NCBI GenBank assembly: GCA_030526445.1
Contig: JAUNCV010000001.1
Location: 1 to 39,841 of the forward strand
Length of the DNA stretch: 39,841 bases
Reading direction: 5' to 3'
Origin: Bacteroidales bacterium
Lineage (GTDB): Bacteria > Bacteroidota > Bacteroidia > Bacteroidales > UBA3663
Shown here: in pieces, positions 1 through 39,841 of the stretch
Numbering within the stretch: the first letter of the stretch is position 1
Layout of the letters: the number at the start of each line of letters is the position of its first letter
The notes under the pieces: generated by a model
What the model saw: only the letters and a program-made list of their open reading frames with translations
The model's database searches: none
Told to the model about the DNA's origin: nothing
Made by a program: the position numbers and the translations under genes

Positions 1-900
1 GGTGTTGTCGTCCTCATAGTTTGAGTGCTGCACGGCAAAGATGCTCTCGCAACCGTTTTCGTTCTCCTCCATGAAGATGTCGCCAAAGTCGGCCTCATAG
101 CCATAAAGACCAGTAGACATAACATAGCCGGTGAGCTCGATAACCTTCTGCATATCCTGCTTGTTGACATGGGCATAGCCGGTGTTCTGCTCGTAGCCAT
201 CGCCATAGCCACGGGTCAGATAGCACTTGGCAAGCATGGCAGCAGCTGCAGCTTTGTTGGCTCGGGTGATATCTTTCTTATAAGAGGTAGGAAGCACCTC
301 ATAAGCAGCCTGGAAATCGTCGATGACCTTCTGCATCAGCTCTTCATGGCTGAGGTTGTTGCTGGTCTGCTCCTGTGCTGCATTGCGAAGCACCTCTTCG
401 TCGATATAAGGAACCTTATACCAGAGCTGAATGAGCTTGAAGTAGAAATGGCCACGAAGGAAGCGAACCTCACCCATGCGCTGCTTGGAGAGTTCGGCAC
501 CGAGTTTCTCTTCGCCCTTGTCTTGCAACGACATGATGGCACGGTTGCAACGAGAGATGGCGCAATAGAGACGATACCAGAGTTCGTCCATGTGATCGGG
601 CTGTGAAGCGGTAAGGTTTGACCATACCTCAACAGGGTGATAGTTGGTGTCGGTAGTACCCGAACCGCCCTTCATGGCGTCATCGCTTGAGAGTGAGCCA
701 TAAGGCCAGAGGTTGAATGGGTAGTTGTACCAGTCGGCTCCAAGTGATGCATAGGCTGCAGTGACCATGGCGTCTGGATCATCGAATGCCAGTTCCTCAT
801 CAACGATGCCAGAAGGCTTTACCTCGAGGAAATCGTCGCAGCTGCTCATAGTGAGAGAGGCAGCCAGGGCAAGGGTTCCAAAAATATAATGAGTTTTCAT
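1..900 (-). CDS. SusD/RagB-family nutrient-binding outer-membrane lipoprotein (first 300 codons; 3' end lies beyond the window start)
   Basis: Absent from the ORF track because it has no stop in the window. Manual reverse translation from the ATG at 900-898 gives MKTHYIFGTLALAASLTMSSCDDFLEVKPSGIVDEELAFDDPDAMVTAAYASLGADWYNYPFNLWPYGSLSSDDAMKGGSGTTDTNYHPVEVW... This has a lipoprotein signal plus Cys and a SusD-like N-terminus. I hand-checked the frame as open from 900 to about 541 and infer it stays open to base 1. It lies downstream of a SusC-like gene on the same strand. Confidence 0.85.
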   Translation of the reverse strand, partial: MKTHYIFGTLALAASLTMSSCDDFLEVKPSGIVDEELAFDDPDAMVTAAYASLGADWYNYPFNLWPYGSLSSDDAMKGGSGTTDTNYHPVEVWSNLTASQPDHMDELWYRLYCAISRCNRAIMSLQDKGEEKLGAELSKQRMGEVRFLRGHFYFKLIQLWYKVPYIDEEVLRNAAQEQTSNNLSHEELMQKVIDDFQAAYEVLPTSYKKDITRANKAAAAAMLAKCYLTRGYGDGYEQNTGYAHVNKQDMQKVIELTGYVMSTGLYGYEADFGDIFMEENENGCESIFAVQHSNYEDDNT

Positions 901-1044
901 ATGTAGTCGTTTTATGTTATAATGTTGTTTTGTTGTTTCGCTTTGCTCGTTGTTTTGTTGTTTTGTTGTCCCGTTGTTTCATTCCGCTCTGAGACCAAGA
1001 ACAAAACAACTTATAACCAAGAACAACAAAGACAACATTAATAT
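901..1044 (-). repeat. 144-nt susC-susD spacer made of GTTGTTTTGTTG-type repeats and their complements. It folds into a long imperfect hairpin.
   Basis: The outer arm 921-937 AATGTTGTTTTGTTGTT pairs with 1022-1039 AACAACAAAGACAACATT (one bulge). The inner arm 949-960 GTTGTTTTGTTG pairs with 999-1010 GAACAAAACAAC (11 of 12). The unit also occurs as a direct repeat at 924-935 and 949-960. Confidence 0.7.
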
Positions 1045-4000
1045 TTAGAAGCCAACCTGAAGACCTACGCTGATTGAGGTTGCAATAGGATAGGCAAAAC
1101 CAGGATTCTCAGGATCGGTGCAGGTGAGGCTCTTTGACTTGATGGTGCAGAGGTTGTTGCCGCTCACATAGAGACGTGCATTGCTCAAGTGTGCCTTCTC
1201 GAGAAGTTCCTGGTCGAAAGTGTAGCCCAACTGGAGGGTACGAAGCTTGAGGTAAGAACCATTTTCGACAAAGTAGCTTGATCGACGACCCTCGTCACCA
1301 GTGTTGTTGGTGGTAAGAGCAGGAATCTTGCTGTGGGTGTTGTCGGTGGTCCAAGCACCCAGCATGCGGTTGCCCTTATTAGAGCCTGGGTCGGTGAGGC
1401 TGAAGAAGTCGGTCTGGAACTTCTGGTTGTTGTAAACATCGACACCAGCTACACCCTGCCAGAACATCTGGAAGTCGAAGCCCTTGTAGTCGAGGTTGAC
1501 GGTGAGACCGTAAGAGAAGTCGGGCACTGGGTTGTAGATCCAGGTCTGGTCAAGGCTGTTGATAACGCCATTGCCATCGAGGTCGGCATACTTCAAACCA
1601 CCCAGACGGGCATTCTCCTGACCTGAGCAGAGAACTTCCTCCTTGCTCTGGAAGAGACCCTCGGCTACATAACCTACCATAGAGCCATAAGGCATCTTGG
1701 CCTGTACGATGTTCTGGGTAGCGGTGTGCTCGTAAGAACCGGTGGTGGTGAGAGGCAACCAGGTTACCTTGTTGCGGAAGAAGTCGAGGTTGCCATTGAC
1801 GCTATAGCCAAGGCCGAAAGAGGTTTTGTTGCGATAGCCCAAAGTGAACTCCATACCGATGTTGCGAAGAGATGGACCATTCTGCCAAGAAGAACCGCCC
1901 TCGCCTACAGAACCCAAGTAAGCAGGATTGATGAGCATGTCTTTAACATCCTTGATATAGGCATCGACAGTGCCGAAGAGAGAGTTGTCGAAGAGGGCGA
2001 AGTCGAGACCTGCATTCCACTGCTCTGCAGTTTCCCATTTGAGGTTGTCATTGCCAGTGCTCTGTACGCGATAACCGCTCTCGAACATACCCGACTGGGC
2101 ACCGAGGAAGTCATAGGCGGTCGATTCCTGACGGCCTGTACCGTAATCGGCAATATATATAGTGTAACGTGCTGCATTGTCGATGGCCTGATTACCGGTC
2201 TGACCCCATGAGGCGCGAAGCTTCAGGTCGGTAAGCCAGTCGGCCTTGATGTGCTTTGAAAGACGGTAGCCGAGTGAGGCGGCTGGGAAGGTACCGTAAC
2301 GATTGTTCTTACCAAAGCGACTCGAACCGTCGCGACGGATGGTGAACGAAGCGAGGAGCTGATCGTTCCAGTTGTAGTCGGCCTTACCAAAGAATGAAAC
2401 GAGGGTGTAACCTACATTAGCGCCATAGAGATGTTGAGTGCCAGTGGCGGCATTAGGCCACATATAGAGTTTGTTCTCGATAGCAAAGCCTTCGGCAGAG
2501 CCATTGATGTTGATGTAGTTTTGCTTGTAGAGCTCGAAACCACCCAAAACGCTGAGGGTATGATTTTCGGGCAGTGGCACAAGATAGTTGGCGGTGTTCG
2601 ACCAGTTCCACTTCATGTCGTTGGTCTGGTCAACACGGGTGCTGGCGGTCTCCTCCTTAACGATGTCGGAAACGAAGGTGTAGGTCATCGAGTGGATGAA
2701 GTTGGCATTGTAGTCGATACCGAAGTTTGAACGGAGATCGAGACCCTTGACAGGCTTGATGTTGATATAGCCGTTGCCAAAGATGCGCCACATGGTGAGA
2801 CGGTTATCACGGTTGTAGTAGAGCTCGCGCATTGGGTTCTGACGGTCGCTCATGCCACCTACAGGGCCACCATAGGTCTTGCCATCGTCTTCGAACACAG
2901 GTACGGTTGGAGACATCTTGAGAGCGTTCTCGAGTGGAGCGCAATCAACCTGGTCGCTATAGGTGAGGGTGAGGTTCTCGCCTGCAGTGACATACTTATT
3001 GATATTATAAGTAGAGTTGAGACGAACAGCGATGTTCTCGAAGTCGGTATATTTGAGCACACCATCGGCCTTCTTGTAACCGATGCTGAGCATCTGAGAG
3101 CCCTTCTCTGAACCATGGCTCAGGCTGAGGTCATAGTTCTGGGTCATGCCCACACGACTGATCTGGTCGAGCCAGTCGGTATCGCTCAGACGCATGGTCT
3201 GCTTGGCGTTGATATACTGGCCATTGCCATAGAGGCCGGCCACGGTATAGTTCTTATAAGAAGAGGTAGCAGGATCCCATGCAGTGATGCCGAAGCCATT
3301 GGCTGCATTAAGATTCAGGCCATAGTTAGAGGCATAAACCACAGGATCGATGCCATCGTTGAGGGCAGCCTGAGCCATGGTGGTGGCATACTGCTCAGTG
3401 TTGCAGAGCTCCATCTTCGACTGGCCGTTGTAGAAAGAGGCAGTAGCAGAAGCCGAGAAGTCGATCTTGATTTTCTGATCCTTCTTGCCCTGCTTGGTGG
3501 TGATGATGATGACACCATTGGCAGCACGGCTACCATAAATAGAGGCAGAGGCAGCATCCTTGAGCACCTGCATGCTCTCGATATCGTTGGCATTGAGTGT
3601 GTTCAGACCATTGGTGGTAGGCACACCATCGATAACATAAAGAGGATCCTGATTAGAGTTGAAAGAACCGATGCCACGAATGCGGATGGTAGCGGTACCA
3701 GAAGGAGAACCATTGGTGGTGACAGTCATACCTGCAACCTTACCTTGAAGAGCGCGCATAGGGTCGGTGCTGCTCGAGGTCTTCATCTCCTTGGTCGATA
3801 CTACAGCTACCGAACCGGTGAGGTCGGCCTTGCGCTGGGTGGTGTAACCGGTTACGACCATCTCTTCGAGCATCTCGGCATTCTCGCTGAGAAGCACCTC
3901 CATCTTGGCCTGGGCAGCCAGGGTCTGGGTGGTGTAACCAATGTAGCTGATTTGTAACTGGGCACCTTTCTGAACATTGAGTTCGAAGTTGCCATCGATG

Positions 4001-4164
4001 TCTGTGATGGTACCGTTCTGAGTACCTACTTCTAGAATGCTGGCTCCGGTGATGGGTTCACCAAAGCCTTTGTCGAGTACCGTTCCCTGCACACGCAAAG
4101 TCTGGGCCAAAGCCAGCACTGTGGTGCAAAGAATCATGGTAGCGATCAGAAGCAATCGTTTCAT
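1045..4164 (-). CDS. SusC-family TonB-dependent outer-membrane transporter (1039 aa)
   Basis: Signal peptide, then a carboxypeptidase-regulatory-like domain (VQGTVLDKGFGEPITGASILEVGTQNGTITDIDGNFEL). TonB-box/plug region (EEMVVTGYTTQRKADLTGSV, IRIRGIGSFNSNQDPLYVIDGVP, ASASIYGSRAANGVIIITTKQG). C-terminal barrel ends in ...VGLQVGF. No N-terminal STN extension. Confidence 0.95.
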   Translation of the reverse strand: MKRLLLIATMILCTTVLALAQTLRVQGTVLDKGFGEPITGASILEVGTQNGTITDIDGNFELNVQKGAQLQISYIGYTTQTLAAQAKMEVLLSENAEMLEEMVVTGYTTQRKADLTGSVAVVSTKEMKTSSSTDPMRALQGKVAGMTVTTNGSPSGTATIRIRGIGSFNSNQDPLYVIDGVPTTNGLNTLNANDIESMQVLKDAASASIYGSRAANGVIIITTKQGKKDQKIKIDFSASATASFYNGQSKMELCNTEQYATTMAQAALNDGIDPVVYASNYGLNLNAANGFGITAWDPATSSYKNYTVAGLYGNGQYINAKQTMRLSDTDWLDQISRVGMTQNYDLSLSHGSEKGSQMLSIGYKKADGVLKYTDFENIAVRLNSTYNINKYVTAGENLTLTYSDQVDCAPLENALKMSPTVPVFEDDGKTYGGPVGGMSDRQNPMRELYYNRDNRLTMWRIFGNGYINIKPVKGLDLRSNFGIDYNANFIHSMTYTFVSDIVKEETASTRVDQTNDMKWNWSNTANYLVPLPENHTLSVLGGFELYKQNYININGSAEGFAIENKLYMWPNAATGTQHLYGANVGYTLVSFFGKADYNWNDQLLASFTIRRDGSSRFGKNNRYGTFPAASLGYRLSKHIKADWLTDLKLRASWGQTGNQAIDNAARYTIYIADYGTGRQESTAYDFLGAQSGMFESGYRVQSTGNDNLKWETAEQWNAGLDFALFDNSLFGTVDAYIKDVKDMLINPAYLGSVGEGGSSWQNGPSLRNIGMEFTLGYRNKTSFGLGYSVNGNLDFFRNKVTWLPLTTTGSYEHTATQNIVQAKMPYGSMVGYVAEGLFQSKEEVLCSGQENARLGGLKYADLDGNGVINSLDQTWIYNPVPDFSYGLTVNLDYKGFDFQMFWQGVAGVDVYNNQKFQTDFFSLTDPGSNKGNRMLGAWTTDNTHSKIPALTTNNTGDEGRRSSYFVENGSYLKLRTLQLGYTFDQELLEKAHLSNARLYVSGNNLCTIKSKSLTCTDPENPGFAYPIATSISVGLQVGF

Positions 4165-4239
4165 GTTGGGTGGTTGTTAATGTGTTAATATCACTGAGTT
4201 ATTGTTAGCGTCAATTTCAGAAAACGAATTTTGACGGCA

Positions 4240-4247
4240 CAAAAGTA
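4240..4247 (-). promoter_or_regulatory. Bacteroidota -7 promoter box (TActTTTG) for the susC at 4164
   Basis: Matches TAnnTTTG on the minus strand, 76 nt upstream of the ATG. Confidence 0.6.
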
Positions 4248-4285
4248 GGTTTTTGCCCTCGAAAAAATGTGTTAGGGACAAAAAA

Positions 4286-4316
4286 ATATGTTGCAAACGG
4301 AATATTTGCAACATAT
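4286..4316 (-). terminator. AT-rich perfect hairpin (12-bp arms ATATGTTGCAAA / TTTGCAACATAT, 7-nt loop) followed by a U-tract. Likely terminator of the PBP-AraC gene, possibly also an operator.
   Basis: Perfect inverted repeat. On the minus strand it is followed by TTTTTTTG. Lies 41 nt after the stop at 4357 and 39 nt upstream of the -7 box. Confidence 0.55.
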
Positions 4317-4356
4317 CTTGTATCGGATAAAACATTATTGCTAAGGTAACAATAAT

Positions 4357-5967
4357 TCAGTCAGACATACTCTTATATTCTTCAAAACACTTTTCGAAAT
4401 AGGCCACAGAGGAATATCCGACCCGCGAGGCCACCTCGCTTGATTCCAGGCCCTGTTTCAGCAGTTTCTCGGCCTCACTGAAACGCTTGTCGCGTATGAT
4501 ATCGAAAGGTGTGATACCTATTTTCTGCTTCACTTTTCGGTAGAGATGCGACCGGCTCATATCGAGCAGCACACTTAACTGCTCAACACCGAAATCGGCA
4601 TGCTGGTAGTTTTCATCGACCAGTTGATACACTTTTTTAATGAAAGGATCGATTTCAGGAACAGGCTGGACTTTCTTCGGCTGTGCTGGAGAAGACTCCT
4701 GGGGCGAAGCCGACTCTTCCTTTGGAGGCCTTATAGAGGGAAACTCTGGATCGGAAGTCTCGTTCTTGGCCGCATCAAGCAATTGGCGATAGGCCTGCAT
4801 GAGGTGGAAGGTGGACTGCTGTCGCTCACGATAGTTTTTGCGCATGCGCATCATGGTCACGCCAAAGAAGATGACAAAGGCCACCGAAACCACCAGCAGC
4901 ATTCGCTCCACATTGATGCGCCTGAGCAGAGAGAGCTCACGGTCCTGAAGCAGATGCACACGCTTCACCTCGCTGACAGTGGCCATCGAGAGATTGTTGG
5001 CCAACCCGGCTTTGCGGGCATCAATCACGTAGGTGGGCAGAATCTGGTAGTGTTCATAGGGTTCTCCGTTCATGATGGCTACGGCTGTCTTGATAATGAT
5101 ATCTCCTCCTGTTGGATAAAGAATAGAAGCATCGAGAAGCCCCTGTTCGACCCAGGCAATGCCCTGATTGGGACCATAAACCGCATCGGCTCCGATAAAC
5201 AGTGGGCGATCTTCGGGCACAGCCATGCCTTGAGCCTGCCGTGCCTGCATGATCTTGTTATACATGAGGTGTGCTCCCATGGCCATATAGTCATTGTGGC
5301 CAAAGACCGCCTTGAGGTTGGGATAGAGACGCATGGCCTCCTCCATGCGCACCTGGGCCGAATCGCGTTCCCAGTAGCCACAAACCGAGGCCACAACCTG
5401 GATGGATGGACATTGCTTCAGGCCATCGAAGAAACCCTGATGACGACCCTCGACAGGTGAAGAGCCATCGCGTCCCCTGATTTCGAGCACCTCTCCCCCG
5501 TCGGGCAACAAGCTGATGAGCACCTGGGCCGCCTGATAGCCTACGGCATAGTTGTCGCCACCAATGAAGGCATCTTGCAGGTTGCCCACAGCCCTTCGTT
5601 CGGCCACTATGACAGGAATCTGCTTCTCTTTGGCTTTCTTGATGAGCCTGGCTCCATTGACAGAGTCGGTGGGAGCAATGACCAAAAGGTCGATGCCGGC
5701 ATTGAGCAGGCTATCTACATCATGATCTTGTTTCTGTGGATTTTCTTGTGCATTGCAGAAGTCGAAGGTGATGTCGTGGTGAAAGATGGCCTCTCGACGC
5801 ATCTCGTCATTCATCTTGTCGCGCCATTGATCACCTGCACATTGTGATACACCTATGTGTATAGATGGGTTATCCTGCGAGGTGAAGTCCTCGCAGGAAT
5901 TAAGGGTGATGCCACTGCTAAGAGCGGCCATAACAAATAAACAGTCCCAAAGGGAAGAAATTTTCAT
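4357..5967 (-). CDS. Membrane-tethered one-component regulator: periplasmic sugar-binding (PBP type I) domain, one TM helix, P/E/S-rich linker, AraC-type HTH (536 aa)
   Basis: The N-terminal signal/anchor and PBP domain are paralogous to the sensor of the 910-aa HTCS in this window (IHIGVSQCAGDQWRDKMNDEMRRE, IPVIVAERR, AFIGGDNYAVGYQ, YPTGGDIIIKTAVAIMNGEPYE). TM helix MLLVVSVAFVIFFGVTMM. C-terminal AraC HTH (LSVLLDMSRSHLYRKVKQKIGITPFDIIRDKRFSEAEKLL...VGYSSVAYFEKCF). No H-box, HATPase or receiver motifs are visible. Confidence 0.8.
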   Translation of the reverse strand: MKISSLWDCLFVMAALSSGITLNSCEDFTSQDNPSIHIGVSQCAGDQWRDKMNDEMRREAIFHHDITFDFCNAQENPQKQDHDVDSLLNAGIDLLVIAPTDSVNGARLIKKAKEKQIPVIVAERRAVGNLQDAFIGGDNYAVGYQAAQVLISLLPDGGEVLEIRGRDGSSPVEGRHQGFFDGLKQCPSIQVVASVCGYWERDSAQVRMEEAMRLYPNLKAVFGHNDYMAMGAHLMYNKIMQARQAQGMAVPEDRPLFIGADAVYGPNQGIAWVEQGLLDASILYPTGGDIIIKTAVAIMNGEPYEHYQILPTYVIDARKAGLANNLSMATVSEVKRVHLLQDRELSLLRRINVERMLLVVSVAFVIFFGVTMMRMRKNYRERQQSTFHLMQAYRQLLDAAKNETSDPEFPSIRPPKEESASPQESSPAQPKKVQPVPEIDPFIKKVYQLVDENYQHADFGVEQLSVLLDMSRSHLYRKVKQKIGITPFDIIRDKRFSEAEKLLKQGLESSEVASRVGYSSVAYFEKCFEEYKSMSD

Positions 5968-6000
5968 AACCGGAAAATTGGTAATTCTGATTTGTGTGAT

Positions 6001-8244
6001 TTATTCGGCAGTCAGTTCGATGACTCGACTGTGCTGGCTCTCCTGAGAGAAGGCATCGAGGCCCACCTTCATGAGATAATCGCCCGAGAAGACCTTTCCA
6101 TTCTCGCTCAGGGTTGAGGCCTCACCCGGCATGAGGTTGATTTCGGCAACCTTATAGCGCTTGGTGGCATCGAGGCCCTGTAGGCGCACCTTCGAGAGAG
6201 GCTCCTTGTAGCGAGGGTGGATATCGTAGGCAAAGAGAACGGCCTTCTGCTGGCTGGCCGAAACATAGTTGACAGCCATGTGATTGCTCTCATAGGGCGA
6301 AACCAAGCGATATTGCTGGCCATCGAGGATAACACCTTGCAGACGATGCCAGTTGGCAACAGCTCCCTGCAGATATTTGATCTCATCGTCATTGAGGTGA
6401 CGCAAGCCGATATCGAAGCCGAGTTTGCACATAGAGGCCACATCGGTGCGGAACTTGACAGAGGCACTGCGATTCCAGTCGGTGACATGGGCACACATGG
6501 CCTTGGCTGGGAAGAACTGGCTGAAGCCCCACTGGATGTAGAGACGCTCGATAGGATCGGTATCGTCAGAACACCAGAATTCTGTGAAATACTTAAGAGC
6601 CTCATAGTCGCAACGGCCACCACCACCCGAACAGAGCATCATAGGGGTGTTGGGGAAATTCTCCTTGACGCGACTCATGACATTATATACGCCTCGCACA
6701 TGATCGACATAGAGATTCGACTGCTTGTCTTTGCAATAGGGGCTATAGATATTGGTGATAGGCGAATTGCAGTCCCACTTGAAATAGCATACGCGCGAAT
6801 CGCCATTGACACTGCCATCGGTGAGAATCTGGGCCACCACCTGATAGACATACTCCTGAACGGCAGGATTGGCCAGATCGAGCACCAGCTGGTTGCGGTA
6901 GTAATAGGTTTCGCGATTGGTCTGGCGAATCACCCAGTCGGGATGCTTCTCGAAGAGATCGGACATGGGATTGACCATTTCGGGCTCGATCCAGATGCCA
7001 AACTTCACACCAGCGGCATCGGCAGCATCGCACAAGGCAGGCACACCTCCAGGAAGCTTGGCATGATTGACCTCCCAGTCGCCCAGACCGGCAGTATCGC
7101 CATTGCGGGCATGGTCGCCATTGCCAAACCAGCCATCATCGAGCAAGAACATATCGACACCCAGGGTCTTGGCCTCTTTCATCAGGTTGGCCAGTTTCTC
7201 CTGATCGAAGTCGAAATAGGTGTTCTCCCAGTTGTTGAGCAACGACATGCGAGGCTTTTCGCCATCGCGCACCTGATACTTGCGGGCCCAGTCATGCAGA
7301 TGGCGCGAACCCAGAGAGGTGCCTTGGTTGCTGATAGTGAAGATAAACTCGGGGGTGGTGAACACCTCGCCAGCCTTGAGCTGGTAGGCTGAGGTATTGG
7401 GGTTGAGGCCTGGCAGGATGCGAAGGGCGCCTACATTGTCAACCTCAAGGGTGTAGCGCCAGTTGCCGGTCCAGCCAATGGTGCCCATTAGCACCTCGCC
7501 CTGCTGTTCGGCTGCAGGCTGACCCAAGCCCACTTCGAAGAAGGGGTGGCTGTGCATGGCAGCACGCGAGCCAAGTTTGGTATCGACCACCTTTTTGCCA
7601 AACTGCAGTTGCTGTGACGACATCTGTGCCTCACGGGCCCAATCGCTCGAAAACTCGGTGAGCCAGTACTGAGGGCGACGGAAATAGAGCATGGCAGAGT
7701 TGACGCTTCGCAACTGAATGCAGCCATTGGGGGCGATGTTACGGGCCTTCTTGTCGGCTTTCTCATGATGCACAATCTCGCTCCAGGTCTTGATGACATC
7801 CTGTTCGGGATAGGCCACATAATGCAGGGTGACCTGAACGGGATAGCGATTGTCGGCCAGGCGGATGATGGTCTCTGTGCCACCCTCAACAGTCCTTTGC
7901 TCATGGCTCTGATAATAAAGATAGGTGGTGGTGTTGCCATCGGTGTGGGTGATATCGATGGCTGGCTCGAAAAACTCTTCGGAGCCACCTGTATTATAGA
8001 CCTCCCAGCCTCGCTGGCAAACCGATCCATCGGAAGCGGCATAGACATCCCAAGGCAGGTGCTGATAGTCGCTCTCGTTAAGCAGACGCTCTCCGAGATA
8101 CACCTGATAAAGACGGTTGTTGGGGCCTACCTTGAGCACCAGGTCGGTGCTGTTGGTGCGGATGGGAATCACCTCGTTGGCCGCAAAGGCTGCAGTGGCA
8201 GAGCAAGAGAGCAGTGCCAGGGAGGAAAGCAATAGATGTTTCAT
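6001..8244 (-). CDS. GH36 alpha-galactosidase, secreted (747 aa from the MKHLLL start)
   Basis: GH36-type motifs LLDDGWFG, GLGDWEV, FGIWIEPEMV, YFKWDCN and CSGGGGR. I prefer the start at ATG 8244-8242 because it gives the signal peptide MKHLLLSSLALLSCSATAAFA. The track's upstream extension (to 8349) is hydrophobic nonsense that overlaps the susD-GH36 spacer. Confidence 0.88.
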   Translation of the reverse strand: MKHLLLSSLALLSCSATAAFAANEVIPIRTNSTDLVLKVGPNNRLYQVYLGERLLNESDYQHLPWDVYAASDGSVCQRGWEVYNTGGSEEFFEPAIDITHTDGNTTTYLYYQSHEQRTVEGGTETIIRLADNRYPVQVTLHYVAYPEQDVIKTWSEIVHHEKADKKARNIAPNGCIQLRSVNSAMLYFRRPQYWLTEFSSDWAREAQMSSQQLQFGKKVVDTKLGSRAAMHSHPFFEVGLGQPAAEQQGEVLMGTIGWTGNWRYTLEVDNVGALRILPGLNPNTSAYQLKAGEVFTTPEFIFTISNQGTSLGSRHLHDWARKYQVRDGEKPRMSLLNNWENTYFDFDQEKLANLMKEAKTLGVDMFLLDDGWFGNGDHARNGDTAGLGDWEVNHAKLPGGVPALCDAADAAGVKFGIWIEPEMVNPMSDLFEKHPDWVIRQTNRETYYYRNQLVLDLANPAVQEYVYQVVAQILTDGSVNGDSRVCYFKWDCNSPITNIYSPYCKDKQSNLYVDHVRGVYNVMSRVKENFPNTPMMLCSGGGGRCDYEALKYFTEFWCSDDTDPIERLYIQWGFSQFFPAKAMCAHVTDWNRSASVKFRTDVASMCKLGFDIGLRHLNDDEIKYLQGAVANWHRLQGVILDGQQYRLVSPYESNHMAVNYVSASQQKAVLFAYDIHPRYKEPLSKVRLQGLDATKRYKVAEINLMPGEASTLSENGKVFSGDYLMKVGLDAFSQESQHSRVIELTAE

Positions 8245-8349
8245 TGTTATAGAGTAGTTTTTGATGAAAAGACTGAGGTTAGCTGGAAAACCGATGACTA
8301 CCAGCCTGAAACTGGTAGCCATCAACAAACTTAAACACACATAACACAA

Positions 8350-10086
8350 TTACCAGCCAACATTCTGCTTATATTTTTCTCCGCTATAGTTCATCTGGTT
8401 GAGAGGAATGGGGAGATACTCGTCGCGATTGGCAGTGAACTTAGCCTGACGGAGATAATCGACAACCTCTTTCTCCTTGGCAATATAATCGTTCAGATAG
8501 TTGGCAGCAATGCCCCAGCGAACGAGGTCGAAGAAGCGGTTGCCCTCGGTGGCAAATTCGAGGCGACGCTCCCAGCGAAGAGCCTGACGGGCACTTTCCT
8601 GATTCCAGGTGTAGTTGGCATCAGTGTAGAGGGCAATGTTGTAGTTGCCAAACTGCATGCCTGCTGCATTGACCAGCTTAGAGGTGCTGTTGGCAGCACG
8701 CTGGCGAATCTGGTTGATCAGGTCGCGGGCTTCGTCGAGGTTCTCATTGAGCTCAATGTCGATCTCTGCCTTCCAGAGAAGCACATCATCGTAACGAAGG
8801 AGGTCGATGTTCTTGGCCGAGCCTGCAAAATAGGTGGTGGCAGTGAGGGTCGGGTCGTTAGGACTCACCAACTCCTTCATGCAAGAGTAGTAGCTATATA
8901 CACCCGGAACACGCGACCAAGACTTCTGATACACAAAGTTGGGCTCATACTTGAATGGACGGCCAGGGATGCCCACTGTGTGGTCGAGACGAGGATCGAC
9001 CTCAGGGTTGATGTCGTTGAAGTTGCCATCCTTGGCAGCATCGACCTCATAGAAGGTCTCGAACATAGGCAGGCCATTCTCGGTCTTGAAAGCATTGATG
9101 AGGTTGTGGCTTGGCTGGTGGAAGCCGCAAGTGGCAGGATACTCTGAAGCCATTGGGTAGTTGAGGGCATGGTCTTCATCGATTCGGCCATAAATGGTGC
9201 CATCGTTCGAACTATACTGTACGGCAAAGATCGACTCAATGCCGTTTTCGGTAGCGGTGAGGAAGTTGTTGGCAAAGTCGGCAGCCAGAGCATATTTGCC
9301 AGAGCCAATTACCTCATCGCAAAGCGAACCTGCCTTGGCAAGCATCTGCTTGTCTATGCTGGTGACCTGGTTGTTGTCATCGCCCTGCACATAGGCTGCA
9401 TAGAGCAAGGTCTTGGCCTGATATGCCTTGGCAGCCCACTTGGTGGGACGGCCAACCTCGGTCTGTGAGGCAGGGAGAATGGCTGCAGCCTCCTCGAAAT
9501 CCTGTGCAATGCGAGCCCAGAGCTGAGCATTGTTGAGGTCGTGGTTGGTAGCGGCATTTTTTTCGGTGGTGCCCATGGTCTCGTCAATGAAAGGAACATG
9601 CTTGAAGAGAATCTTGAGCACGAAATAGTAGTGGCCACGAAGGAACTTCATCTCAGCAATGCGCTGCTGGCGGGCAGGCATCTCGGCATCGGTCAGCTTG
9701 TTGAGATACTCGAGAGCGGTATTGACACGCGAGAGGTCGAGATAGAGCTGCACCCAGAGGTTGTCGGTCCACTCATTATCGACCGTATTGCTGTAGTAAA
9801 CCTCCCACTGGTGTGCCAGACCGCAGTCGCCTGTTCCGCCACCACCTTTGTAGGTGTCGCCACTACGCACACAACCCAATGACCAGAGGCTGACCAAAGG
9901 ACGATGCCAGGTGGTGTTGCCTAAAGTAGAGTAGGCTGCATTGCAAAGCTGATCAACATTGGCAGCCGTGTTGAAGTCTTCTTCGGTTACGATGCCTTGT
10001 GCCTCTTCGTCGAGGAAGTCAGAGCATGAAGACAAACTGAGGATACCAGCCAAACCGAGAGCTAAATATTTCATAGATGTTTTCAT
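8350..10086 (-). CDS. SusD/RagB-family nutrient-binding lipoprotein (578 aa)
   Basis: Lipoprotein signal MKYLALGLAGILSLSSCSDFLDEE. SusD-like TPR-containing body (RAEMKFLRGHYYFVLKILF, WERRLEFATEGNRFFDLVRWG). Lies 27 nt downstream of a SusC-like gene. Confidence 0.93.
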   Translation of the reverse strand: MKTSMKYLALGLAGILSLSSCSDFLDEEAQGIVTEEDFNTAANVDQLCNAAYSTLGNTTWHRPLVSLWSLGCVRSGDTYKGGGGTGDCGLAHQWEVYYSNTVDNEWTDNLWVQLYLDLSRVNTALEYLNKLTDAEMPARQQRIAEMKFLRGHYYFVLKILFKHVPFIDETMGTTEKNAATNHDLNNAQLWARIAQDFEEAAAILPASQTEVGRPTKWAAKAYQAKTLLYAAYVQGDDNNQVTSIDKQMLAKAGSLCDEVIGSGKYALAADFANNFLTATENGIESIFAVQYSSNDGTIYGRIDEDHALNYPMASEYPATCGFHQPSHNLINAFKTENGLPMFETFYEVDAAKDGNFNDINPEVDPRLDHTVGIPGRPFKYEPNFVYQKSWSRVPGVYSYYSCMKELVSPNDPTLTATTYFAGSAKNIDLLRYDDVLLWKAEIDIELNENLDEARDLINQIRQRAANSTSKLVNAAGMQFGNYNIALYTDANYTWNQESARQALRWERRLEFATEGNRFFDLVRWGIAANYLNDYIAKEKEVVDYLRQAKFTANRDEYLPIPLNQMNYSGEKYKQNVGW

Positions 10087-10113
10087 CTGTATATGCTATT
10101 TGAAAGTTAGTAC

Positions 10114-13100
10114 TTAGAAGGTTACATTCAGACCTACAGTGGTAACCAGTGGTCGAGGATAAGCATTGCTTGAGTTCTCAGGATCGACACCCGAGAAGTC
10201 TTTAGACTTGATGGTGAGCAAGTTGTTAGCCTGCACATAGATGTCTGCATTCGAGATCCAACTGAACTTGTCGCAGATTTTCTTCAAAGAGTAACCTACC
10301 TGGATGTTTCGAAGCTTCAGGTAAGAACCATTCTCAACAAAGTAGCTTGAGCGACGGCCCTCGTTGTTGGCATCGTTGAAGGTGAGCATCGGGATGTCAG
10401 AACCGGTGTTCTGTGGGGTCCATGCATCGAGCACTCGCTTGCCATAGTTGGTGCCGGTGTAGAGCGAAGTGAAGTCGGTGAGAGTCTTGAGGTTGTTGTA
10501 AACATCGATGCCAGCCAGACCCTGCCAGAACATAGATACTGAGAGGTCTTTCCACTTCATGCCAAGGTTGAGACCATACTCAAACTTAGGCAGACCGTCG
10601 GTGAGATAGGTGCGGTCTTTGTCGTCGATGACATGGTCGCCATTGAGATCCTTGTAACGGATACGGCCAGGGCCTGCACCGGTCTGGGTGGCATGAGCAT
10701 CGACTTCGGCCTGATTCTGGAACAGACCATCGGCTACATAGCCATAGACAGAGTTGATAGAGCGGCCCAGGATGACATCGGTGGTGCCGTTGCCAGGATA
10801 AGAGGTGAGCACACTCTTAGGAAGCTTGGTGACTTCGTTCTGGTAACGCGAGATGTTGAGGCCCGCATTCCAGCTCCAGTCTTTATTGATGTTGTGGCTG
10901 TAGTTGAGCTGCAACTCCCAGCCCCAGTTCTTCATAGAGGCACCATTGACCCACTGATTGCCACCTTCGCCAATAACAGCCAGGTAGTTAGGGCTGATGA
11001 GAATGTCTTTGGTCTCTTTGATGAAGTAGTCGAACGAACCGGTGAGATCATTATTCAGGAAGCCGAAGTCAACACCCATATTGTGCTGGGTTGAGGTCTC
11101 CCACTTGAGATCTTTGTTGCTCAACTGCTGGCGAGCAAAACCAGAAACCATAGAGCCATTGCCGGCAATATCGTAGGCAGTACCCTTGTCTGGATTTGAA
11201 GCTACCGATGAGTCGGGAGTGCCATAGATGGCCTTATAGATTGACATATATGCATAGTTGTCGATCTCTTGGTTACCATTCTGGCCCCAGCCATAACGAA
11301 GCTTCAGGTCGCTGAACAGGTTGAGGTTGCGGATGAAATCCTCTTCCGACATGCGCCAGCCGAGAGAGTAGGCAGCGAAGGTGCCCCAGCGATTATCCTT
11401 GGCAAAACGGCTTGAACCATCGCGACGAAGGGTGAACGAAACCAGATATTTGTTCATGAGCTGGTAGTCGGCCTTGCCAAAGAACGAGAGCAAGGTGTAG
11501 CTTGAGCCTTCACCCGCATTGTTAATGCTCGATGAACCGGTGCTCAGATACATATAATTGAGATTCTCGAGAGAATAGCCCTTGCGGCTTGCCGAGAACA
11601 TCTGGTTGTTGTATTTGGCCATCTCGTGACCGAGCAGCACGGTGAGGCGGTGGTTGCGACCATATTCGGCCGAGTAGTTGAGGGTGTTCTGCCACTGCCA
11701 GTTGCCCATAAACTTGAACTGCTGGTCGAGCTTGTTGGTGGCATCACCCAGGAAGCCGCTGGTAAATGACTTGGTCATGTTGCGGAAGTAGGTTCCAAAG
11801 TAATCGACACCACCAGAGGTGCGGAAGGTGAAGTCTTTCAGGAACTTAACCTCGGCAAAGGCATTGCCGAAGAGGCGAACATTGTTGGCTGCATTCTCGG
11901 CATTGTCGACCAGCTGACGAAGAGGGTTGTGCACATCGCTCATGCCATTGACTGGGCCGCCCCAGCCGCCCTTGTTGTCGTGAACGGGTGTGAGAGGGTG
12001 CGAACGAAGCACATTCCACATCACTGCCGATGCATTGCCCTCGCCACCCACGGTCTGCTGATCCTTGTGGGTGTAGCTGACAGAGAGGTTTTCGCCTACA
12101 CGCAAGTGATTGTCGAAGAAGTTGTACTCAGAGTTGGCACGAAGAGAGGCACGCTTCATAAAGGTCTCTTTCATGATGCCCTCGTTGTCATAGTAGCCCA
12201 TTGAGAACATCGAGCGACCATGCTCATTGCCATTGGAGAAGGTGAGGTTGTAGCTCTGAATGAGTGGTACGCGTGAAACCTCATCATACCAGTCGGTATC
12301 GCCAGCTGTTTCGTTGTAAGGCGAGAAAGCGCTCTGGTTGACACCTACCGAAGAAAGGGTGGGGTTGTTATAGTCGTTGTTCCAGTTGAAGGTATAGAGG
12401 CTCTGGGCTGAGTTGGGGTCACTGCCATCGTTGACCCAGGCACGCCATACGGCTCGGCCCAGACCATTGGCATCGAGCACCTCCATGCGATTGTTGTAAA
12501 ACTGGGTAGAGAGCGAAGCATTGAAGGCAATCTCTTTGTAGCCCTCTTTGGCTCGTTTGGTGGTGATGATGACAACACCGTTGGCTGCACGGCTACCATA
12601 GATAGAGGCCGAAGAGGCATCCTTGAGCACCTGGATAGACTCGATATCGCGCGAGTTGAGCTCGTTGAGACCACGCTTGGTGGGCATGCCATCGATCACA
12701 TAAAGAGGATCGTTGTTACCCAGGGTGCCAATGCCTCGGATGCGTACGGTGGCTGCACCCTCGGGCGAACCATCGGTGGTGATGTTAACACCTGGCACAC
12801 GGCCCTGAAGGGCCTCCATGGGGTTGCTGGTTGGAATATCGCTGGTCTCTTTGAGCTTGATGACACTCACGGCACCGGTCAAATCGGCCTTGCGTGCCAC
12901 TTGATAACCTACTACTACTGCCTCTTCGAGCTGTTTGCTATCTTCGAGCAGTGTAACATTGAAAACATTTTTGCCATCGGTCAGCATCTCCTGCTGAACA
13001 TATCCTATATAAGAGAAAATGAGTGAGCTGCCGTCGGCAACAGTAAGAGTGAAGTTGCCATCCATATCGGTGACAGTACCATTGCTTGTACCCTTTTCGA

Positions 13101-13263
13101 TGACATTGACGCCAATGAGGCCATCGCCAAATTCGTCAATTACTTTGCCGGTCAGCTGCTTCTGAGCCCAAGTGGCTCCTACGAAACATGATGAGACGAG
13201 GAGGGTGGCTGCGAGTCGCTTGGCTCCCGTCTGTCTTTTCGGGTTAGTCTGGTTTCTTTTCAT
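10114..13263 (-). CDS. SusC-family TonB-dependent outer-membrane transporter (1049 aa)
   Basis: Carboxypeptidase-regulatory-like domain (LTGKVIDEFGDGLIGVNVIEKGTSNGTVTDMDGNFTL). Plug motifs (VVVGYQVARKADLTGAVSV, VRIRGIGTLGNNDPLYVIDGMP, SSASIYGSRAANGVVIITTKRA). Terminal ...VGLNVTF. Paralogous to the gene at 1045..4164. Confidence 0.95.
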   Translation of the reverse strand: MKRNQTNPKRQTGAKRLAATLLVSSCFVGATWAQKQLTGKVIDEFGDGLIGVNVIEKGTSNGTVTDMDGNFTLTVADGSSLIFSYIGYVQQEMLTDGKNVFNVTLLEDSKQLEEAVVVGYQVARKADLTGAVSVIKLKETSDIPTSNPMEALQGRVPGVNITTDGSPEGAATVRIRGIGTLGNNDPLYVIDGMPTKRGLNELNSRDIESIQVLKDASSASIYGSRAANGVVIITTKRAKEGYKEIAFNASLSTQFYNNRMEVLDANGLGRAVWRAWVNDGSDPNSAQSLYTFNWNNDYNNPTLSSVGVNQSAFSPYNETAGDTDWYDEVSRVPLIQSYNLTFSNGNEHGRSMFSMGYYDNEGIMKETFMKRASLRANSEYNFFDNHLRVGENLSVSYTHKDQQTVGGEGNASAVMWNVLRSHPLTPVHDNKGGWGGPVNGMSDVHNPLRQLVDNAENAANNVRLFGNAFAEVKFLKDFTFRTSGGVDYFGTYFRNMTKSFTSGFLGDATNKLDQQFKFMGNWQWQNTLNYSAEYGRNHRLTVLLGHEMAKYNNQMFSASRKGYSLENLNYMYLSTGSSSINNAGEGSSYTLLSFFGKADYQLMNKYLVSFTLRRDGSSRFAKDNRWGTFAAYSLGWRMSEEDFIRNLNLFSDLKLRYGWGQNGNQEIDNYAYMSIYKAIYGTPDSSVASNPDKGTAYDIAGNGSMVSGFARQQLSNKDLKWETSTQHNMGVDFGFLNNDLTGSFDYFIKETKDILISPNYLAVIGEGGNQWVNGASMKNWGWELQLNYSHNINKDWSWNAGLNISRYQNEVTKLPKSVLTSYPGNGTTDVILGRSINSVYGYVADGLFQNQAEVDAHATQTGAGPGRIRYKDLNGDHVIDDKDRTYLTDGLPKFEYGLNLGMKWKDLSVSMFWQGLAGIDVYNNLKTLTDFTSLYTGTNYGKRVLDAWTPQNTGSDIPMLTFNDANNEGRRSSYFVENGSYLKLRNIQVGYSLKKICDKFSWISNADIYVQANNLLTIKSKDFSGVDPENSSNAYPRPLVTTVGLNVTF

Positions 13264-13322
13264 AAAAATAATAAAGTTAGAAGGATAAAATAGAATGCGT
13301 CATTTTTTTTGTTTTTAAGCTG

Positions 13323-13330
13323 CAAAGATA
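13323..13330 (-). promoter_or_regulatory. Bacteroidota -7 promoter box (TAtcTTTG) for the susC at 13263
   Basis: Matches TAnnTTTG on the minus strand, 60 nt upstream of the ATG. Confidence 0.6.
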
Positions 13331-13376
13331 GGGTATCCTTGGTGGTCGGTAGATAAAAAAATGTTTCAGAAACAAA

Positions 13377-13413
13377 AAGATTTGTTGCATTCCGGAAAAT
13401 TGCAACAAATCTT
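13377..13413 (-). terminator. AT-rich perfect hairpin (13-bp arms AAGATTTGTTGCA / TGCAACAAATCTT; the 11-nt loop contains the palindrome TTCCGGAA) followed by a U-rich tract
   Basis: Perfect inverted repeat. On the minus strand it is followed by TTTGTTTCTGAAACATTTTTTT. Lies 47 nt upstream of the -7 box of the susC at 13263. Confidence 0.5.
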
Positions 13414-13504
13414 CTATGTAGTGAACGAAAAGTATAAATGTTACATGCAATGTTACATATGTATCGGGGCTAAAAACTGCTGAAACTAAAAGAAATAGAG
13501 GTTC

Positions 13505-14923
13505 CTAAGAGAGTAAATCCTGCATAGTTATAACATTTTGCACCACAGAGCTATGGATATTTTTCTGCAATCCCTGGTTGGTGATCAATGTAACTCGTAT
13601 CGAACTTTTCGTGCCTGTATATTGAATAAAACTCTCTACACGATGCTCCAGTTTCTCTCGTTCCGTCTTGGTCAAAGCATACTCTCCTGCACAAAACTTC
13701 ATTTCGCAAAGATTGATGCAATGGTCGGCACGATCGATGATTAAGTCAATCTGTGCTCCCTTGTCGGCGGTTGCTGGTGTGCGCCATCCATACACAGCCG
13801 TCTGCACTCCTCCTATGCGAAGAGCCTCCTTGATTTTGCCGATATGATTCAGACAAAGAATTTCAAATGCGAAACCGCTCCAGGCGTGATAGAGTGGCGT
13901 GTTGATACTATGCGACCAAAACTGCTCATCTTGATATTGGCATTTGTCCTGAATATGATAACAAAAGTGCAGGAACGGATCGATAAGCTGATAGCTTAGC
14001 ATACGTTTCTTTCCATCGAATGGCTGATATGGACGAATGAAACGACAGTTCTCCAGCTCTTTGAGCATGCTGGAAAAACGTACATTGTTGTGCAGTTTTG
14101 TATGTTCAAGCAATTCGCTACGGGTAAGTCCCTTACTCTTCGACGAAAGTGCTTCGACAATGCGGACATAGTCTTCGCTATGCTTGAAGAGCGAACGGAA
14201 AAGGTTGTCTTTTTCAGCCCTCAATTCTCCAGTAGCTGAGAAAATGAGGCGGTCGATGTTCTGCGCAACACTCTCCTCCTTATTTAATAAAGAAAGATAA
14301 TAGGGCACACCTCCGAAGACCATATAGTAATCGGTCACTTCACGGTCGGTATAGCCAAAAGCATATTTATCAAAATACTCTCGGCACTCGGAGAGTGAAA
14401 ATGGCTCGATGAGCATCTGGTGGGTTACTCGATTGTGCAAACCTCCATGATTGTTGATGAGATTGTCGAGCATCCACGAGGCAGCACTACCGCACACGAT
14501 CAACTTAATGTCACGGCGAGCCGAAGCCCAGCTGTTCCAGAAATGCTCAAGGGCACTTACAAAATCTGATTTGGCAGTGGCAAGCCATGGCATCTCATCG
14601 AAGAACAGTATCTTCGTCTCTTCGTTCAAGCCCTCGAGATAGCGTTCCAACTGGTCGAATGCCTCCAGCCAGCTCCTGCTGCGCTCCGCTCCTGCAAACC
14701 TTTTTCTTAGGCTAAGAAAGAAGTTGGTGAGCTGCTCTTCCTGTCCCACATTCTCCATGCCCGTTATCTGAAAACAACAGCGGTCGGCAAGGCTCTTCCG
14801 CACAAGAAAAGTCTTTCCGACACGACGACGTCCATAGACAACAACAAACTCCGAGCGATTGGATGCGATATATTCCTTGAGAGCTCTCTGCTCTTTCTGT
14901 CGGCCAATGAGATATTCTTCCAT
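13505..14923 (-). CDS. AAA+ (Arch_ATPase/DUF234-type) ATP-binding protein with a C-terminal PD-(D/E)xK-like nuclease motif (472 aa from MEEYLIG)
   Basis: Walker A VVYGRRRVGKTFLV and Walker B ILFFDEMPW. C-terminal region GFAFEILCLNH...GAQIDLIIDRADHCINLCEMKF has a D...ExK pattern. The start at 14923 lies 25 nt downstream of a TAccTTTG box. The track's longer start (14992) would lie upstream of that box. Confidence 0.8.
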   Translation of the reverse strand: MEEYLIGRQKEQRALKEYIASNRSEFVVVYGRRRVGKTFLVRKSLADRCCFQITGMENVGQEEQLTNFFLSLRKRFAGAERSRSWLEAFDQLERYLEGLNEETKILFFDEMPWLATAKSDFVSALEHFWNSWASARRDIKLIVCGSAASWMLDNLINNHGGLHNRVTHQMLIEPFSLSECREYFDKYAFGYTDREVTDYYMVFGGVPYYLSLLNKEESVAQNIDRLIFSATGELRAEKDNLFRSLFKHSEDYVRIVEALSSKSKGLTRSELLEHTKLHNNVRFSSMLKELENCRFIRPYQPFDGKKRMLSYQLIDPFLHFCYHIQDKCQYQDEQFWSHSINTPLYHAWSGFAFEILCLNHIGKIKEALRIGGVQTAVYGWRTPATADKGAQIDLIIDRADHCINLCEMKFCAGEYALTKTEREKLEHRVESFIQYTGTKSSIRVTLITNQGLQKNIHSSVVQNVITMQDLLS

Positions 14924-14947
14924 AATAATCAGTATTTTATGACGATG

Positions 14948-14955
14948 CAAAGGTA
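14948..14955 (-). promoter_or_regulatory. Bacteroidota -7 promoter box (TAccTTTG) for the ATPase gene
   Basis: Matches TAnnTTTG on the minus strand, 25 nt upstream of ATG 14923. Confidence 0.5.
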
Positions 14956-14996
14956 ATGAAAAGGTTGGCATGAACAAAACTTTCTGGACCAAAAAG

Positions 14997-15030
14997 TGCT
15001 GAAACGCATTTAAAAAAAATGATTTCAGCA
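14997..15030 (-). terminator. Second hairpin (8-bp arms TGCTGAAA / TTTCAGCA, A/T-rich 18-nt loop) followed on the minus strand by CTTTTTGG
   Basis: Inverted repeat built from the same GCTGAAA unit, in tandem with the hairpin at 15043..15089. Confidence 0.4.
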
Positions 15031-15042
15031 GAAAATAGACCT

Positions 15043-15089
15043 AAAAGTTGCTGAAACGATATAAAAAGATACCCATTTCAGCAACTTTT
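15043..15089 (-). terminator. Hairpin (14-bp perfect arms AAAAGTTGCTGAAA / TTTCAGCAACTTTT) downstream of the 910-aa HTCS gene
   Basis: Perfect inverted repeat 31 nt after the stop at 15120. It is built from the GCTGAAA repeat unit. Confidence 0.5.
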
Positions 15090-15119
15090 GAGGCTAACTA
15101 GCGGTTTCAGACAGAGTTC

Positions 15120-17852
15120 TTATCCCTTGCGTTTAACCAGCTCGTTGGGGTTTTCGCCAAAGAACTCTTTGTAACATTTGGTGAAGTAGCTGGGAGCGGT
15201 GAAGCCCACGGCATAGGCCACTTCGGCAATGGTATCGTCGCTCTGTGCCAATAGCTGCTGGGCTCGCTTGAGGCGGGTGTTGCGAATCAACTCGACTGGG
15301 GAATAGTTGGTCAAAGTCTTGCACTTACGGTAGAGTTGTGCACGGCTCATACCTATCTCCTCGCCCAATTGCTCTACGCCAAAGTCGGCATCGGAAAGAT
15401 GAGCATCGATGCATTTGCGCACACGTTCCATAAACTTGTCGTCGAGGCTGGAAGAGGGAGATGAAGTTATGTCGCTTCGCTTGTTAAGAGGTGAAGGAGT
15501 TTTATTCCCTTCGCCAAAGAAATCGCGAACGCGGTCATGGTTCTTAATCAATGTCTCGATCTGTGCCCTCAGCACATCCACATTGAATGGCTTGGCAACG
15601 TAGGCGTCTGCACCTTCGTGCAAGCCCTGAATGCGTTGCTCATCGAGCGAGCAGGCTGTAAGCATCAGTACCGGAATGTGACAGGTGTTGACTTCGTTCT
15701 TGAGGCGATGGCAACATTCCATGCCATCCATACCGGGCATCATCACATCGCATATTATCAAATTGGGGACAAGGCGCATGGCCTTCGAGATGCCCTCTTG
15801 CCCATTGCTGGCGGTAAAGACATGATAGGAGTCGGCCAAAAGAGATGAGAGCATCTGGCGGATGTCGGGATTATCGTCGATTACGAGCAACACCGGCTTA
15901 GGATCGTCTTCAGCCACTTCGTACTCTTGGCCGAAGGTATCAAGTTCGGTCTCTACTTGCTGGGTCGAAATCTTGGCTATCGGAGTTATGGTTTCGGCCG
16001 ATGTATCAGGATTTCTTGCCGGCAGTGTTACGGTGATAACGGTTCCGGTTCCTTCGGGCTGATTGCCAACCTCGATAGTGCCCTCGTGTAGTTCAACAAA
16101 GTTCTTAACTAGAGCCAATCCTAGGCCAGAACCATCGTGATGGAGGGAGTCGATTTGATAGAAACTATCGAAAATCTTCTGTATATGTTCGTTGTTGATG
16201 CCTGGGCCGGTATCGGCAATCGTGAGCACGAAAACAGGAGTGTTGGTATGCTGTTTTGTCAACGAGATGGAAATCTTACCATTTTCAGGTGTAAACTTGA
16301 AAGCATTACCTACGATATTATAAAAAACACGCTCCAGTTTGGCCGCATCGCCTTGGGTGAGGAATGGATTTTCATCTTCCATGCCTAATTCCTCACTTTT
16401 TACGTCTAATTCCAGTTTGATGTGTTTTTTGTGCGCCAGTCCATTGAATGATGCAAACCATGTCTCCACCTCTTGTTTGAGGTCGAGGTTTTGGAGGTTG
16501 AGTTCCATCTTGCCGCTCTCCATCTTGCGGAAGTCGAGAATCTGGTTGATGAGGCGCAGTAAGACCTGAGTGTTTTTATTGGCAATATTGAGCAACTGCA
16601 GTTGGTGAGGTTCTTTCACTTCGGTTAGCAACTTTTCAAGAGGTGCTGCGATGAGAGTGAGTGGGGTGCGAAAATCGTGGCTCACATTGGTGAAGAACGA
16701 TAGCTTGGCCTTCGTTGCCTCTTCGAGTTGGCTTTGTGCCAGGTGTTTGGCCTTGAGTTGTCGCATCAGGGCCATATACATCAATATAAATATGAAGAGG
16801 AAGACGAGAAGCGAATAGAGCAAGGTACGCTCCAAATTGTGCTGTTCCCAATAACGATCTACTTCGCTTTTCAGCATCTGTACTGCCTCGACCTGATGAG
16901 CCACTTCGGTTGCCACATTGTTCAGAAGTGGCGCACTTTCGGCATTGACCAAGTATGTGTCGAGGGCAATATTTCTTTCGAATGGTTTGCCTTGGAGAAT
17001 CTTGGCTGCGGTCTGAATAATGATGTCGCCACCCGTGGCATATACGGCAGAGGCATCTATTCTGCCCTGCGTAATGGCCTCGACGCCATTGCCTGTACCA
17101 GTCAGAGCATCGACACCCATGATGGGTATCAGATTGCCAGGAAAGTGTTTTTCCAAGGCGATGTCAGCACCCATAGCCATCTGGTCGTTTTGAGCAAGAA
17201 TAATTTGGATGTCGGGATGAAGGTTAAGAATCGAATCAACAACAGTCTCGCTTTGTTCTTTCAACCAATTGCCTCGGCATTGTATAATTTCATAGTGAAT
17301 GCCACTCTCTTCAATTTCTTCCATTAATCCTTGGTGCCTAAGAGTGGCAGGTGTTGAACCGTCTAATCCTAATATTTCTAGTACTTTGCCACCTTGTGGT
17401 AGTTGCTGATGCAAATAAAGCCCCATTTGGTGGCCTACAACAAGATTGTCACCGCCTATGAAGGCTGTGTATTTCTCGTTGGTCATCTTTCGGTCTGCCA
17501 CAATGACAGGAATGCCTGCGTCGAAGGCTTGGCTCATCACAGGAGTGAGTTTTGCAGCCTCGCGAGGTGAAACAATCAGCAAATCGACCTTTTTTTCGAT
17601 AAAATATTCAATGTCCGAAACTTGCCTGTCGTTATCATCATCGGCCGAACGCACTTCCATCTCCATTTCGGGATGGAAAAGCAGTTCGCGCTTCATTTCT
17701 TCGTTAAGTTTAGTACGCCAGGCATCGTTGCTGCATTGCGATACGCCTATATGATAGCGCACAGCCCCCTGTCCGTCGCAAGCAGCGAGGAACAGGAGGC
17801 TGAGAAATAAGGGAATATATAGGGACAGTTTCCTATAAAAGGTTGTTATCAT
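15120..17852 (-). CDS. Hybrid two-component system sensor kinase/response regulator with a periplasmic-binding-protein sensor (PBP-TM-HisKA-HATPase-REC-AraC HTH, 910 aa)
   Basis: PBP domain (YHIGVSQCSNDAWRTKLNEEMKRE, IPVIVADRK, AFIGGDNLVVGHQ). TM helix LLYSLLVFLFIFILMYMALM. H-box KLSFFTNVSHDFRTPLT. ATPase boxes (GNAFKFTP, DTGPGI, GSGLGLALV). Receiver (PVLLVIDDNPD, LIICDVMMPGMDG, VLMLTA, YVAKPF). AraC HTH (MSRAQLYRKCKTLTNYSPVELIRNTRLKRAQQLL). This matches the architecture known for monosaccharide-sensing HTCS such as B. thetaiotaomicron BT1754. Confidence 0.92.
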   Translation of the reverse strand: MITTFYRKLSLYIPLFLSLLFLAACDGQGAVRYHIGVSQCSNDAWRTKLNEEMKRELLFHPEMEMEVRSADDDNDRQVSDIEYFIEKKVDLLIVSPREAAKLTPVMSQAFDAGIPVIVADRKMTNEKYTAFIGGDNLVVGHQMGLYLHQQLPQGGKVLEILGLDGSTPATLRHQGLMEEIEESGIHYEIIQCRGNWLKEQSETVVDSILNLHPDIQIILAQNDQMAMGADIALEKHFPGNLIPIMGVDALTGTGNGVEAITQGRIDASAVYATGGDIIIQTAAKILQGKPFERNIALDTYLVNAESAPLLNNVATEVAHQVEAVQMLKSEVDRYWEQHNLERTLLYSLLVFLFIFILMYMALMRQLKAKHLAQSQLEEATKAKLSFFTNVSHDFRTPLTLIAAPLEKLLTEVKEPHQLQLLNIANKNTQVLLRLINQILDFRKMESGKMELNLQNLDLKQEVETWFASFNGLAHKKHIKLELDVKSEELGMEDENPFLTQGDAAKLERVFYNIVGNAFKFTPENGKISISLTKQHTNTPVFVLTIADTGPGINNEHIQKIFDSFYQIDSLHHDGSGLGLALVKNFVELHEGTIEVGNQPEGTGTVITVTLPARNPDTSAETITPIAKISTQQVETELDTFGQEYEVAEDDPKPVLLVIDDNPDIRQMLSSLLADSYHVFTASNGQEGISKAMRLVPNLIICDVMMPGMDGMECCHRLKNEVNTCHIPVLMLTACSLDEQRIQGLHEGADAYVAKPFNVDVLRAQIETLIKNHDRVRDFFGEGNKTPSPLNKRSDITSSPSSSLDDKFMERVRKCIDAHLSDADFGVEQLGEEIGMSRAQLYRKCKTLTNYSPVELIRNTRLKRAQQLLAQSDDTIAEVAYAVGFTAPSYFTKCYKEFFGENPNELVKRKG

Positions 17853-17887
17853 TGTGTTGAAGGTAGGTAGGAATGAGTATGCAAGGG

Positions 17888-18703
17888 TTATTCTATGTCA
17901 GTAGGTGATTCAAGAGCTTGCTGTCGGGCCAATGCAATGTTGATCTTGGCTTGGACGAGTGCTTTCTTCATCTCTTCAGCATTTGAAGCCTTGAGTCCGA
18001 TGAGTGGGTCAATTATTTTGAACATGGCAGCAGCAGAACTGCTCTGAGACCTCAAAGCTTTGAGACCCTCAACAGAGAGTTCGAAATGGCGGCTGATAGC
18101 AGCAGCGGTTTCGTCGTCGATATGCTTCATATAGAGGTTCGGGTTGTTCGAAACAACGTAAAGAACCTCGATGCCCATAGAGGTTGTTGCCTCATAGAAA
18201 TAATCCATGCGGTTATTTTCTTTCATCAAATCATAGAAATCCTGGAAGGTTTTTACCGAAAGAGCGGTTGCGTTATCCTCCTGCTTCAATTCTTGGATGT
18301 TTTTGATGAAGAGATCATTTTTCATGGTCTCAAAAATTCTGTTCATATCTCCAAGTTCGTTTACGTCATAGAGATTTCTGACGCGAGAGTCAACAATCAT
18401 CATACCCCAGGCTCTGTACTTCTGCGAGAGGGAGACTAAGTCCTTGATGTCATCGGCGCTAAGCAGATAATCAGGCTTAACCAATTTCTCGGCATCAGTG
18501 AGGAAATGATCAGGATTATGGAAGAGTTTCTTGATTTCTTTCTTTTCTGTTATTTCGCAAAGCAAGCCTGCCAGGCTATCAACTTGGCATGCTACTTCTT
18601 CTTCAAGTTTCTCAACTTCGATGACAGGTTTGTCGGTTTTCTTGGTGTTGCATGATGAAAGCAGCATAAGAACGGTTGCAGCAGCTACAAAAAAATGTTT
18701 CAT
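17888..18703 (-). CDS. Hypothetical lipoprotein (271 aa), paralog of 21843..22667
   Basis: Lipobox MKHFFVAAATVLMLLSSCNTKK. Blocks shared with the 274-aa lipoprotein: LTDAEKLVKPDYLL vs LSDAQKKVLPDYLV, SLSQKYRAWGMM vs SLSLKYRAMVVF, ENNRMDYFYEATTSMGIEVLYVVSNN vs ENGRANYFWEAAATSIIEQLYILGRN. I do not recognise a family. Confidence 0.7.
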   Translation of the reverse strand: MKHFFVAAATVLMLLSSCNTKKTDKPVIEVEKLEEEVACQVDSLAGLLCEITEKKEIKKLFHNPDHFLTDAEKLVKPDYLLSADDIKDLVSLSQKYRAWGMMIVDSRVRNLYDVNELGDMNRIFETMKNDLFIKNIQELKQEDNATALSVKTFQDFYDLMKENNRMDYFYEATTSMGIEVLYVVSNNPNLYMKHIDDETAAAISRHFELSVEGLKALRSQSSSAAAMFKIIDPLIGLKASNAEEMKKALVQAKINIALARQQALESPTDIE

Positions 18704-18743
18704 GATTTATAAATTTTGAAGAAAATACATCAATGTTTTGCTG

Positions 18744-18751
18744 CAAAAGTA
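18744..18751 (-). promoter_or_regulatory. Bacteroidota -7 promoter box (TActTTTG) for the lipoprotein at 18703 (and possibly the HTCS downstream)
   Basis: Matches TAnnTTTG on the minus strand, 41 nt upstream of the ATG. Confidence 0.55.
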
Positions 18752-18834
18752 TGACTTTTTTTTTGTTTAGCCAAATAATTGCGCCATAATTGCAGAATAT
18801 CCGTCGATAATTTTTAGAAATGACGATAAATGCC

Positions 18835-18842
18835 TATATTTG
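18835..18842 (+). promoter_or_regulatory. Bacteroidota -7 promoter box (TAtaTTTG) for the ABCG-like gene
   Basis: Matches TAnnTTTG on the plus strand, 23 nt upstream of ATG 18865. The extended 13-mer TTATATTTGCGCG also occurs at the pta promoter. Confidence 0.55.
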
Positions 18843-18864
18843 CGCGTGGGTATTTATAAGTGAC

Positions 18865-21786
18865 ATGGTAACAGATCTTACATTATCAAGCTTGATTAAT
18901 CTGTTTGCTCTTTTCTGCTCTACTAGCAAACTTGATGCAGAAAAGGCAAAAACACTTATATCTATCTACTTGACTCGTCACTTTGGTATTCGTAACAAAG
19001 AGGATTATGAGGGCATGTTTCTTGATTTGCTCGAAGTCTATTCTTTGTCGCCCAAACTGGACAAAGAGGCGATTGTTTCGGATATCTGTGCCAATCTGAA
19101 AGGTTCGATAAGCGTAACAGAGGCACCCTCGCTTTTGCTTCGCCTCATGGAGTTTTGCTCCCATTCAGAAGCCTTCGATGATAACATCTCCATCTTTTCA
19201 ATGATGGCTAAACAGCTCCACATTTCTGAAAAGATAGTGGAGGAATTTTATCATTATGTGAGGGGTGAGAATACAAAGCTTGTCCGACTTCACACTATTG
19301 AAGGTCTAGATGGAGAAATCAGAACTCTCTACCTGAAGAAGTACAACTTGATGGTGTTTACCTATGTAGGCTTCGATGTTGTCTTTATGAACGATGTGCC
19401 TGTGACGCAAGGAATGTTTCAGGTATGGGAACAGAGCGGCATTCTGAAGAGTTTATCGGGTAGTCCTATCTACTACAGTACAGTGCTGGCCCCTTACTTG
19501 GAAGGCAAGTCGAAACAAAAGGTTACTTTCTCTGCTCGTGACGTGCAGTTCCGTTTCCCTAATTCGGAAAATGGTATTCACGATTTGAGCTTTGATCTTA
19601 ACAGTGGCGAGTTACTCGCCATTATGGGCGGTTCTGGAGCCGGCAAAACCACAATGCTGACTTTGCTTAATGGTACCCTCAAACCTCAGAGCGGAAGTAT
19701 CACAATCAATGGACATGATATTTCGGAGCCTGCAGCCAAGGAGTTGATAGGTTTTGTACCACAAGATGATCTTTTGATCGAGGAGTTGACCGTATATCAA
19801 AATCTCTGGTACACTGCAAAACTCTGCTTTGCTGGCATGTCAGACCAAGAGCTTGATGCTCGTGTCATGAAAGTGCTCACAGAGCTCGGACTTGATGCGG
19901 CCAAAGACTTGAAAGTGGGTTCGGCCATCAATAAATTTATCTCAGGAGGTCAGCGCAAGCGCCTTAACATCGCTCTTGAATTGATACGCGAACCTGCAGT
20001 TCTCTTCCTCGATGAACCAACTTCGGGCCTCTCTTCGACCGACACGGAGCGTGTTATTCATCTTTTGAAGGAACAGACCTACAAAGGCAAGTTGATCGTG
20101 GTCAATATCCATCAGCCGAGCAGTGATGTTTATAAGCTCTTTGACCGGTTGTGGTTGCTTGACCGTGGCGGATATCCAGTATTTGACGGCAATCCAATTG
20201 AGGCTATCACCTATTTTAAGGGTGCGGCTAATTATGCCGATGCTGATACCAGTATGTGTCCGGTATGTGGTAATGTCAATCCGGAGGTGGTGCTCAACAT
20301 TATCGACCAAAAGGCTTTTGATAAGTCGGGACATCTTTCTGCCAAACGCAAGGTTTCGCCTCAGGAGTGGCATCAGTTGTATCTGGATAATCGACCTGAG
20401 ATGGACCCAGTGCAGGAAGTGGCTATTCCACATTCTGATCAAAAGAAACCGGGAGCTTTCCGCCAGTTCCTGATTCAACTGGAGCGCAATGTGATGACCA
20501 AAATCACCAATCGACAATATCTATTTATCACATTGCTTGTAACTCCAGTGTTGGCGCTCATTTGTGGATTCCTCACCCGATATGCACCTGAAAGTGGCTA
20601 TACGGTGATGGAGAACAAGAACCTTGTGTCGTTTTTGTTCATGGCAATCATTGTTGTCATCTTTGTGGGCATGAGTGGTTCGGCCGAAGAGATTATCAAG
20701 GACCGTGCACTCTTGAAGCGAGAAAAGTTCTTGCATCTCTCGTATGGAAGTTATATTTCGAGCAAAGTAGTATTGTTGGCATTTGTCTCCTTGCTACAGA
20801 CTCTCTGTTTTGTCTTGGTAGGTCAGGTGATGATGTCATTTTATGATATGACATGGGTATGGTGGCTCATACTCTTTGTCTCGGCGTTTCTGGCCAATCT
20901 GACTGGTTTGCTACTTTCGCAGTGCCTCAGTTCGGTGGTGGCAATTTATATTACCATACCTTTGCTGCTCATTCCGCAGATTTTGCTTTGTGGTCTTGTG
21001 GTCGATTTCAGCGACCTTGATGGTAAAAGCACAACTGGTAATGTGCCAGCTATTGGCAATATGATTCCGTCGCGATGGGCTTTCGAGGCTATGGCCGTGA
21101 CCACATTCACTAACAATGCCTACGAAGCAAACTTCTATGAATATGACCAGCTGAAGTACGAAAATCAGTACTACCGTGGTGCTGTGCTATGGGAGTTGCA
21201 GTCTCAGCTCGAAACTCTGGAAGATGAACGACAGAAAGGTAAGCCAATGAAACCAAGTCATCTTCAGGTTATCAGCAATGAGCTTCCTGTGCTTGCGTCT
21301 TATGCGGAGGTTGAACCATATAAGGAATCATTGAAATTTGAAGAATATGATTCGGCTATGTATGTTTCAATCAAAGATTATCTTTCGGACATTGAAACCT
21401 TACTGCAGAAACGAAGTAATAGTAACACCCTTTATGCTGACCGTGTATTAACCAAAATGCGAGATGCAATGGGAGGAGACGCTTTCCGTCATTTGCGCGA
21501 AAGTCACGTCAATCGTAAACTTGAAGATGTGGTGATAAATTACATGGCGGGCGAGACTCATACTGTGGTAGGTGGCCATATTGTGCCTCGCATGGGTTTT
21601 GTTTATCTTACGCCTCGCAGCAAGAATGGCATGGCGCCATTCTACAGTCCGGTTAAGTGTGTGGGTGATTTACAGATACCCACATTGTGGTTTAACATAG
21701 GCATCCTCGCCCTTATGGGCATTGTTGTGCTCATTATGCTTTATACCGACTTCCCCGGCCGGAAATTGCAGAAGAGCGAGAAATAA
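18865..21786 (+). CDS. ABCG/White-like fused ABC transporter (N-terminal about 250-aa unknown region, NBD, ABC-2 type TMD with a large TM5-TM6 insert; 973 aa)
   Basis: Walker A GGSGAGKTTML, signature ISGGQRKRLNIALELI, Walker B VLFLDEPTSGLS, and the ABCG-like NIHQPSSDVYKLFDRLWLLDRGGYPVFDG. Five hydrophobic helices follow, then about 230 polar residues, then a final helix (LWFNIGILALMGIVVLIMLY). I prefer the start at ATG 18865 because the TAtaTTTG box at 18835-18842 lies downstream of the track's ATG at 18820. Confidence 0.85.
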   Translation: MVTDLTLSSLINLFALFCSTSKLDAEKAKTLISIYLTRHFGIRNKEDYEGMFLDLLEVYSLSPKLDKEAIVSDICANLKGSISVTEAPSLLLRLMEFCSHSEAFDDNISIFSMMAKQLHISEKIVEEFYHYVRGENTKLVRLHTIEGLDGEIRTLYLKKYNLMVFTYVGFDVVFMNDVPVTQGMFQVWEQSGILKSLSGSPIYYSTVLAPYLEGKSKQKVTFSARDVQFRFPNSENGIHDLSFDLNSGELLAIMGGSGAGKTTMLTLLNGTLKPQSGSITINGHDISEPAAKELIGFVPQDDLLIEELTVYQNLWYTAKLCFAGMSDQELDARVMKVLTELGLDAAKDLKVGSAINKFISGGQRKRLNIALELIREPAVLFLDEPTSGLSSTDTERVIHLLKEQTYKGKLIVVNIHQPSSDVYKLFDRLWLLDRGGYPVFDGNPIEAITYFKGAANYADADTSMCPVCGNVNPEVVLNIIDQKAFDKSGHLSAKRKVSPQEWHQLYLDNRPEMDPVQEVAIPHSDQKKPGAFRQFLIQLERNVMTKITNRQYLFITLLVTPVLALICGFLTRYAPESGYTVMENKNLVSFLFMAIIVVIFVGMSGSAEEIIKDRALLKREKFLHLSYGSYISSKVVLLAFVSLLQTLCFVLVGQVMMSFYDMTWVWWLILFVSAFLANLTGLLLSQCLSSVVAIYITIPLLLIPQILLCGLVVDFSDLDGKSTTGNVPAIGNMIPSRWAFEAMAVTTFTNNAYEANFYEYDQLKYENQYYRGAVLWELQSQLETLEDERQKGKPMKPSHLQVISNELPVLASYAEVEPYKESLKFEEYDSAMYVSIKDYLSDIETLLQKRSNSNTLYADRVLTKMRDAMGGDAFRHLRESHVNRKLEDVVINYMAGETHTVVGGHIVPRMGFVYLTPRSKNGMAPFYSPVKCVGDLQIPTLWFNIGILALMGIVVLIMLYTDFPGRKLQKSEK

Positions 21787-21842
21787 AAATACAATAGAAA
21801 CATTAAAGATATCTATCAATAACAAACAAAAACAACAGAATT

Positions 21843-22667
21843 ATGAAAAAAATTGCACTTGTGCTTGCAGCTGTAGCTGCATTGGCTATGACCGCTTGTG
21901 GTGGTAAGAAGGCTGCTCAGAATGAATCAGCAGAGGCTCCACAGAGCCAGGAGAGTTTCCAGGAGCAGCAAATCAAGATGGGCATGAAGGTTCACCTCGA
22001 TAGCCTTACCAACGCTTGGCTTCGCATTGAGAAGCCAATGGCAGTGACCTACAATGCTCAGGAGGGTAAGGTTAAGCTTTCTGATGCTCAGAAGAAGGTT
22101 CTTCCTGATTACCTCGTAAATCCAGACGAGGTAATGGGTTCGCTCGAGAGCCTCTCTCTTAAGTATCGTGCAATGGTAGTGTTCGATATGGACAAAGAGG
22201 TTGCTAAGCTCTATGGCATGAATGATGTATATACTCCAGCTATCAACAAGCTTGCTGCAGAAGTTGATGATCCTGCTGTTAAGTATCTCTACAATGTTGA
22301 TGAGAAGGTAACTTATCAGGAGCGTATGAACAAGGTTTATAGCCTTGAGGAGGAGAATGGTCGTGCTAACTATTTCTGGGAGGCTGCAGCTACCTCTATC
22401 ATTGAGCAGCTTTATATTCTTGGCCGCAATCAGGAGGTTTTCCTCGCAAGCTTCACCGATCAGGATGCTGAGGACATTACTTTCTATGTAAGCCTTCTTG
22501 TTGATGCTTATGCTGATCTTGCAGAGTACAATTCAGAGCTCGCTCGTCTCTACAATGTAATTCTTCCTCTCCAGGTTCTCAACGCTATCACTGTTGATGA
22601 GCTTCGCACTCAGCTCAACCAGATTGATGCTGACATTGCAAATGCTCGCAAGGCTCTCTTTATGTAA
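21843..22667 (+). CDS. Hypothetical lipoprotein (274 aa), paralog of 17888..18703
   Basis: Lipobox MKKIALVLAAVAALAMTACGGKK. Shares blocks with the 271-aa lipoprotein (see that feature). Lies 56 nt downstream of the ABC gene, behind a C/A-rich leader. Confidence 0.7.
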   Translation: MKKIALVLAAVAALAMTACGGKKAAQNESAEAPQSQESFQEQQIKMGMKVHLDSLTNAWLRIEKPMAVTYNAQEGKVKLSDAQKKVLPDYLVNPDEVMGSLESLSLKYRAMVVFDMDKEVAKLYGMNDVYTPAINKLAAEVDDPAVKYLYNVDEKVTYQERMNKVYSLEEENGRANYFWEAAATSIIEQLYILGRNQEVFLASFTDQDAEDITFYVSLLVDAYADLAEYNSELARLYNVILPLQVLNAITVDELRTQLNQIDADIANARKALFM

Positions 22668-22689
22668 TTCTATACATTATATATATAAT

Positions 22690-22720
22690 AACGCCCAGAA
22701 CAAATTCAGTTCTGGGCGTT
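22690..22720. terminator. Bidirectional intrinsic terminator between convergent genes (arms AACGCCCAGAAC / GTTCTGGGCGTT, 7-nt loop)
   Basis: Perfect 12-bp GC-containing stem, flanked by ATATATAATA on one side and AATTTTTATT on the other. Lies between the stops at 22667 (+) and 22726 (-). Confidence 0.8.
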
Positions 22721-22725
22721 AATTT

Positions 22726-23727
22726 TTATTCGATGGAGTTGAGAATTCTTTCGATGCGGGACAATTGGTCTTCAGAGAAAGGCTGGCTCTTTAATACATT
22801 TAGATTGTCTTGCATCTGGGCCACGCTGCTTGTTCCGATGATGACCGAAGAGATGGCGGAATTGCTTAGAACCCAAGCCAACGACATTTGTGCAAGCGAC
22901 TCGCCTCGCTCTTCGGCTATGGCATTGAGAGCTTTAAGTTGTTCGATGAGTTTCGGTGTCAGGCGATCGGGAGTGAGTGCTTCTTTGCGTCCCATACGGC
23001 TGTCGGCAGGAATTCCGTTCAGATATCGATTGGTGAGCAATCCTTGTTCGAGAGGCGAGAATCCTACATAGCCTACACCTGATGCTGCTGCCAGATTGAT
23101 GGCAGAATCATCGCGCTCCAATAGATTGTGCTTGCCTTGATGACAGAGACATGGCACATCACGTTCCTTTAAATAATTATAGGCAAAGGCTGCTGCATCA
23201 TCAGGATAACGCGAAATGCCTACATAGAGAGCCTTGCCTTGTCGCACAATATCGACCAATGCCTGGCAAGTTTCTTCGAGTGGCGTGTTGGGGTCAAAGC
23301 GGTGACTATAGAAAAGATCTACATAATCGAGATGCATGCGCTTTAGAGACTGGTTGAGCGACGCCATCAGATACTTTCTCGATCCCCATTCACCATAAGG
23401 TCCAGGCCACATGTCATATCCGGCTTTGGTGGTAATAAACATCTCGTCGCGATATGGATGCATAGAGCAGTCCATGAGTCGTCCAAAAGTCTCTTCAGCT
23501 GTACCATACAACGGACCATAGTTATTGGCTAAGTCATAGCAGGTAATGCCATGGTCGAAGGCATAGTGCATCATTGCTTTGCAATTCTGAAAATTGCTGA
23601 TGCTTCCGAAGTTGTGCCAGAAACCGAGTGAGAGAACAGACATCAGGACTCCGCTCTTGCCCGAACGACGGAACTGCATATTGCCATCATAGCGATTGGC
23701 AGCGGGTGAATAAATAGGTTCTATCAT
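22726..23727 (-). CDS. gpr: Aldo-keto reductase, YghZ/Gpr-like (L-glyceraldehyde 3-phosphate reductase family)
   Basis: Appears to align along its whole length with my recollection of E. coli YghZ: MQFRRSGKSGVLMSVLSLGFWHNFG, DLANNYGP, ISTKAGYDMWPGPYGEWGSRKYL, DLFYSHRFDPNTPLEE, GKALYVGIS, SPLEQGLLTNRYLNGIP. The track start at 23733 is a TTG, so I prefer the ATG at 23727 (MIEPIY...). Confidence 0.85.
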   Translation of the reverse strand: MIEPIYSPAANRYDGNMQFRRSGKSGVLMSVLSLGFWHNFGSISNFQNCKAMMHYAFDHGITCYDLANNYGPLYGTAEETFGRLMDCSMHPYRDEMFITTKAGYDMWPGPYGEWGSRKYLMASLNQSLKRMHLDYVDLFYSHRFDPNTPLEETCQALVDIVRQGKALYVGISRYPDDAAAFAYNYLKERDVPCLCHQGKHNLLERDDSAINLAAASGVGYVGFSPLEQGLLTNRYLNGIPADSRMGRKEALTPDRLTPKLIEQLKALNAIAEERGESLAQMSLAWVLSNSAISSVIIGTSSVAQMQDNLNVLKSQPFSEDQLSRIERILNSIE

Positions 23728-23729
23728 AA

Positions 23730-24452
23730 TCAAACTTCAATAGCTTTCCACAGAGTATCGTCAGGAACAGGTGCAATGACTGTGACTTCTTCTTTTGATA
23801 CGGGGTGGATAAAGTTAGTTTTGCGGCTGTGGAGCGAAATGCCACCATCAGGATTGCTTCGAGGAGCACCATATTTCAAGTCGCCCTTGATAGAGAGACC
23901 TATGTGACTCAGTTGGCAGCGAATCTGATGGTGACGACCTGTGAAGAGTTGCACTTCGAGCAAAGCGTATCGAGGTGTTGTGTTGATGACCTTATAATGA
24001 AGTCTTGCTTCTTTGCATTCCTTTTGAGGGGCACGACGCATGGCGGCTTCAAGGCTGTCGTAGGCATAAGAGCGATTTTGCTTCTCATTGCGTATCAGCC
24101 AGTGTTTGAGGTCTGCCTCCATGGGTGGTGCATTCCTAACTCCAGTCTCTTCGCTCTTCCATACGTTTTCTACTATTGCCCAATAGGTTTTATGTACCTC
24201 GCCGCTGGCAAACATGCGGTTCATTCGTTCAAGAGCTTTGCTCGTTTTTGCGAAGATAACCACGCCGGTAGTGGGTCGATCAAGACGGTGAGTCACACCA
24301 AGGAATACGTTTCCGGGCTTATTGTCGCGCTCCTTAATAAAGCGCTTCAGGGTTTCTGGCAATGGCTCATCGCCTGTTTTGTCGCCCTGTACAATCTCAT
24401 GACAGGTTTTCGACACAATAATCAGGTGGTTATCTTCGTAAATGATTTGCAT
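23730..24452 (-). CDS. RluA-family pseudouridine synthase (catalytic domain only, 240 aa)
   Basis: Motifs IIYEDNHLIIVSK, the catalytic HRLDRPTTGVVIFAKT, YWAIV and TGRHHQIRCQLSHIG. No N-terminal S4 domain. Confidence 0.85.
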   Translation of the reverse strand: MQIIYEDNHLIIVSKTCHEIVQGDKTGDEPLPETLKRFIKERDNKPGNVFLGVTHRLDRPTTGVVIFAKTSKALERMNRMFASGEVHKTYWAIVENVWKSEETGVRNAPPMEADLKHWLIRNEKQNRSYAYDSLEAAMRRAPQKECKEARLHYKVINTTPRYALLEVQLFTGRHHQIRCQLSHIGLSIKGDLKYGAPRSNPDGGISLHSRKTNFIHPVSKEEVTVIAPVPDDTLWKAIEV

Positions 24453-24485
24453 TATTTGACAGTTTGACGATTTACAATTTGATGA

Positions 24486-26015
24486 TTACATTGCGTTGGC
24501 AGCAATGAGGATGATGTAGGCAATGATGCCACCAATCACACCAATGATAAGACCCGCCTTCGCCATATCGAAGGTCGAGATGATACCGGTTGACGAAGCA
24601 ATAGCATTTGGTGGGGTCGAAATTGGCAGAGTCATAGCGAGCGATGCTGCCATAGCAGTACCGTAAAGCAAGGTCTTGAGACCGCCAATGGCGACGAGGC
24701 TCTCGCCCATACCAATGCCCACGGTGCAGAGAATAGGAATGAGCAAAGCTGCGGTTGCGGAATTTGAAATGAAGTTTGAGAGCAACCAGCAGATAAGACC
24801 AGCAGAAATGAGTACAACAATAGGACTCCATTCTGCAAATGGAATAGCGGTCACAAGGTCAGTTGCCAGGCCCGACTTATTGAAGCCTAAACCAAGGGCA
24901 AAACCACCCGCAACCATCCAGAGCACACTCCAGTTAATCTTTTCAAGATCCTGTTTGCTCAACAGGCCGGTGAGGCAGAGGCAGCAAATAGGGACCAGAG
25001 CCACTACGTTGGCATTCAAACCGTTCCATTCGCCAGTGAACCACAGAACAATGGTGAGTACGAATGTAATAGCTACTACCCATGTCTTGTAACCTTTCTT
25101 CAGACCGCCATCAATTTTGAGTTCAATCTTCTCGCCCTTGCCGAAGGGGAAGAGCAGCATGAGTGCTACCCAACCGATAGCGAGGATGAGCAAAGTGATG
25201 GGCGCCATGGCCGAACACCAATCGAGGAACGAAGTCTGGCTCGACTCCAAACCGGCTGCCTCAAGGCGGGCAATGGTGTCAGGGTCGTTCAGATATTTTA
25301 CAGCCACACCATTAGGAGGTGTGCCGATAGGGGTGGCAATACCGCCAATGTTGGCACCTAGAGGAATGGCCATCGCCAAGGCAATCTTACCCTTCGAGCC
25401 ATTATCGGGCAAACTTCGAAGCACCGGTGCCAGGAATGCTAACATCATGGCAGCAGTAGCAGTGTTTGAAATAAAGGCCGAGAAGAGTGCAGTGACAAGA
25501 ATGAAGCCCATGAGAACGAAGGCTGGTTTGTTGCCAAAAGGTGCAAGCAGCGCTTTGGCCATGAAGACATCAAGACCAACTTTCTCAACGCCAATGGCGA
25601 GAACAAAACCACCCATAAAGAGCATCACTACAGGATCGGCAAAGGTAGCCATAATCGATTTATAGCTGATTGGGGTGCCGAGGTGCTGGGCCGAAGGATC
25701 GGTGAGCGATGGATCGTTGGCAAAGAGCCAAAGAGAAGAGTCGGATACTGTGAGCAGCATTACTACAATGATGAGCACCGATGTGCACCATGTAGGAATG
25801 GCCTCTGAAATCCAGAGGATGGCAGCAGTGACAAAGATGGCCACAATACGAGTTTCAATGAGCGAAAGCCCAGGTAGACCATAGGTGGCTGGATCCATAA
25901 ACAAAATGCCGAAGTAGGCAATCAAGGCAAGGAGCGAACCAATGACAGTCTTGACATTGGAGGGCTTGCGGAAGTCGCGATAGCGACGCACCAATACATT
26001 GTTGCGTAAGCTCAT
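24486..26015 (-). CDS. DASS/SLC13-family sodium-coupled anion (di/tricarboxylate or sulfate) symporter (509 aa)
   Basis: Polytopic membrane protein carrying the two hallmark hairpin-tip motifs FISNTATAAMMLA and FISNSATAALLIPI. Confidence 0.8.
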   Translation of the reverse strand: MSLRNNVLVRRYRDFRKPSNVKTVIGSLLALIAYFGILFMDPATYGLPGLSLIETRIVAIFVTAAILWISEAIPTWCTSVLIIVVMLLTVSDSSLWLFANDPSLTDPSAQHLGTPISYKSIMATFADPVVMLFMGGFVLAIGVEKVGLDVFMAKALLAPFGNKPAFVLMGFILVTALFSAFISNTATAAMMLAFLAPVLRSLPDNGSKGKIALAMAIPLGANIGGIATPIGTPPNGVAVKYLNDPDTIARLEAAGLESSQTSFLDWCSAMAPITLLILAIGWVALMLLFPFGKGEKIELKIDGGLKKGYKTWVVAITFVLTIVLWFTGEWNGLNANVVALVPICCLCLTGLLSKQDLEKINWSVLWMVAGGFALGLGFNKSGLATDLVTAIPFAEWSPIVVLISAGLICWLLSNFISNSATAALLIPILCTVGIGMGESLVAIGGLKTLLYGTAMAASLAMTLPISTPPNAIASSTGIISTFDMAKAGLIIGVIGGIIAYIILIAANAM

Positions 26016-26075
26016 GGCTTTGATTAAATTTTTTAATGAGAATTATTAAATAAGAATGTGTAAAATTTAGCGCCC

Positions 26076-26083
26076 AAAGATAA
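26076..26083 (-). promoter_or_regulatory. Bacteroidota -7 promoter box (TAtcTTTG) for the DASS-rluA-gpr cluster
   Basis: Matches TAnnTTTG on the minus strand, 61 nt upstream of ATG 26015. Confidence 0.5.
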
Positions 26084-26145
26084 GTCATTTTCACCATATC
26101 GTAGCCAAAAGTGGCAGAAAAAATTCAACTCTGGACATAAAAGTA

Positions 26146-26173
26146 GGCAAAATGGGCAAATATTGGGCAAAAT
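26146..26173 (+). repeat. Three phased direct repeats (G)GGCAAA(A)T just upstream of the pta promoter
   Basis: GGCAAAAT at 26146-26153, GGGCAAATAT at 26154-26163 and TGGGCAAAAT at 26164-26173. The spacing is about one helical turn. The array ends 25 nt upstream of the -7 box. Confidence 0.6.
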
Positions 26174-26198
26174 CGGTACAACCAATGTCAAAAATCGT

Positions 26199-26206
26199 TA
26201 TATTTG
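26199..26206 (+). promoter_or_regulatory. Bacteroidota -7 promoter box (TAtaTTTG) for pta-ackA
   Basis: Matches TAnnTTTG on the plus strand, 62 nt upstream of ATG 26268. Confidence 0.6.
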
Positions 26207-26267
26207 CGCGTCAATAATTAAGTAATATAACTTTATCTTTATTCATAAATCAAACTTTATACAAGTT

Positions 26268-27302
26268 ATGGCATTAATGGACCAACTCGTTGCTAAGGCT
26301 AAGGCCAACAAGCAGCGCATTGTGCTCGCTGAGGGCACAGAACCTCGTACCATTCAGGCAGCTGACCGCATTCTTGCTGACGGTGTTGCAGACATTATCC
26401 TCATCGGTGCAAAGTCTGAAATCGACGCTCTCGTTGCAGAGTACGGCCTGAAGAACATTGACAAGGCTACTATCATTGAACCAGAGAACAATCCTAACGC
26501 ACAGAAGTATGCCGATCTCCTCTTCAAACTTCGCGAGAAGAAGGGCATGACCCCAGAGAAGGCTGCAGAACTTGTTAAGAACCCACTCTATCTTGGCACT
26601 CTTATCATCAAGAATGGTGAGGCTGACGGTCAGGTAGCTGGTGCTCGCAATACTACTGGCGACGTGCTTCGTCCAGCACTCCAGATTATTAAGACCGCTC
26701 CTGGCATCAGTTGTGTTTCTGGCGCATTCATCATGATTATGGAGAATGAGGCAGCAAAGGCTTATGGCAAGGAGGGTATCATGGTATTCGGCGACTGCGC
26801 TGTTACTCCAAATCCTGATGCTAAGCAACTCGGTCAGATTGCAGTTTGTTGTGCTGATACTGCACACGATATTGCAGGTATTGAGACCCCAGTTGTAGGT
26901 ATGCTTTCATTCTCTACCAAGGGTTCTGCAAACCACGAGATGTGCGACAAGGTGATCGAGGCTACCGCTATCGCAAAGGAACTTCGTCCAGAACTTCAGA
27001 TTGATGGTGAACTTCAGGCTGATGCTGCTATTGTTCCATCAGTAGGTGCAAGCAAGGCTAAGGGCAGCACCGTGGCAGGTCACTGTAACACCCTCGTATT
27101 CCCAACTCTCGAGGTAGGTAACATTTGCTACAAGCTTGTTCAGCGTCTCACTGGCGGTATTGCTATCGGCCCAATCCTTCAGGGTATCGCTGCTCCTGTC
27201 AACGATCTCTCTCGTGGTTGCTCTGTTGAAGAAATTTATCAGACTGTTACCGTAACCTGCAATCAGGCTATCGGTGCTAAGGAGCGTGCAGCAGCAAAAT
27301 AA
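26268..27302 (+). CDS. pta: Phosphate acetyltransferase
   Basis: Short-form Pta: KRIVLAEGTEPRTIQAA, GEADGQVAGA, GDCAVTPNP, LSFSTKGSA, NTLVFPTLEVGNICYKLVQRL, PVNDLSRGCS. Lies immediately upstream of ackA. Confidence 0.93.
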   Translation: MALMDQLVAKAKANKQRIVLAEGTEPRTIQAADRILADGVADIILIGAKSEIDALVAEYGLKNIDKATIIEPENNPNAQKYADLLFKLREKKGMTPEKAAELVKNPLYLGTLIIKNGEADGQVAGARNTTGDVLRPALQIIKTAPGISCVSGAFIMIMENEAAKAYGKEGIMVFGDCAVTPNPDAKQLGQIAVCCADTAHDIAGIETPVVGMLSFSTKGSANHEMCDKVIEATAIAKELRPELQIDGELQADAAIVPSVGASKAKGSTVAGHCNTLVFPTLEVGNICYKLVQRLTGGIAIGPILQGIAAPVNDLSRGCSVEEIYQTVTVTCNQAIGAKERAAAK

Positions 27303-27350
27303 TTCTGCTTGCTTACTTTTAACAATGTAAAGCATTATTTACAAAGAAAA

Positions 27351-28547
27351 ATGAAGATTTTAGTTCTGAACTGCGGTTCATCATCGTTAAAATATAAGGT
27401 ATTCGATGGCAAAGAGGTCATCGCTCAGGGTGGTGTAGAGAAAATTGGCCTCCCAGATTCATTCCTCAAACTCACCGATCCACAGGGCAATAAAGTTGTT
27501 GTTGAGCATTTCATGCTCGAGCACACTGCTGCTGTTGAGTTCGTATTCTCAGAGCACCTGCTCAATCCTAAGTATGGCGTGCTGAAGAGTGCAGACGAGA
27601 TTCAGGCAGTAGGTCATCGCGTGCTTCATGGCGCTATGAAGGTGACTAAGTCAAGCCTTGTGACCGATGAACTCATTCAGATTGTGAAGGAGTGTGCTGT
27701 ACTCGGCCCTCTTCACAATCCTGCTAACCTTAAGGGCATCATGGCTGTTAAGCAGCTCATGCCAAATGTTCCTCAGGTGGCTGTGTTCGATACCGCTTTC
27801 CACCAGACCATGCCAGAGAAGGCTTATATGTATGCCATCCCTCGCGAAATGTTCGAGAAGTGGGGCGTTCGTCGTTATGGCTTCCACGGCACTTCTCATC
27901 GTTTTGTGAGCAAGCGTGCTATTGAGTACTTGGGTCTCAACCCTAACAACTCAAAGCTTATTGTGGCTCATGTTGGTAATGGTGCTTCAATGAGCGCTGT
28001 TGTCAATGGTAAGTGTGTTGATACTTCTATGGGTCTCACCCCACTCGAGGGTCTCGTAATGGGTACTCGTTCAGGTGATATCGATGCTGCTGCTGTTACC
28101 TTCATGATGGAAAAGGAGGGTATGACTCCTGCTCAGATGGACACCATGCTCAATAAGCAGTCAGGTATGCTCGGTATGTGTGGTTGCAGCGATATGCGCG
28201 ATGCTTACCAGCAGGCACTTGACGGCCACAAGGATGCTCAGACCGCTCTTGACGTTTACTGCTATCGCATCAAGAAGTATATTGGTGCTTATGCTGCTGC
28301 TATGGGTGGTGTTGATGCCATTGCTTTCACTGGTGGTGTGGGCGAAAACCACAACTATGTGCGTGAGCAGGTTTGCAAGGACATGGAGTTCCTTGGTATC
28401 AAGATTGATGCAGAGAAGAATGCTGCTACTCACGGTGATGAGGCGATCCTCTCTACCGCTGACTCAAAGGTTATCGTAGCCGTTGTTCCTACCGATGAGG
28501 AACTCATGATTGCTACCGATACTGAGGAGATTGTTAGCAAGCTCTAA
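27351..28547 (+). CDS. ackA: Acetate kinase
   Basis: MKILVLNCGSSSLKYKVF, GHRVLHG, FDTAFHQTMPEKAYMYAIP, YGFHGTSHRFV, AHVGNGASMSAV, GLVMGTRSGDID, FTGGVGEN. I prefer the start at ATG 27351 over the track's 27309 because it gives the canonical N-terminus. Confidence 0.95.
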   Translation: MKILVLNCGSSSLKYKVFDGKEVIAQGGVEKIGLPDSFLKLTDPQGNKVVVEHFMLEHTAAVEFVFSEHLLNPKYGVLKSADEIQAVGHRVLHGAMKVTKSSLVTDELIQIVKECAVLGPLHNPANLKGIMAVKQLMPNVPQVAVFDTAFHQTMPEKAYMYAIPREMFEKWGVRRYGFHGTSHRFVSKRAIEYLGLNPNNSKLIVAHVGNGASMSAVVNGKCVDTSMGLTPLEGLVMGTRSGDIDAAAVTFMMEKEGMTPAQMDTMLNKQSGMLGMCGCSDMRDAYQQALDGHKDAQTALDVYCYRIKKYIGAYAAAMGGVDAIAFTGGVGENHNYVREQVCKDMEFLGIKIDAEKNAATHGDEAILSTADSKVIVAVVPTDEELMIATDTEEIVSKL

Positions 28548-28566
28548 ATATAGGTATAACTTAAGG

Positions 28567-28599
28567 CAAGGCCCGGTCATAACTTATGACCGGGCCTTG
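28567..28599. terminator. Bidirectional intrinsic terminator between ackA and the DUF5020-like gene (arms CAAGGCCCGGTCATA / TATGACCGGGCCTTG, 3-nt loop)
   Basis: Perfect 15-bp GC-rich stem between the stops at 28547 (+) and 28607 (-). Confidence 0.8.
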
Positions 28600-28606
28600 T
28601 CGTATC

Positions 28607-29314
28607 TTAAAGCGCGTATTTAACTGCAATAGTAGGGTTGATGAAGAAGGATTTGTCATTGTAAGTATTAAAGATGAAGTTGTTTGAAACCTCAATCTCA
28701 CCGCCAATGCTGAAGCCCTTCCACTTCTCGAAGTTGTACCAGAATTGTGGCTCAGATAGCATTACTAACTGGCCGTGACCATTGGCCTGCTCGCCACGCC
28801 AGAAATCGATGAAACCAGAGAAAGTACAACGATTATCGGCAAAGTTGATACCCCACACGCCAGTGAGCTGAAGTGATGCGTAGGCATCGTGGAACTGACC
28901 TTTGAAGTATTGTTTATACATAGCCTGTACAGACCAAGTGCGTGAGAAGTCTGCATTGTGTCCATTATAGGCAGGACCAATGAGGGCAGCACTTTGGTAA
29001 CGTGTGCTGGAGTTGAGTCCACCATCGAACTCAATGTGTGCTGAGAATTTGCTCTCTGGGGCGAACTTGAACTCACGGCTGATTTCAGTATAAGCAGCAC
29101 CAATACCATCGTGATGCATGTCAAGGTCTATGAACCAATACCATTGTCCAAGTTTGTCGGCCTTGAACTGTTCGTAGGTGAGAGTAACGAGTTGGCGTCC
29201 TGCCTCTTCGTCTGAATAGATGTTTCGACCAAAGTCACGATGCAACTGGAAGTTCTGAGCAAAAGCAGCTGCTGAAGCCATCAACAAAACTGCCATCAAG
29301 AGAAGCTTTTTCAT
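28607..29314 (-). CDS. DUF5020-like (Tsx-like) outer-membrane beta-barrel protein (235 aa)
   Basis: Signal peptide ending AFAQ. Alternating beta-strand pattern and aromatic-rich strands (QLHRDFG, WYWFIDLD, LTGVWGINF, TFSGFIDFW, EPQFWYNF, NPTIAVKYAL). This resembles the Bacteroides/Prevotella 230-aa DUF5020 family as I remember it; not verified by search. Confidence 0.6.
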   Translation of the reverse strand: MKKLLLMAVLLMASAAAFAQNFQLHRDFGRNIYSDEEAGRQLVTLTYEQFKADKLGQWYWFIDLDMHHDGIGAAYTEISREFKFAPESKFSAHIEFDGGLNSSTRYQSAALIGPAYNGHNADFSRTWSVQAMYKQYFKGQFHDAYASLQLTGVWGINFADNRCTFSGFIDFWRGEQANGHGQLVMLSEPQFWYNFEKWKGFSIGGEIEVSNNFIFNTYNDKSFFINPTIAVKYAL

Positions 29315-29349
29315 AATTGTTGTGATTAAGTGTTATATGTTCGACGCTG

Positions 29350-29357
29350 CAAAGATA
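29350..29357 (-). promoter_or_regulatory. Bacteroidota -7 promoter box (TAtcTTTG) for the DUF5020-like gene
   Basis: Matches TAnnTTTG on the minus strand, 36 nt upstream of ATG 29314. Confidence 0.55.
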
Positions 29358-29377
29358 GCAACTATTTCTGAAACAAC

Positions 29378-29416
29378 GAAAAAAGTGTGCCCGAAACTTC
29401 CGTTTCAGGCACACTT
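29378..29416 (-). terminator. Intrinsic terminator of the xyn10-GH9 operon
   Basis: Stem AAGTGTGCC...GGCACACTT with an inner GAAAC/GTTTC pairing. On the minus strand it is followed by TTTTTTCG. Lies 100 nt after the stop at 29516. Confidence 0.7.
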
Positions 29417-29515
29417 GCATGCAACTTGCCTTCTATTAACTAACTATTCTTCTATGAAATGTAATTTCTGATATGAATATTATTCAATCAGTCATTAGTG
29501 AACTATTTGCAAGTA

Positions 29516-32074
29516 TTACTTCACCTGGTCCTTAAATGCAAGGCCAAAGATGAGATAACCTGTATTACCAGCAATGGTTCCTTCGTTTTGTCCCCAGAGG
29601 AATGGCCAATCGTCAAAGTTTTCAAAGTGGTCAGGATTTCGGAACAAAAGACCTGGAGCTACATTGCCAGGAATGAATGAGAAGTCGGCGCGGTTATTGC
29701 CATAGAACACATTCTTCGGACGAGCTGCACCGACGGCCGCTACGAGCGAATAGTTGTGATACTGGTGGCAACCAAAGAGCCAGTCGGTAGCCTTATAGAG
29801 GTGACGCTTCTCAATGATGTCGGGGAAGTACTTGTGAGCATAGCAGACCGTGGTGCCAAACTGCACTACAGCGCCAGAACCTGCCCAATTGCGTAAGGTG
29901 AGTGGTACACCATAGGGATTTTCGGTTTCAAGGCTATCAATGTAGTTCTTGTACTTCTCTACATAAGGGCGAAGCTTGCTGAGATAGGCCTCGTCCATAA
30001 AAGGAACGGCGTCAAGAGCAGTGCTGATGCTCCAGTTGACATTCATGTCAAGGGTTTTCCAAATGCCAGCTTCAAATTTGTCGAGATACTGCAGTTCGCG
30101 TGTTGCGGCATAAAGTTGCAAGTTTGTGGCTACATTGCCAAAACCGCGCATTGACATCTGATCGTGTTCGCCCGAAATATGACGTTTGCTCTGACCTCGC
30201 TTGGCCATAATCTCTTCGGCCTCTTTCATGAGTCGCTTGCTCTGGGTGAGAGCACGTTTGGCAAGATCGTCGTTATAGCCTTGCAGGCATCGGCTTGCAG
30301 CTGCAAACATGGTAGCAGCACGGAAGTCAAGCATCGGGTTGCGGGTGGTGAAGGCCCACATATCGTCGGGCGTACCAGAGCGCTTGCCATCGGCCGAAAC
30401 CTCGTAAGGCTTGAGCTTTGGGTCATAATGCAAGCCATCGGTCAAAGAGCCGGCATCGCCTAGGTGATGATAGTTGTCGAGCACCGAATTGCTGAGGCAG
30501 CTGGCCATGTGTCCAATCTGCTCGGCCTGAGCCACAAGGTTGAGTGTGCCATGCTCGATGAACTGCAGAATATCGGGAACACCATCAGGTCGGTGCAGAT
30601 CAACATAACGCTGCTCTTCGGAGACAAAAGTCATATCGCGCTCGGTGTGGAAAACTTCCCAGATGCTGACAAGGTTCTGAACTACAGAGATGTTCGAACC
30701 AGTTTCGATATCAAAGTCTCCTGCATCGAAGAAGCCGCCCACGTTGAGGCCAGGGATGAGTTCGAGAGGCTTGTACTTGGTCTCAGTCTCTGGCCCCTGG
30801 AAGTGAAGGTCAAAATGGTCTGATGGCGGTGCCTGCAGATAGCCCTCCTTGAATGGCTCGCCATGCCACATGCGGTAGCCTTCATTCACAGCCATGTGGT
30901 TCATGTGAATAGGAATCCAGACATCGCTTGTGGCATCGGTGATGTGGTCGTACACATCGTTGCCGATGATAAAGTTGTTGGTCTTTGTTTGGCCATACTG
31001 AATAAAGTACACGCCGGGTTCGCGCAGTTCAGAGAAGTCAAACTTCACATAGTTATATTTAAAGTAGCGACCCCAGGTTGAGGTTTTCCCGCTGAATGCT
31101 GTTGTCACCTTGCCATCGGCATTCACTTTCATGATTGTGGCAGAAGCCTCAACTTTGTCGTTCTTGTCAAGCTCAATGACTGCAACCTTAGGCTGCTCGG
31201 GCAGATAGCCCACTTGGTTAAAACCAATATTCGGTTCACGAATCCAGCCGGGGATAGCATGTGGCTCTACAGTCCAGCTAATCACTTTGCCAGTCTTGTC
31301 GGCAGGGATTGAGCTGTGAAGCACAAACCAACCATTTTGAGCCAGCATGCGTCCATCATAGAGTTCCAGATCAGTATCGGAAGAAGAGATGCGAATCATG
31401 CGTTCTGGTGCATCAGAAGCAATAAGTAGGTCATGTCCTTGCGCCAATGGCAGTGGATCTATAAAGCGGTCTGTGCCGCGATCGTCGTAGGTTTTGAATC
31501 CTTTGAACTGCTTTGCTTTCTCGCGGTTCGGACGTGTTACAGTTTCGCTTACAGCATAGCGAGGGAGTCGGTCAATGCGGCCATCCATCTGGTAGGTTTT
31601 CTGCCAGTATTGAGAAGGACGGAATTCAAGATTGAAGCCAGCATCGCCCAGCAAAGCATTGGGCACAGGCTTGTCAAGGTAAACATCAATCTCAACCGTT
31701 TTTCCTTTGCCTGTAACTACAATGCGCGAGTCAAAGTCATAATCTTCATAGCGAAGGCAAACTTCGATGCTATTGTTCTCTTTATTGACTGTGCGTGAGG
31801 TCATGGTTGGTACCAAATCCCACTGCTCTGGAGTTTTGTTCAGACGTATGGCACCACCTTGAATGGTACGGTCACCATGGTGAATGATTTCAATGCCTGA
31901 GTTCTTCTCATCATTGAAACCGCCATTAAAGTCGTTGCTGAACACTAAAACATTGACACCCTGCTCTTCGAAATACTCGAGGTCGTTGAGCACAAGGGCC
32001 TGATTGGCCTCCTTCTGACCACAAGCGGTCAGAAGGAGTGCTAAACAGGAGAGATTGAAGAAAGTCTTCTTCAT
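29516..32074 (-). CDS. GH9-like glycoside hydrolase lipoprotein with an N-terminal extra domain and a cellulase-type Ig-like domain (852 aa)
   Basis: Lipobox LALLLTACGQ. Ig-like linker motif IGFNQVGYLPEQPKVAVIE. GH9-type GGFFDAGDFDIETG (the DAGD catalytic-base motif). C-terminal WGQNEGTIAGNTGYLIFGL resembles the GH9 NEvAi..NA acid motif. The family call is from motifs only. Confidence 0.6.
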   Translation of the reverse strand: MKKTFFNLSCLALLLTACGQKEANQALVLNDLEYFEEQGVNVLVFSNDFNGGFNDEKNSGIEIIHHGDRTIQGGAIRLNKTPEQWDLVPTMTSRTVNKENNSIEVCLRYEDYDFDSRIVVTGKGKTVEIDVYLDKPVPNALLGDAGFNLEFRPSQYWQKTYQMDGRIDRLPRYAVSETVTRPNREKAKQFKGFKTYDDRGTDRFIDPLPLAQGHDLLIASDAPERMIRISSSDTDLELYDGRMLAQNGWFVLHSSIPADKTGKVISWTVEPHAIPGWIREPNIGFNQVGYLPEQPKVAVIELDKNDKVEASATIMKVNADGKVTTAFSGKTSTWGRYFKYNYVKFDFSELREPGVYFIQYGQTKTNNFIIGNDVYDHITDATSDVWIPIHMNHMAVNEGYRMWHGEPFKEGYLQAPPSDHFDLHFQGPETETKYKPLELIPGLNVGGFFDAGDFDIETGSNISVVQNLVSIWEVFHTERDMTFVSEEQRYVDLHRPDGVPDILQFIEHGTLNLVAQAEQIGHMASCLSNSVLDNYHHLGDAGSLTDGLHYDPKLKPYEVSADGKRSGTPDDMWAFTTRNPMLDFRAATMFAAASRCLQGYNDDLAKRALTQSKRLMKEAEEIMAKRGQSKRHISGEHDQMSMRGFGNVATNLQLYAATRELQYLDKFEAGIWKTLDMNVNWSISTALDAVPFMDEAYLSKLRPYVEKYKNYIDSLETENPYGVPLTLRNWAGSGAVVQFGTTVCYAHKYFPDIIEKRHLYKATDWLFGCHQYHNYSLVAAVGAARPKNVFYGNNRADFSFIPGNVAPGLLFRNPDHFENFDDWPFLWGQNEGTIAGNTGYLIFGLAFKDQVK

Positions 32075-32122
32075 GGTTTTGCGTTAGTATATGATATTTA
32101 GTATTTGATTGTTCACAATGGT

Positions 32123-34357
<2,235 letters not shown>

Positions 34358-34391
34358 TTATGCAATTGATATTTTTTGCCGAAAGATGGTG

Positions 34392-34399
34392 CAAAGATA
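34392..34399 (-). promoter_or_regulatory. Bacteroidota -7 promoter box (TAtcTTTG) for the xyn10-GH9 operon
   Basis: Matches TAnnTTTG on the minus strand, 50 nt upstream of ATG 34342. Confidence 0.6.
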
Positions 34400-34445
34400 C
34401 AATGCCTTAAGCTATTAAACAATAGTGTTACATATATAAAAAGAT

Positions 34446-34482
34446 AAAATGTTACAAACCGGACCTCAGTTTGTAACATTTT
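34446..34482 (-). terminator. AT-rich perfect hairpin (14-bp arms AAAATGTTACAAAC / GTTTGTAACATTTT, 9-nt loop) followed by a U-tract. Likely terminator of the HTCS-like gene.
   Basis: Perfect inverted repeat that begins 18 nt after the stop at 34500. On the minus strand it is followed by ATCTTTTTAT. Lies 47 nt upstream of the -7 box of xyn10. Confidence 0.55.
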
Positions 34483-34499
34483 TAAGTGCTCGAAATGGG

Positions 34500-37400
34500 T
34501 TATTTTGTTGCTTTCATCTCCTGTCGATGCAGTTGCATATACTCAGCAGGTGGCATGCCATACATCTCTTTGAAGGCTTTTGAGAAGTTGTGCTGGTTGC
34601 TAAAGCCAACTTGCACTGCTACTTCGCCAATTGTAAGTTTCTTTTCAGCCAACAGCTCGGCTGCTTTGGTCAGACGCACATTGCGATAAAACTCGCGTGT
34701 GGTTTGTCCCGTAAGTTCTTTCAGCTTGCGGAAGAGGTGCACGCGGCTTATGCCGACCTCTGAGGCAATCATGTCAGAGTTGAGGTTTGTATCCTTCAAA
34801 TGCTCTTCAACTACGCGTGTTACTCGTGCAAGTAGCTTTTCATCGTGAGTGGTTACTTTGGGAGTCTCAATCTTGTCGGCTTGACGGTCTCGTCCACTCA
34901 ATGAGTTGCGAAGTCGGTCTTGACCTTTAAGCAGATTTTGTACCGTACTTTTAAGTACCTCAATGTTGAATGGCTTGGTCATGAAGACATCCACTCCAAG
35001 ATTGAGGCTGGCAATACGGTCTTCGTCTGTTGAACGGGCCGTAAGCATCACAATAGTGAGTTGATTGAGGTTGATGTTTCTTCGCACTTGTGTGCAGAGT
35101 TCAATGCCATCAATCATAGGCAGAATCAAGTCGGTGATCATTATGTCGAATTTCTGCAAAGCCAGTTCGCGAAGAGCCTCTGTTCCATTCGAGCAAGCTA
35201 CGACCTTATAACTTGACGAGAGTTCTTGCTCAATGTAGTTTCGGGTCTTGTTGTCATTGTCCACAAGCAGAATCTTGTGCCCATTCTTTGGGGTCTTGGC
35301 TTTGAACACCTCTTGAGTTGCGGCAGTTTGCATAAAGAACTGTAACTTTGCCTCGGTGACAGCTTGTGCCTGTTTATGTTGCTTGATATGTTGACGAATA
35401 TGGTGGCGTCGGCGTATTTGCAGGAACGAAAGGTAACTAATCGTCCCTAAAAGCCAGAGCCAAATGAGCAGCGCCCACCATCGCATATACCAAGGATAGG
35501 CAATATGTACATTTATGCTCGATATCTCAGAATCTATGCCATCGCACACAGCTTTGAACTGCAGAGTATGGCTACCGGCTGAGAGGTTACTCAAGGTGAT
35601 TCGGTTTGAAAGCGGTGGGAGTGACTGCCAGCGTTCTTCATCGAGCGATGCTTGATAAATAACGCGACGAGTGTATGAAAGTGGACGTGTAGCGAACTCG
35701 ATTGTAAAAGAGTGGTCCTGATCGGTTAGTTTGAAACTGCCGTCAGTTTCGGGCAATACTTGTCGTTGGTCAGTGTAAAGAGCAACGACGCGAGCCTCGC
35801 ATTTCTGTGAGCGAATGCTGATATTCTTTGGGTCGAACCATGTGATGCCATTGATGCCTCCGAACCAAAGTTGCCCAGAAGCATCGCGCATCGATGATTT
35901 TTTGTAAAACTCGTTGCCTTGCAATCCGTCTTGCACTCCATAGTTGTTGAAGGTGTTGCGTGCCACGTTGTACTTGGTCAAGCCTTGGTTCGAGCTAATC
36001 CAGAGATTTCCTTCATCGTCGGGCAAAGCGGCATAGCTGCACGAAGCTGGCAGACCCTCTTTTTTTGTTAGCTCTTGCACCTCTTGGGTGATGCAGTTGT
36101 AAATAACAAAGCCTCTGTTGGTGCAAAGACAGAGTTGGTTGGGGGCGAAAAGACAGAGATCGTTAACAACGTGTTGGCTTAAGACTGTTTGTTGAGCAAA
36201 GTCGTCGGTATTGAGGTCGAAGATGCAAAGTCCGTTGTAAGTGCCAACATAGAGTTTGTTGTCGTTCTCATTATATAATATGTCAGTACTCCAATTGCTC
36301 ACTCCATGGCTCGATGTAATGGGCTCAAGGCTCTGAAGTCGTTCGTTGAAACGCATCACGCCGTTGCCCATCGATGCCACCCAGACAGTGCCTTCTCTGT
36401 CTTCAGTAAAAGCATACACGTTGACTGTTGATGCATCTTTCCCTTGTACGGGCAAATAGCGACATTGTCCGTTTGAAAGGTTAACCCATCCTAAGCCTTG
36501 GTGAAAAGAACCGAACCACACACGTTTCTTTGAGTCCTCGAATAGGGTCATGAATGCATTGGGAACTGTGCGGTTTGTGCCATCGCCATGATAGCTTGCA
36601 ATTTTTTCGCCTTGAGGGGTGATGCCATGCAGACCGCCATTGTCGGTGCCTACCCAAATGTTGCCATCGTGAGTCTCAAGCAGAGTTGTGACGCATCGGT
36701 CACCAATGAAATTGCTGCTACCCGACTTAACACCCATATATCGAAACTGAGCGGGTGTTGGGGTAGTGAGCATGACACCTTTCTGATAAAGTCCCATCCA
36801 GATGTCGTGGTTGCGGCTCACGGCTATGGTGTGCACTTTCTGTACGGCAGGATCAACGAATGGATAGTTGAATAAGAAATCGGTGATGGTGCCACTAGGA
36901 CAGTGCAGGAATTTCATGCCTTGTCCGTCGGTTCCAATACAGATAAATGGTGTTTCGTTCAAAGTCTGCAGATCACGCACAAAGAAGGGCTGGCATTCGG
37001 TGGCAATGGTGTCAAAGACCTGAGTTTGGTCATTGAACCGCAGTAAGCCTGCATTTCCGCAACCTGCATACATCTTTCCATCGGGACCCAGACACAGTGT
37101 TGAAAGCATGTAACGCTGATTCGAGGCATCGCGAAGGCAATAGAGGGAGCCTTGTGCTGAGATGCGATATAAATCTTCGTTCTGCTTTAATATCCAGAGA
37201 GCGCCTTGTGCATCTTCGGCACAACGGAAGAAACTGCCCAACTTCTGTGAAAAAAGCATGTTCGAAACCTCCATCTCGCCCTTGTCATTGACCGAAATAA
37301 CATAAGAGGTATGGCCCGAAACTACCAGTTTGCCCGATGAGAGCAGGGTAAGGTCTGTGATATTTTCAGGATAAATCTCTTGGTCGGGTGCAGCAGCAGG

Positions 37401-37742
37401 GAGCGAGAAGTCGTCGGTGGCAGGTCTGTACATCTGTACACCTTGAATTGTTCCCACAAAGAGACGGTTCTCTTGGTCTACTGCCAAGGTGCGTACAAAA
37501 TTGCTGACCAGCGAGTGAGGATTGCCCTCTTCGTGGTAGTAGGATATGAATCGAGAGCCGTTGTATTTGCATAGGCCGTCTTCGGTGGCAACCCACACAA
37601 TACCCTCTTTATCCTCTACAATCTTGTTTATGAGCGAGTTTGGTAGGTCGCTGTCTGATGTGAAGAGCATATTGACCTGCGCCTCGGCCATAACCGAGAC
37701 GAGCAGGAGCAAGATTGAGAAGAGGATTTTTTTACAGTTCAT
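34500..37742 (-). CDS. HTCS-like regulator lacking the histidine-kinase core: periplasmic beta-propeller repeats + Y_Y_Y, TM, receiver, AraC HTH (1080 aa)
   Basis: Signal peptide, then many propeller-type repeats (VWVATEDGLCKY, IWVGTDNGGLHG, VWFGSFHQGLGW, VWVASMGNGVMRF, LYVGTYNGLCIF, LWISSNQGLTKY, LWFGGINGITWF). Y_Y_Y-like region (YQASLDEERWQSL). TM helix WWALLIWLWLLGTISYLSFL. Then TEAKLQFFMQTAATQEVFKAKTPKNGHKILLVDNDN runs directly into a receiver (IMITDLILPMIDG, IVMLTA, FMTKPF) and an AraC HTH. No H-box histidine or N/G1/G2 ATPase boxes are visible. Confidence 0.85.
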   Translation of the reverse strand: MNCKKILFSILLLLVSVMAEAQVNMLFTSDSDLPNSLINKIVEDKEGIVWVATEDGLCKYNGSRFISYYHEEGNPHSLVSNFVRTLAVDQENRLFVGTIQGVQMYRPATDDFSLPAAAPDQEIYPENITDLTLLSSGKLVVSGHTSYVISVNDKGEMEVSNMLFSQKLGSFFRCAEDAQGALWILKQNEDLYRISAQGSLYCLRDASNQRYMLSTLCLGPDGKMYAGCGNAGLLRFNDQTQVFDTIATECQPFFVRDLQTLNETPFICIGTDGQGMKFLHCPSGTITDFLFNYPFVDPAVQKVHTIAVSRNHDIWMGLYQKGVMLTTPTPAQFRYMGVKSGSSNFIGDRCVTTLLETHDGNIWVGTDNGGLHGITPQGEKIASYHGDGTNRTVPNAFMTLFEDSKKRVWFGSFHQGLGWVNLSNGQCRYLPVQGKDASTVNVYAFTEDREGTVWVASMGNGVMRFNERLQSLEPITSSHGVSNWSTDILYNENDNKLYVGTYNGLCIFDLNTDDFAQQTVLSQHVVNDLCLFAPNQLCLCTNRGFVIYNCITQEVQELTKKEGLPASCSYAALPDDEGNLWISSNQGLTKYNVARNTFNNYGVQDGLQGNEFYKKSSMRDASGQLWFGGINGITWFDPKNISIRSQKCEARVVALYTDQRQVLPETDGSFKLTDQDHSFTIEFATRPLSYTRRVIYQASLDEERWQSLPPLSNRITLSNLSAGSHTLQFKAVCDGIDSEISSINVHIAYPWYMRWWALLIWLWLLGTISYLSFLQIRRRHHIRQHIKQHKQAQAVTEAKLQFFMQTAATQEVFKAKTPKNGHKILLVDNDNKTRNYIEQELSSSYKVVACSNGTEALRELALQKFDIMITDLILPMIDGIELCTQVRRNINLNQLTIVMLTARSTDEDRIASLNLGVDVFMTKPFNIEVLKSTVQNLLKGQDRLRNSLSGRDRQADKIETPKVTTHDEKLLARVTRVVEEHLKDTNLNSDMIASEVGISRVHLFRKLKELTGQTTREFYRNVRLTKAAELLAEKKLTIGEVAVQVGFSNQHNFSKAFKEMYGMPPAEYMQLHRQEMKATK

Positions 37743-37747
37743 GCGTG

Positions 37748-39841
37748 TTATTGTTGCACAATGCCTTCGCGGTGCACGCCATCCACCTTTATTGTTAGAG
37801 GTTTGGTGAAGCGAACATGACGCACATGGGTGGTCTCTTGCACTGCAGGCAAGGCATCGAGTACAGAAGTGTGCACACAGCCATCGCCACGGAAGTCGTT
37901 AATGGTCATGTAGCATACACCCAAGCTGGTGAGGTTTTGGAAGAAGTGTGTGCCTTGTGACGGATCGACCTGGAAGGAGTCGAGACCCGACAGGAATGCC
38001 CAACCATGGGTCGCTTGAACCCCATCGGCCCGGACCAATAAGGACGCAACGGCGCCCCTCTTGAAGCAGCTGTCGGTTGATGCGTTCAATCTCGTCGGCA
38101 ATGGCAGGATTCCAACTGGCAGTAAAGCCTTCGGTCTTGACATAAACCACATCCTCCACATCTTTAAATATACCATGACCAATGGCCGAATGTGAACGAA
38201 GCAAGGTTTCTTCGTCAGGAATGAGCGAGAGGTCTTCATTGATAGACATACGGTTATCAACCATCGGACGGATTTGCAAGAGGTTGAAGTCACCGCAATT
38301 CTTGCCGTTCTCATCCTTGTAAAGGTTTACGGCAAACTCAATCTCTACCGGACGGCGCATCTCTTCCTGACCATATTGAAGCACTTTTTGCAAGAGCTCA
38401 GGCATAGGAAACATGCCGTTTTGCAGTACACCCGCCATTGAGATGATCTTTCTGTTTCGGCCCTCGTAATAACCGTCGTAGATACATTGGTCGTTGGGGT
38501 CGTAGGTCGAACAAACCCAAGGCAAAGTTCCATCTTCCTCGGCGTGGCGCACAGGATATTTTCGCAGATTGAAGCCGTCATCGGTCATGAACGAGTGGCT
38601 GTAGTCGTAGTCAAGGTCGAGTGCCAGGAAGGCTGTCTGGGTGTCGCGCAAGGCAATCTCCATCTCGCTCATCTGCAGCACTTGGTTAGGGTGTGCAGGA
38701 GAAACTCTGAGGCTTACACCGCCGTCAACAATATATTTGCCGAGACCAAAAGCAAGTGAAACAGTTCCCTCATCGGCTTGTTCGTCTCCAATGGGGTAAT
38801 AGTTCACGCTTCGGGCCACGCCCGAGATGACTGGATAGAATCTTGAACCGTGCTGTTGACCTACCACCTCTTGCAATATGACAGCCATTTTCTCTTGGTC
38901 AATGACATTCGATGTTGCAGTCATATAATCCTTCGAACTGCGATAGAATACGCTTGCATAAACAGCTTTTACGGCATTGGCCAAAAGCTCCATGCGACGA
39001 TATTTGTCGCTTGTATATGGAATCATATAGGTGCTATAGATGCCGGCAAAAGGTTGGTAGTGACTATCTTCGAGCAAGGAAGAAGAACGCACGGCCAAAG
39101 GACCCTTCACTACCTCCATAAACGCCTCAAGGTCACCCAAAAGGCGCATTGGCAGACGGCTGCGCAGGAAGGCTTGCAAAATCTCTTCATCGGGCAAGTC
39201 GCTTAGTGCGATATGGTAAAGGCCGTTTGAGTCCATAAACTCGTCGAAGACATCGGTACACAACACCACAGTCTTTGGAATGCAGGTGTTGACTCTGGTG
39301 TTCGAAATCTGGCCATTGTTGGTTGGCAGGTAGCCCTGAAGGCTTTCGTGACGGGTCAGCATTCGGTCAAGGAATGCCAGGCCACGACCTTTTCCACCCA
39401 GAGAGCCATCACCGATGCGTGCAAAGTTCGAGTATTTGTCGAATCGTTCGCGCTGGAAGACTGCTACCACACCTTGGTTTTTCATTTTACGGTAGCTCAC
39501 AATAGCGTCGAAGATGAGATGACGATGGGCGTCAATATCCTGCAGCATGTTGTAGGTGATATGCTTCAGGAACTCTGATATTGGGAACAGGGCACGCGAT
39601 TCGAGCCAACGCGATACATTATTATGCTTTACGTGATAAAGCAGGGACGAGGTAGGAATCGTAAAGATATTATCTTGCAATTCCTTCAGATTATGTATGC
39701 GTACTACCTCCTCCATGGTGTCTGGATTACGGAATACAAAGTCTCCGAAACCAAAATATTTGAGCACCATATCGCGTAGGTCAACATCCATCTTTTTCGA
39801 GTTTTTGTCGATAAAGATGTATCCGCTATCCCAGGCACGTT
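37748..39841 (-). pseudogene. PEP/pyruvate-binding (PPDK_N, ATP-grasp) domain protein. The reading frame is broken near 37990, and the 5' end lies beyond the window end.
   Basis: ORF 37899..39791 carries a PPDK_N-like motif (GDGSLGGKGRGLAFL) and ends ...LIGPGRWGSSDPWLGIPV followed by nonsense. A second frame (the 3' part of ORF 37748..38314) continues with plausible protein SGLDSFQVDPSQGTHFFQNLTSLGVCYMTINDF...KPLTIKVDGVHREGIV. Upstream of the listed Met the frame stays open to the window edge (...RAWDSGYIFIDKNSKKMDVDL). Confidence 0.65.

Follow-up and report, generated by a model that had tools for sequence, protein, structure and literature searches.

A regulator gene at 4357..5967 on the minus strand of a 39,841-nt stretch of Bacteroidales DNA (the window, at its full length) encodes a single polypeptide in which a periplasmic PBP-type sugar sensor is joined through one transmembrane (TM) helix to a cytoplasmic AraC-type DNA-binding domain (DBD). 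By its predicted architecture, this 536-residue protein belongs with the membrane-spanning one-component PUL regulators. On balance, we favour the view that it is an autonomous membrane one-component activator of the BT1754 lineage, that its HisKA, HATPase_c and receiver (REC) domains were lost by internal deletion, and that it would mediate fructose-gated activation of the downstream SusC/SusD genes without phosphotransfer.

In gut Bacteroidota, glycan use is governed mainly by hybrid two-component systems (HTCSs). The current HTCS model is that of a REC–DBD latch released by phosphorylation, and work on how the membrane-tethered sensor controls the AraC DBD is still in progress. The family of short forms described here amounts to a natural experiment, in which the same sensor and DBD occur with no kinase or receiver, and in which the latch residues have been erased in one clade. 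Published HTCS screens demand all four cytoplasmic domains, so that short regulators are invisible to current PUL-regulator annotation. These proteins may account for those fructan PULs of Prevotellaceae and other Bacteroidales for which a regulator is not evident, and fructan PULs bear on inulin and FOS prebiotics. As compact, ATP-independent sugar-to-promoter modules with a candidate operator defined, short regulators could also serve Bacteroides engineering.

Domain architecture of the regulator

The gene is an open reading frame with an ATG start, and the AF2 model of its product has a mean pLDDT of 88.6. It lies on the minus strand, as do all features located below. An N-terminal signal (aa 1-25, 5893..5967) carries a lipobox-like LNSC sequence; in the ortholog alignment (A1) the motif reads [LVF]-x-[SGA]-C, and Cys25 is kept in at least 90% of the aligned orthologs. 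The periplasmic PBP sugar-binding domain spans aa 36-316 (5020..5862), as determined by Pfam (Peripla_BP_4 at aa 44-302, E 5.4e-41), phmmer against the PDB, Foldseek and pocket conservation. It is followed by a continuous 88-residue helix (aa 317-404, 4756..5019), defined by AF2 secondary structure, hydropathy and conservation, which comprises a periplasmic stalk, the TM segment and a basic cytoplasmic connector. Hydropathy showed the TM segment (aa ~355-375, nt 4843-4905) as the single internal hydrophobic helix. The connector (aa 376-404, nt 4756-4842) is continuous with it and conserved in orthologs, with R376, R382, L389, R394, L396 and D398 invariant in A1.

Between connector and DBD lies a P/E/S/Q-rich tether (aa 405-440, 4648..4755) of variable length. 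It had no Pfam match, was predicted to be disordered (pLDDT <50 across aa 405-435), and is unconserved in both length and sequence among the orthologs in A1. The initial annotation had described a simple 60-residue P/E/S-rich linker after the TM helix; this holds for the disordered part at aa ~405-435, but aa 376-404 form the conserved basic helix instead. The AraC-type DBD with two HTH motifs occupies aa 441-536 (4360..4647) and was identified by Pfam (HTH_AraC at aa 452-487; HTH_18 at aa 468-534, E 4.9e-14), a PDB match and latch analysis. AF2 modelled aa 441-535 as seven helices with pLDDT ~95, giving the bipartite HTH of the AraC/XylS family, and the top PDB match was the structure of HTCS BT4124 (12aw).

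No phosphorelay remnant could be identified. HisKA, HATPase_c and Response_reg gave no Pfam match in the 536-residue protein even at E<=0.1, and the S/CHIP latch-loop motif was likewise absent. The ortholog alignment and connector comparison placed no H-box in the post-TM helix, and aa 405-440 had no fold in the AF2 model, so no HATPase_c is present there. A cryptic HisKA or REC domain in aa 375-440 is ruled out by the Pfam result together with the helix-then-disorder pattern of the model. A frameshifted HTCS is ruled out as well: tblastn of the HK and REC region against 3900-6300 found no remnant in any frame (best E 0.31), and there is no spare DNA flanking the gene on either side. The regulator is thus free of both a cryptic fold and a frameshift remnant, and the kinase-less, receiver-less architecture first proposed from the sequence was borne out by Pfam, hydropathy, AF2 and tblastn. 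Since the regulator lacks any phospho-acceptor domain, the phosphorylation-independent signalling proposed with it follows. An apparent H-box vestige, in which BLAST set NETSDPEFPSIRPP opposite NVSHDFRTP, was discarded, the segment being variable in orthologs.

Relatives and origin of the short form

The window encodes a full-length paralog, a 910-residue PBP-type HTCS (15120..17852), with Pfam matches to Peripla_BP_4, HisKA, HATPase_c, Response_reg and HTH_18 and an intact CHIP-D-K latch (CHIP724, D804, K843). The regulator is 32% identical to it over 401 columns (aa 37-434 against 34-419, E 5e-72, BLASTP). The peptide blocks from which the paralogy of the two sensors had been deduced fall inside this alignment, which upholds that relationship. 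The DBDs are 41% identical (aa 440-531 against 805-897, E 4e-20, BLASTP). The window also carries a kinase-less propeller HTCS, a singleton whose orthologs are all full length; recent deletions do, therefore, occur in this genome.

Regulator-like proteins are common. Among the 150 nearest clusters at 50% identity (family level), 47 have the TM and DBD only, as in the regulator, and its homologs include many PBP and HTH_18 proteins of 500-590 aa. Thirty-six orthologs with the same length and architecture, at 46-57% identity, were found on independent contigs. The regulator itself is the most divergent member of a gut clade (clade A), at no more than 57% identity. ATPase-less PBP-HTCS forms of 720-800 aa (PBP, TM, HisKA, REC, AraC) also exist, and in the sensor tree they interleave with the short forms of a second gut clade (clade B). 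In the short forms of Neolewinella, only ~10 residues join the connector to the DBD.

A single origin of the short forms is opposed by bootstrapped sensor and DBD trees and by lineage-specific connector homology. We argue from these sequence comparisons that BT1754-type HTCSs gave rise to short forms on at least three occasions, in gut clade A, gut clade B and Neolewinella, though the relationship between clades A and B is weakly resolved (57%). An NRxLRD motif that seemed common to clades A and B in the consensus of alignment A3 was rejected, as it is dominated by clade A. The deletions appear to have begun at about the H-box and ended just before the DBD. Derivation from a PBP-type HTCS through domain loss, as the initial annotation had it, is consistent with the sensor and DBD trees and with the connector homology.

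Latch residues were compared using the published definition of the REC–DBD latch (PMC11253607, PMC13292587). The latch-Asp position, in alpha6, is Ile439 in the regulator and hydrophobic in all 36 clade-A sequences, against D/E in 92% of full HTCSs. The latch-Lys position, in alpha8, is K478 in the regulator, and is relaxed to K/R in clade A. On this pattern, the DBD half of the latch is gone from clade A as well, as would be expected from long-term function without REC.

Genomic context, operators and sugar sensing

Downstream of the regulator lies a gene for a SusC-like TonB-dependent transporter (1045..4164, Pfam), which probably heads the regulated operon. It is followed by a SusD-like gene (1..900; SusD-like_3, from the translation) that is cut by the window edge. 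The SusC is 80% identical to the fructan-PUL SusC of loci L004/L006/L007, and the SusD is 74% identical to that of a fructan PUL that also holds the 80%-identical SusC; in L006/L007, these counterparts follow a full HTCS and not a short regulator. The PUL in the window ends after susD, and a downstream GH32 gene is inferred from the 80%/74% pair. Upstream, an operon at 6001..13263, assigned from Pfam and the junction sequence, encodes SusC (10114..13263), SusD (8350..10086) and a GH36 alpha-galactosidase (6001..8349). The start codon of the regulator lies 33 bp beyond the GH36 stop, and a pattern search of this gap found neither an operator nor a -7 box. Because it begins so close to GH36, the regulator gene probably shares a transcript with the SusC-SusD-GH36 operon.

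The ortholog and paralog contexts examined were all fructan PULs with GH32 and/or a levan-binding SGBP, and none was a GH36 locus. Short regulators lie directly upstream of, or inside, SusC/SusD fructan PULs in L001/L002, L004-L007, L084, L087 and L088, and likewise at SusC/SusD fructan PULs in Neolewinella (L008/L009/L013). On the sequence evidence, the short form is common among gut Bacteroidales, where it is conserved and found at loci for fructan utilisation. The window, L006 and L007 each hold a full and a short paralog close together. The short forms of L001, L005, L087, L088 and Neolewinella have no adjacent HTCS, and in L001 and L005 there is no full HTCS within 10 kb. No conserved protease gene was found near the short regulators of the loci examined.

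Two operator-like palindromes were identified in the window, where the pattern would be expected 0.07 times. A putative S-type operator, TGTTGCAA-N9-TTGCAACA, occurs at 4289..4313; its centre lies ~54 nt upstream of the -7 box and ~60 bp upstream of the susC promoter. It is conserved in alignment A2 and was found, among related loci, only in the spacers between regulator and susC. As Bacteroidetes promoters differ from the sigma-70 type, the TAnnTTTG -7 motif was searched for directly; a match for susC, TACTTTTG, lies at 4240..4247, and A2 shows a conserved CTTTG block. A third conserved promoter element, AACACATTTTTT (4262..4273), corresponds to an AC.TT block in A2 and lies ~21 bp downstream of the second half-site, a spacing that fits the HTCS direct-repeat geometry of PMC3878776. 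A putative H-type operator, TGTTGCAA-N9-ATGCAACA, was identified from the pattern and A2 at 13383..13407, upstream of the susC at 10114..13263. The two subtypes have a common TGTTGCA core half-site and consistently different flanks, the S-type being found beside short regulators and the H-type beside full-length HTCSs elsewhere (n = 6 and n = 3 sites, respectively). The conserved putative S-type operator agrees with the earlier choice of the susC starting at 4164 as a likely target.

To compare sugar pockets, contact positions were mapped from what we take to be the sugar contacts of E. coli ribose-binding protein; of these, the N-terminal contacts N13, F15 and F16, along with Q235, gave no reliable alignment to the PBP sensors. 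The PBP domain of the regulator matched the fructose sensor of BT1754 (PDB 2X7X) with a phmmer E of 2.6e-59, and Foldseek superposed the two with TM 0.93 and an rmsd of 2.4 Å. Pocket residues D/E123 (E123 in the regulator), R124, R175, W199, N225 and D261 are kept in BT1754, the HTCS of the window and clades A and B, and are invariant or nearly so across ~70 short forms. Such conservation at 28-57% identity speaks for retained ligand binding under selection. From homology and the fructan-PUL context, the ligand is most likely fructose. The ligand of the regulator could differ, since no other member of clade A diverges as far and the beta1 loop of the regulator is unusual (AGDQW, where SGGDW is usual and BT1754 has SDDSW).

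Under the favoured explanation, the regulator would act as a dimer. The PBP domain would close on binding a monosaccharide in the periplasm, most likely fructose set free from fructans or from raffinose-type oligosaccharides, and the stalk, TM and connector helices, paired in the dimer, would pack differently as a result. Both tethered DBDs would then occupy the palindromic S-type operator and switch on the downstream SusC/SusD fructan-type operon, with phosphotransfer playing no part. A disordered tether of ~35 residues cannot relay a conformational change, so ligand control would have to operate through proximity, avidity, sequestration or stability. The Stock-lab model, in which dimer-tethered AraC DBDs without a REC latch are expected to be constitutively active, counts against this explanation. 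Since the regulator is probably co-transcribed with an upstream operon bearing an HTCS-type operator, the short regulator may act in series with the full HTCS.

A broader reading, which seems possible and is offered tentatively, is that the phosphorelay of BT1754-type proteins is dispensable. At least three lineages (clade A, clade B and Neolewinella) would have independently deleted the stretch from H-box to DBD, each keeping the dimeric TM connector, while graded intermediates survive as the ATPase-less forms and the kinase-less form in the window. In the window, the full HTCS would then use the H-type operator and the short paralog the S-type, in a two-tier circuit that couples alpha-galactosidase with fructan-type uptake for raffinose-family oligosaccharides. 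If the phosphorelay is indeed dispensable, the HTCS transmembrane signal can gate AraC DBDs directly, and phosphorylation and the REC–DBD latch are an added layer that has been repeatedly stripped from monosaccharide sensors.

Several other explanations were weighed. The regulator might be a constitutive membrane-tethered activator with abundance as its output, passing the signal of the full HTCS to a second PUL in a cascade or feed-forward arrangement through co-transcription with the SusC-SusD-GH36 operon, which the full HTCS would control, and with the PBP domain serving in dimerisation only. The operator-free, -7-box-free gap behind GH36, the disorder of the tether and the constitutive DNA binding of unlatched or dimer-tethered DBDs in the Stock-lab data, with no REC latch here to hold the DBDs off, all fit such a ligand-independent relay. 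We consider it unlikely, however, as a near-invariant pocket across ~70 short forms is difficult to account for unless a ligand binds, strong conservation marks the post-TM connector, and the short regulators of L001 and L005 are not downstream of another PUL or HTCS. It is distinctly unlikely that the short form modulates the 910-residue HTCS, whether by heterodimerising with it or by competing for TGTTGCA operators, and so tunes, antagonises or broadens its response. Identity between the two sensors is just 32%, S and H sites have consistently different flanks, and short forms stand without an HTCS beside them in L001, L005, L087, L088 and Neolewinella, even though the paralogs lie near each other in the window, L006 and L007, the core half-site is common to both operators, and cross-regulation of HTCS paralogs is documented (PMC13292587).

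The initial annotation had pointed to galactose, melibiose or raffinose as candidate ligands and, by implication, to a functional link with the GH36 locus. The regulator gene does adjoin GH36, its beta1 loop is unlike that of the fructan-linked orthologs, and raffinose use in B. thetaiotaomicron links alpha-galactosidase with fructose sensing. The proposal nevertheless retains only a slim chance, given that the fructose sensor of BT1754 gives the best match in structure, that the homolog contexts examined are all of the fructan type, with no GH36 locus among them, and that the GH36 operon has its own H-type, HTCS-type operator while the S-type operator is found on the downstream side of the regulator. 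Ligand-governed cleavage in the tether or TM helix could also free a soluble AraC DBD, in the manner of CadC, for which proteolytic cleavage has reportedly been observed. The tether of the regulator, long, disordered and variable in sequence, would suit this, but the chance appears very slim: the ~10-residue join in Neolewinella means that a long cleavable tether is not general to short forms, the loci examined share no conserved protease gene, and a freed monomeric DBD would forfeit the avidity of a dimer, which suits a palindromic site. Finally, the kinase-less propeller HTCS, as a sign of recent deletions in the genome, could suggest that the regulator is a decaying pseudogene or assembly artefact of a former full-length HTCS. 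This idea is effectively refuted by conservation, and the gene is neither fragment nor artefact: 36 orthologs with the same length and architecture, at 46-57% identity, occur on independent contigs, the reading frame is intact with invariant residues in every domain, no frame holds an HK or REC remnant, and synteny and operator are conserved.

Comparison with known systems

A literature search for an earlier account of PBP-TM-AraC regulators found none; it surfaced a census of transmembrane transcription regulators (PMC10269533), SusR and BguR. The closest characterised relative of the regulator is the full HTCS BT1754, with which it has in common its membrane topology, homologous PBP-sensor and AraC-DBD domains, a probable association with fructan PULs and, by prediction, a monosaccharide rather than an oligosaccharide as the sensed ligand. 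It differs in lacking HisKA, HATPase_c, REC and the REC–DBD latch (Ile at the latch-Asp position), and in the disordered tether that joins connector to DBD. The ATPase-less PBP-HTCS forms have a sensor of the same family and a homologous post-TM connector, but retain the H-box His and the receiver; they are uncharacterised.

The comparison with ToxR made in the initial annotation survives only as a loose analogy. In ToxR, TcpP and CadC, as in the regulator, one polypeptide holds both an extracytoplasmic sensor and the means to bind DNA at the membrane, and links the two with no phosphotransfer. The topology is reversed, however, with an N-terminal cytoplasmic DBD of the OmpR-type winged-helix class and a C-terminal periplasmic domain, so that both topology and DBD class differ, and there is no homology. 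The cytoplasmic linker of CadC is disordered.

Closer functional parallels are found among PUL regulators. The initial annotation knew of no characterised example of this architecture in control of a PUL; it overlooked SusR and BguR, though neither has the PBP/AraC composition. SusR, which activates the starch utilisation system in response to maltose, is a one-component PUL activator in the inner membrane of Bacteroides; it combines a periplasmic sugar sensor, a TM helix and a C-terminal cytoplasmic DBD and has no phosphorelay. Its TPR_SusR sensor and SusR_C DBD (domains seen in L089) are unrelated to PBP and AraC. BguR (bioRxiv 10.64898/2026.01.10.698779) is a membrane one-component protein that regulates laminarin PULs in marine Flavobacteriia, identified as an activator by genetics. 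Like the regulator, it combines an HTCS-type periplasmic sensor, one TM helix, a helical linker and a DBD without a phosphorelay, and lies directly upstream of susC/susD with a conserved upstream motif. The conserved upstream DNA motif and the adjoining susC/susD are both present for the regulator, as in the SusR/BguR class. BguR differs in its length (940 aa), its tandem beta-propeller/Y_Y_Y (Reg_prop) sensor, its GerE/LuxR HTH and its association with beta-glucan PULs, whereas the regulator has a PBP sensor and the ancestral HTCS AraC DBD, and its descent from full HTCSs can be traced through intermediates. Pfam gave only Peripla_BP_4 and HTH_18/HTH_AraC in the regulator, with no TPR_SusR/SusR_C, Reg_prop/Y_Y_Y or GerE. 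By analogy, BguR provides a precedent for an HTCS-type sensor that is fused to a DBD and activates a PUL without a phosphorelay, and the regulator is an uncharacterised variant among the membrane one-component PUL regulators.

Architecture and conservation of the short regulator

The reading frame at 4357..5967 (-) was a genuine ORF with an ATG start, encoding 536 aa. The initial annotation had proposed a sensor joined by a transmembrane (TM) helix to an AraC DNA-binding domain (DBD), with neither kinase nor receiver, and this was borne out by Pfam, hydropathy and structure prediction. Pfam identified Peripla_BP_4 (aa 44-302, E 5.4e-41), HTH_AraC (aa 452-487) and HTH_18 (aa 468-534), and no further domain to E 0.1, so that the profile search for hidden HisKA or REC domains came out empty. 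Hydropathy placed a single internal TM helix at approximately aa 355-375 and a hydrophobic N-terminus closing with LNSC. A confident AlphaFold2 model (70 homologs as input, mean pLDDT 88.6) comprised a PBP fold (aa 36-316), one unbroken membrane-crossing helix (aa 317-404), a disordered segment (aa 405-435, pLDDT < 50) and a seven-helix AraC DBD (aa 441-535), likewise with no cryptic HisKA or REC. The description of the linker as P/E/S-rich held for its disordered remainder but not for aa 376-404, a conserved helix making up about half of the segment.

The 910-aa hybrid two-component system (HTCS) at 15120..17852 (-) carried the full set of Peripla_BP_4, HisKA, HATPase_c, Response_reg and HTH_18 in Pfam. 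The two proteins aligned from sensor through TM helix at 32% identity (E 5e-72), and the peptide blocks on which paralogy of the sensors had been proposed fall within this alignment. Their DBDs were 41% identical (E 4e-20). When the HK+REC portion of this paralog was run by tblastn against the DNA around 4357..5967, no remnant turned up in any frame, which speaks against a fragment of a frameshifted HTCS. Residues 1-25 of the short sensor (5893-5967) include a lipobox-like motif whose Cys is near-invariant, and the N-terminus of the 910-aa HTCS, LFLAAC, is likewise lipobox-like. Since short and full PBP-type sensors share the motif, their periplasmic domain may be held at one end by a lipid on the N-terminus and at the other by the TM helix that follows it, instead of by a pair of TM helices.

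Querying 5.8 billion proteins yielded 36 orthologs of equal length and domains (46-57% identity) and many more distant PBP+HTH_18 proteins of 500-590 aa; the sole NCBI name for these short proteins is "substrate-binding domain-containing protein". In the ortholog alignment, Cys25 of the lipobox was near-invariant, the pocket residues invariant, the basic post-TM helix MRRHxLERRRTALxLVRANRxLRDAA strongly conserved and the DBD conserved; the tether varied in both length and sequence. Representatives of 50%-identity clusters were then searched exhaustively with HMMER and the best 150 matches classified. Among these, 85 were full HTCSs, 47 (31%, median 522 aa) had only a TM helix and DBD, and eight had HisKA, REC and DBD without the ATPase. 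Pfam verified the DBD-only form in proteins of clade B, a second gut clade of short forms, and in three Neolewinella species, and the ATPase-less form (PBP, TM, HisKA, REC, HTH) at 720-800 aa. The short PBP-TM-AraC regulators are thus a conserved family and no accident.

HTCSs lacking only the ATPase were found in the PBP type (720-800 aa; P0043, P0045, P0056, P0062, P0073, P0081) and the propeller class (~1150 aa; P0345, P0352), with the layout sensor, TM, HisKA with H-box His, REC, AraC. The TM and connector stretch of ATPase-less forms also gave weak DUF6377 matches; that family's accession, PF19904, carries the label SusR_C in the annotation of locus L089. Crude phmmer classification gave TM+REC+DBD without HisKA/HATPase for P0132 (590 aa) and P0154 (521 aa), which may be a further reduced architecture or false positives.

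Origin by domain loss and the fate of the REC-DBD latch

Bootstrapped NJ trees were built separately for sensor and DBD. Both trees nested the Neolewinella short forms inside full-length Lewinellaceae HTCSs, with support of 100% for the sensor and 74% for the DBD. Clade A, the gut short forms including the window protein, was monophyletic (100%), as was clade B together with the ATPase-less forms (91%), which were interleaved among the short ones in the sensor tree. Full-length Bacteroidales HTCSs were placed between clades A and B with a support of only 57%. Evidence independent of the trees came from the post-TM connector, which in every short lineage was homologous to that of the full-length or ATPase-less proteins related to that lineage: Neolewinella LFRSLRSKQ...EKN.EILE.ERQL matched Lewinellaceae LWKSLRSKQ...KKNQEILEHERQL...FFTNISHE, and the clade-B core YLYHRGK..RRERV matched ATPase-less YLYFRQK..AAERTKMEREQLDFYTQVSHELRTPL. 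Because each short connector matches its own relatives, the phosphorelay deletions were evidently independent and repeated, and the proposed derivation from PBP-type HTCSs by domain loss is upheld by trees and connectors alike. Each deletion runs from near the H-box to just short of the DBD. In Neolewinella, connector helix and DBD are only ~10 residues apart, which suggests that their mechanical coupling is tighter there than in gut clades A and B.

HTCS DBDs are kept off by a latch between the C/SHIP loop of REC and an Asp (α6) and a Lys (α8) of the DBD (D1344 and K1383 in BT4124), and breaking it causes constitutive DNA binding (Stock laboratory; PMC11253607, PMC13292587). The latch was complete in the 910-aa HTCS (CHIP724, D804, K843). 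At the Asp position, full PBP-HTCSs (n = 101) had 73 D and 19 E, and short forms outside clade A (n = 107) ~65% D/E; the position was hydrophobic (I/L/M/V) in 36/36 clade-A proteins, Ile439 in the window protein. The Lys position was K in 97% of the full HTCSs and 88% of the other short forms, compared with 44% K and 56% R in clade A. On these residues, the DBD half of the latch is dismantled in clade A, which fits long-standing function without REC; clade A would also show that the latch residues are dispensable for DNA binding. Beyond the latch, clade-A DBDs (aa 441-536 in the window protein) depart from those of full HTCSs, ATPase-less forms and clade B at several columns that are conserved elsewhere, namely L496F, Y514Q/P, P521T/A and the C-terminal Pro, changes consistent with a distinct S-type operator flank (see below).

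A second reduced HTCS, of 1080 aa, is encoded at 34500..37742 (-). A Reg_prop beta-propeller sensor is followed by a TM helix (~aa 754-775), ~45 residues, Response_reg and HTH_18; HisKA and HATPase_c were absent even at E<=1, and no S/CHIP motif was found. Its post-TM segment EAKLQFFMQTAA resembles an H-box lead-in minus its His. The protein is a singleton: the kinase is retained by every one of its closest homologs (1342-1388 aa, 63-72% identity), which points to a lineage-specific deletion of recent date, or possibly to decay. The adjoining genes at 29516..34342 (-), a GH9 gene that includes a CelD_N domain and a GH10-esterase fusion, form a probable xylan or beta-glucan cluster, its regulator kinase-less by loss.

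Fructan loci and a candidate operator

Every retrievable context of the short regulators was a fructan locus. The regulator lies immediately upstream of SusC, SusD, levan-binding SGBP and GH32 for P0023 (L001/L002) and in L005, L006 and L007 (= P0031, L004); for P0003, among the closest homologs (57% identity), it follows SGBP and GH32 genes; for clade-B P0105 and P0042 it is first in a GH32/SusC/SusD/levan-SGBP cluster. The Neolewinella order is regulator, MFS sugar transporter, PfkB kinase, SusC and SusD, with GH32 in L009. The sensor's best match, in sequence and structure, was the fructose-binding domain of BT1754, a Bacteroides thetaiotaomicron HTCS, and sequence comparison found the central sugar-contact positions conserved. 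In the window, the downstream SusC and cut SusD were 80% and 74% identical to fructan-PUL SusC/SusD in L004, L006 and L007, and the GH36 α-galactosidase belongs to a SusC-SusD-GH36 operon upstream of the regulator. The α-galactoside ligand initially suggested is therefore probably wrong, and fructose is the more likely sensed molecule. Raffinose-family sugars are α-galactosyl-sucrose. Their use by B. thetaiotaomicron requires both α-galactosidase and fructose sensing by BT1754 (PMC11501099), so a combined GH36/fructan-type locus is biologically sensible.

Away from fructan PULs, the ATPase-less P0056 (L089) lies between a GH9 gene and a divergently transcribed SusR-like regulator that goes with a GH97/SusC/SusD starch-type locus.

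The pattern TGTTGCA-N11-TGCRACA occurred exactly twice in the window, against 0.07 sites expected by chance: a putative S-type operator (4289-4313) upstream of susC 1045..4164 and a putative H-type operator (13383-13407) upstream of susC 10114..13263. In 86 fetched loci it was confined to regulator-to-susC spacers of Bacteroidales. Alignment of nine promoters gave invariant blocks TGTTGCA...TGC.ACA...AC.TT...CTTTG and the two subtypes. The S-type, wATGTTGCAA-N9-TTGCrACATww, adjoins short regulators; the H-type, TTTGTTGCAA...cTGCAACAAA, adjoins full HTCSs and has 11 bp more before the -7 box. A third GCAACAT-like element follows ~21 bp downstream, matching the published spacing of HTCS direct-repeat motifs (PMC3878776), and a TGTTGCA(AC) core likewise precedes clade-B PULs. 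A TAnnTTTG -7 box follows ~54 nt downstream of the centre of the S-type operator, a placement typical of activator sites.

The regulator's start codon lies 33 bp past the GH36 stop codon, and no promoter element was found in this gap; the regulator is therefore probably co-transcribed with the H-type-operator operon. Directly past its stop codon, an AT-rich hairpin (ATTATTG-N9-CAATAAT, then GTTTTAT; 4327-4356 (-)) may be a weak terminator between the regulator transcript and the susC promoter.

The H-type operator subtype carried by the SusC-SusD-GH36 operon (6001..13407 (-)) also precedes a fructan PUL under a full PBP-HTCS in L006 and L007, suggesting that a fructose-type HTCS drives the α-galactosidase PUL as a dedicated raffinose-family locus. 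The HTCS-susC unit is contiguous in L006 and L007. In the window, an AAA-ATPase gene (13505..14992; ATPase_2/AAA_22, weak DUF4143) separates the 910-aa HTCS from the operator and susC presumed to belong to it. Direct repeats spaced by ~1519 bp (13455-13495 and 14974-15014; ...CTAAAAACTGCTGAAAC...) border the gene, and 15036-15096 holds an inverted repeat; the gene looks like an insertion splitting the unit. The Neolewinella candidate operator differs, its GTCGAC / GTTGAC repeats preceding the gene for the MFS transporter (L008 11720-12069, L009 5609-5944, L013 11687-12049).

Signalling model and comparison with known regulators

Established are the intact pocket of the sensor, the unbroken membrane-crossing helix, the conservation of the connector, the disorder of the tether and the lack of a latch in the DBD, together with a conserved, rightly placed palindromic site and conserved synteny. 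As the descendant of a histidine-kinase dimer, the window protein would be expected to dimerise. Sugar would close the PBP domain and shift how the two sets of stalk, TM and connector helices pack together, and on this packing would depend whether both tethered DBDs can bind the palindrome and activate susC. The model is weakest at the tether, whose ~35 disordered residues cannot carry an allosteric signal; control would thus have to act via DBD proximity/avidity, sequestration by the basic connector, oligomerisation or stability. The main rival, a ligand-independent relay set by expression level, would accommodate the missing latch and the apparent co-transcription with the upstream operon, but would leave unexplained the strictly conserved pocket and the loci where the short regulator stands alone.

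Four defining features of HTCSs, namely HisKA, HATPase_c, REC and latch, are missing from the window protein. It is not to be called an HTCS, yet it is clearly a BT1754-lineage derivative. A literature search for the PBP-TM-AraC form found no description. HTCS detection pipelines demand all phosphorelay domains and so miss it, and a census of transmembrane transcription regulators counted non-hybrid TTRs of Bacteroides without description (PMC10269533). The finding is real and the initial structural reading right, while the concept has precedents: the claim of novelty is weakened by SusR and BguR, one-component PUL regulators at the membrane. These PBP-TM-AraC regulators are a common but uncharacterised form that evolved repeatedly and can inform HTCS research on mechanism.

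In function, the window protein belongs with SusR and BguR to the class of membrane-spanning one-component PUL regulators. SusR combines a TPR sensor with a SusR_C DBD, and BguR a β-propeller HTCS-type sensor with a GerE HTH, unlike the PBP and AraC domains here. Deletion of BguR abolishes laminarin PUL induction, and its authors regarded SusR as the sole comparable case (2026 preprint, bioRxiv 10.64898/2026.01.10.698779). The label "ToxR-like" holds only as an analogy, since ToxR and CadC have reversed topology and an unrelated DBD.

Follow-up and report, generated by a model that had tools for sequence, protein, structure and literature searches.

A conserved two-gene operon of an ABCG-like transporter and an all-helical lipoprotein in Prevotella-type Bacteroidales

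In the genome of a Bacteroidales bacterium (assembly GCA_030526445.1, contig JAUNCV010000001.1) we analysed a stretch of 39,841 nucleotides, hereafter the window, in which the gene of a fused ABC transporter (ABC) stands between two lipoprotein genes, LP1 (271 aa) and LP2 (274 aa). The main result is that the functional unit is a two-gene operon of ABC and LP2, a pair that is kept in Prevotellaceae-type Bacteroidales while its flanks change freely. LP1 is a very divergent extra copy outside the conserved unit. The best reading of the pair, to which we give even chances, is a type-V ABC exporter that is controlled by phospho-signalling and has a periplasmic lipoprotein as its dedicated partner. 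A preliminary description of the window had treated the three genes as one module; its gene layout is retained here, and the unit for study is corrected to two genes, not three.

The features of the locus are listed in Table 1. The two lipoprotein ORFs flank the ABC ORF as originally described. Because the N-termini of the ABC orthologs align to the second ATG of this ORF (MVTDLTLSS...), the start was set there, and with it the shared divergent control region, given before as 160 bp, measures 161 nt. One TAnnTTTG motif was detected in this region for each direction; since the count of the motif across the whole window is not above chance, the two sites are consensus matches only. Co-transcription of LP2 with ABC, also proposed earlier, is supported by the 56-nt gap between the ABC stop and LP2, in which a scan for a promoter motif and a terminator found neither, and by the strong predicted terminator after LP2. 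A search for riboswitches or other RNA elements near the LP1, ABC and LP2 genes found none, and no public sequencing runs covering the locus were found.

Table 1 Features of the LP1-ABC-LP2 locus in the window
Feature	Position	Strand	Description and basis
Hybrid two-component regulator (context only)	15120..17852	-	Pfam: sugar-binding periplasmic domain, HisKA, HATPase, receiver, AraC HTH
LP1	17888..18703	-	271-aa lipoprotein, lipobox LLSSC; ORF list, LP2 homology, family-profile match 242 bits
Divergent LP1/ABC control region	18704..18864	.	161 nt; one TAnnTTTG (-7-type) motif per direction
TAnnTTTG motif, LP1 direction	18744-18751	-	Motif scan
TAnnTTTG motif, ABC direction	18835-18842	+	Motif scan; Bacteroidetes-type
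ABC ORF (open)	18820-21786	+	ORF list
ABC gene from adopted start (18865)	18865-21786	+	Ortholog alignment
ABC residues 1-133, helical N-terminal sub-domain	18865..19263	+	Seven predicted helices, cytoplasmic, family-specific
ABC residues 138-200, FHA-like beta-sandwich	19276..19464	+	Fold like FHA, sequence non-canonical
ABC residues 226-460, NBD	19540..20244	+	PF00005, E=4.5e-34
ABC residues 546-750, ABC-2/ABCG-type membrane domain	20500..21114	+	TM1-TM5 and re-entrant region; PF01061, E=2.7e-18
ABC residues 751-935, periplasmic insert	21115..21669	+	~185 aa between re-entrant region and TM6; candidate lipoprotein docking site
TM6, short basic C-terminal tail and stop codon	21670..21786	+	Hydrophobic segment 936-965; ORF end
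LP2	21843..22667	+	274 aa, lipobox AMTAC; ~20-residue disordered tether after Cys, then 14-helix domain (predicted)
Terminator-like hairpin	22689..22721	.	Bidirectional intrinsic type, 13-bp stem, inverted repeat I1; closes ABC-LP2 unit

As read from its translation, the ABC protein is a catalytically intact half-transporter in which the NBD precedes a membrane domain of the ABCG/ABC-2 class (type V). The Walker A (GGSGAGKTT), signature (SGGQRKR), Walker B (LFLDEPTSG) and H-loop (HQPS) motifs are all intact, and the NBD is located N-terminal to a six-helix ABC2_membrane domain in one polypeptide, the arrangement that defines ABC-2/ABCG-type exporters; five of the helices appear as clustered hydrophobic segments, followed by TM6. 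The alignment with ABCG2 and ABCG1 spans residues 240-717, covering NBD and TMD, at an E-value of about 1e-40. The score against TIGR00955 (eukaryote-type ABCG/EPP) is 255 bits, far below the cut-off of 736, and the homology searches class the protein as ABCG-like, outside the TIGR00955 subfamily. Residues 718 to 936 are devoid of hydrophobic segments, and the soluble stretch of ~185 aa before TM6 corresponds to the large insert that had been described. We place this insert outside, in the periplasm, because of its homology to ABCG EL3.

Two fast-evolving additions mark the ABC family: a cytoplasmic N-terminal domain, composed of seven helices and the FHA-like beta-sandwich, and the periplasmic insert. 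The identity among ABC orthologs is 86% in the NBD and 73% in the TMD, and it is 43% in the insert and about 42% in the N-terminal sub-domain; the p-distances of the N-terminal domain, the insert and the lipoprotein are each ~0.51, compared with 0.18 (NBD) and 0.23 (TMD). In the mirror-tree analysis, the correlation of the lipoprotein is as strong with the N-terminal domain as with the insert (partial r 0.58 and 0.57) and does not single out the insert. The N-terminal domain was modelled with AF2 using 12 orthologs (pLDDT 85, pTM 0.81). Its helical sub-domain has no Pfam or PDB sequence match. For the beta-sandwich, most of the 50 best Foldseek matches in the PDB are FHA domains, many with a probability of 0.9-1.0 over 43-80 columns, at a best E-value of only 0.036; Pfam FHA (PF00498) was not detected in the protein at E<=1, and the conserved columns of this sub-domain do not show the canonical GR/SxxH/NG residues that bind phosphothreonine. 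The insert matches nothing in the PDB or Pfam. A TAL-effector match from the PDB profile search with the N-terminal domain and the insert gave no passing stretch and was rejected as repeat bias.

LP1 and LP2 align with 31% identity over 206 aa (BLASTP, E=1e-22), and this similarity, far above chance, identifies them as true paralogs. Their homology had been proposed on the basis of shared blocks, and every one of these is found in the alignment: LTDAEKLVKPDYL/LSDAQKKVLPDYL, SLSQKYRA/SLSLKYRA, ENNRMDYFYEA/ENGRANYFWEA and a C-terminal ...A(L/N)AR. Both signal peptides end in a lipobox Cys (LLSSC in LP1, AMTAC in LP2), which is kept in at least 90% of 27 aligned family members. An acidic lipoprotein export signal directly after the Cys is the mark of surface-exposed Bacteroidetes lipoproteins. 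Read by eye, without a predictor, the residues after the Cys are basic, not acidic (C-GGKKAAQ in LP1, C-NTKKTDK in LP2, family consensus C-xGNK), and neither LP1 nor LP2 carries such a signal. The AF2 model of LP2 consists of 14 helices (pLDDT 85, pTM 0.79), in agreement with the largely helical character suggested before.

The statement that the lipoproteins belong to no named family has likewise stood up. Searches of Pfam and NCBIfam with LP1 and LP2 returned nothing except signal-peptide-only matches, sequence and profile searches of the PDB returned no match (nothing below E=0.018 in the profile search), and Foldseek found no fold match for the LP2 model in the PDB (best E 0.34, TM <=0.26, mostly designed helical repeats). 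In the same resources (Pfam, NCBIfam, PDB, Foldseek), the family lipoprotein showed no sequence or fold similarity to the LolA/LolB/LprG and MlaC carrier folds or to TPR-like helical repeats. LP2 is thus predicted to be an all-helical protein that is anchored by its lipid and faces the periplasm, and no relative of its fold could be recognised in the PDB. The possibility that the lipoprotein is a duplicate of the ABC insert was rejected (hhalign probability 0.3%). In the source records, the lipoprotein is labelled only "hypothetical protein".

Is the pairing of transporter and lipoprotein a property of this window or of a wider group? The survey set consisted of 105 related loci, in which the ABC proteins form 56 clusters at 90% identity. 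A family lipoprotein lies downstream of ABC on the same strand, at a median gap of about 48 nt, in 62 of the 62 ABC-anchored metagenome loci (those that extend 400 nt or more beyond the ABC stop), a count whose members are not fully independent, because many of the surveyed loci are related rumen and gut Prevotella. The same order was found in every other fetched ABC-bearing locus (L001-L019 and L021-L025), and for the downstream lipoproteins of L024 and L025 the family match has an hhalign E-value of 1e-77. LP2 orthologs downstream of ABC orthologs are 38-85% identical, and the closest relatives of the window pair share 80% (ABC) and 85% (LP2) identity with it. The flanking genes are unrelated from lineage to lineage (gyrB, dnaA, GH3, xseA, an RND pump and others). 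LP2 occupies the downstream position, whereas LP1 lies upstream and is divergent. The operon was found only in Prevotella-type gut and rumen Bacteroidales. Co-occurrence of lipoprotein and transporter in other genomes, predicted in the preliminary description, is thus borne out, and the proposed dedicated system survives in part: one family lipoprotein per ABC is kept downstream, but the duplicated pair is not, the conserved unit being two genes.

These counts bear on a simpler explanation, namely that the lipoprotein is an envelope protein unrelated to transport, structural or chaperone-like, which shares nothing but a transcript with a housekeeping ABC exporter. The domain can evidently work without ABC, as stand-alone family lipoproteins without an ABC neighbour and fusions to kinases show. 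However, adjacency and short gaps persist in every ABC-bearing locus with enough downstream sequence, across 56 clusters and with fully turned-over flanks, and since unrelated genes seldom keep such linkage, we consider this explanation very improbable.

The kinase fusions deserve a closer look. In two diverged proteins, the LP domain is the extracytoplasmic C-terminal module of a Ser/Thr kinase, in the order kinase, TM helix, LP domain; one of them is encoded on a 62-kb contig within a tandem-kinase array, adjoining a PP2C gene. A genome scan with the narrow alignment A2, which reaches LP2-like sequences only, found these in 8 species. Two apparent further links were discarded: the MlaD link via P0077, a probable assembly chimera in which an MlaD fragment is joined, on a contig of 1.7 kb, to the C-terminal half of a P0024-like lipoprotein, and a 175-aa ORF before the lipoprotein of locus L020, which is unrelated to ABC.

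Another question is whether LP1 also serves the transporter. In a three-component envelope system, both lipoproteins would act with ABC, for example as donor and acceptor, and would be co-regulated from the shared divergent promoter region. Such a system would fit the head-to-head arrangement of LP1 and ABC over 161 nt, the intact lipobox of LP1 and its retention of all nine residues at the invariant positions of the family alignment, as well as the extra lipoprotein copies elsewhere, in tandem in L060 and as an orphan without ABC in L020. Against it, no other locus of the 105 has an upstream divergent lipoprotein copy, including the closest relatives, in which ABC is 73-80% identical; the three-gene module of the preliminary description is not conserved. 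Moreover, the identity of LP1 to its relatives does not exceed 34%, and LP1 was found on this contig only among 15 billion proteins, has a terminal branch of 0.40 (family median 0.023) and groups in the tree with stand-alone members without an ABC neighbour. The two lipoprotein genes share no DNA-level repeat. LP1 has a promoter motif separate from that of ABC and is contiguous with the gene of the hybrid two-component regulator, which follows LP1 in the same orientation after 35 nt and stands at the head of a SusC/SusD/GH36 polysaccharide locus; this 35-nt gap contains no terminator and no TAnnTTTG motif, and LP1 is probably co-transcribed with the regulator. Overall, a three-component system appears improbable. 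Co-regulation of LP1 and ABC in this organism is possible, given the head-to-head promoter region, and any action of LP1 on ABC, if it occurs at all, would be specific to this lineage.

The survey also revealed an association that the preliminary description lacked, a strong and recurrent link of the family to partner-switching genes and Ser/Thr kinases. STAS, RsbW, SpoIIE or RelA genes lie within two genes of the pair in 40 of 80 loci; counted by clusters at 90% identity, these are 23 of 56, or about 40% of the lineages. The gene order varies, with at least seven arrangements, and Pfam confirms the partner-switching domains flanking the pair. These signalling clusters encode a kinase of the RsbW type, in many cases as a fusion with a dCache-HAMP-PP2C sensor phosphatase, together with a STAS protein whose DYISSSGL motif holds the canonical Ser for phosphorylation, and often a RelA/SpoT-domain protein; signalling neighbours of other kinds are found in L037 (HisKA_3 kinase) and L022 (GerE regulator). 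About 60% of the lineages, this window included, have no signalling gene beside the pair. In the 39.8-kb window, phmmer found no partner-switching gene (STAS, HATPase_c_2 kinase, PP2C), and regulation of this kind in the present organism is therefore extrapolated. Ser/Thr kinase genes were found neither in the window nor beside orthologs, where RsbW-type kinases occur instead. The STAS-kinase-PP2C association thus belongs to the family as it occurs in other genomes, and this locus does not show it.

Such neighbours make it necessary to consider that the pair senses rather than transports. The lipoprotein would then be a periplasmic sensor of a ligand or of stress and ABC mainly a transducer, as in BceAB flux-sensing or FtsEX mechanotransmission. 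An envelope signal would be relayed by the FHA-like domain at the N-terminus to the STAS/RsbW/PP2C cascade, and from this cascade to the RelA/SpoT-domain protein or to regulators of the LuxR type. The use of the LP domain as the extracytoplasmic module of kinases is consistent with this, as are the tight and recurrent flanking by signalling genes (those of L037 and L022 among them), the position of LP1 directly upstream of a hybrid two-component sensor in the window, and the ABC N-terminal domain as a plausible protein-interaction module. However, PP2C-kinase fusions, where they occur, come with a periplasmic dCache sensor of their own, and the cluster can therefore do without ABC as an input; the conservation of NBD and TMD and the intact catalytic motifs are as expected of a working transporter, and most lineages lack a signalling gene by the pair. 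We regard a sensory role as a tentative alternative, on balance unlikely.

To place the pair among described systems, we compared it with several of them. ABCG2, ABCG1, ABCG5/G8 and the bacterial ABC-2/type V exporters have the same NBD-before-TMD order, ABC2_membrane fold and extracytoplasmic loop between TM5 and TM6. Unlike the ABCG half-transporters, the ABC protein has an additional N-terminal domain of ~225 aa, a TM5-TM6 loop grown to ~185 aa and a dedicated lipoprotein partner. The two-gene logic of ABC and LP2 resembles LprG-Rv1410c and LolCDE/LolA, in which an inner-membrane transporter is co-transcribed with a periplasm-facing carrier or adaptor. Carriers of the LprG/LolA type have beta-rich lipid-binding folds, however, whereas LP2 is predicted to be all-alpha, and the transporter classes differ too.

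A further parallel comes from Mycobacterium tuberculosis, where the Ser/Thr kinase PknF regulates Rv1747, an ABC exporter with FHA domains (PMC3138270, PMC3908365). Compared by description, Rv1747 is alike in the order of fused N-terminal regulatory domain, NBD and TMD and in the phospho-signalling genes that adjoin the transporter, here in a subset of lineages. It differs in having two canonical FHA domains, where ABC has one fold-only FHA-like sub-domain behind a helical bundle; in its neighbour, a Hanks kinase rather than STAS, RsbW and PP2C; and in having no known partner lipoprotein. In MlaFEDB, the STAS protein MlaB binds and regulates the ATPase MlaF (PMC7367683). Both cases share a small STAS protein genetically linked to a Gram-negative envelope ABC and a periplasmic accessory protein, but MlaE belongs to another transmembrane fold and MlaD forms an MCE hexamer, whereas the partner here is an all-helical lipoprotein, and the STAS gene occurs here in a lineage subset only, with cognate kinase and phosphatase, as a true partner-switching set. 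That set, found in related loci, resembles SpoIIAA/SpoIIAB/SpoIIE and RsbV/RsbW/RsbU in its STAS protein with a DxxSSxGL phospho-site, HATPase_c_2 kinase and SpoIIE-type PP2C; in contrast to these systems, no sigma factor is nearby, and the ABC-lipoprotein pair and a RelA/SpoT-domain protein stand within the cluster instead. No description of the system came up in literature searches that covered bacterial ABCG with lipoproteins as well as partner-switching and STAS-ABC links in Bacteroides.

In the exporter reading that we favour, the ABC homodimer would use ATP for the movement or extraction of an amphipathic molecule of the envelope, and the periplasmic insert would be the docking site at which the tethered lipoprotein serves as acceptor, adaptor or gate, as co-location, topology and similar evolutionary rates suggest. 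Cytoplasmic phospho-signalling would tune the transporter through the N-terminal domain or the NBD, by STAS binding or phosphorylation, which may parallel the action of MlaB (STAS) on MlaF and of PknF on the FHA domains of Rv1747. LP1, with a promoter motif of its own, would not be a second arm of this machine. The role in delivery or extraction of lipids, lipoproteins or glycolipids put forward in the preliminary description is possible.

Thus, an obligate pairing of a lipoprotein with an ABCG-like transporter is defined, together with a new family of lipoproteins and extracytoplasmic domains without a detectable fold relative in the PDB. The pair is among the best-conserved unannotated operons of Prevotella and its relatives, with an NBD ~86% identical across genera; these bacteria are dominant in many gut and rumen communities, and their envelope biology is little known. 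The coupling in genomes of an ABC transporter to partner-switching and RelA/SpoT-domain genes is previously unreported and lends itself to concrete tests of whether a Bacteroidota ABC exporter is controlled post-translationally or, alternatively, an ABC protein acts as a sensor. More speculatively, and with little probability in our estimate, the LP domain could be a new class of extracytoplasmic sensor plugged into ABC, into Hanks-type Ser/Thr kinases and perhaps, through LP1, into hybrid two-component systems, the pair being a trans-envelope signalling device that feeds a partner-switching cascade controlling a RelA/SpoT-type alarmone enzyme. If this were true, the state of the envelope would be linked to the stringent response.

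All three open reading frames outlined in the preliminary description were borne out, namely, an ABCG-like fused transporter gene (the ABC) bracketed by two lipoprotein genes, LP1 and LP2. The proposed homology of the lipoproteins was also confirmed: LP1 and LP2 share 31% identity over 206 residues (E=1e-22), and every motif block listed previously is present in their alignment. Taking 18865 as the ABC start, the divergent LP1-ABC intergenic region is 161 nt long, and a TAnnTTTG motif lies between the two candidate ABC start codons. The ABC-LP2 gap is 56 nt, and a terminator with a 13-bp stem closes the ABC-LP2 operon.

Features of the window around the ABC-lipoprotein pair and the adjacent polysaccharide utilisation locus
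Feature	Position	Strand	Basis or remark
Polysaccharide utilisation locus, whole	1045-17852	-	
Second SusC-like receptor	1045-4164	-	Pfam
536-aa protein, Peripla_BP_4 and AraC HTH, without kinase or receiver domains	4357-5967	-	Pfam
GH36 alpha-galactosidase	6001-8349	-	Pfam
SusD	8350-10086	-	Pfam
SusC	10114-13263	-	Pfam
ATPase_2/AAA protein	13505-14992	-	Pfam
Hybrid two-component regulator	15120-17852	-	Pfam
LP1	17888-18703	-	ORF, 271 aa
TAnnTTTG motif	18835-18842		
ABC	open from 18820	+	ORF; ATG at 18865 matched by ortholog N-termini
LP2	21843-22667	+	ORF, 274 aa
Terminator	22689-22721		

A key question is whether the conserved unit comprises three genes or two. We compared 105 loci with an ABC ortholog (56 ABC clusters at 90% identity), many of them from related rumen and gut Prevotella. 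In all lipoprotein-anchored look-ups (LP2 relatives of 85-38% identity, the nearest LP1 relatives and eight species-representative MAGs), the lipoprotein gene was directly 3' of an ABC ortholog on the same strand, and these orthologs were full length and 57-80% identical. Metagenome contigs were also scanned with the ABC N-terminal domain, an approach unbiased for the lipoprotein, which yielded 80 loci; wherever at least 400 nt followed the ABC stop codon, a lipoprotein of the family was found downstream (62/62, median gap ~48 nt), thus upholding the suggested co-occurrence with this ABC family. Two further ABC-anchored look-ups revealed the same arrangement. Genes flanking the pair were unrelated from lineage to lineage, and an upstream divergent lipoprotein was absent from every other locus of the 105; the closest relatives of the window (ABC 80%, LP2 85% identical) carry a GH3 gene upstream and no divergent lipoprotein. 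The claim of a three-gene module therefore did not hold: the conserved operon is ABC-LP2, an obligate gene pair in the loci surveyed. That both lipoproteins nevertheless work with the ABC, as first proposed, we consider improbable.

In two loci (L029, 9053-10045, and L032), a lactate/malate dehydrogenase gene separates the ABC from the lipoprotein, which shows that the pair can accommodate an unrelated gene without moving further apart. In locus L010 (1-8822), only 14 nt separate the pair from a preceding RND efflux operon (adaptor, ACR_tran, OEP); in this lineage, the pair and the multidrug-type pump may share a transcript.

LP1 itself occurs solely on this contig among ~15 billion proteins. 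Its identity to any relative is at most 34% (median 29%), its terminal branch measures 0.40 against a median of 0.023, and it groups with the long-branch members P0013, P0122 and P0157; the loci of the latter two, which were looked up, contain stand-alone genes with no ABC neighbor. The hybrid two-component regulator heading the SusC/SusD/GH36 locus begins 35 nt beyond LP1 on the same strand, and both a terminator and a promoter motif are absent from this gap. The long branch, the grouping with stand-alone genes and the uninterrupted gap indicate that LP1 is probably a diverged family member transcribed with the regulator.

Other extra copies are recent local duplicates: a tandem second copy in locus L060 (8995-10647, both genes after the ABC) is 56-58% identical to the resident type, and an orphan copy in locus L020 is 65-72% identical. 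The start of the orphan (5477-6804) overlaps the stop codon of an ORF for a secreted protein of 175 aa, and no ABC gene lies within 6 kb; the MAG containing the orphan also carries a normal pair (L017). A putative fusion, P0077, couples an MlaD-like (PF02470) N-terminus with the lipoprotein's C-terminal half on a 1.7-kb contig; it was rejected as a true fusion and most probably arose as a chimera during assembly or gene calling.

Both lipoproteins carry an N-terminal signal peptide ending in the lipobox Cys. Bacteroidetes surface-export signals are expected to show acidic residues after this Cys. The residues here are basic, which argues for periplasm-facing lipoproteins. As previously supposed, the proteins fall outside any named family: no Pfam or NCBIfam family was found, matches being confined to the signal-peptide regions, and neither sequence nor profile searches matched any PDB entry. 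The suggested helical character was likewise supported by a confident AlphaFold2 model of LP2 (27 family members as input; pLDDT 85, pTM 0.79), in which a disordered leader and tether (residues 1-34) precede 14 helices. Foldseek comparison of this model with the PDB revealed no match: the best E was 0.34, TM did not exceed 0.26 and the top entries were mostly designed helical repeats. On this modeling, the lipoproteins represent a new element, an extracytoplasmic domain family without a detectable PDB fold relative. The family is small: when 1.84 billion representative proteins were searched exhaustively with its profile, 273 representatives passed E<=1e-3, and 152 passed E<=1e-30. All taxonomically labelled source records are Prevotella, Prevotellaceae, Bacteroidaceae or unclassified Bacteroidales; in these records, the lipoprotein is annotated simply as "hypothetical protein" and the ABC simply as "ATP-binding cassette domain-containing protein". 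No description of the ABC-lipoprotein system was found in the literature, and no database names the lipoprotein family.

Pfam assigns ABC_tran (E=4.5e-34) and ABC2_membrane (E=2.7e-18) to the ABC, and its alignment to ABCG2 and ABCG1 spans both NBD and TMD. Its score is far under the threshold that NCBIfam sets for its ABCG-type model. Its sequence is that of a catalytically intact, fused NBD-TMD half-transporter of type V. Hydropathy indicates five clustered helices, ~185 soluble residues and TM6; by analogy with ABCG topology, the soluble stretch is a predicted periplasmic insert. The first ~225 residues form a family-specific domain of an interaction type, modeled as seven helices and a small beta-sandwich (AlphaFold2, pLDDT 85, pTM 0.81). 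Most of the top 50 Foldseek matches of the beta-sandwich are FHA domains, many with high probability and none significant (E at least 0.036); no Pfam FHA match was obtained, and the canonical phosphothreonine-binding residues are missing. We tentatively regard the sandwich as FHA-like by fold, which on a Bacteroidales ABCG-like transporter would be a new element. The seven-helix part, residues 1-133 (18865-19263), gave faint Foldseek matches to globins (flavohemoglobin, Vitreoscilla haemoglobin; probability 0.18-0.28, E 0.1-1). A globin-like N-domain is also a feature of RsbR-type stressosome sensors; we treat this model-based similarity as a lead only. In locus L100 (3461-6349), the ortholog is divided into two ORFs (3461-4900 and 5117-6349); an assembly error, a frameshift or decay to a pseudogene may account for this.

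Conservation is far stronger in the ABC than in its partner lipoprotein. Ortholog identity to the window protein is 86% in the NBD, 73% in the TMD, 42% in the N-terminal domain and 43% in the insert. The lipoprotein matches the latter two in rate of divergence, and in a mirror-tree test it correlates equally with both. That it is a pure hitch-hiker, merely sharing an operon with the ABC, appears very improbable.

Partner-switching genes (STAS, RsbW-like kinase, SpoIIE/PP2C) lie at most two genes from the pair in 40/80 ABC-anchored loci (23/56 clusters), and Pfam confirms the STAS, RsbW-type, SpoIIE and RelA/SpoT domain calls. The arrangements, at least seven in number, with (-) marking the minus strand and LP the lipoprotein, include RsbW, ABC, LP, STAS; a dCache-HAMP-SpoIIE(PP2C)-HATPase_c_2 fusion, ABC, LP, STAS, sometimes with RelA/SpoT; ABC, LP, RsbW, STAS, RelA/SpoT; STAS(-), ABC, LP, RsbW(-); STAS, RsbW, ABC, LP; RelA(-), STAS(-), ABC, LP; and ABC, LP, one unrelated gene, SpoIIE. 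The STAS protein bears the canonical DYISSSGL phospho-site. Adjacency kept through rearrangements is a classical sign of a functional link, and its persistence across so many arrangements is such a sign for the pair and the partner-switching genes. This genomic coupling, which extends to RelA/SpoT genes, is a new element; in the window, none of the partner-switching or Ser/Thr kinase genes occurs within 39.8 kb.

The fusion adjoining the upstream side of the ABC ortholog in locus L057 (3571-5985) is an 804-aa single chain (TM, dCache/PDC sensor, HAMP, SpoIIE (PP2C), HATPase_c_2), that is, a partner-switching phosphatase and an RsbW-like kinase behind a periplasmic sensor; it also occurs in L053, L055, L059, L077-L079 and L098-L100. 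In the ABC-lipoprotein clusters, a 364-aa RelA_SpoT-domain protein always adjoins the STAS gene (L022, 9063-10157; L068, 10559-11653; ~8 other loci), which hints that the set has an alarmone enzyme as its output or its partner. In one lineage (L037, 9884-10837; L038; L092), a HisKA_3-type histidine kinase comes after the lipoprotein and adds a further signalling neighbor of the pair; the 213-aa ORF next after the L037 kinase may be its response regulator.

In two diverged proteins, the lipoprotein domain is the extracytoplasmic C-terminal module of a Ser/Thr kinase (kinase, TM helix, lipoprotein domain). One of them is encoded on a 62-kb contig in a tandem kinase array next to a PP2C gene (L026, 703-13887, at least seven kinase genes); of the two kinases there whose C-terminal regions were seen, one has the lipoprotein-family domain and one an FGE-sulfatase domain. 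These fusions favor the main rival explanation, in which the pair is itself a sensor and the lipoprotein domain a ligand sensor feeding the cascade. We nevertheless consider it rather unlikely, as the PP2C-kinase fusion already has its own dCache sensor and the transport core of the ABC is very strongly conserved.

The best explanation as a whole, to which we give about an even chance, is an ABC dimer with a lipoprotein partner under STAS and phosphorylation control. The dimer would export or extract an amphipathic envelope molecule, the lipoprotein would dock on the ABC insert as an acceptor, adaptor or gate, and the cytoplasmic domains would be the route by which STAS and phosphorylation control transporter activity. 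The action of MlaB on MlaF (PMC7367683) and that of PknF on Rv1747 (PMC3138270, PMC3908365) serve as precedents. The ABC-lipoprotein pair is best explained as an ABCG-like exporter with a dedicated periplasmic lipoprotein in Bacteroidales.

Follow-up and report, generated by a model that had tools for sequence, protein, structure and literature searches.

Can an HTCS-type regulator that has lost its kinase core still act on its target gene, and by what means? The question is raised by a gene at 34500..37742 (minus strand; stop codon 34500-34502) in the window, the 39,841-nucleotide stretch of contig JAUNCV010000001.1, from a rumen member of the Bacteroidales, analysed here. It encodes a kinase-less derivative of propeller-type HTCS of 1080 aa (the query), identical to P0001, a singleton NCBI MAG protein. 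The sequence-only reading that preceded this analysis had given exactly this open reading frame and described an HTCS-type protein without a kinase core. Pfam upholds that description: Reg_prop, Response_reg and HTH_18 are matched, and no HisKA or HATPase_c domain is found in the query even at E ≤ 1, in a run in which the window's PBP-type HTCS (15120..17852) clearly scores for both.

The retained domains, all on the minus strand, follow the order of a full-length protein. A signal-peptide-like N-terminus (residues 1-21, MNCKKILFSILLLLVSVMAEA; 37680..37742), recognized by sequence reading and alignable with ortholog N-termini, precedes a periplasmic sensor of Reg_prop beta-propeller repeats (residues 22-754; 35481..37679), which is conserved with full-length orthologs and matched by Pfam in 6 stretches (109.8 bits). 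A Y_Y_Y-like region had also been proposed; Pfam Y_Y_Y matches neither the query nor its close relatives, but in a distant homolog (P0100) the Y_Y_Y domain (residues 700-759) pairs gaplessly with query residues 688-747 (35502..35681), so the region is present but divergent, lying below the Pfam threshold. Next come a single TM helix (~residues 755-776, WWALLIWLWLLGTISYLSFLQI; 35415..35480), a hydrophobic stretch that aligns with the corresponding segment of every ortholog, a juxtamembrane stalk (residues 777-807; 35322..35414), a residual pre-receiver linker (residues 808-823, ATQEVFKAKTPKNGHK; 35274..35321), the receiver (REC, residues 824-934; 34941..35273; Response_reg, 79 bits) and an AraC-type HTH_18 DNA-binding domain (DBD, residues 992-1070; 34533..34769; 80 bits). 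AF2 models the REC with pLDDT ~90 and a TM of 0.95 to RR468, and leaves the REC-DBD arrangement unsettled (pTM 0.63).

Four syntenic full-length orthologs (P0002-P0005; 72-73% identity) reveal what is missing. In related rumen Bacteroidales, the full-length HTCS is flanked by a PPDK_N-family gene and a GH10-esterase xylanase gene, and the query likewise lies upstream of a GH10-esterase gene. The orthologs are 1342-1388 aa long, and the query is therefore ~260 residues short, where several hundred had been supposed; its sensor is 74% identical to that of P0004 over 730 columns. Codon alignment places an in-frame gap of ~257-259 ortholog codons (~775 bp) at A807|A808 (35321..35322, minus strand), inside the 35290-35350 interval estimated beforehand, and the gap opens at the phospho-His codon and closes ~16 residues short of the receiver. 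The absent segment corresponds to P0004 residues ~809-1067, including HATPase_c at 918-1029; one event thus took out phospho-His with the remainder of DHp, the entire HATPase_c domain and the greater part of the pre-receiver linker. The earlier reading had already held that the kinase core was lost in frame. By protein and codon alignment, the stalk is the remaining N-terminal half of DHp helix 1, its terminal Q-T-A matching the ortholog N-I-A directly before phospho-His, and the residual linker is homologous to the last ~16 ortholog linker residues. EAKLQFFM (residues 797-804), within the inter-domain segment quoted previously, does align with the beginning of the H-box in the complete HTCS of the window (KAKLSFFTNVSHDFRTP, residue 381), and still better with the orthologs (EAKLQFFMNIAHEFRTP). 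Judged from these alignments, the query is a propeller-type HTCS ortholog whose kinase was lost by one in-frame deletion. It shares with such proteins (B. thetaiotaomicron BT4663 and BT4124, and the orthologs P0002-P0005) the Reg_prop sensor, single TM helix, juxtamembrane helix as far as the H-box, receiver and AraC DBD; unlike them, it is without phospho-His, a complete DHp and an ATPase domain, its Mg2+-binding Asp and D+2/D+3 Met-Met are substituted, and its promoter region is deleted.

A survey of orthologs for the same deletion returned no second case. In a collection of 5.8 billion proteins, the kinase-less allele occurs a single time (one protein, one contig, one MAG), its closest relatives are all full length, and its source genome is not among GTDB representatives. 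Lack of independent recovery from a second contig, together with two other nearby deletions that could mean locally poor assembly, would suit an assembly or binning artefact, in which ~775 bp of a full-length HTCS gene in the true genome were collapsed or skipped in the contig. However, the boundaries hold no long repeat (possible microhomology at the junction amounts to no more than a few bases), their flanks align codon by codon with the orthologs, and every other large ORF in the window looks complete. Three receiver substitutions described below also track kinase loss and are otherwise found almost only in two other kinase-less proteins. A collapse cannot create correlated point substitutions, so the deletion is unlikely to be an artefact, and we hold that explanation to be highly improbable.

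Those two proteins, P0077 and P0084, are HTCS derivatives from Bacteroidales metagenomes that lack the ATPase domain, and no description of them was found in the literature searched. Their mutual identity is 63%, their deletions begin and end at the same points, and each of them is present in two independent assemblies; phospho-His is also gone in P0077 and kept in P0084. On sequence grounds, they are a lineage independent of the query and older. Their recovery and shared boundaries indicate that a kinase-less design is viable. Like the query, they retain sensor, TM helix, receiver and AraC domain, have lost kinase activity independently and are substituted at receiver positions 829, 873 and 874, with acceleration confined to REC and a conserved sensor and DBD. 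In contrast to the query, a singleton in which DHp helix 1 is cut to half, they have a complete DHp hairpin, and Pfam still detects HisKA.

Residue counts were taken over 168 homologs, of which 165 bear a kinase and three (query, P0077 and P0084) lack the ATPase domain. The query retains the acceptor D871 (codon 35130-35132), T901 and K923, as had been claimed, and the acceptor Asp and Lys are kept in 168/168 homologs. The acidic pair reads D-N, also as reported: codon AAT (35256..35258, minus strand) encodes N829 at the Mg2+-binding Asp position (CheY D13; E-D in BT4124), which is D in all 165 kinase-bearing homologs and N, S or A in the kinase-less three. Replacing D13 in CheY severely compromises both Mg2+ binding and phosphotransfer. 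The acceptor is followed by L872-I873-L874 (D871 to L874, 35121..35132, minus strand); D+2 and D+3 (873 and 874) are Met-Met in 164 of the 168 homologs, the kinase-less trio having I/S/N at 873 and L/L/L at 874, with one further deviant at each position among kinase-bearing homologs. The receiver had been called intact, a term that does not fit a domain with three deeply conserved phospho-site residues replaced.

These replacements bear on whether D871 is phosphorylated in trans, be it by a different HTCS or histidine kinase or by acetyl phosphate from pta-ackA. The acceptor Asp, Thr and Lys are in place, HTCS receiver fragments autophosphorylate with phosphoramidate in vitro (PMC11253607), relaxed specificity between kinase and receiver has been described for HTCS (Townsend et al. 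2013, cited in PMC11253607), and pta-ackA lies in the window at 26268..28547. Yet pta-ackA is a housekeeping pair whose proximity is no evidence. If phosphorylation were under selection, these receiver residues should be kept; instead, N829 replaces an Asp invariant in kinase-bearing homologs (A or S in P0077/P0084), and the Met-Met pair adjoining the phosphorylation site is convergently lost. Trans-phosphorylation therefore seems improbable to us: of the two options previously offered for the orphan receiver, an external donor is disfavoured by positions 829, 873 and 874, and phosphorylation-independent signalling is favoured.

Constraint differs sharply between domains. REC identity is 71% for the query, compared with 82-83% for sister pairs, and pairwise identities show REC-only acceleration in both kinase-less lineages. 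At columns at least 95% conserved, the query deviates at 3/17 in REC versus 2/99 in sensor plus DBD (Fisher p = 0.022, on small counts; 1/76 in the sensor, 0/22 in the DBD), a contrast that gives p = 0.005 at the 90% threshold and 5e-4 at 80%. The corresponding counts are 4/17 versus 0/99 for P0077 and 6/17 versus 1/99 for P0084, and the test is not significant in full-length sisters. The query receiver has kept its fold and, by these comparisons, has evolved faster than in full-length sisters. With the sensor and DBD conserved and the receiver alone faster, the best reading is therefore a phosphorylation-independent pseudo-receiver. We give about even chances that the query is a genuine pseudo-receiver regulator, a lineage-specific HTCS derivative working without phosphorylation.

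The state of the locus makes present-day inactivity a serious rival, since it carries two more private deletions. The first has left a scar at 37743..37750 (minus strand), identified by comparison with four relatives, in which a conserved ~105-nt region contains TTTTGTTACAT repeats, a TAtcTTTG box and a hairpin. At the query locus, 5 nt separate the TAA that ends the upstream frame from the regulator's ATG, the upstream gene's terminator-like hairpin has gone together with the regulator's ~105-nt upstream region, and the coding strand has no TAnnTTTG within 2.1 kb upstream of the regulator. The second, a 41-bp frameshifting deletion at about 37989/37990, breaks the upstream PPDK_N-family gene (37748..39791, minus strand), which is otherwise ~92% identical to its syntenic orthologs. 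To judge from sequence, this looks like local decay or expression loss. Downstream, a GH10 xylanase-esterase fusion (739 aa; 32123..34342, minus strand; Pfam) is syntenic in relatives at 76-83% identity and is the regulator's presumed target. The intergenic region containing its promoter (34343..34499, minus strand), with a hairpin (AATGTTACAAAC-N9-GGTTTGTAACATT), an additional TGTAACA copy and a TATCTTTG box, is conserved in the sister loci, and the promoter of the presumed target is therefore intact. The adjoining GH10-esterase gene is also the one basis that stands for the earlier label of a xylan locus.

The deletion could accordingly be real and the regulator locked off or unexpressed, a young pseudogene in a decaying locus. 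Three private deletions (kinase core, ~105-nt upstream region, 41-bp frameshift) within 3.3 kb, the missing TAnnTTTG box and the singleton status of an allele whose 4 sisters, like 165/168 homologs, have retained the kinase all fit such a remnant. So does a relative-rate test, in which the query has 76-86 unique changes versus 54-61 (p = 0.009-0.1), mostly in the sensor; this mild whole-protein acceleration is compatible with partial relaxation. In canonical HTCS, moreover, the unphosphorylated receiver keeps the DBD off, and receiver-DBD fragments without phosphorylation show no or weak DNA binding (PMC11253607), so a kinase-less query could be locked off. Against this stand a 1080-codon ORF without stop or frameshift, and deviations concentrated in REC and absent from conserved DBD columns. 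In simulations that assume the three REC changes to be neutral and later than the loss of phospho-signalling, whole-gene neutrality over the same time gives ~10 stop codons and a probability of an intact ORF of <1/600 (~0.05 at the lower confidence bound). As the P0077/P0084 lineage demonstrates, such a loss can endure under selection, and read-through from the upstream gene could offset promoter loss, its terminator-like hairpin having been deleted too. We regard an inactive remnant as possible but doubtful.

How the DBD might escape inhibition is suggested by the REC-DBD latch, a motif defined in PMC11253607 and PMC13292587, where non-consensus versions allow phosphorylation-free DNA binding. 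Alignment to the BT4124 response regulator (PDB 12aw) places the REC side of the latch, in the alpha3-beta4 loop, at N893-Q894-L895-T896 (35055..35066, minus strand): N-Q-L-T in the query and NQLS or NELS in its sisters versus a consensus of S/C-H-I-P. The partners D967 (34842-34844) and K1006 (34725-34727; both minus strand), conserved in 166/168 homologs, are retained. Phosphorylation-free action has been proposed for BT4236, which has Q at the phospho-His position, and for other non-consensus-latch HTCS of B. thetaiotaomicron (Gao, Wu & Stock 2024, PMC11253607). The query clade resembles these in departing from the latch at the H, I and P positions, and its NQLT/NQLS/NELS motifs may have made the kinase dispensable. 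By their HTCS description in PMC11253607, however, BT4236-type proteins keep kinase domains, and the query's kinase core is deleted. P0077 and P0084 also differ from the query here, with NHIP, near the local consensus.

The pseudo-receiver reading starts from the one in-frame ~775-bp deletion, which removed phospho-His with the remainder of the DHp bundle and the whole ATPase domain, leaving a chain of sensor, TM helix, ~30-residue stalk, 16-residue linker, receiver and AraC DBD. The receiver would then have become a pseudo-receiver, phosphorylation no longer driving the query protein, holding the fold and the conformational-switch D/T/K residues but no longer the Mg2+-binding Asp and post-acceptor Met-Met, which serve phosphotransfer alone. 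Periplasmic ligand binding would pass through dimeric TM/stalk helices directly to the receiver, a purely conformational coupler acting via dimerization or DBD release, with DBD binding at the GH10-esterase promoter as its output. Against this reading, the DHp bundle is incomplete, unlike in P0077 and P0084, so a dimeric scaffold that might link sensor to receiver is mostly gone. We infer both that the query continues to regulate and that it does so in this mode.

Atypical phosphorylation-independent response regulators, or pseudo-receivers, are known in HP1043, ChxR, AmiR and FrzS, soluble stand-alone proteins that keep the receiver fold although their acidic pocket is incomplete and they lack a partner kinase, their output presumably arising by conformation or dimerization. 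Unlike these, the query pseudo-receiver would be covalently tethered to a transmembrane sensor, with a traceable descent from a hybrid kinase. Direct sensor-TM-AraC signalling also exists, in a Reg_prop-Y_Y_Y-TM-AraC family (L018:2564-5755, P0319-P0342; 21-24% identity to HTCS) and in PBP-TM-AraC proteins, represented in the window at 4357..5967. Both families, like the query, combine a periplasmic glycan-type sensor, one TM helix and an AraC domain and are kinase-free, and by this analogy the query most probably works like such one-component regulators. It is close to neither; they have no receiver and ~35 residues from TM to DBD, where the query retains a full receiver fold.

The window had been read as showing HTCS reduction at three stages, an idea that is valid in a loose sense only. 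It is true that the 536-aa PBP-TM-AraC protein represents a populous architecture with a relationship to PBP-type HTCS, but it differs in sensor class from the propeller-type protein, and the window's three proteins are therefore not one evolutionary series. A better series, propeller-type and drawn from sequences outside the window, would run from full HTCS to P0084 (ATPase lost), P0077 (His lost as well), the query (DHp lost) and finally Reg_prop-Y_Y_Y-TM-AraC. The evolution of these sugar sensors after kinase loss, in two lineages, suggests that such regulators can function without phosphorylation.

The regulator gene lies at 34500..37742 on the minus strand and encodes 1,080 amino acids (aa), an exact match between our ORF call and the sequence-only reading. 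Pfam identified Reg_prop repeats (109.8 bits), a Response_reg domain (residues 824–934) and an AraC-type HTH_18 domain (residues 992–1070, 80 bits), and NCBIfam gave only partial receiver and AraC-type matches. The propeller, receiver and AraC parts of the proposed architecture were thus recovered, while the proposed Y_Y_Y domain fell below Pfam detection in this protein. Residues 688–747 nevertheless pair without gaps with the Pfam Y_Y_Y domain of P0100, a distant homolog (residues 700–759), so the region is present though divergent. A hydrophobic segment at residues 755–776, the transmembrane (TM) helix, lines up with that of the orthologs, and the BT4124 RR aligned over its full length (36% overall similarity, E = 2.8e-44). 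As claimed, neither HisKA nor HATPase_c was found by Pfam, even at E ≤ 1; in the same search both kinase domains scored strongly in the PBP-type hybrid two-component system (HTCS) at 15120..17852, which had been described as complete. The protein therefore resembles an HTCS in its propeller-type periplasmic sensor, TM helix, C-terminal AraC HTH and descent, but lacks the HisKA (DHp) phospho-His and HATPase_c. Its receiver (REC) has the fold and the phosphosite residues D871, T901 and K923, but the second acidic residue is N829.

The four closest syntenic orthologs (P0002–P0005) share 72–73% identity with the regulator over shared columns and keep both of its neighbours, a PPDK_N-family gene upstream (~92% identity) and a GH10 gene downstream (76–83%), which establishes orthology to bona fide HTCS. 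An ortholog survey agreed with the earlier view of a missing stretch: these closest relatives are full length (1,342–1,388 aa) and none has the same deletion. Codon-level comparison bore out an in-frame loss of the kinase core and placed the junction at A807|A808 (window 35322|35321; spanning sequence ...FFMQTAATQEVFK...). Relative to the orthologs, ~257–259 codons (~775 bp) are missing, comprising the phospho-His, the remainder of DHp, the whole of HATPase_c and most of the linker. The last homologous residues before the gap are F-F-M-Q-T-A (F-F-M-N-I-A in orthologs), one codon short of the phospho-His; homology restarts ~16 residues ahead of the first REC strand, and the HATPase_c domain of P0004 (residues 918–1029) falls entirely inside the deleted interval. 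The core interpretation, a receiver left without a kinase after clean deletion of the kinase core, is right.

Among 5.8 billion clustered proteins searched, this allele was a singleton, with one member on one 39,841-bp MAG contig, that of the window. The 119 matches ranking after it were 1,270–1,423 aa long with HisKA and HATPase_c, with the exception of P0077 and P0084, and relatives in GTDB representative genomes, all rumen or gut MAGs, reached at most 38% identity. Microhomology at the junction amounts to at most a possible GC.CA match, which decides neither for microhomology-mediated deletion nor for assembly collapse.

The two exceptions, P0077 (1,152 aa) and P0084 (1,151 aa), found at loci L014:10001-13456, L015, L016:6001-9459 and L017, both lack HATPase_c and were each recovered from two independent assemblies. 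They share 63% identity with each other and 53–58% with the nearest full-length relatives of each, and they have the same deletion boundaries, in which the DHp hairpin is kept and the end of DHp helix 2 is joined directly to the pre-receiver linker. In P0077 the phospho-His is also replaced (NITTQIRTP). Their divergence, common boundaries and repeated recovery imply that kinase loss in HTCS can be stable over substantial divergence, and their loss is independent of the one in the window. The genomic contexts of the two are unlike (OMP_b-brl_2/DUF6057 versus SusC-like/fasciclin). Overall, the kinase-less architecture occurs in 3 of 168 close homologs, through two events.

Substitutions at the receiver phosphosite track this loss. 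The Asp equivalent to CheY D13, located by aligning the BT4124 RR crystal sequence (PDB 12aw) with its E-D pair, is conserved in 165/165 kinase-bearing homologs of the set; only the three proteins without an ATPase domain depart from it, with N, S or A (N829 in the window's regulator). Likewise, the two positions following the acceptor Asp at D+2/D+3 are Met-Met in 164 of 168 homologs and I-L, S-L and N-L in the three kinase-less proteins, with one further deviant per position, while the acceptor Asp and the Lys are unchanged in all 168. The changes in the window's regulator, D829N, M873I and M874L, all fall at columns at least 95% conserved. Like the pseudo-receivers of atypical RRs, it keeps the REC fold yet has substituted conserved phosphosite residues; pseudo-receivers also miss a cognate kinase, and the regulator has no kinase in cis, though a trans donor may be encoded elsewhere in the genome.

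These substitutions bear on two rival explanations. Were the missing stretch an assembly artefact, receiver changes would not be expected to correlate with kinase loss, and point substitutions that follow kinase loss cannot stem from an assembly collapse; the pattern in the aligned sequences argues that the loss is biological, and we consider an artefact very improbable. It is also improbable that another donor phosphorylates the receiver in trans, given that the Mg2+-binding Asp has been lost convergently.

We then asked how constraint is distributed by counting deviations at columns at least 95% conserved among homologs and comparing REC with sensor plus DNA-binding domain (DBD) by Fisher test. 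Deviations were concentrated in REC in the window's regulator (3/17 versus 2/99, p = 0.022; at looser thresholds of 90% and 80%, p = 0.005 and 5e-4), in P0077 (4/17 versus 0/99, p = 3e-4) and in P0084 (6/17 versus 1/99, p = 3e-5), and the full-length sisters showed no significant REC enrichment. Pairwise identities gave a similar picture. The kinase-less pair P0077 and P0084 share 64% identity in the sensor, 61% in REC and 84% in the DBD, compared with 60–61%, 76–80% and 83% for kinase-bearing pairs of equal sensor divergence. For the window's regulator against P0004 the values were 74%, 71% and 82%, compared with 76%, 82–83% and 89% for sister pairs (P0002 or P0005 against P0004).

Synonymous sites are too saturated for dN/dS at 72% amino-acid identity, and we used relative-rate and simulation tests alongside the conserved columns. 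The window's regulator branches first within its group, so that raw counts of unique substitutions are confounded by branch length; we dropped them in favour of Tajima tests with an outgroup. By these, the regulator is mildly accelerated overall, mostly in the sensor (76–86 versus 54–61 unique changes, p = 0.009–0.1). In a simulation assuming that the three REC changes accrued neutrally, neutrality of the whole gene over the same time predicts ~10 stop codons; the point estimate puts the probability of an intact ORF below 1/600, and the lower confidence bound puts it at ~0.05. A pseudogene would show uniform relaxation; in contrast, the deviations here cluster in REC, the protein is only mildly accelerated, and the frame runs uninterrupted for 1,080 codons across an in-frame deletion. 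Taken together, the conserved-column, pairwise-identity, relative-rate and simulation results indicate, at the level of sequence, that purifying selection on sensor and DBD probably persisted after phospho-signalling was lost, and that REC would have been freed only at residues linked to phosphotransfer.

The surrounding locus carries further damage. Compared with three syntenic orthologs (~92% identity), the PPDK_N-family gene at 37748..39791 (minus strand) has a private, clean 41-bp deletion at ~37989/37990, and the resulting frameshift leaves the gene as two ORFs, 37899..39791 and 37748..38314. In 4/4 relatives, a conserved region of ~105 nt separates the upstream stop from the regulator ATG (L001:1510-1616, L013:1787-1907 and equivalents in L012 and L002), containing a hairpin (ATGTAACAAAA-N9-TTTTGTTACAT), a further repeat and a TAtcTTTG box. 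This region is gone from the window, where a scar at 37743..37750 leaves the TAA of the upstream frame, 5 nt and then the regulator ATG. Because Bacteroidota promoters differ, we searched for TAnnTTTG, the Bacteroidetes −7 consensus, rather than scanning for sigma-70 sites. The relatives' TAtcTTTG box matches this element, and no TAnnTTTG was found on the coding strand within 2.1 kb upstream of the window's regulator. Judged from these sequences, transcription of the regulator may now rely on read-through out of its upstream neighbour, or the gene may be silent.

The two additional private deletions fit the main rival reading, in which the allele is now inactive or unexpressed within a decaying locus. 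Set against this are the constraint on sensor and DBD and a frame that is intact despite the ~10 stops predicted under neutrality, and we regard inactivity as possible but on balance unlikely. Our leading interpretation, which we hold at about even chances, is that the deletion is real and left a transmembrane regulator that carries a pseudo-receiver and functions without phosphorylation.

Downstream of the regulator, the GH10 promoter (34343-34499) is intact and conserved with the sister loci. The gene series that it precedes (29516..34342, minus strand) encodes a GH10-esterase fusion (739 aa), an 852-aa protein with weak GH9/CelD_N matches and then a DUF5020 protein. No SusC/SusD pair adjoins the regulator; the pairs in the window, at 1045..4164 and 8350..13263, lie near PBP-type regulators. 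The TTTTGTTACAT element, taken from upstream of the sisters' regulators, was not found in the window, where its shorter core TGTAACA alone recurs. The core (TGTAACA/TGTTACA) has 10 copies in the window, 5 of them within ~2.2 kb of intergenic DNA, at 34426, 34450 and 34472 in the GH10 promoter and at 13439 and 13451 upstream of SusC (10114..13263). The GH10 promoter copies form a hairpin and a direct repeat with 24-bp spacing before a TATCTTTG box and are kept in sister loci; HTCS site spacing has been reported as ~21 bp, to which 24 bp is only roughly similar. The core also overlaps terminator-like hairpins. The element may act as an operator or as a terminator hairpin, or combine the two; we do not claim an operator role.

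Published work on the REC–DBD interface supplies mechanistic context. Most Bacteroides HTCS use an S/CHIP-D-K network to latch the DBD to the receiver as long as the latter is unphosphorylated, and substituted latches allow DNA binding without phosphorylation (Gao, Wu & Stock 2024, PMC11253607). Non-consensus HTCS may not need phosphorylation, for example BT4236, which has Q at the phospho-His (PMC11253607). The H, I and P positions are 91–98% conserved in Bacteroides (PMC11253607), and the latch was confirmed by a 2026 crystal structure (PMC13292587). Mapped on the BT4124 RR, the latch of the window's regulator is N893-Q894-L895-T896 / D967 / K1006 (REC side 35055..35066, minus strand). Full-length sisters have NQLS or NELS, which puts the whole clade off-consensus at H, I and P, and P0077 and P0084 have NHIP. 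In our rumen-dominated set the first latch position is mostly N rather than S/C (NHIP 52, NHLP 37 and SHLP 32 of 168). An AF2 model of residues 815–1080 gave confident domains (REC pLDDT ~90, TM-score 0.95 to RR468) in an uncertain interdomain arrangement (pTM 0.63).

Kinase-free architectures of other kinds also occur. The architecture of the PBP-TM-AraC protein at 4357..5967 (minus strand, 536 aa) is populous: among the top 150 clusters at 50% identity, ~38 were end-to-end matches of 500–560 aa, interleaved with PBP-type HTCS of ~900 aa that made up the remainder. A second form is a 1,063-aa Reg_prop-Y_Y_Y-TM-AraC protein without kinase or receiver (L018:2564-5755), which belongs to a conserved family (P0319-P0342) and whose gene adjoins the full-length HTCS P0122 (6001-10011). 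Matching sizes of the longest contigs suggest that this tandem with a full HTCS is conserved, for example 187315 bp for both P0323 and P0067 and 37202 bp for both P0326 and P0132. The two families, PBP-TM-AraC and Reg_prop-Y_Y_Y-TM-AraC, establish that in nature a sensor can signal straight across a TM helix to AraC. They have no receiver (PF00072 was absent from all Reg_prop-Y_Y_Y-TM-AraC proteins among the matches listed), whereas the window's regulator keeps a full one between TM and DBD; by analogy, it may work as they do without being a member. No receiver with AraC but without a kinase occurred among the related-architecture proteins listed, making this architecture rare.

In Bacteroidota of gut and rumen, polysaccharide utilisation is controlled mainly by HTCS, and current models hold that receiver phosphorylation is what frees the DBD. 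We found no published description of a kinase-deleted HTCS, within an incomplete coverage of the literature. A broader proposal, which we put forward tentatively, is that HTCS have a built-in phosphorylation-free route through sensor, TM/stalk, receiver and DBD which suffices by itself to regulate. Under this proposal, the kinase could be lost repeatedly while the receiver persists as a purely conformational coupler. A recurring collapse of two-component systems into one-component regulators of the transmembrane type would then be caught at several points, namely the window's regulator, P0084 (without the ATPase), P0077 (without ATPase and His) and the Reg_prop-Y_Y_Y-TM-AraC family. The convergent losses of the Mg2+-binding Asp and D+2/D+3 residues, set against the strictly kept acceptor Asp and Lys, would then separate residues for phosphotransfer from those for fold and allostery.

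Should the allele in the window be dead, it would represent the loss of a regulator beside a xylanase gene in a rumen lineage, an ordinary event, though one that bears on how strains differ in degrading fibre. For annotation, kinase-less forms can sit behind entries named 'two-component regulator propeller domain-containing protein', and PUL regulation is not inferable from domain names alone. With sensor and DBD constrained and the phosphosite convergently remodelled, kinase-less natural alleles provide a concrete way in which transmembrane one-component regulators could evolve from two-component ones, and ready-made tests of whether a sensor can drive output without phosphorylation and of which REC residues are catalytic or allosteric. 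The interest lies mainly in the convergent, receiver-specific pattern in two lineages, which opens phosphorylation-independent HTCS signalling to direct testing.
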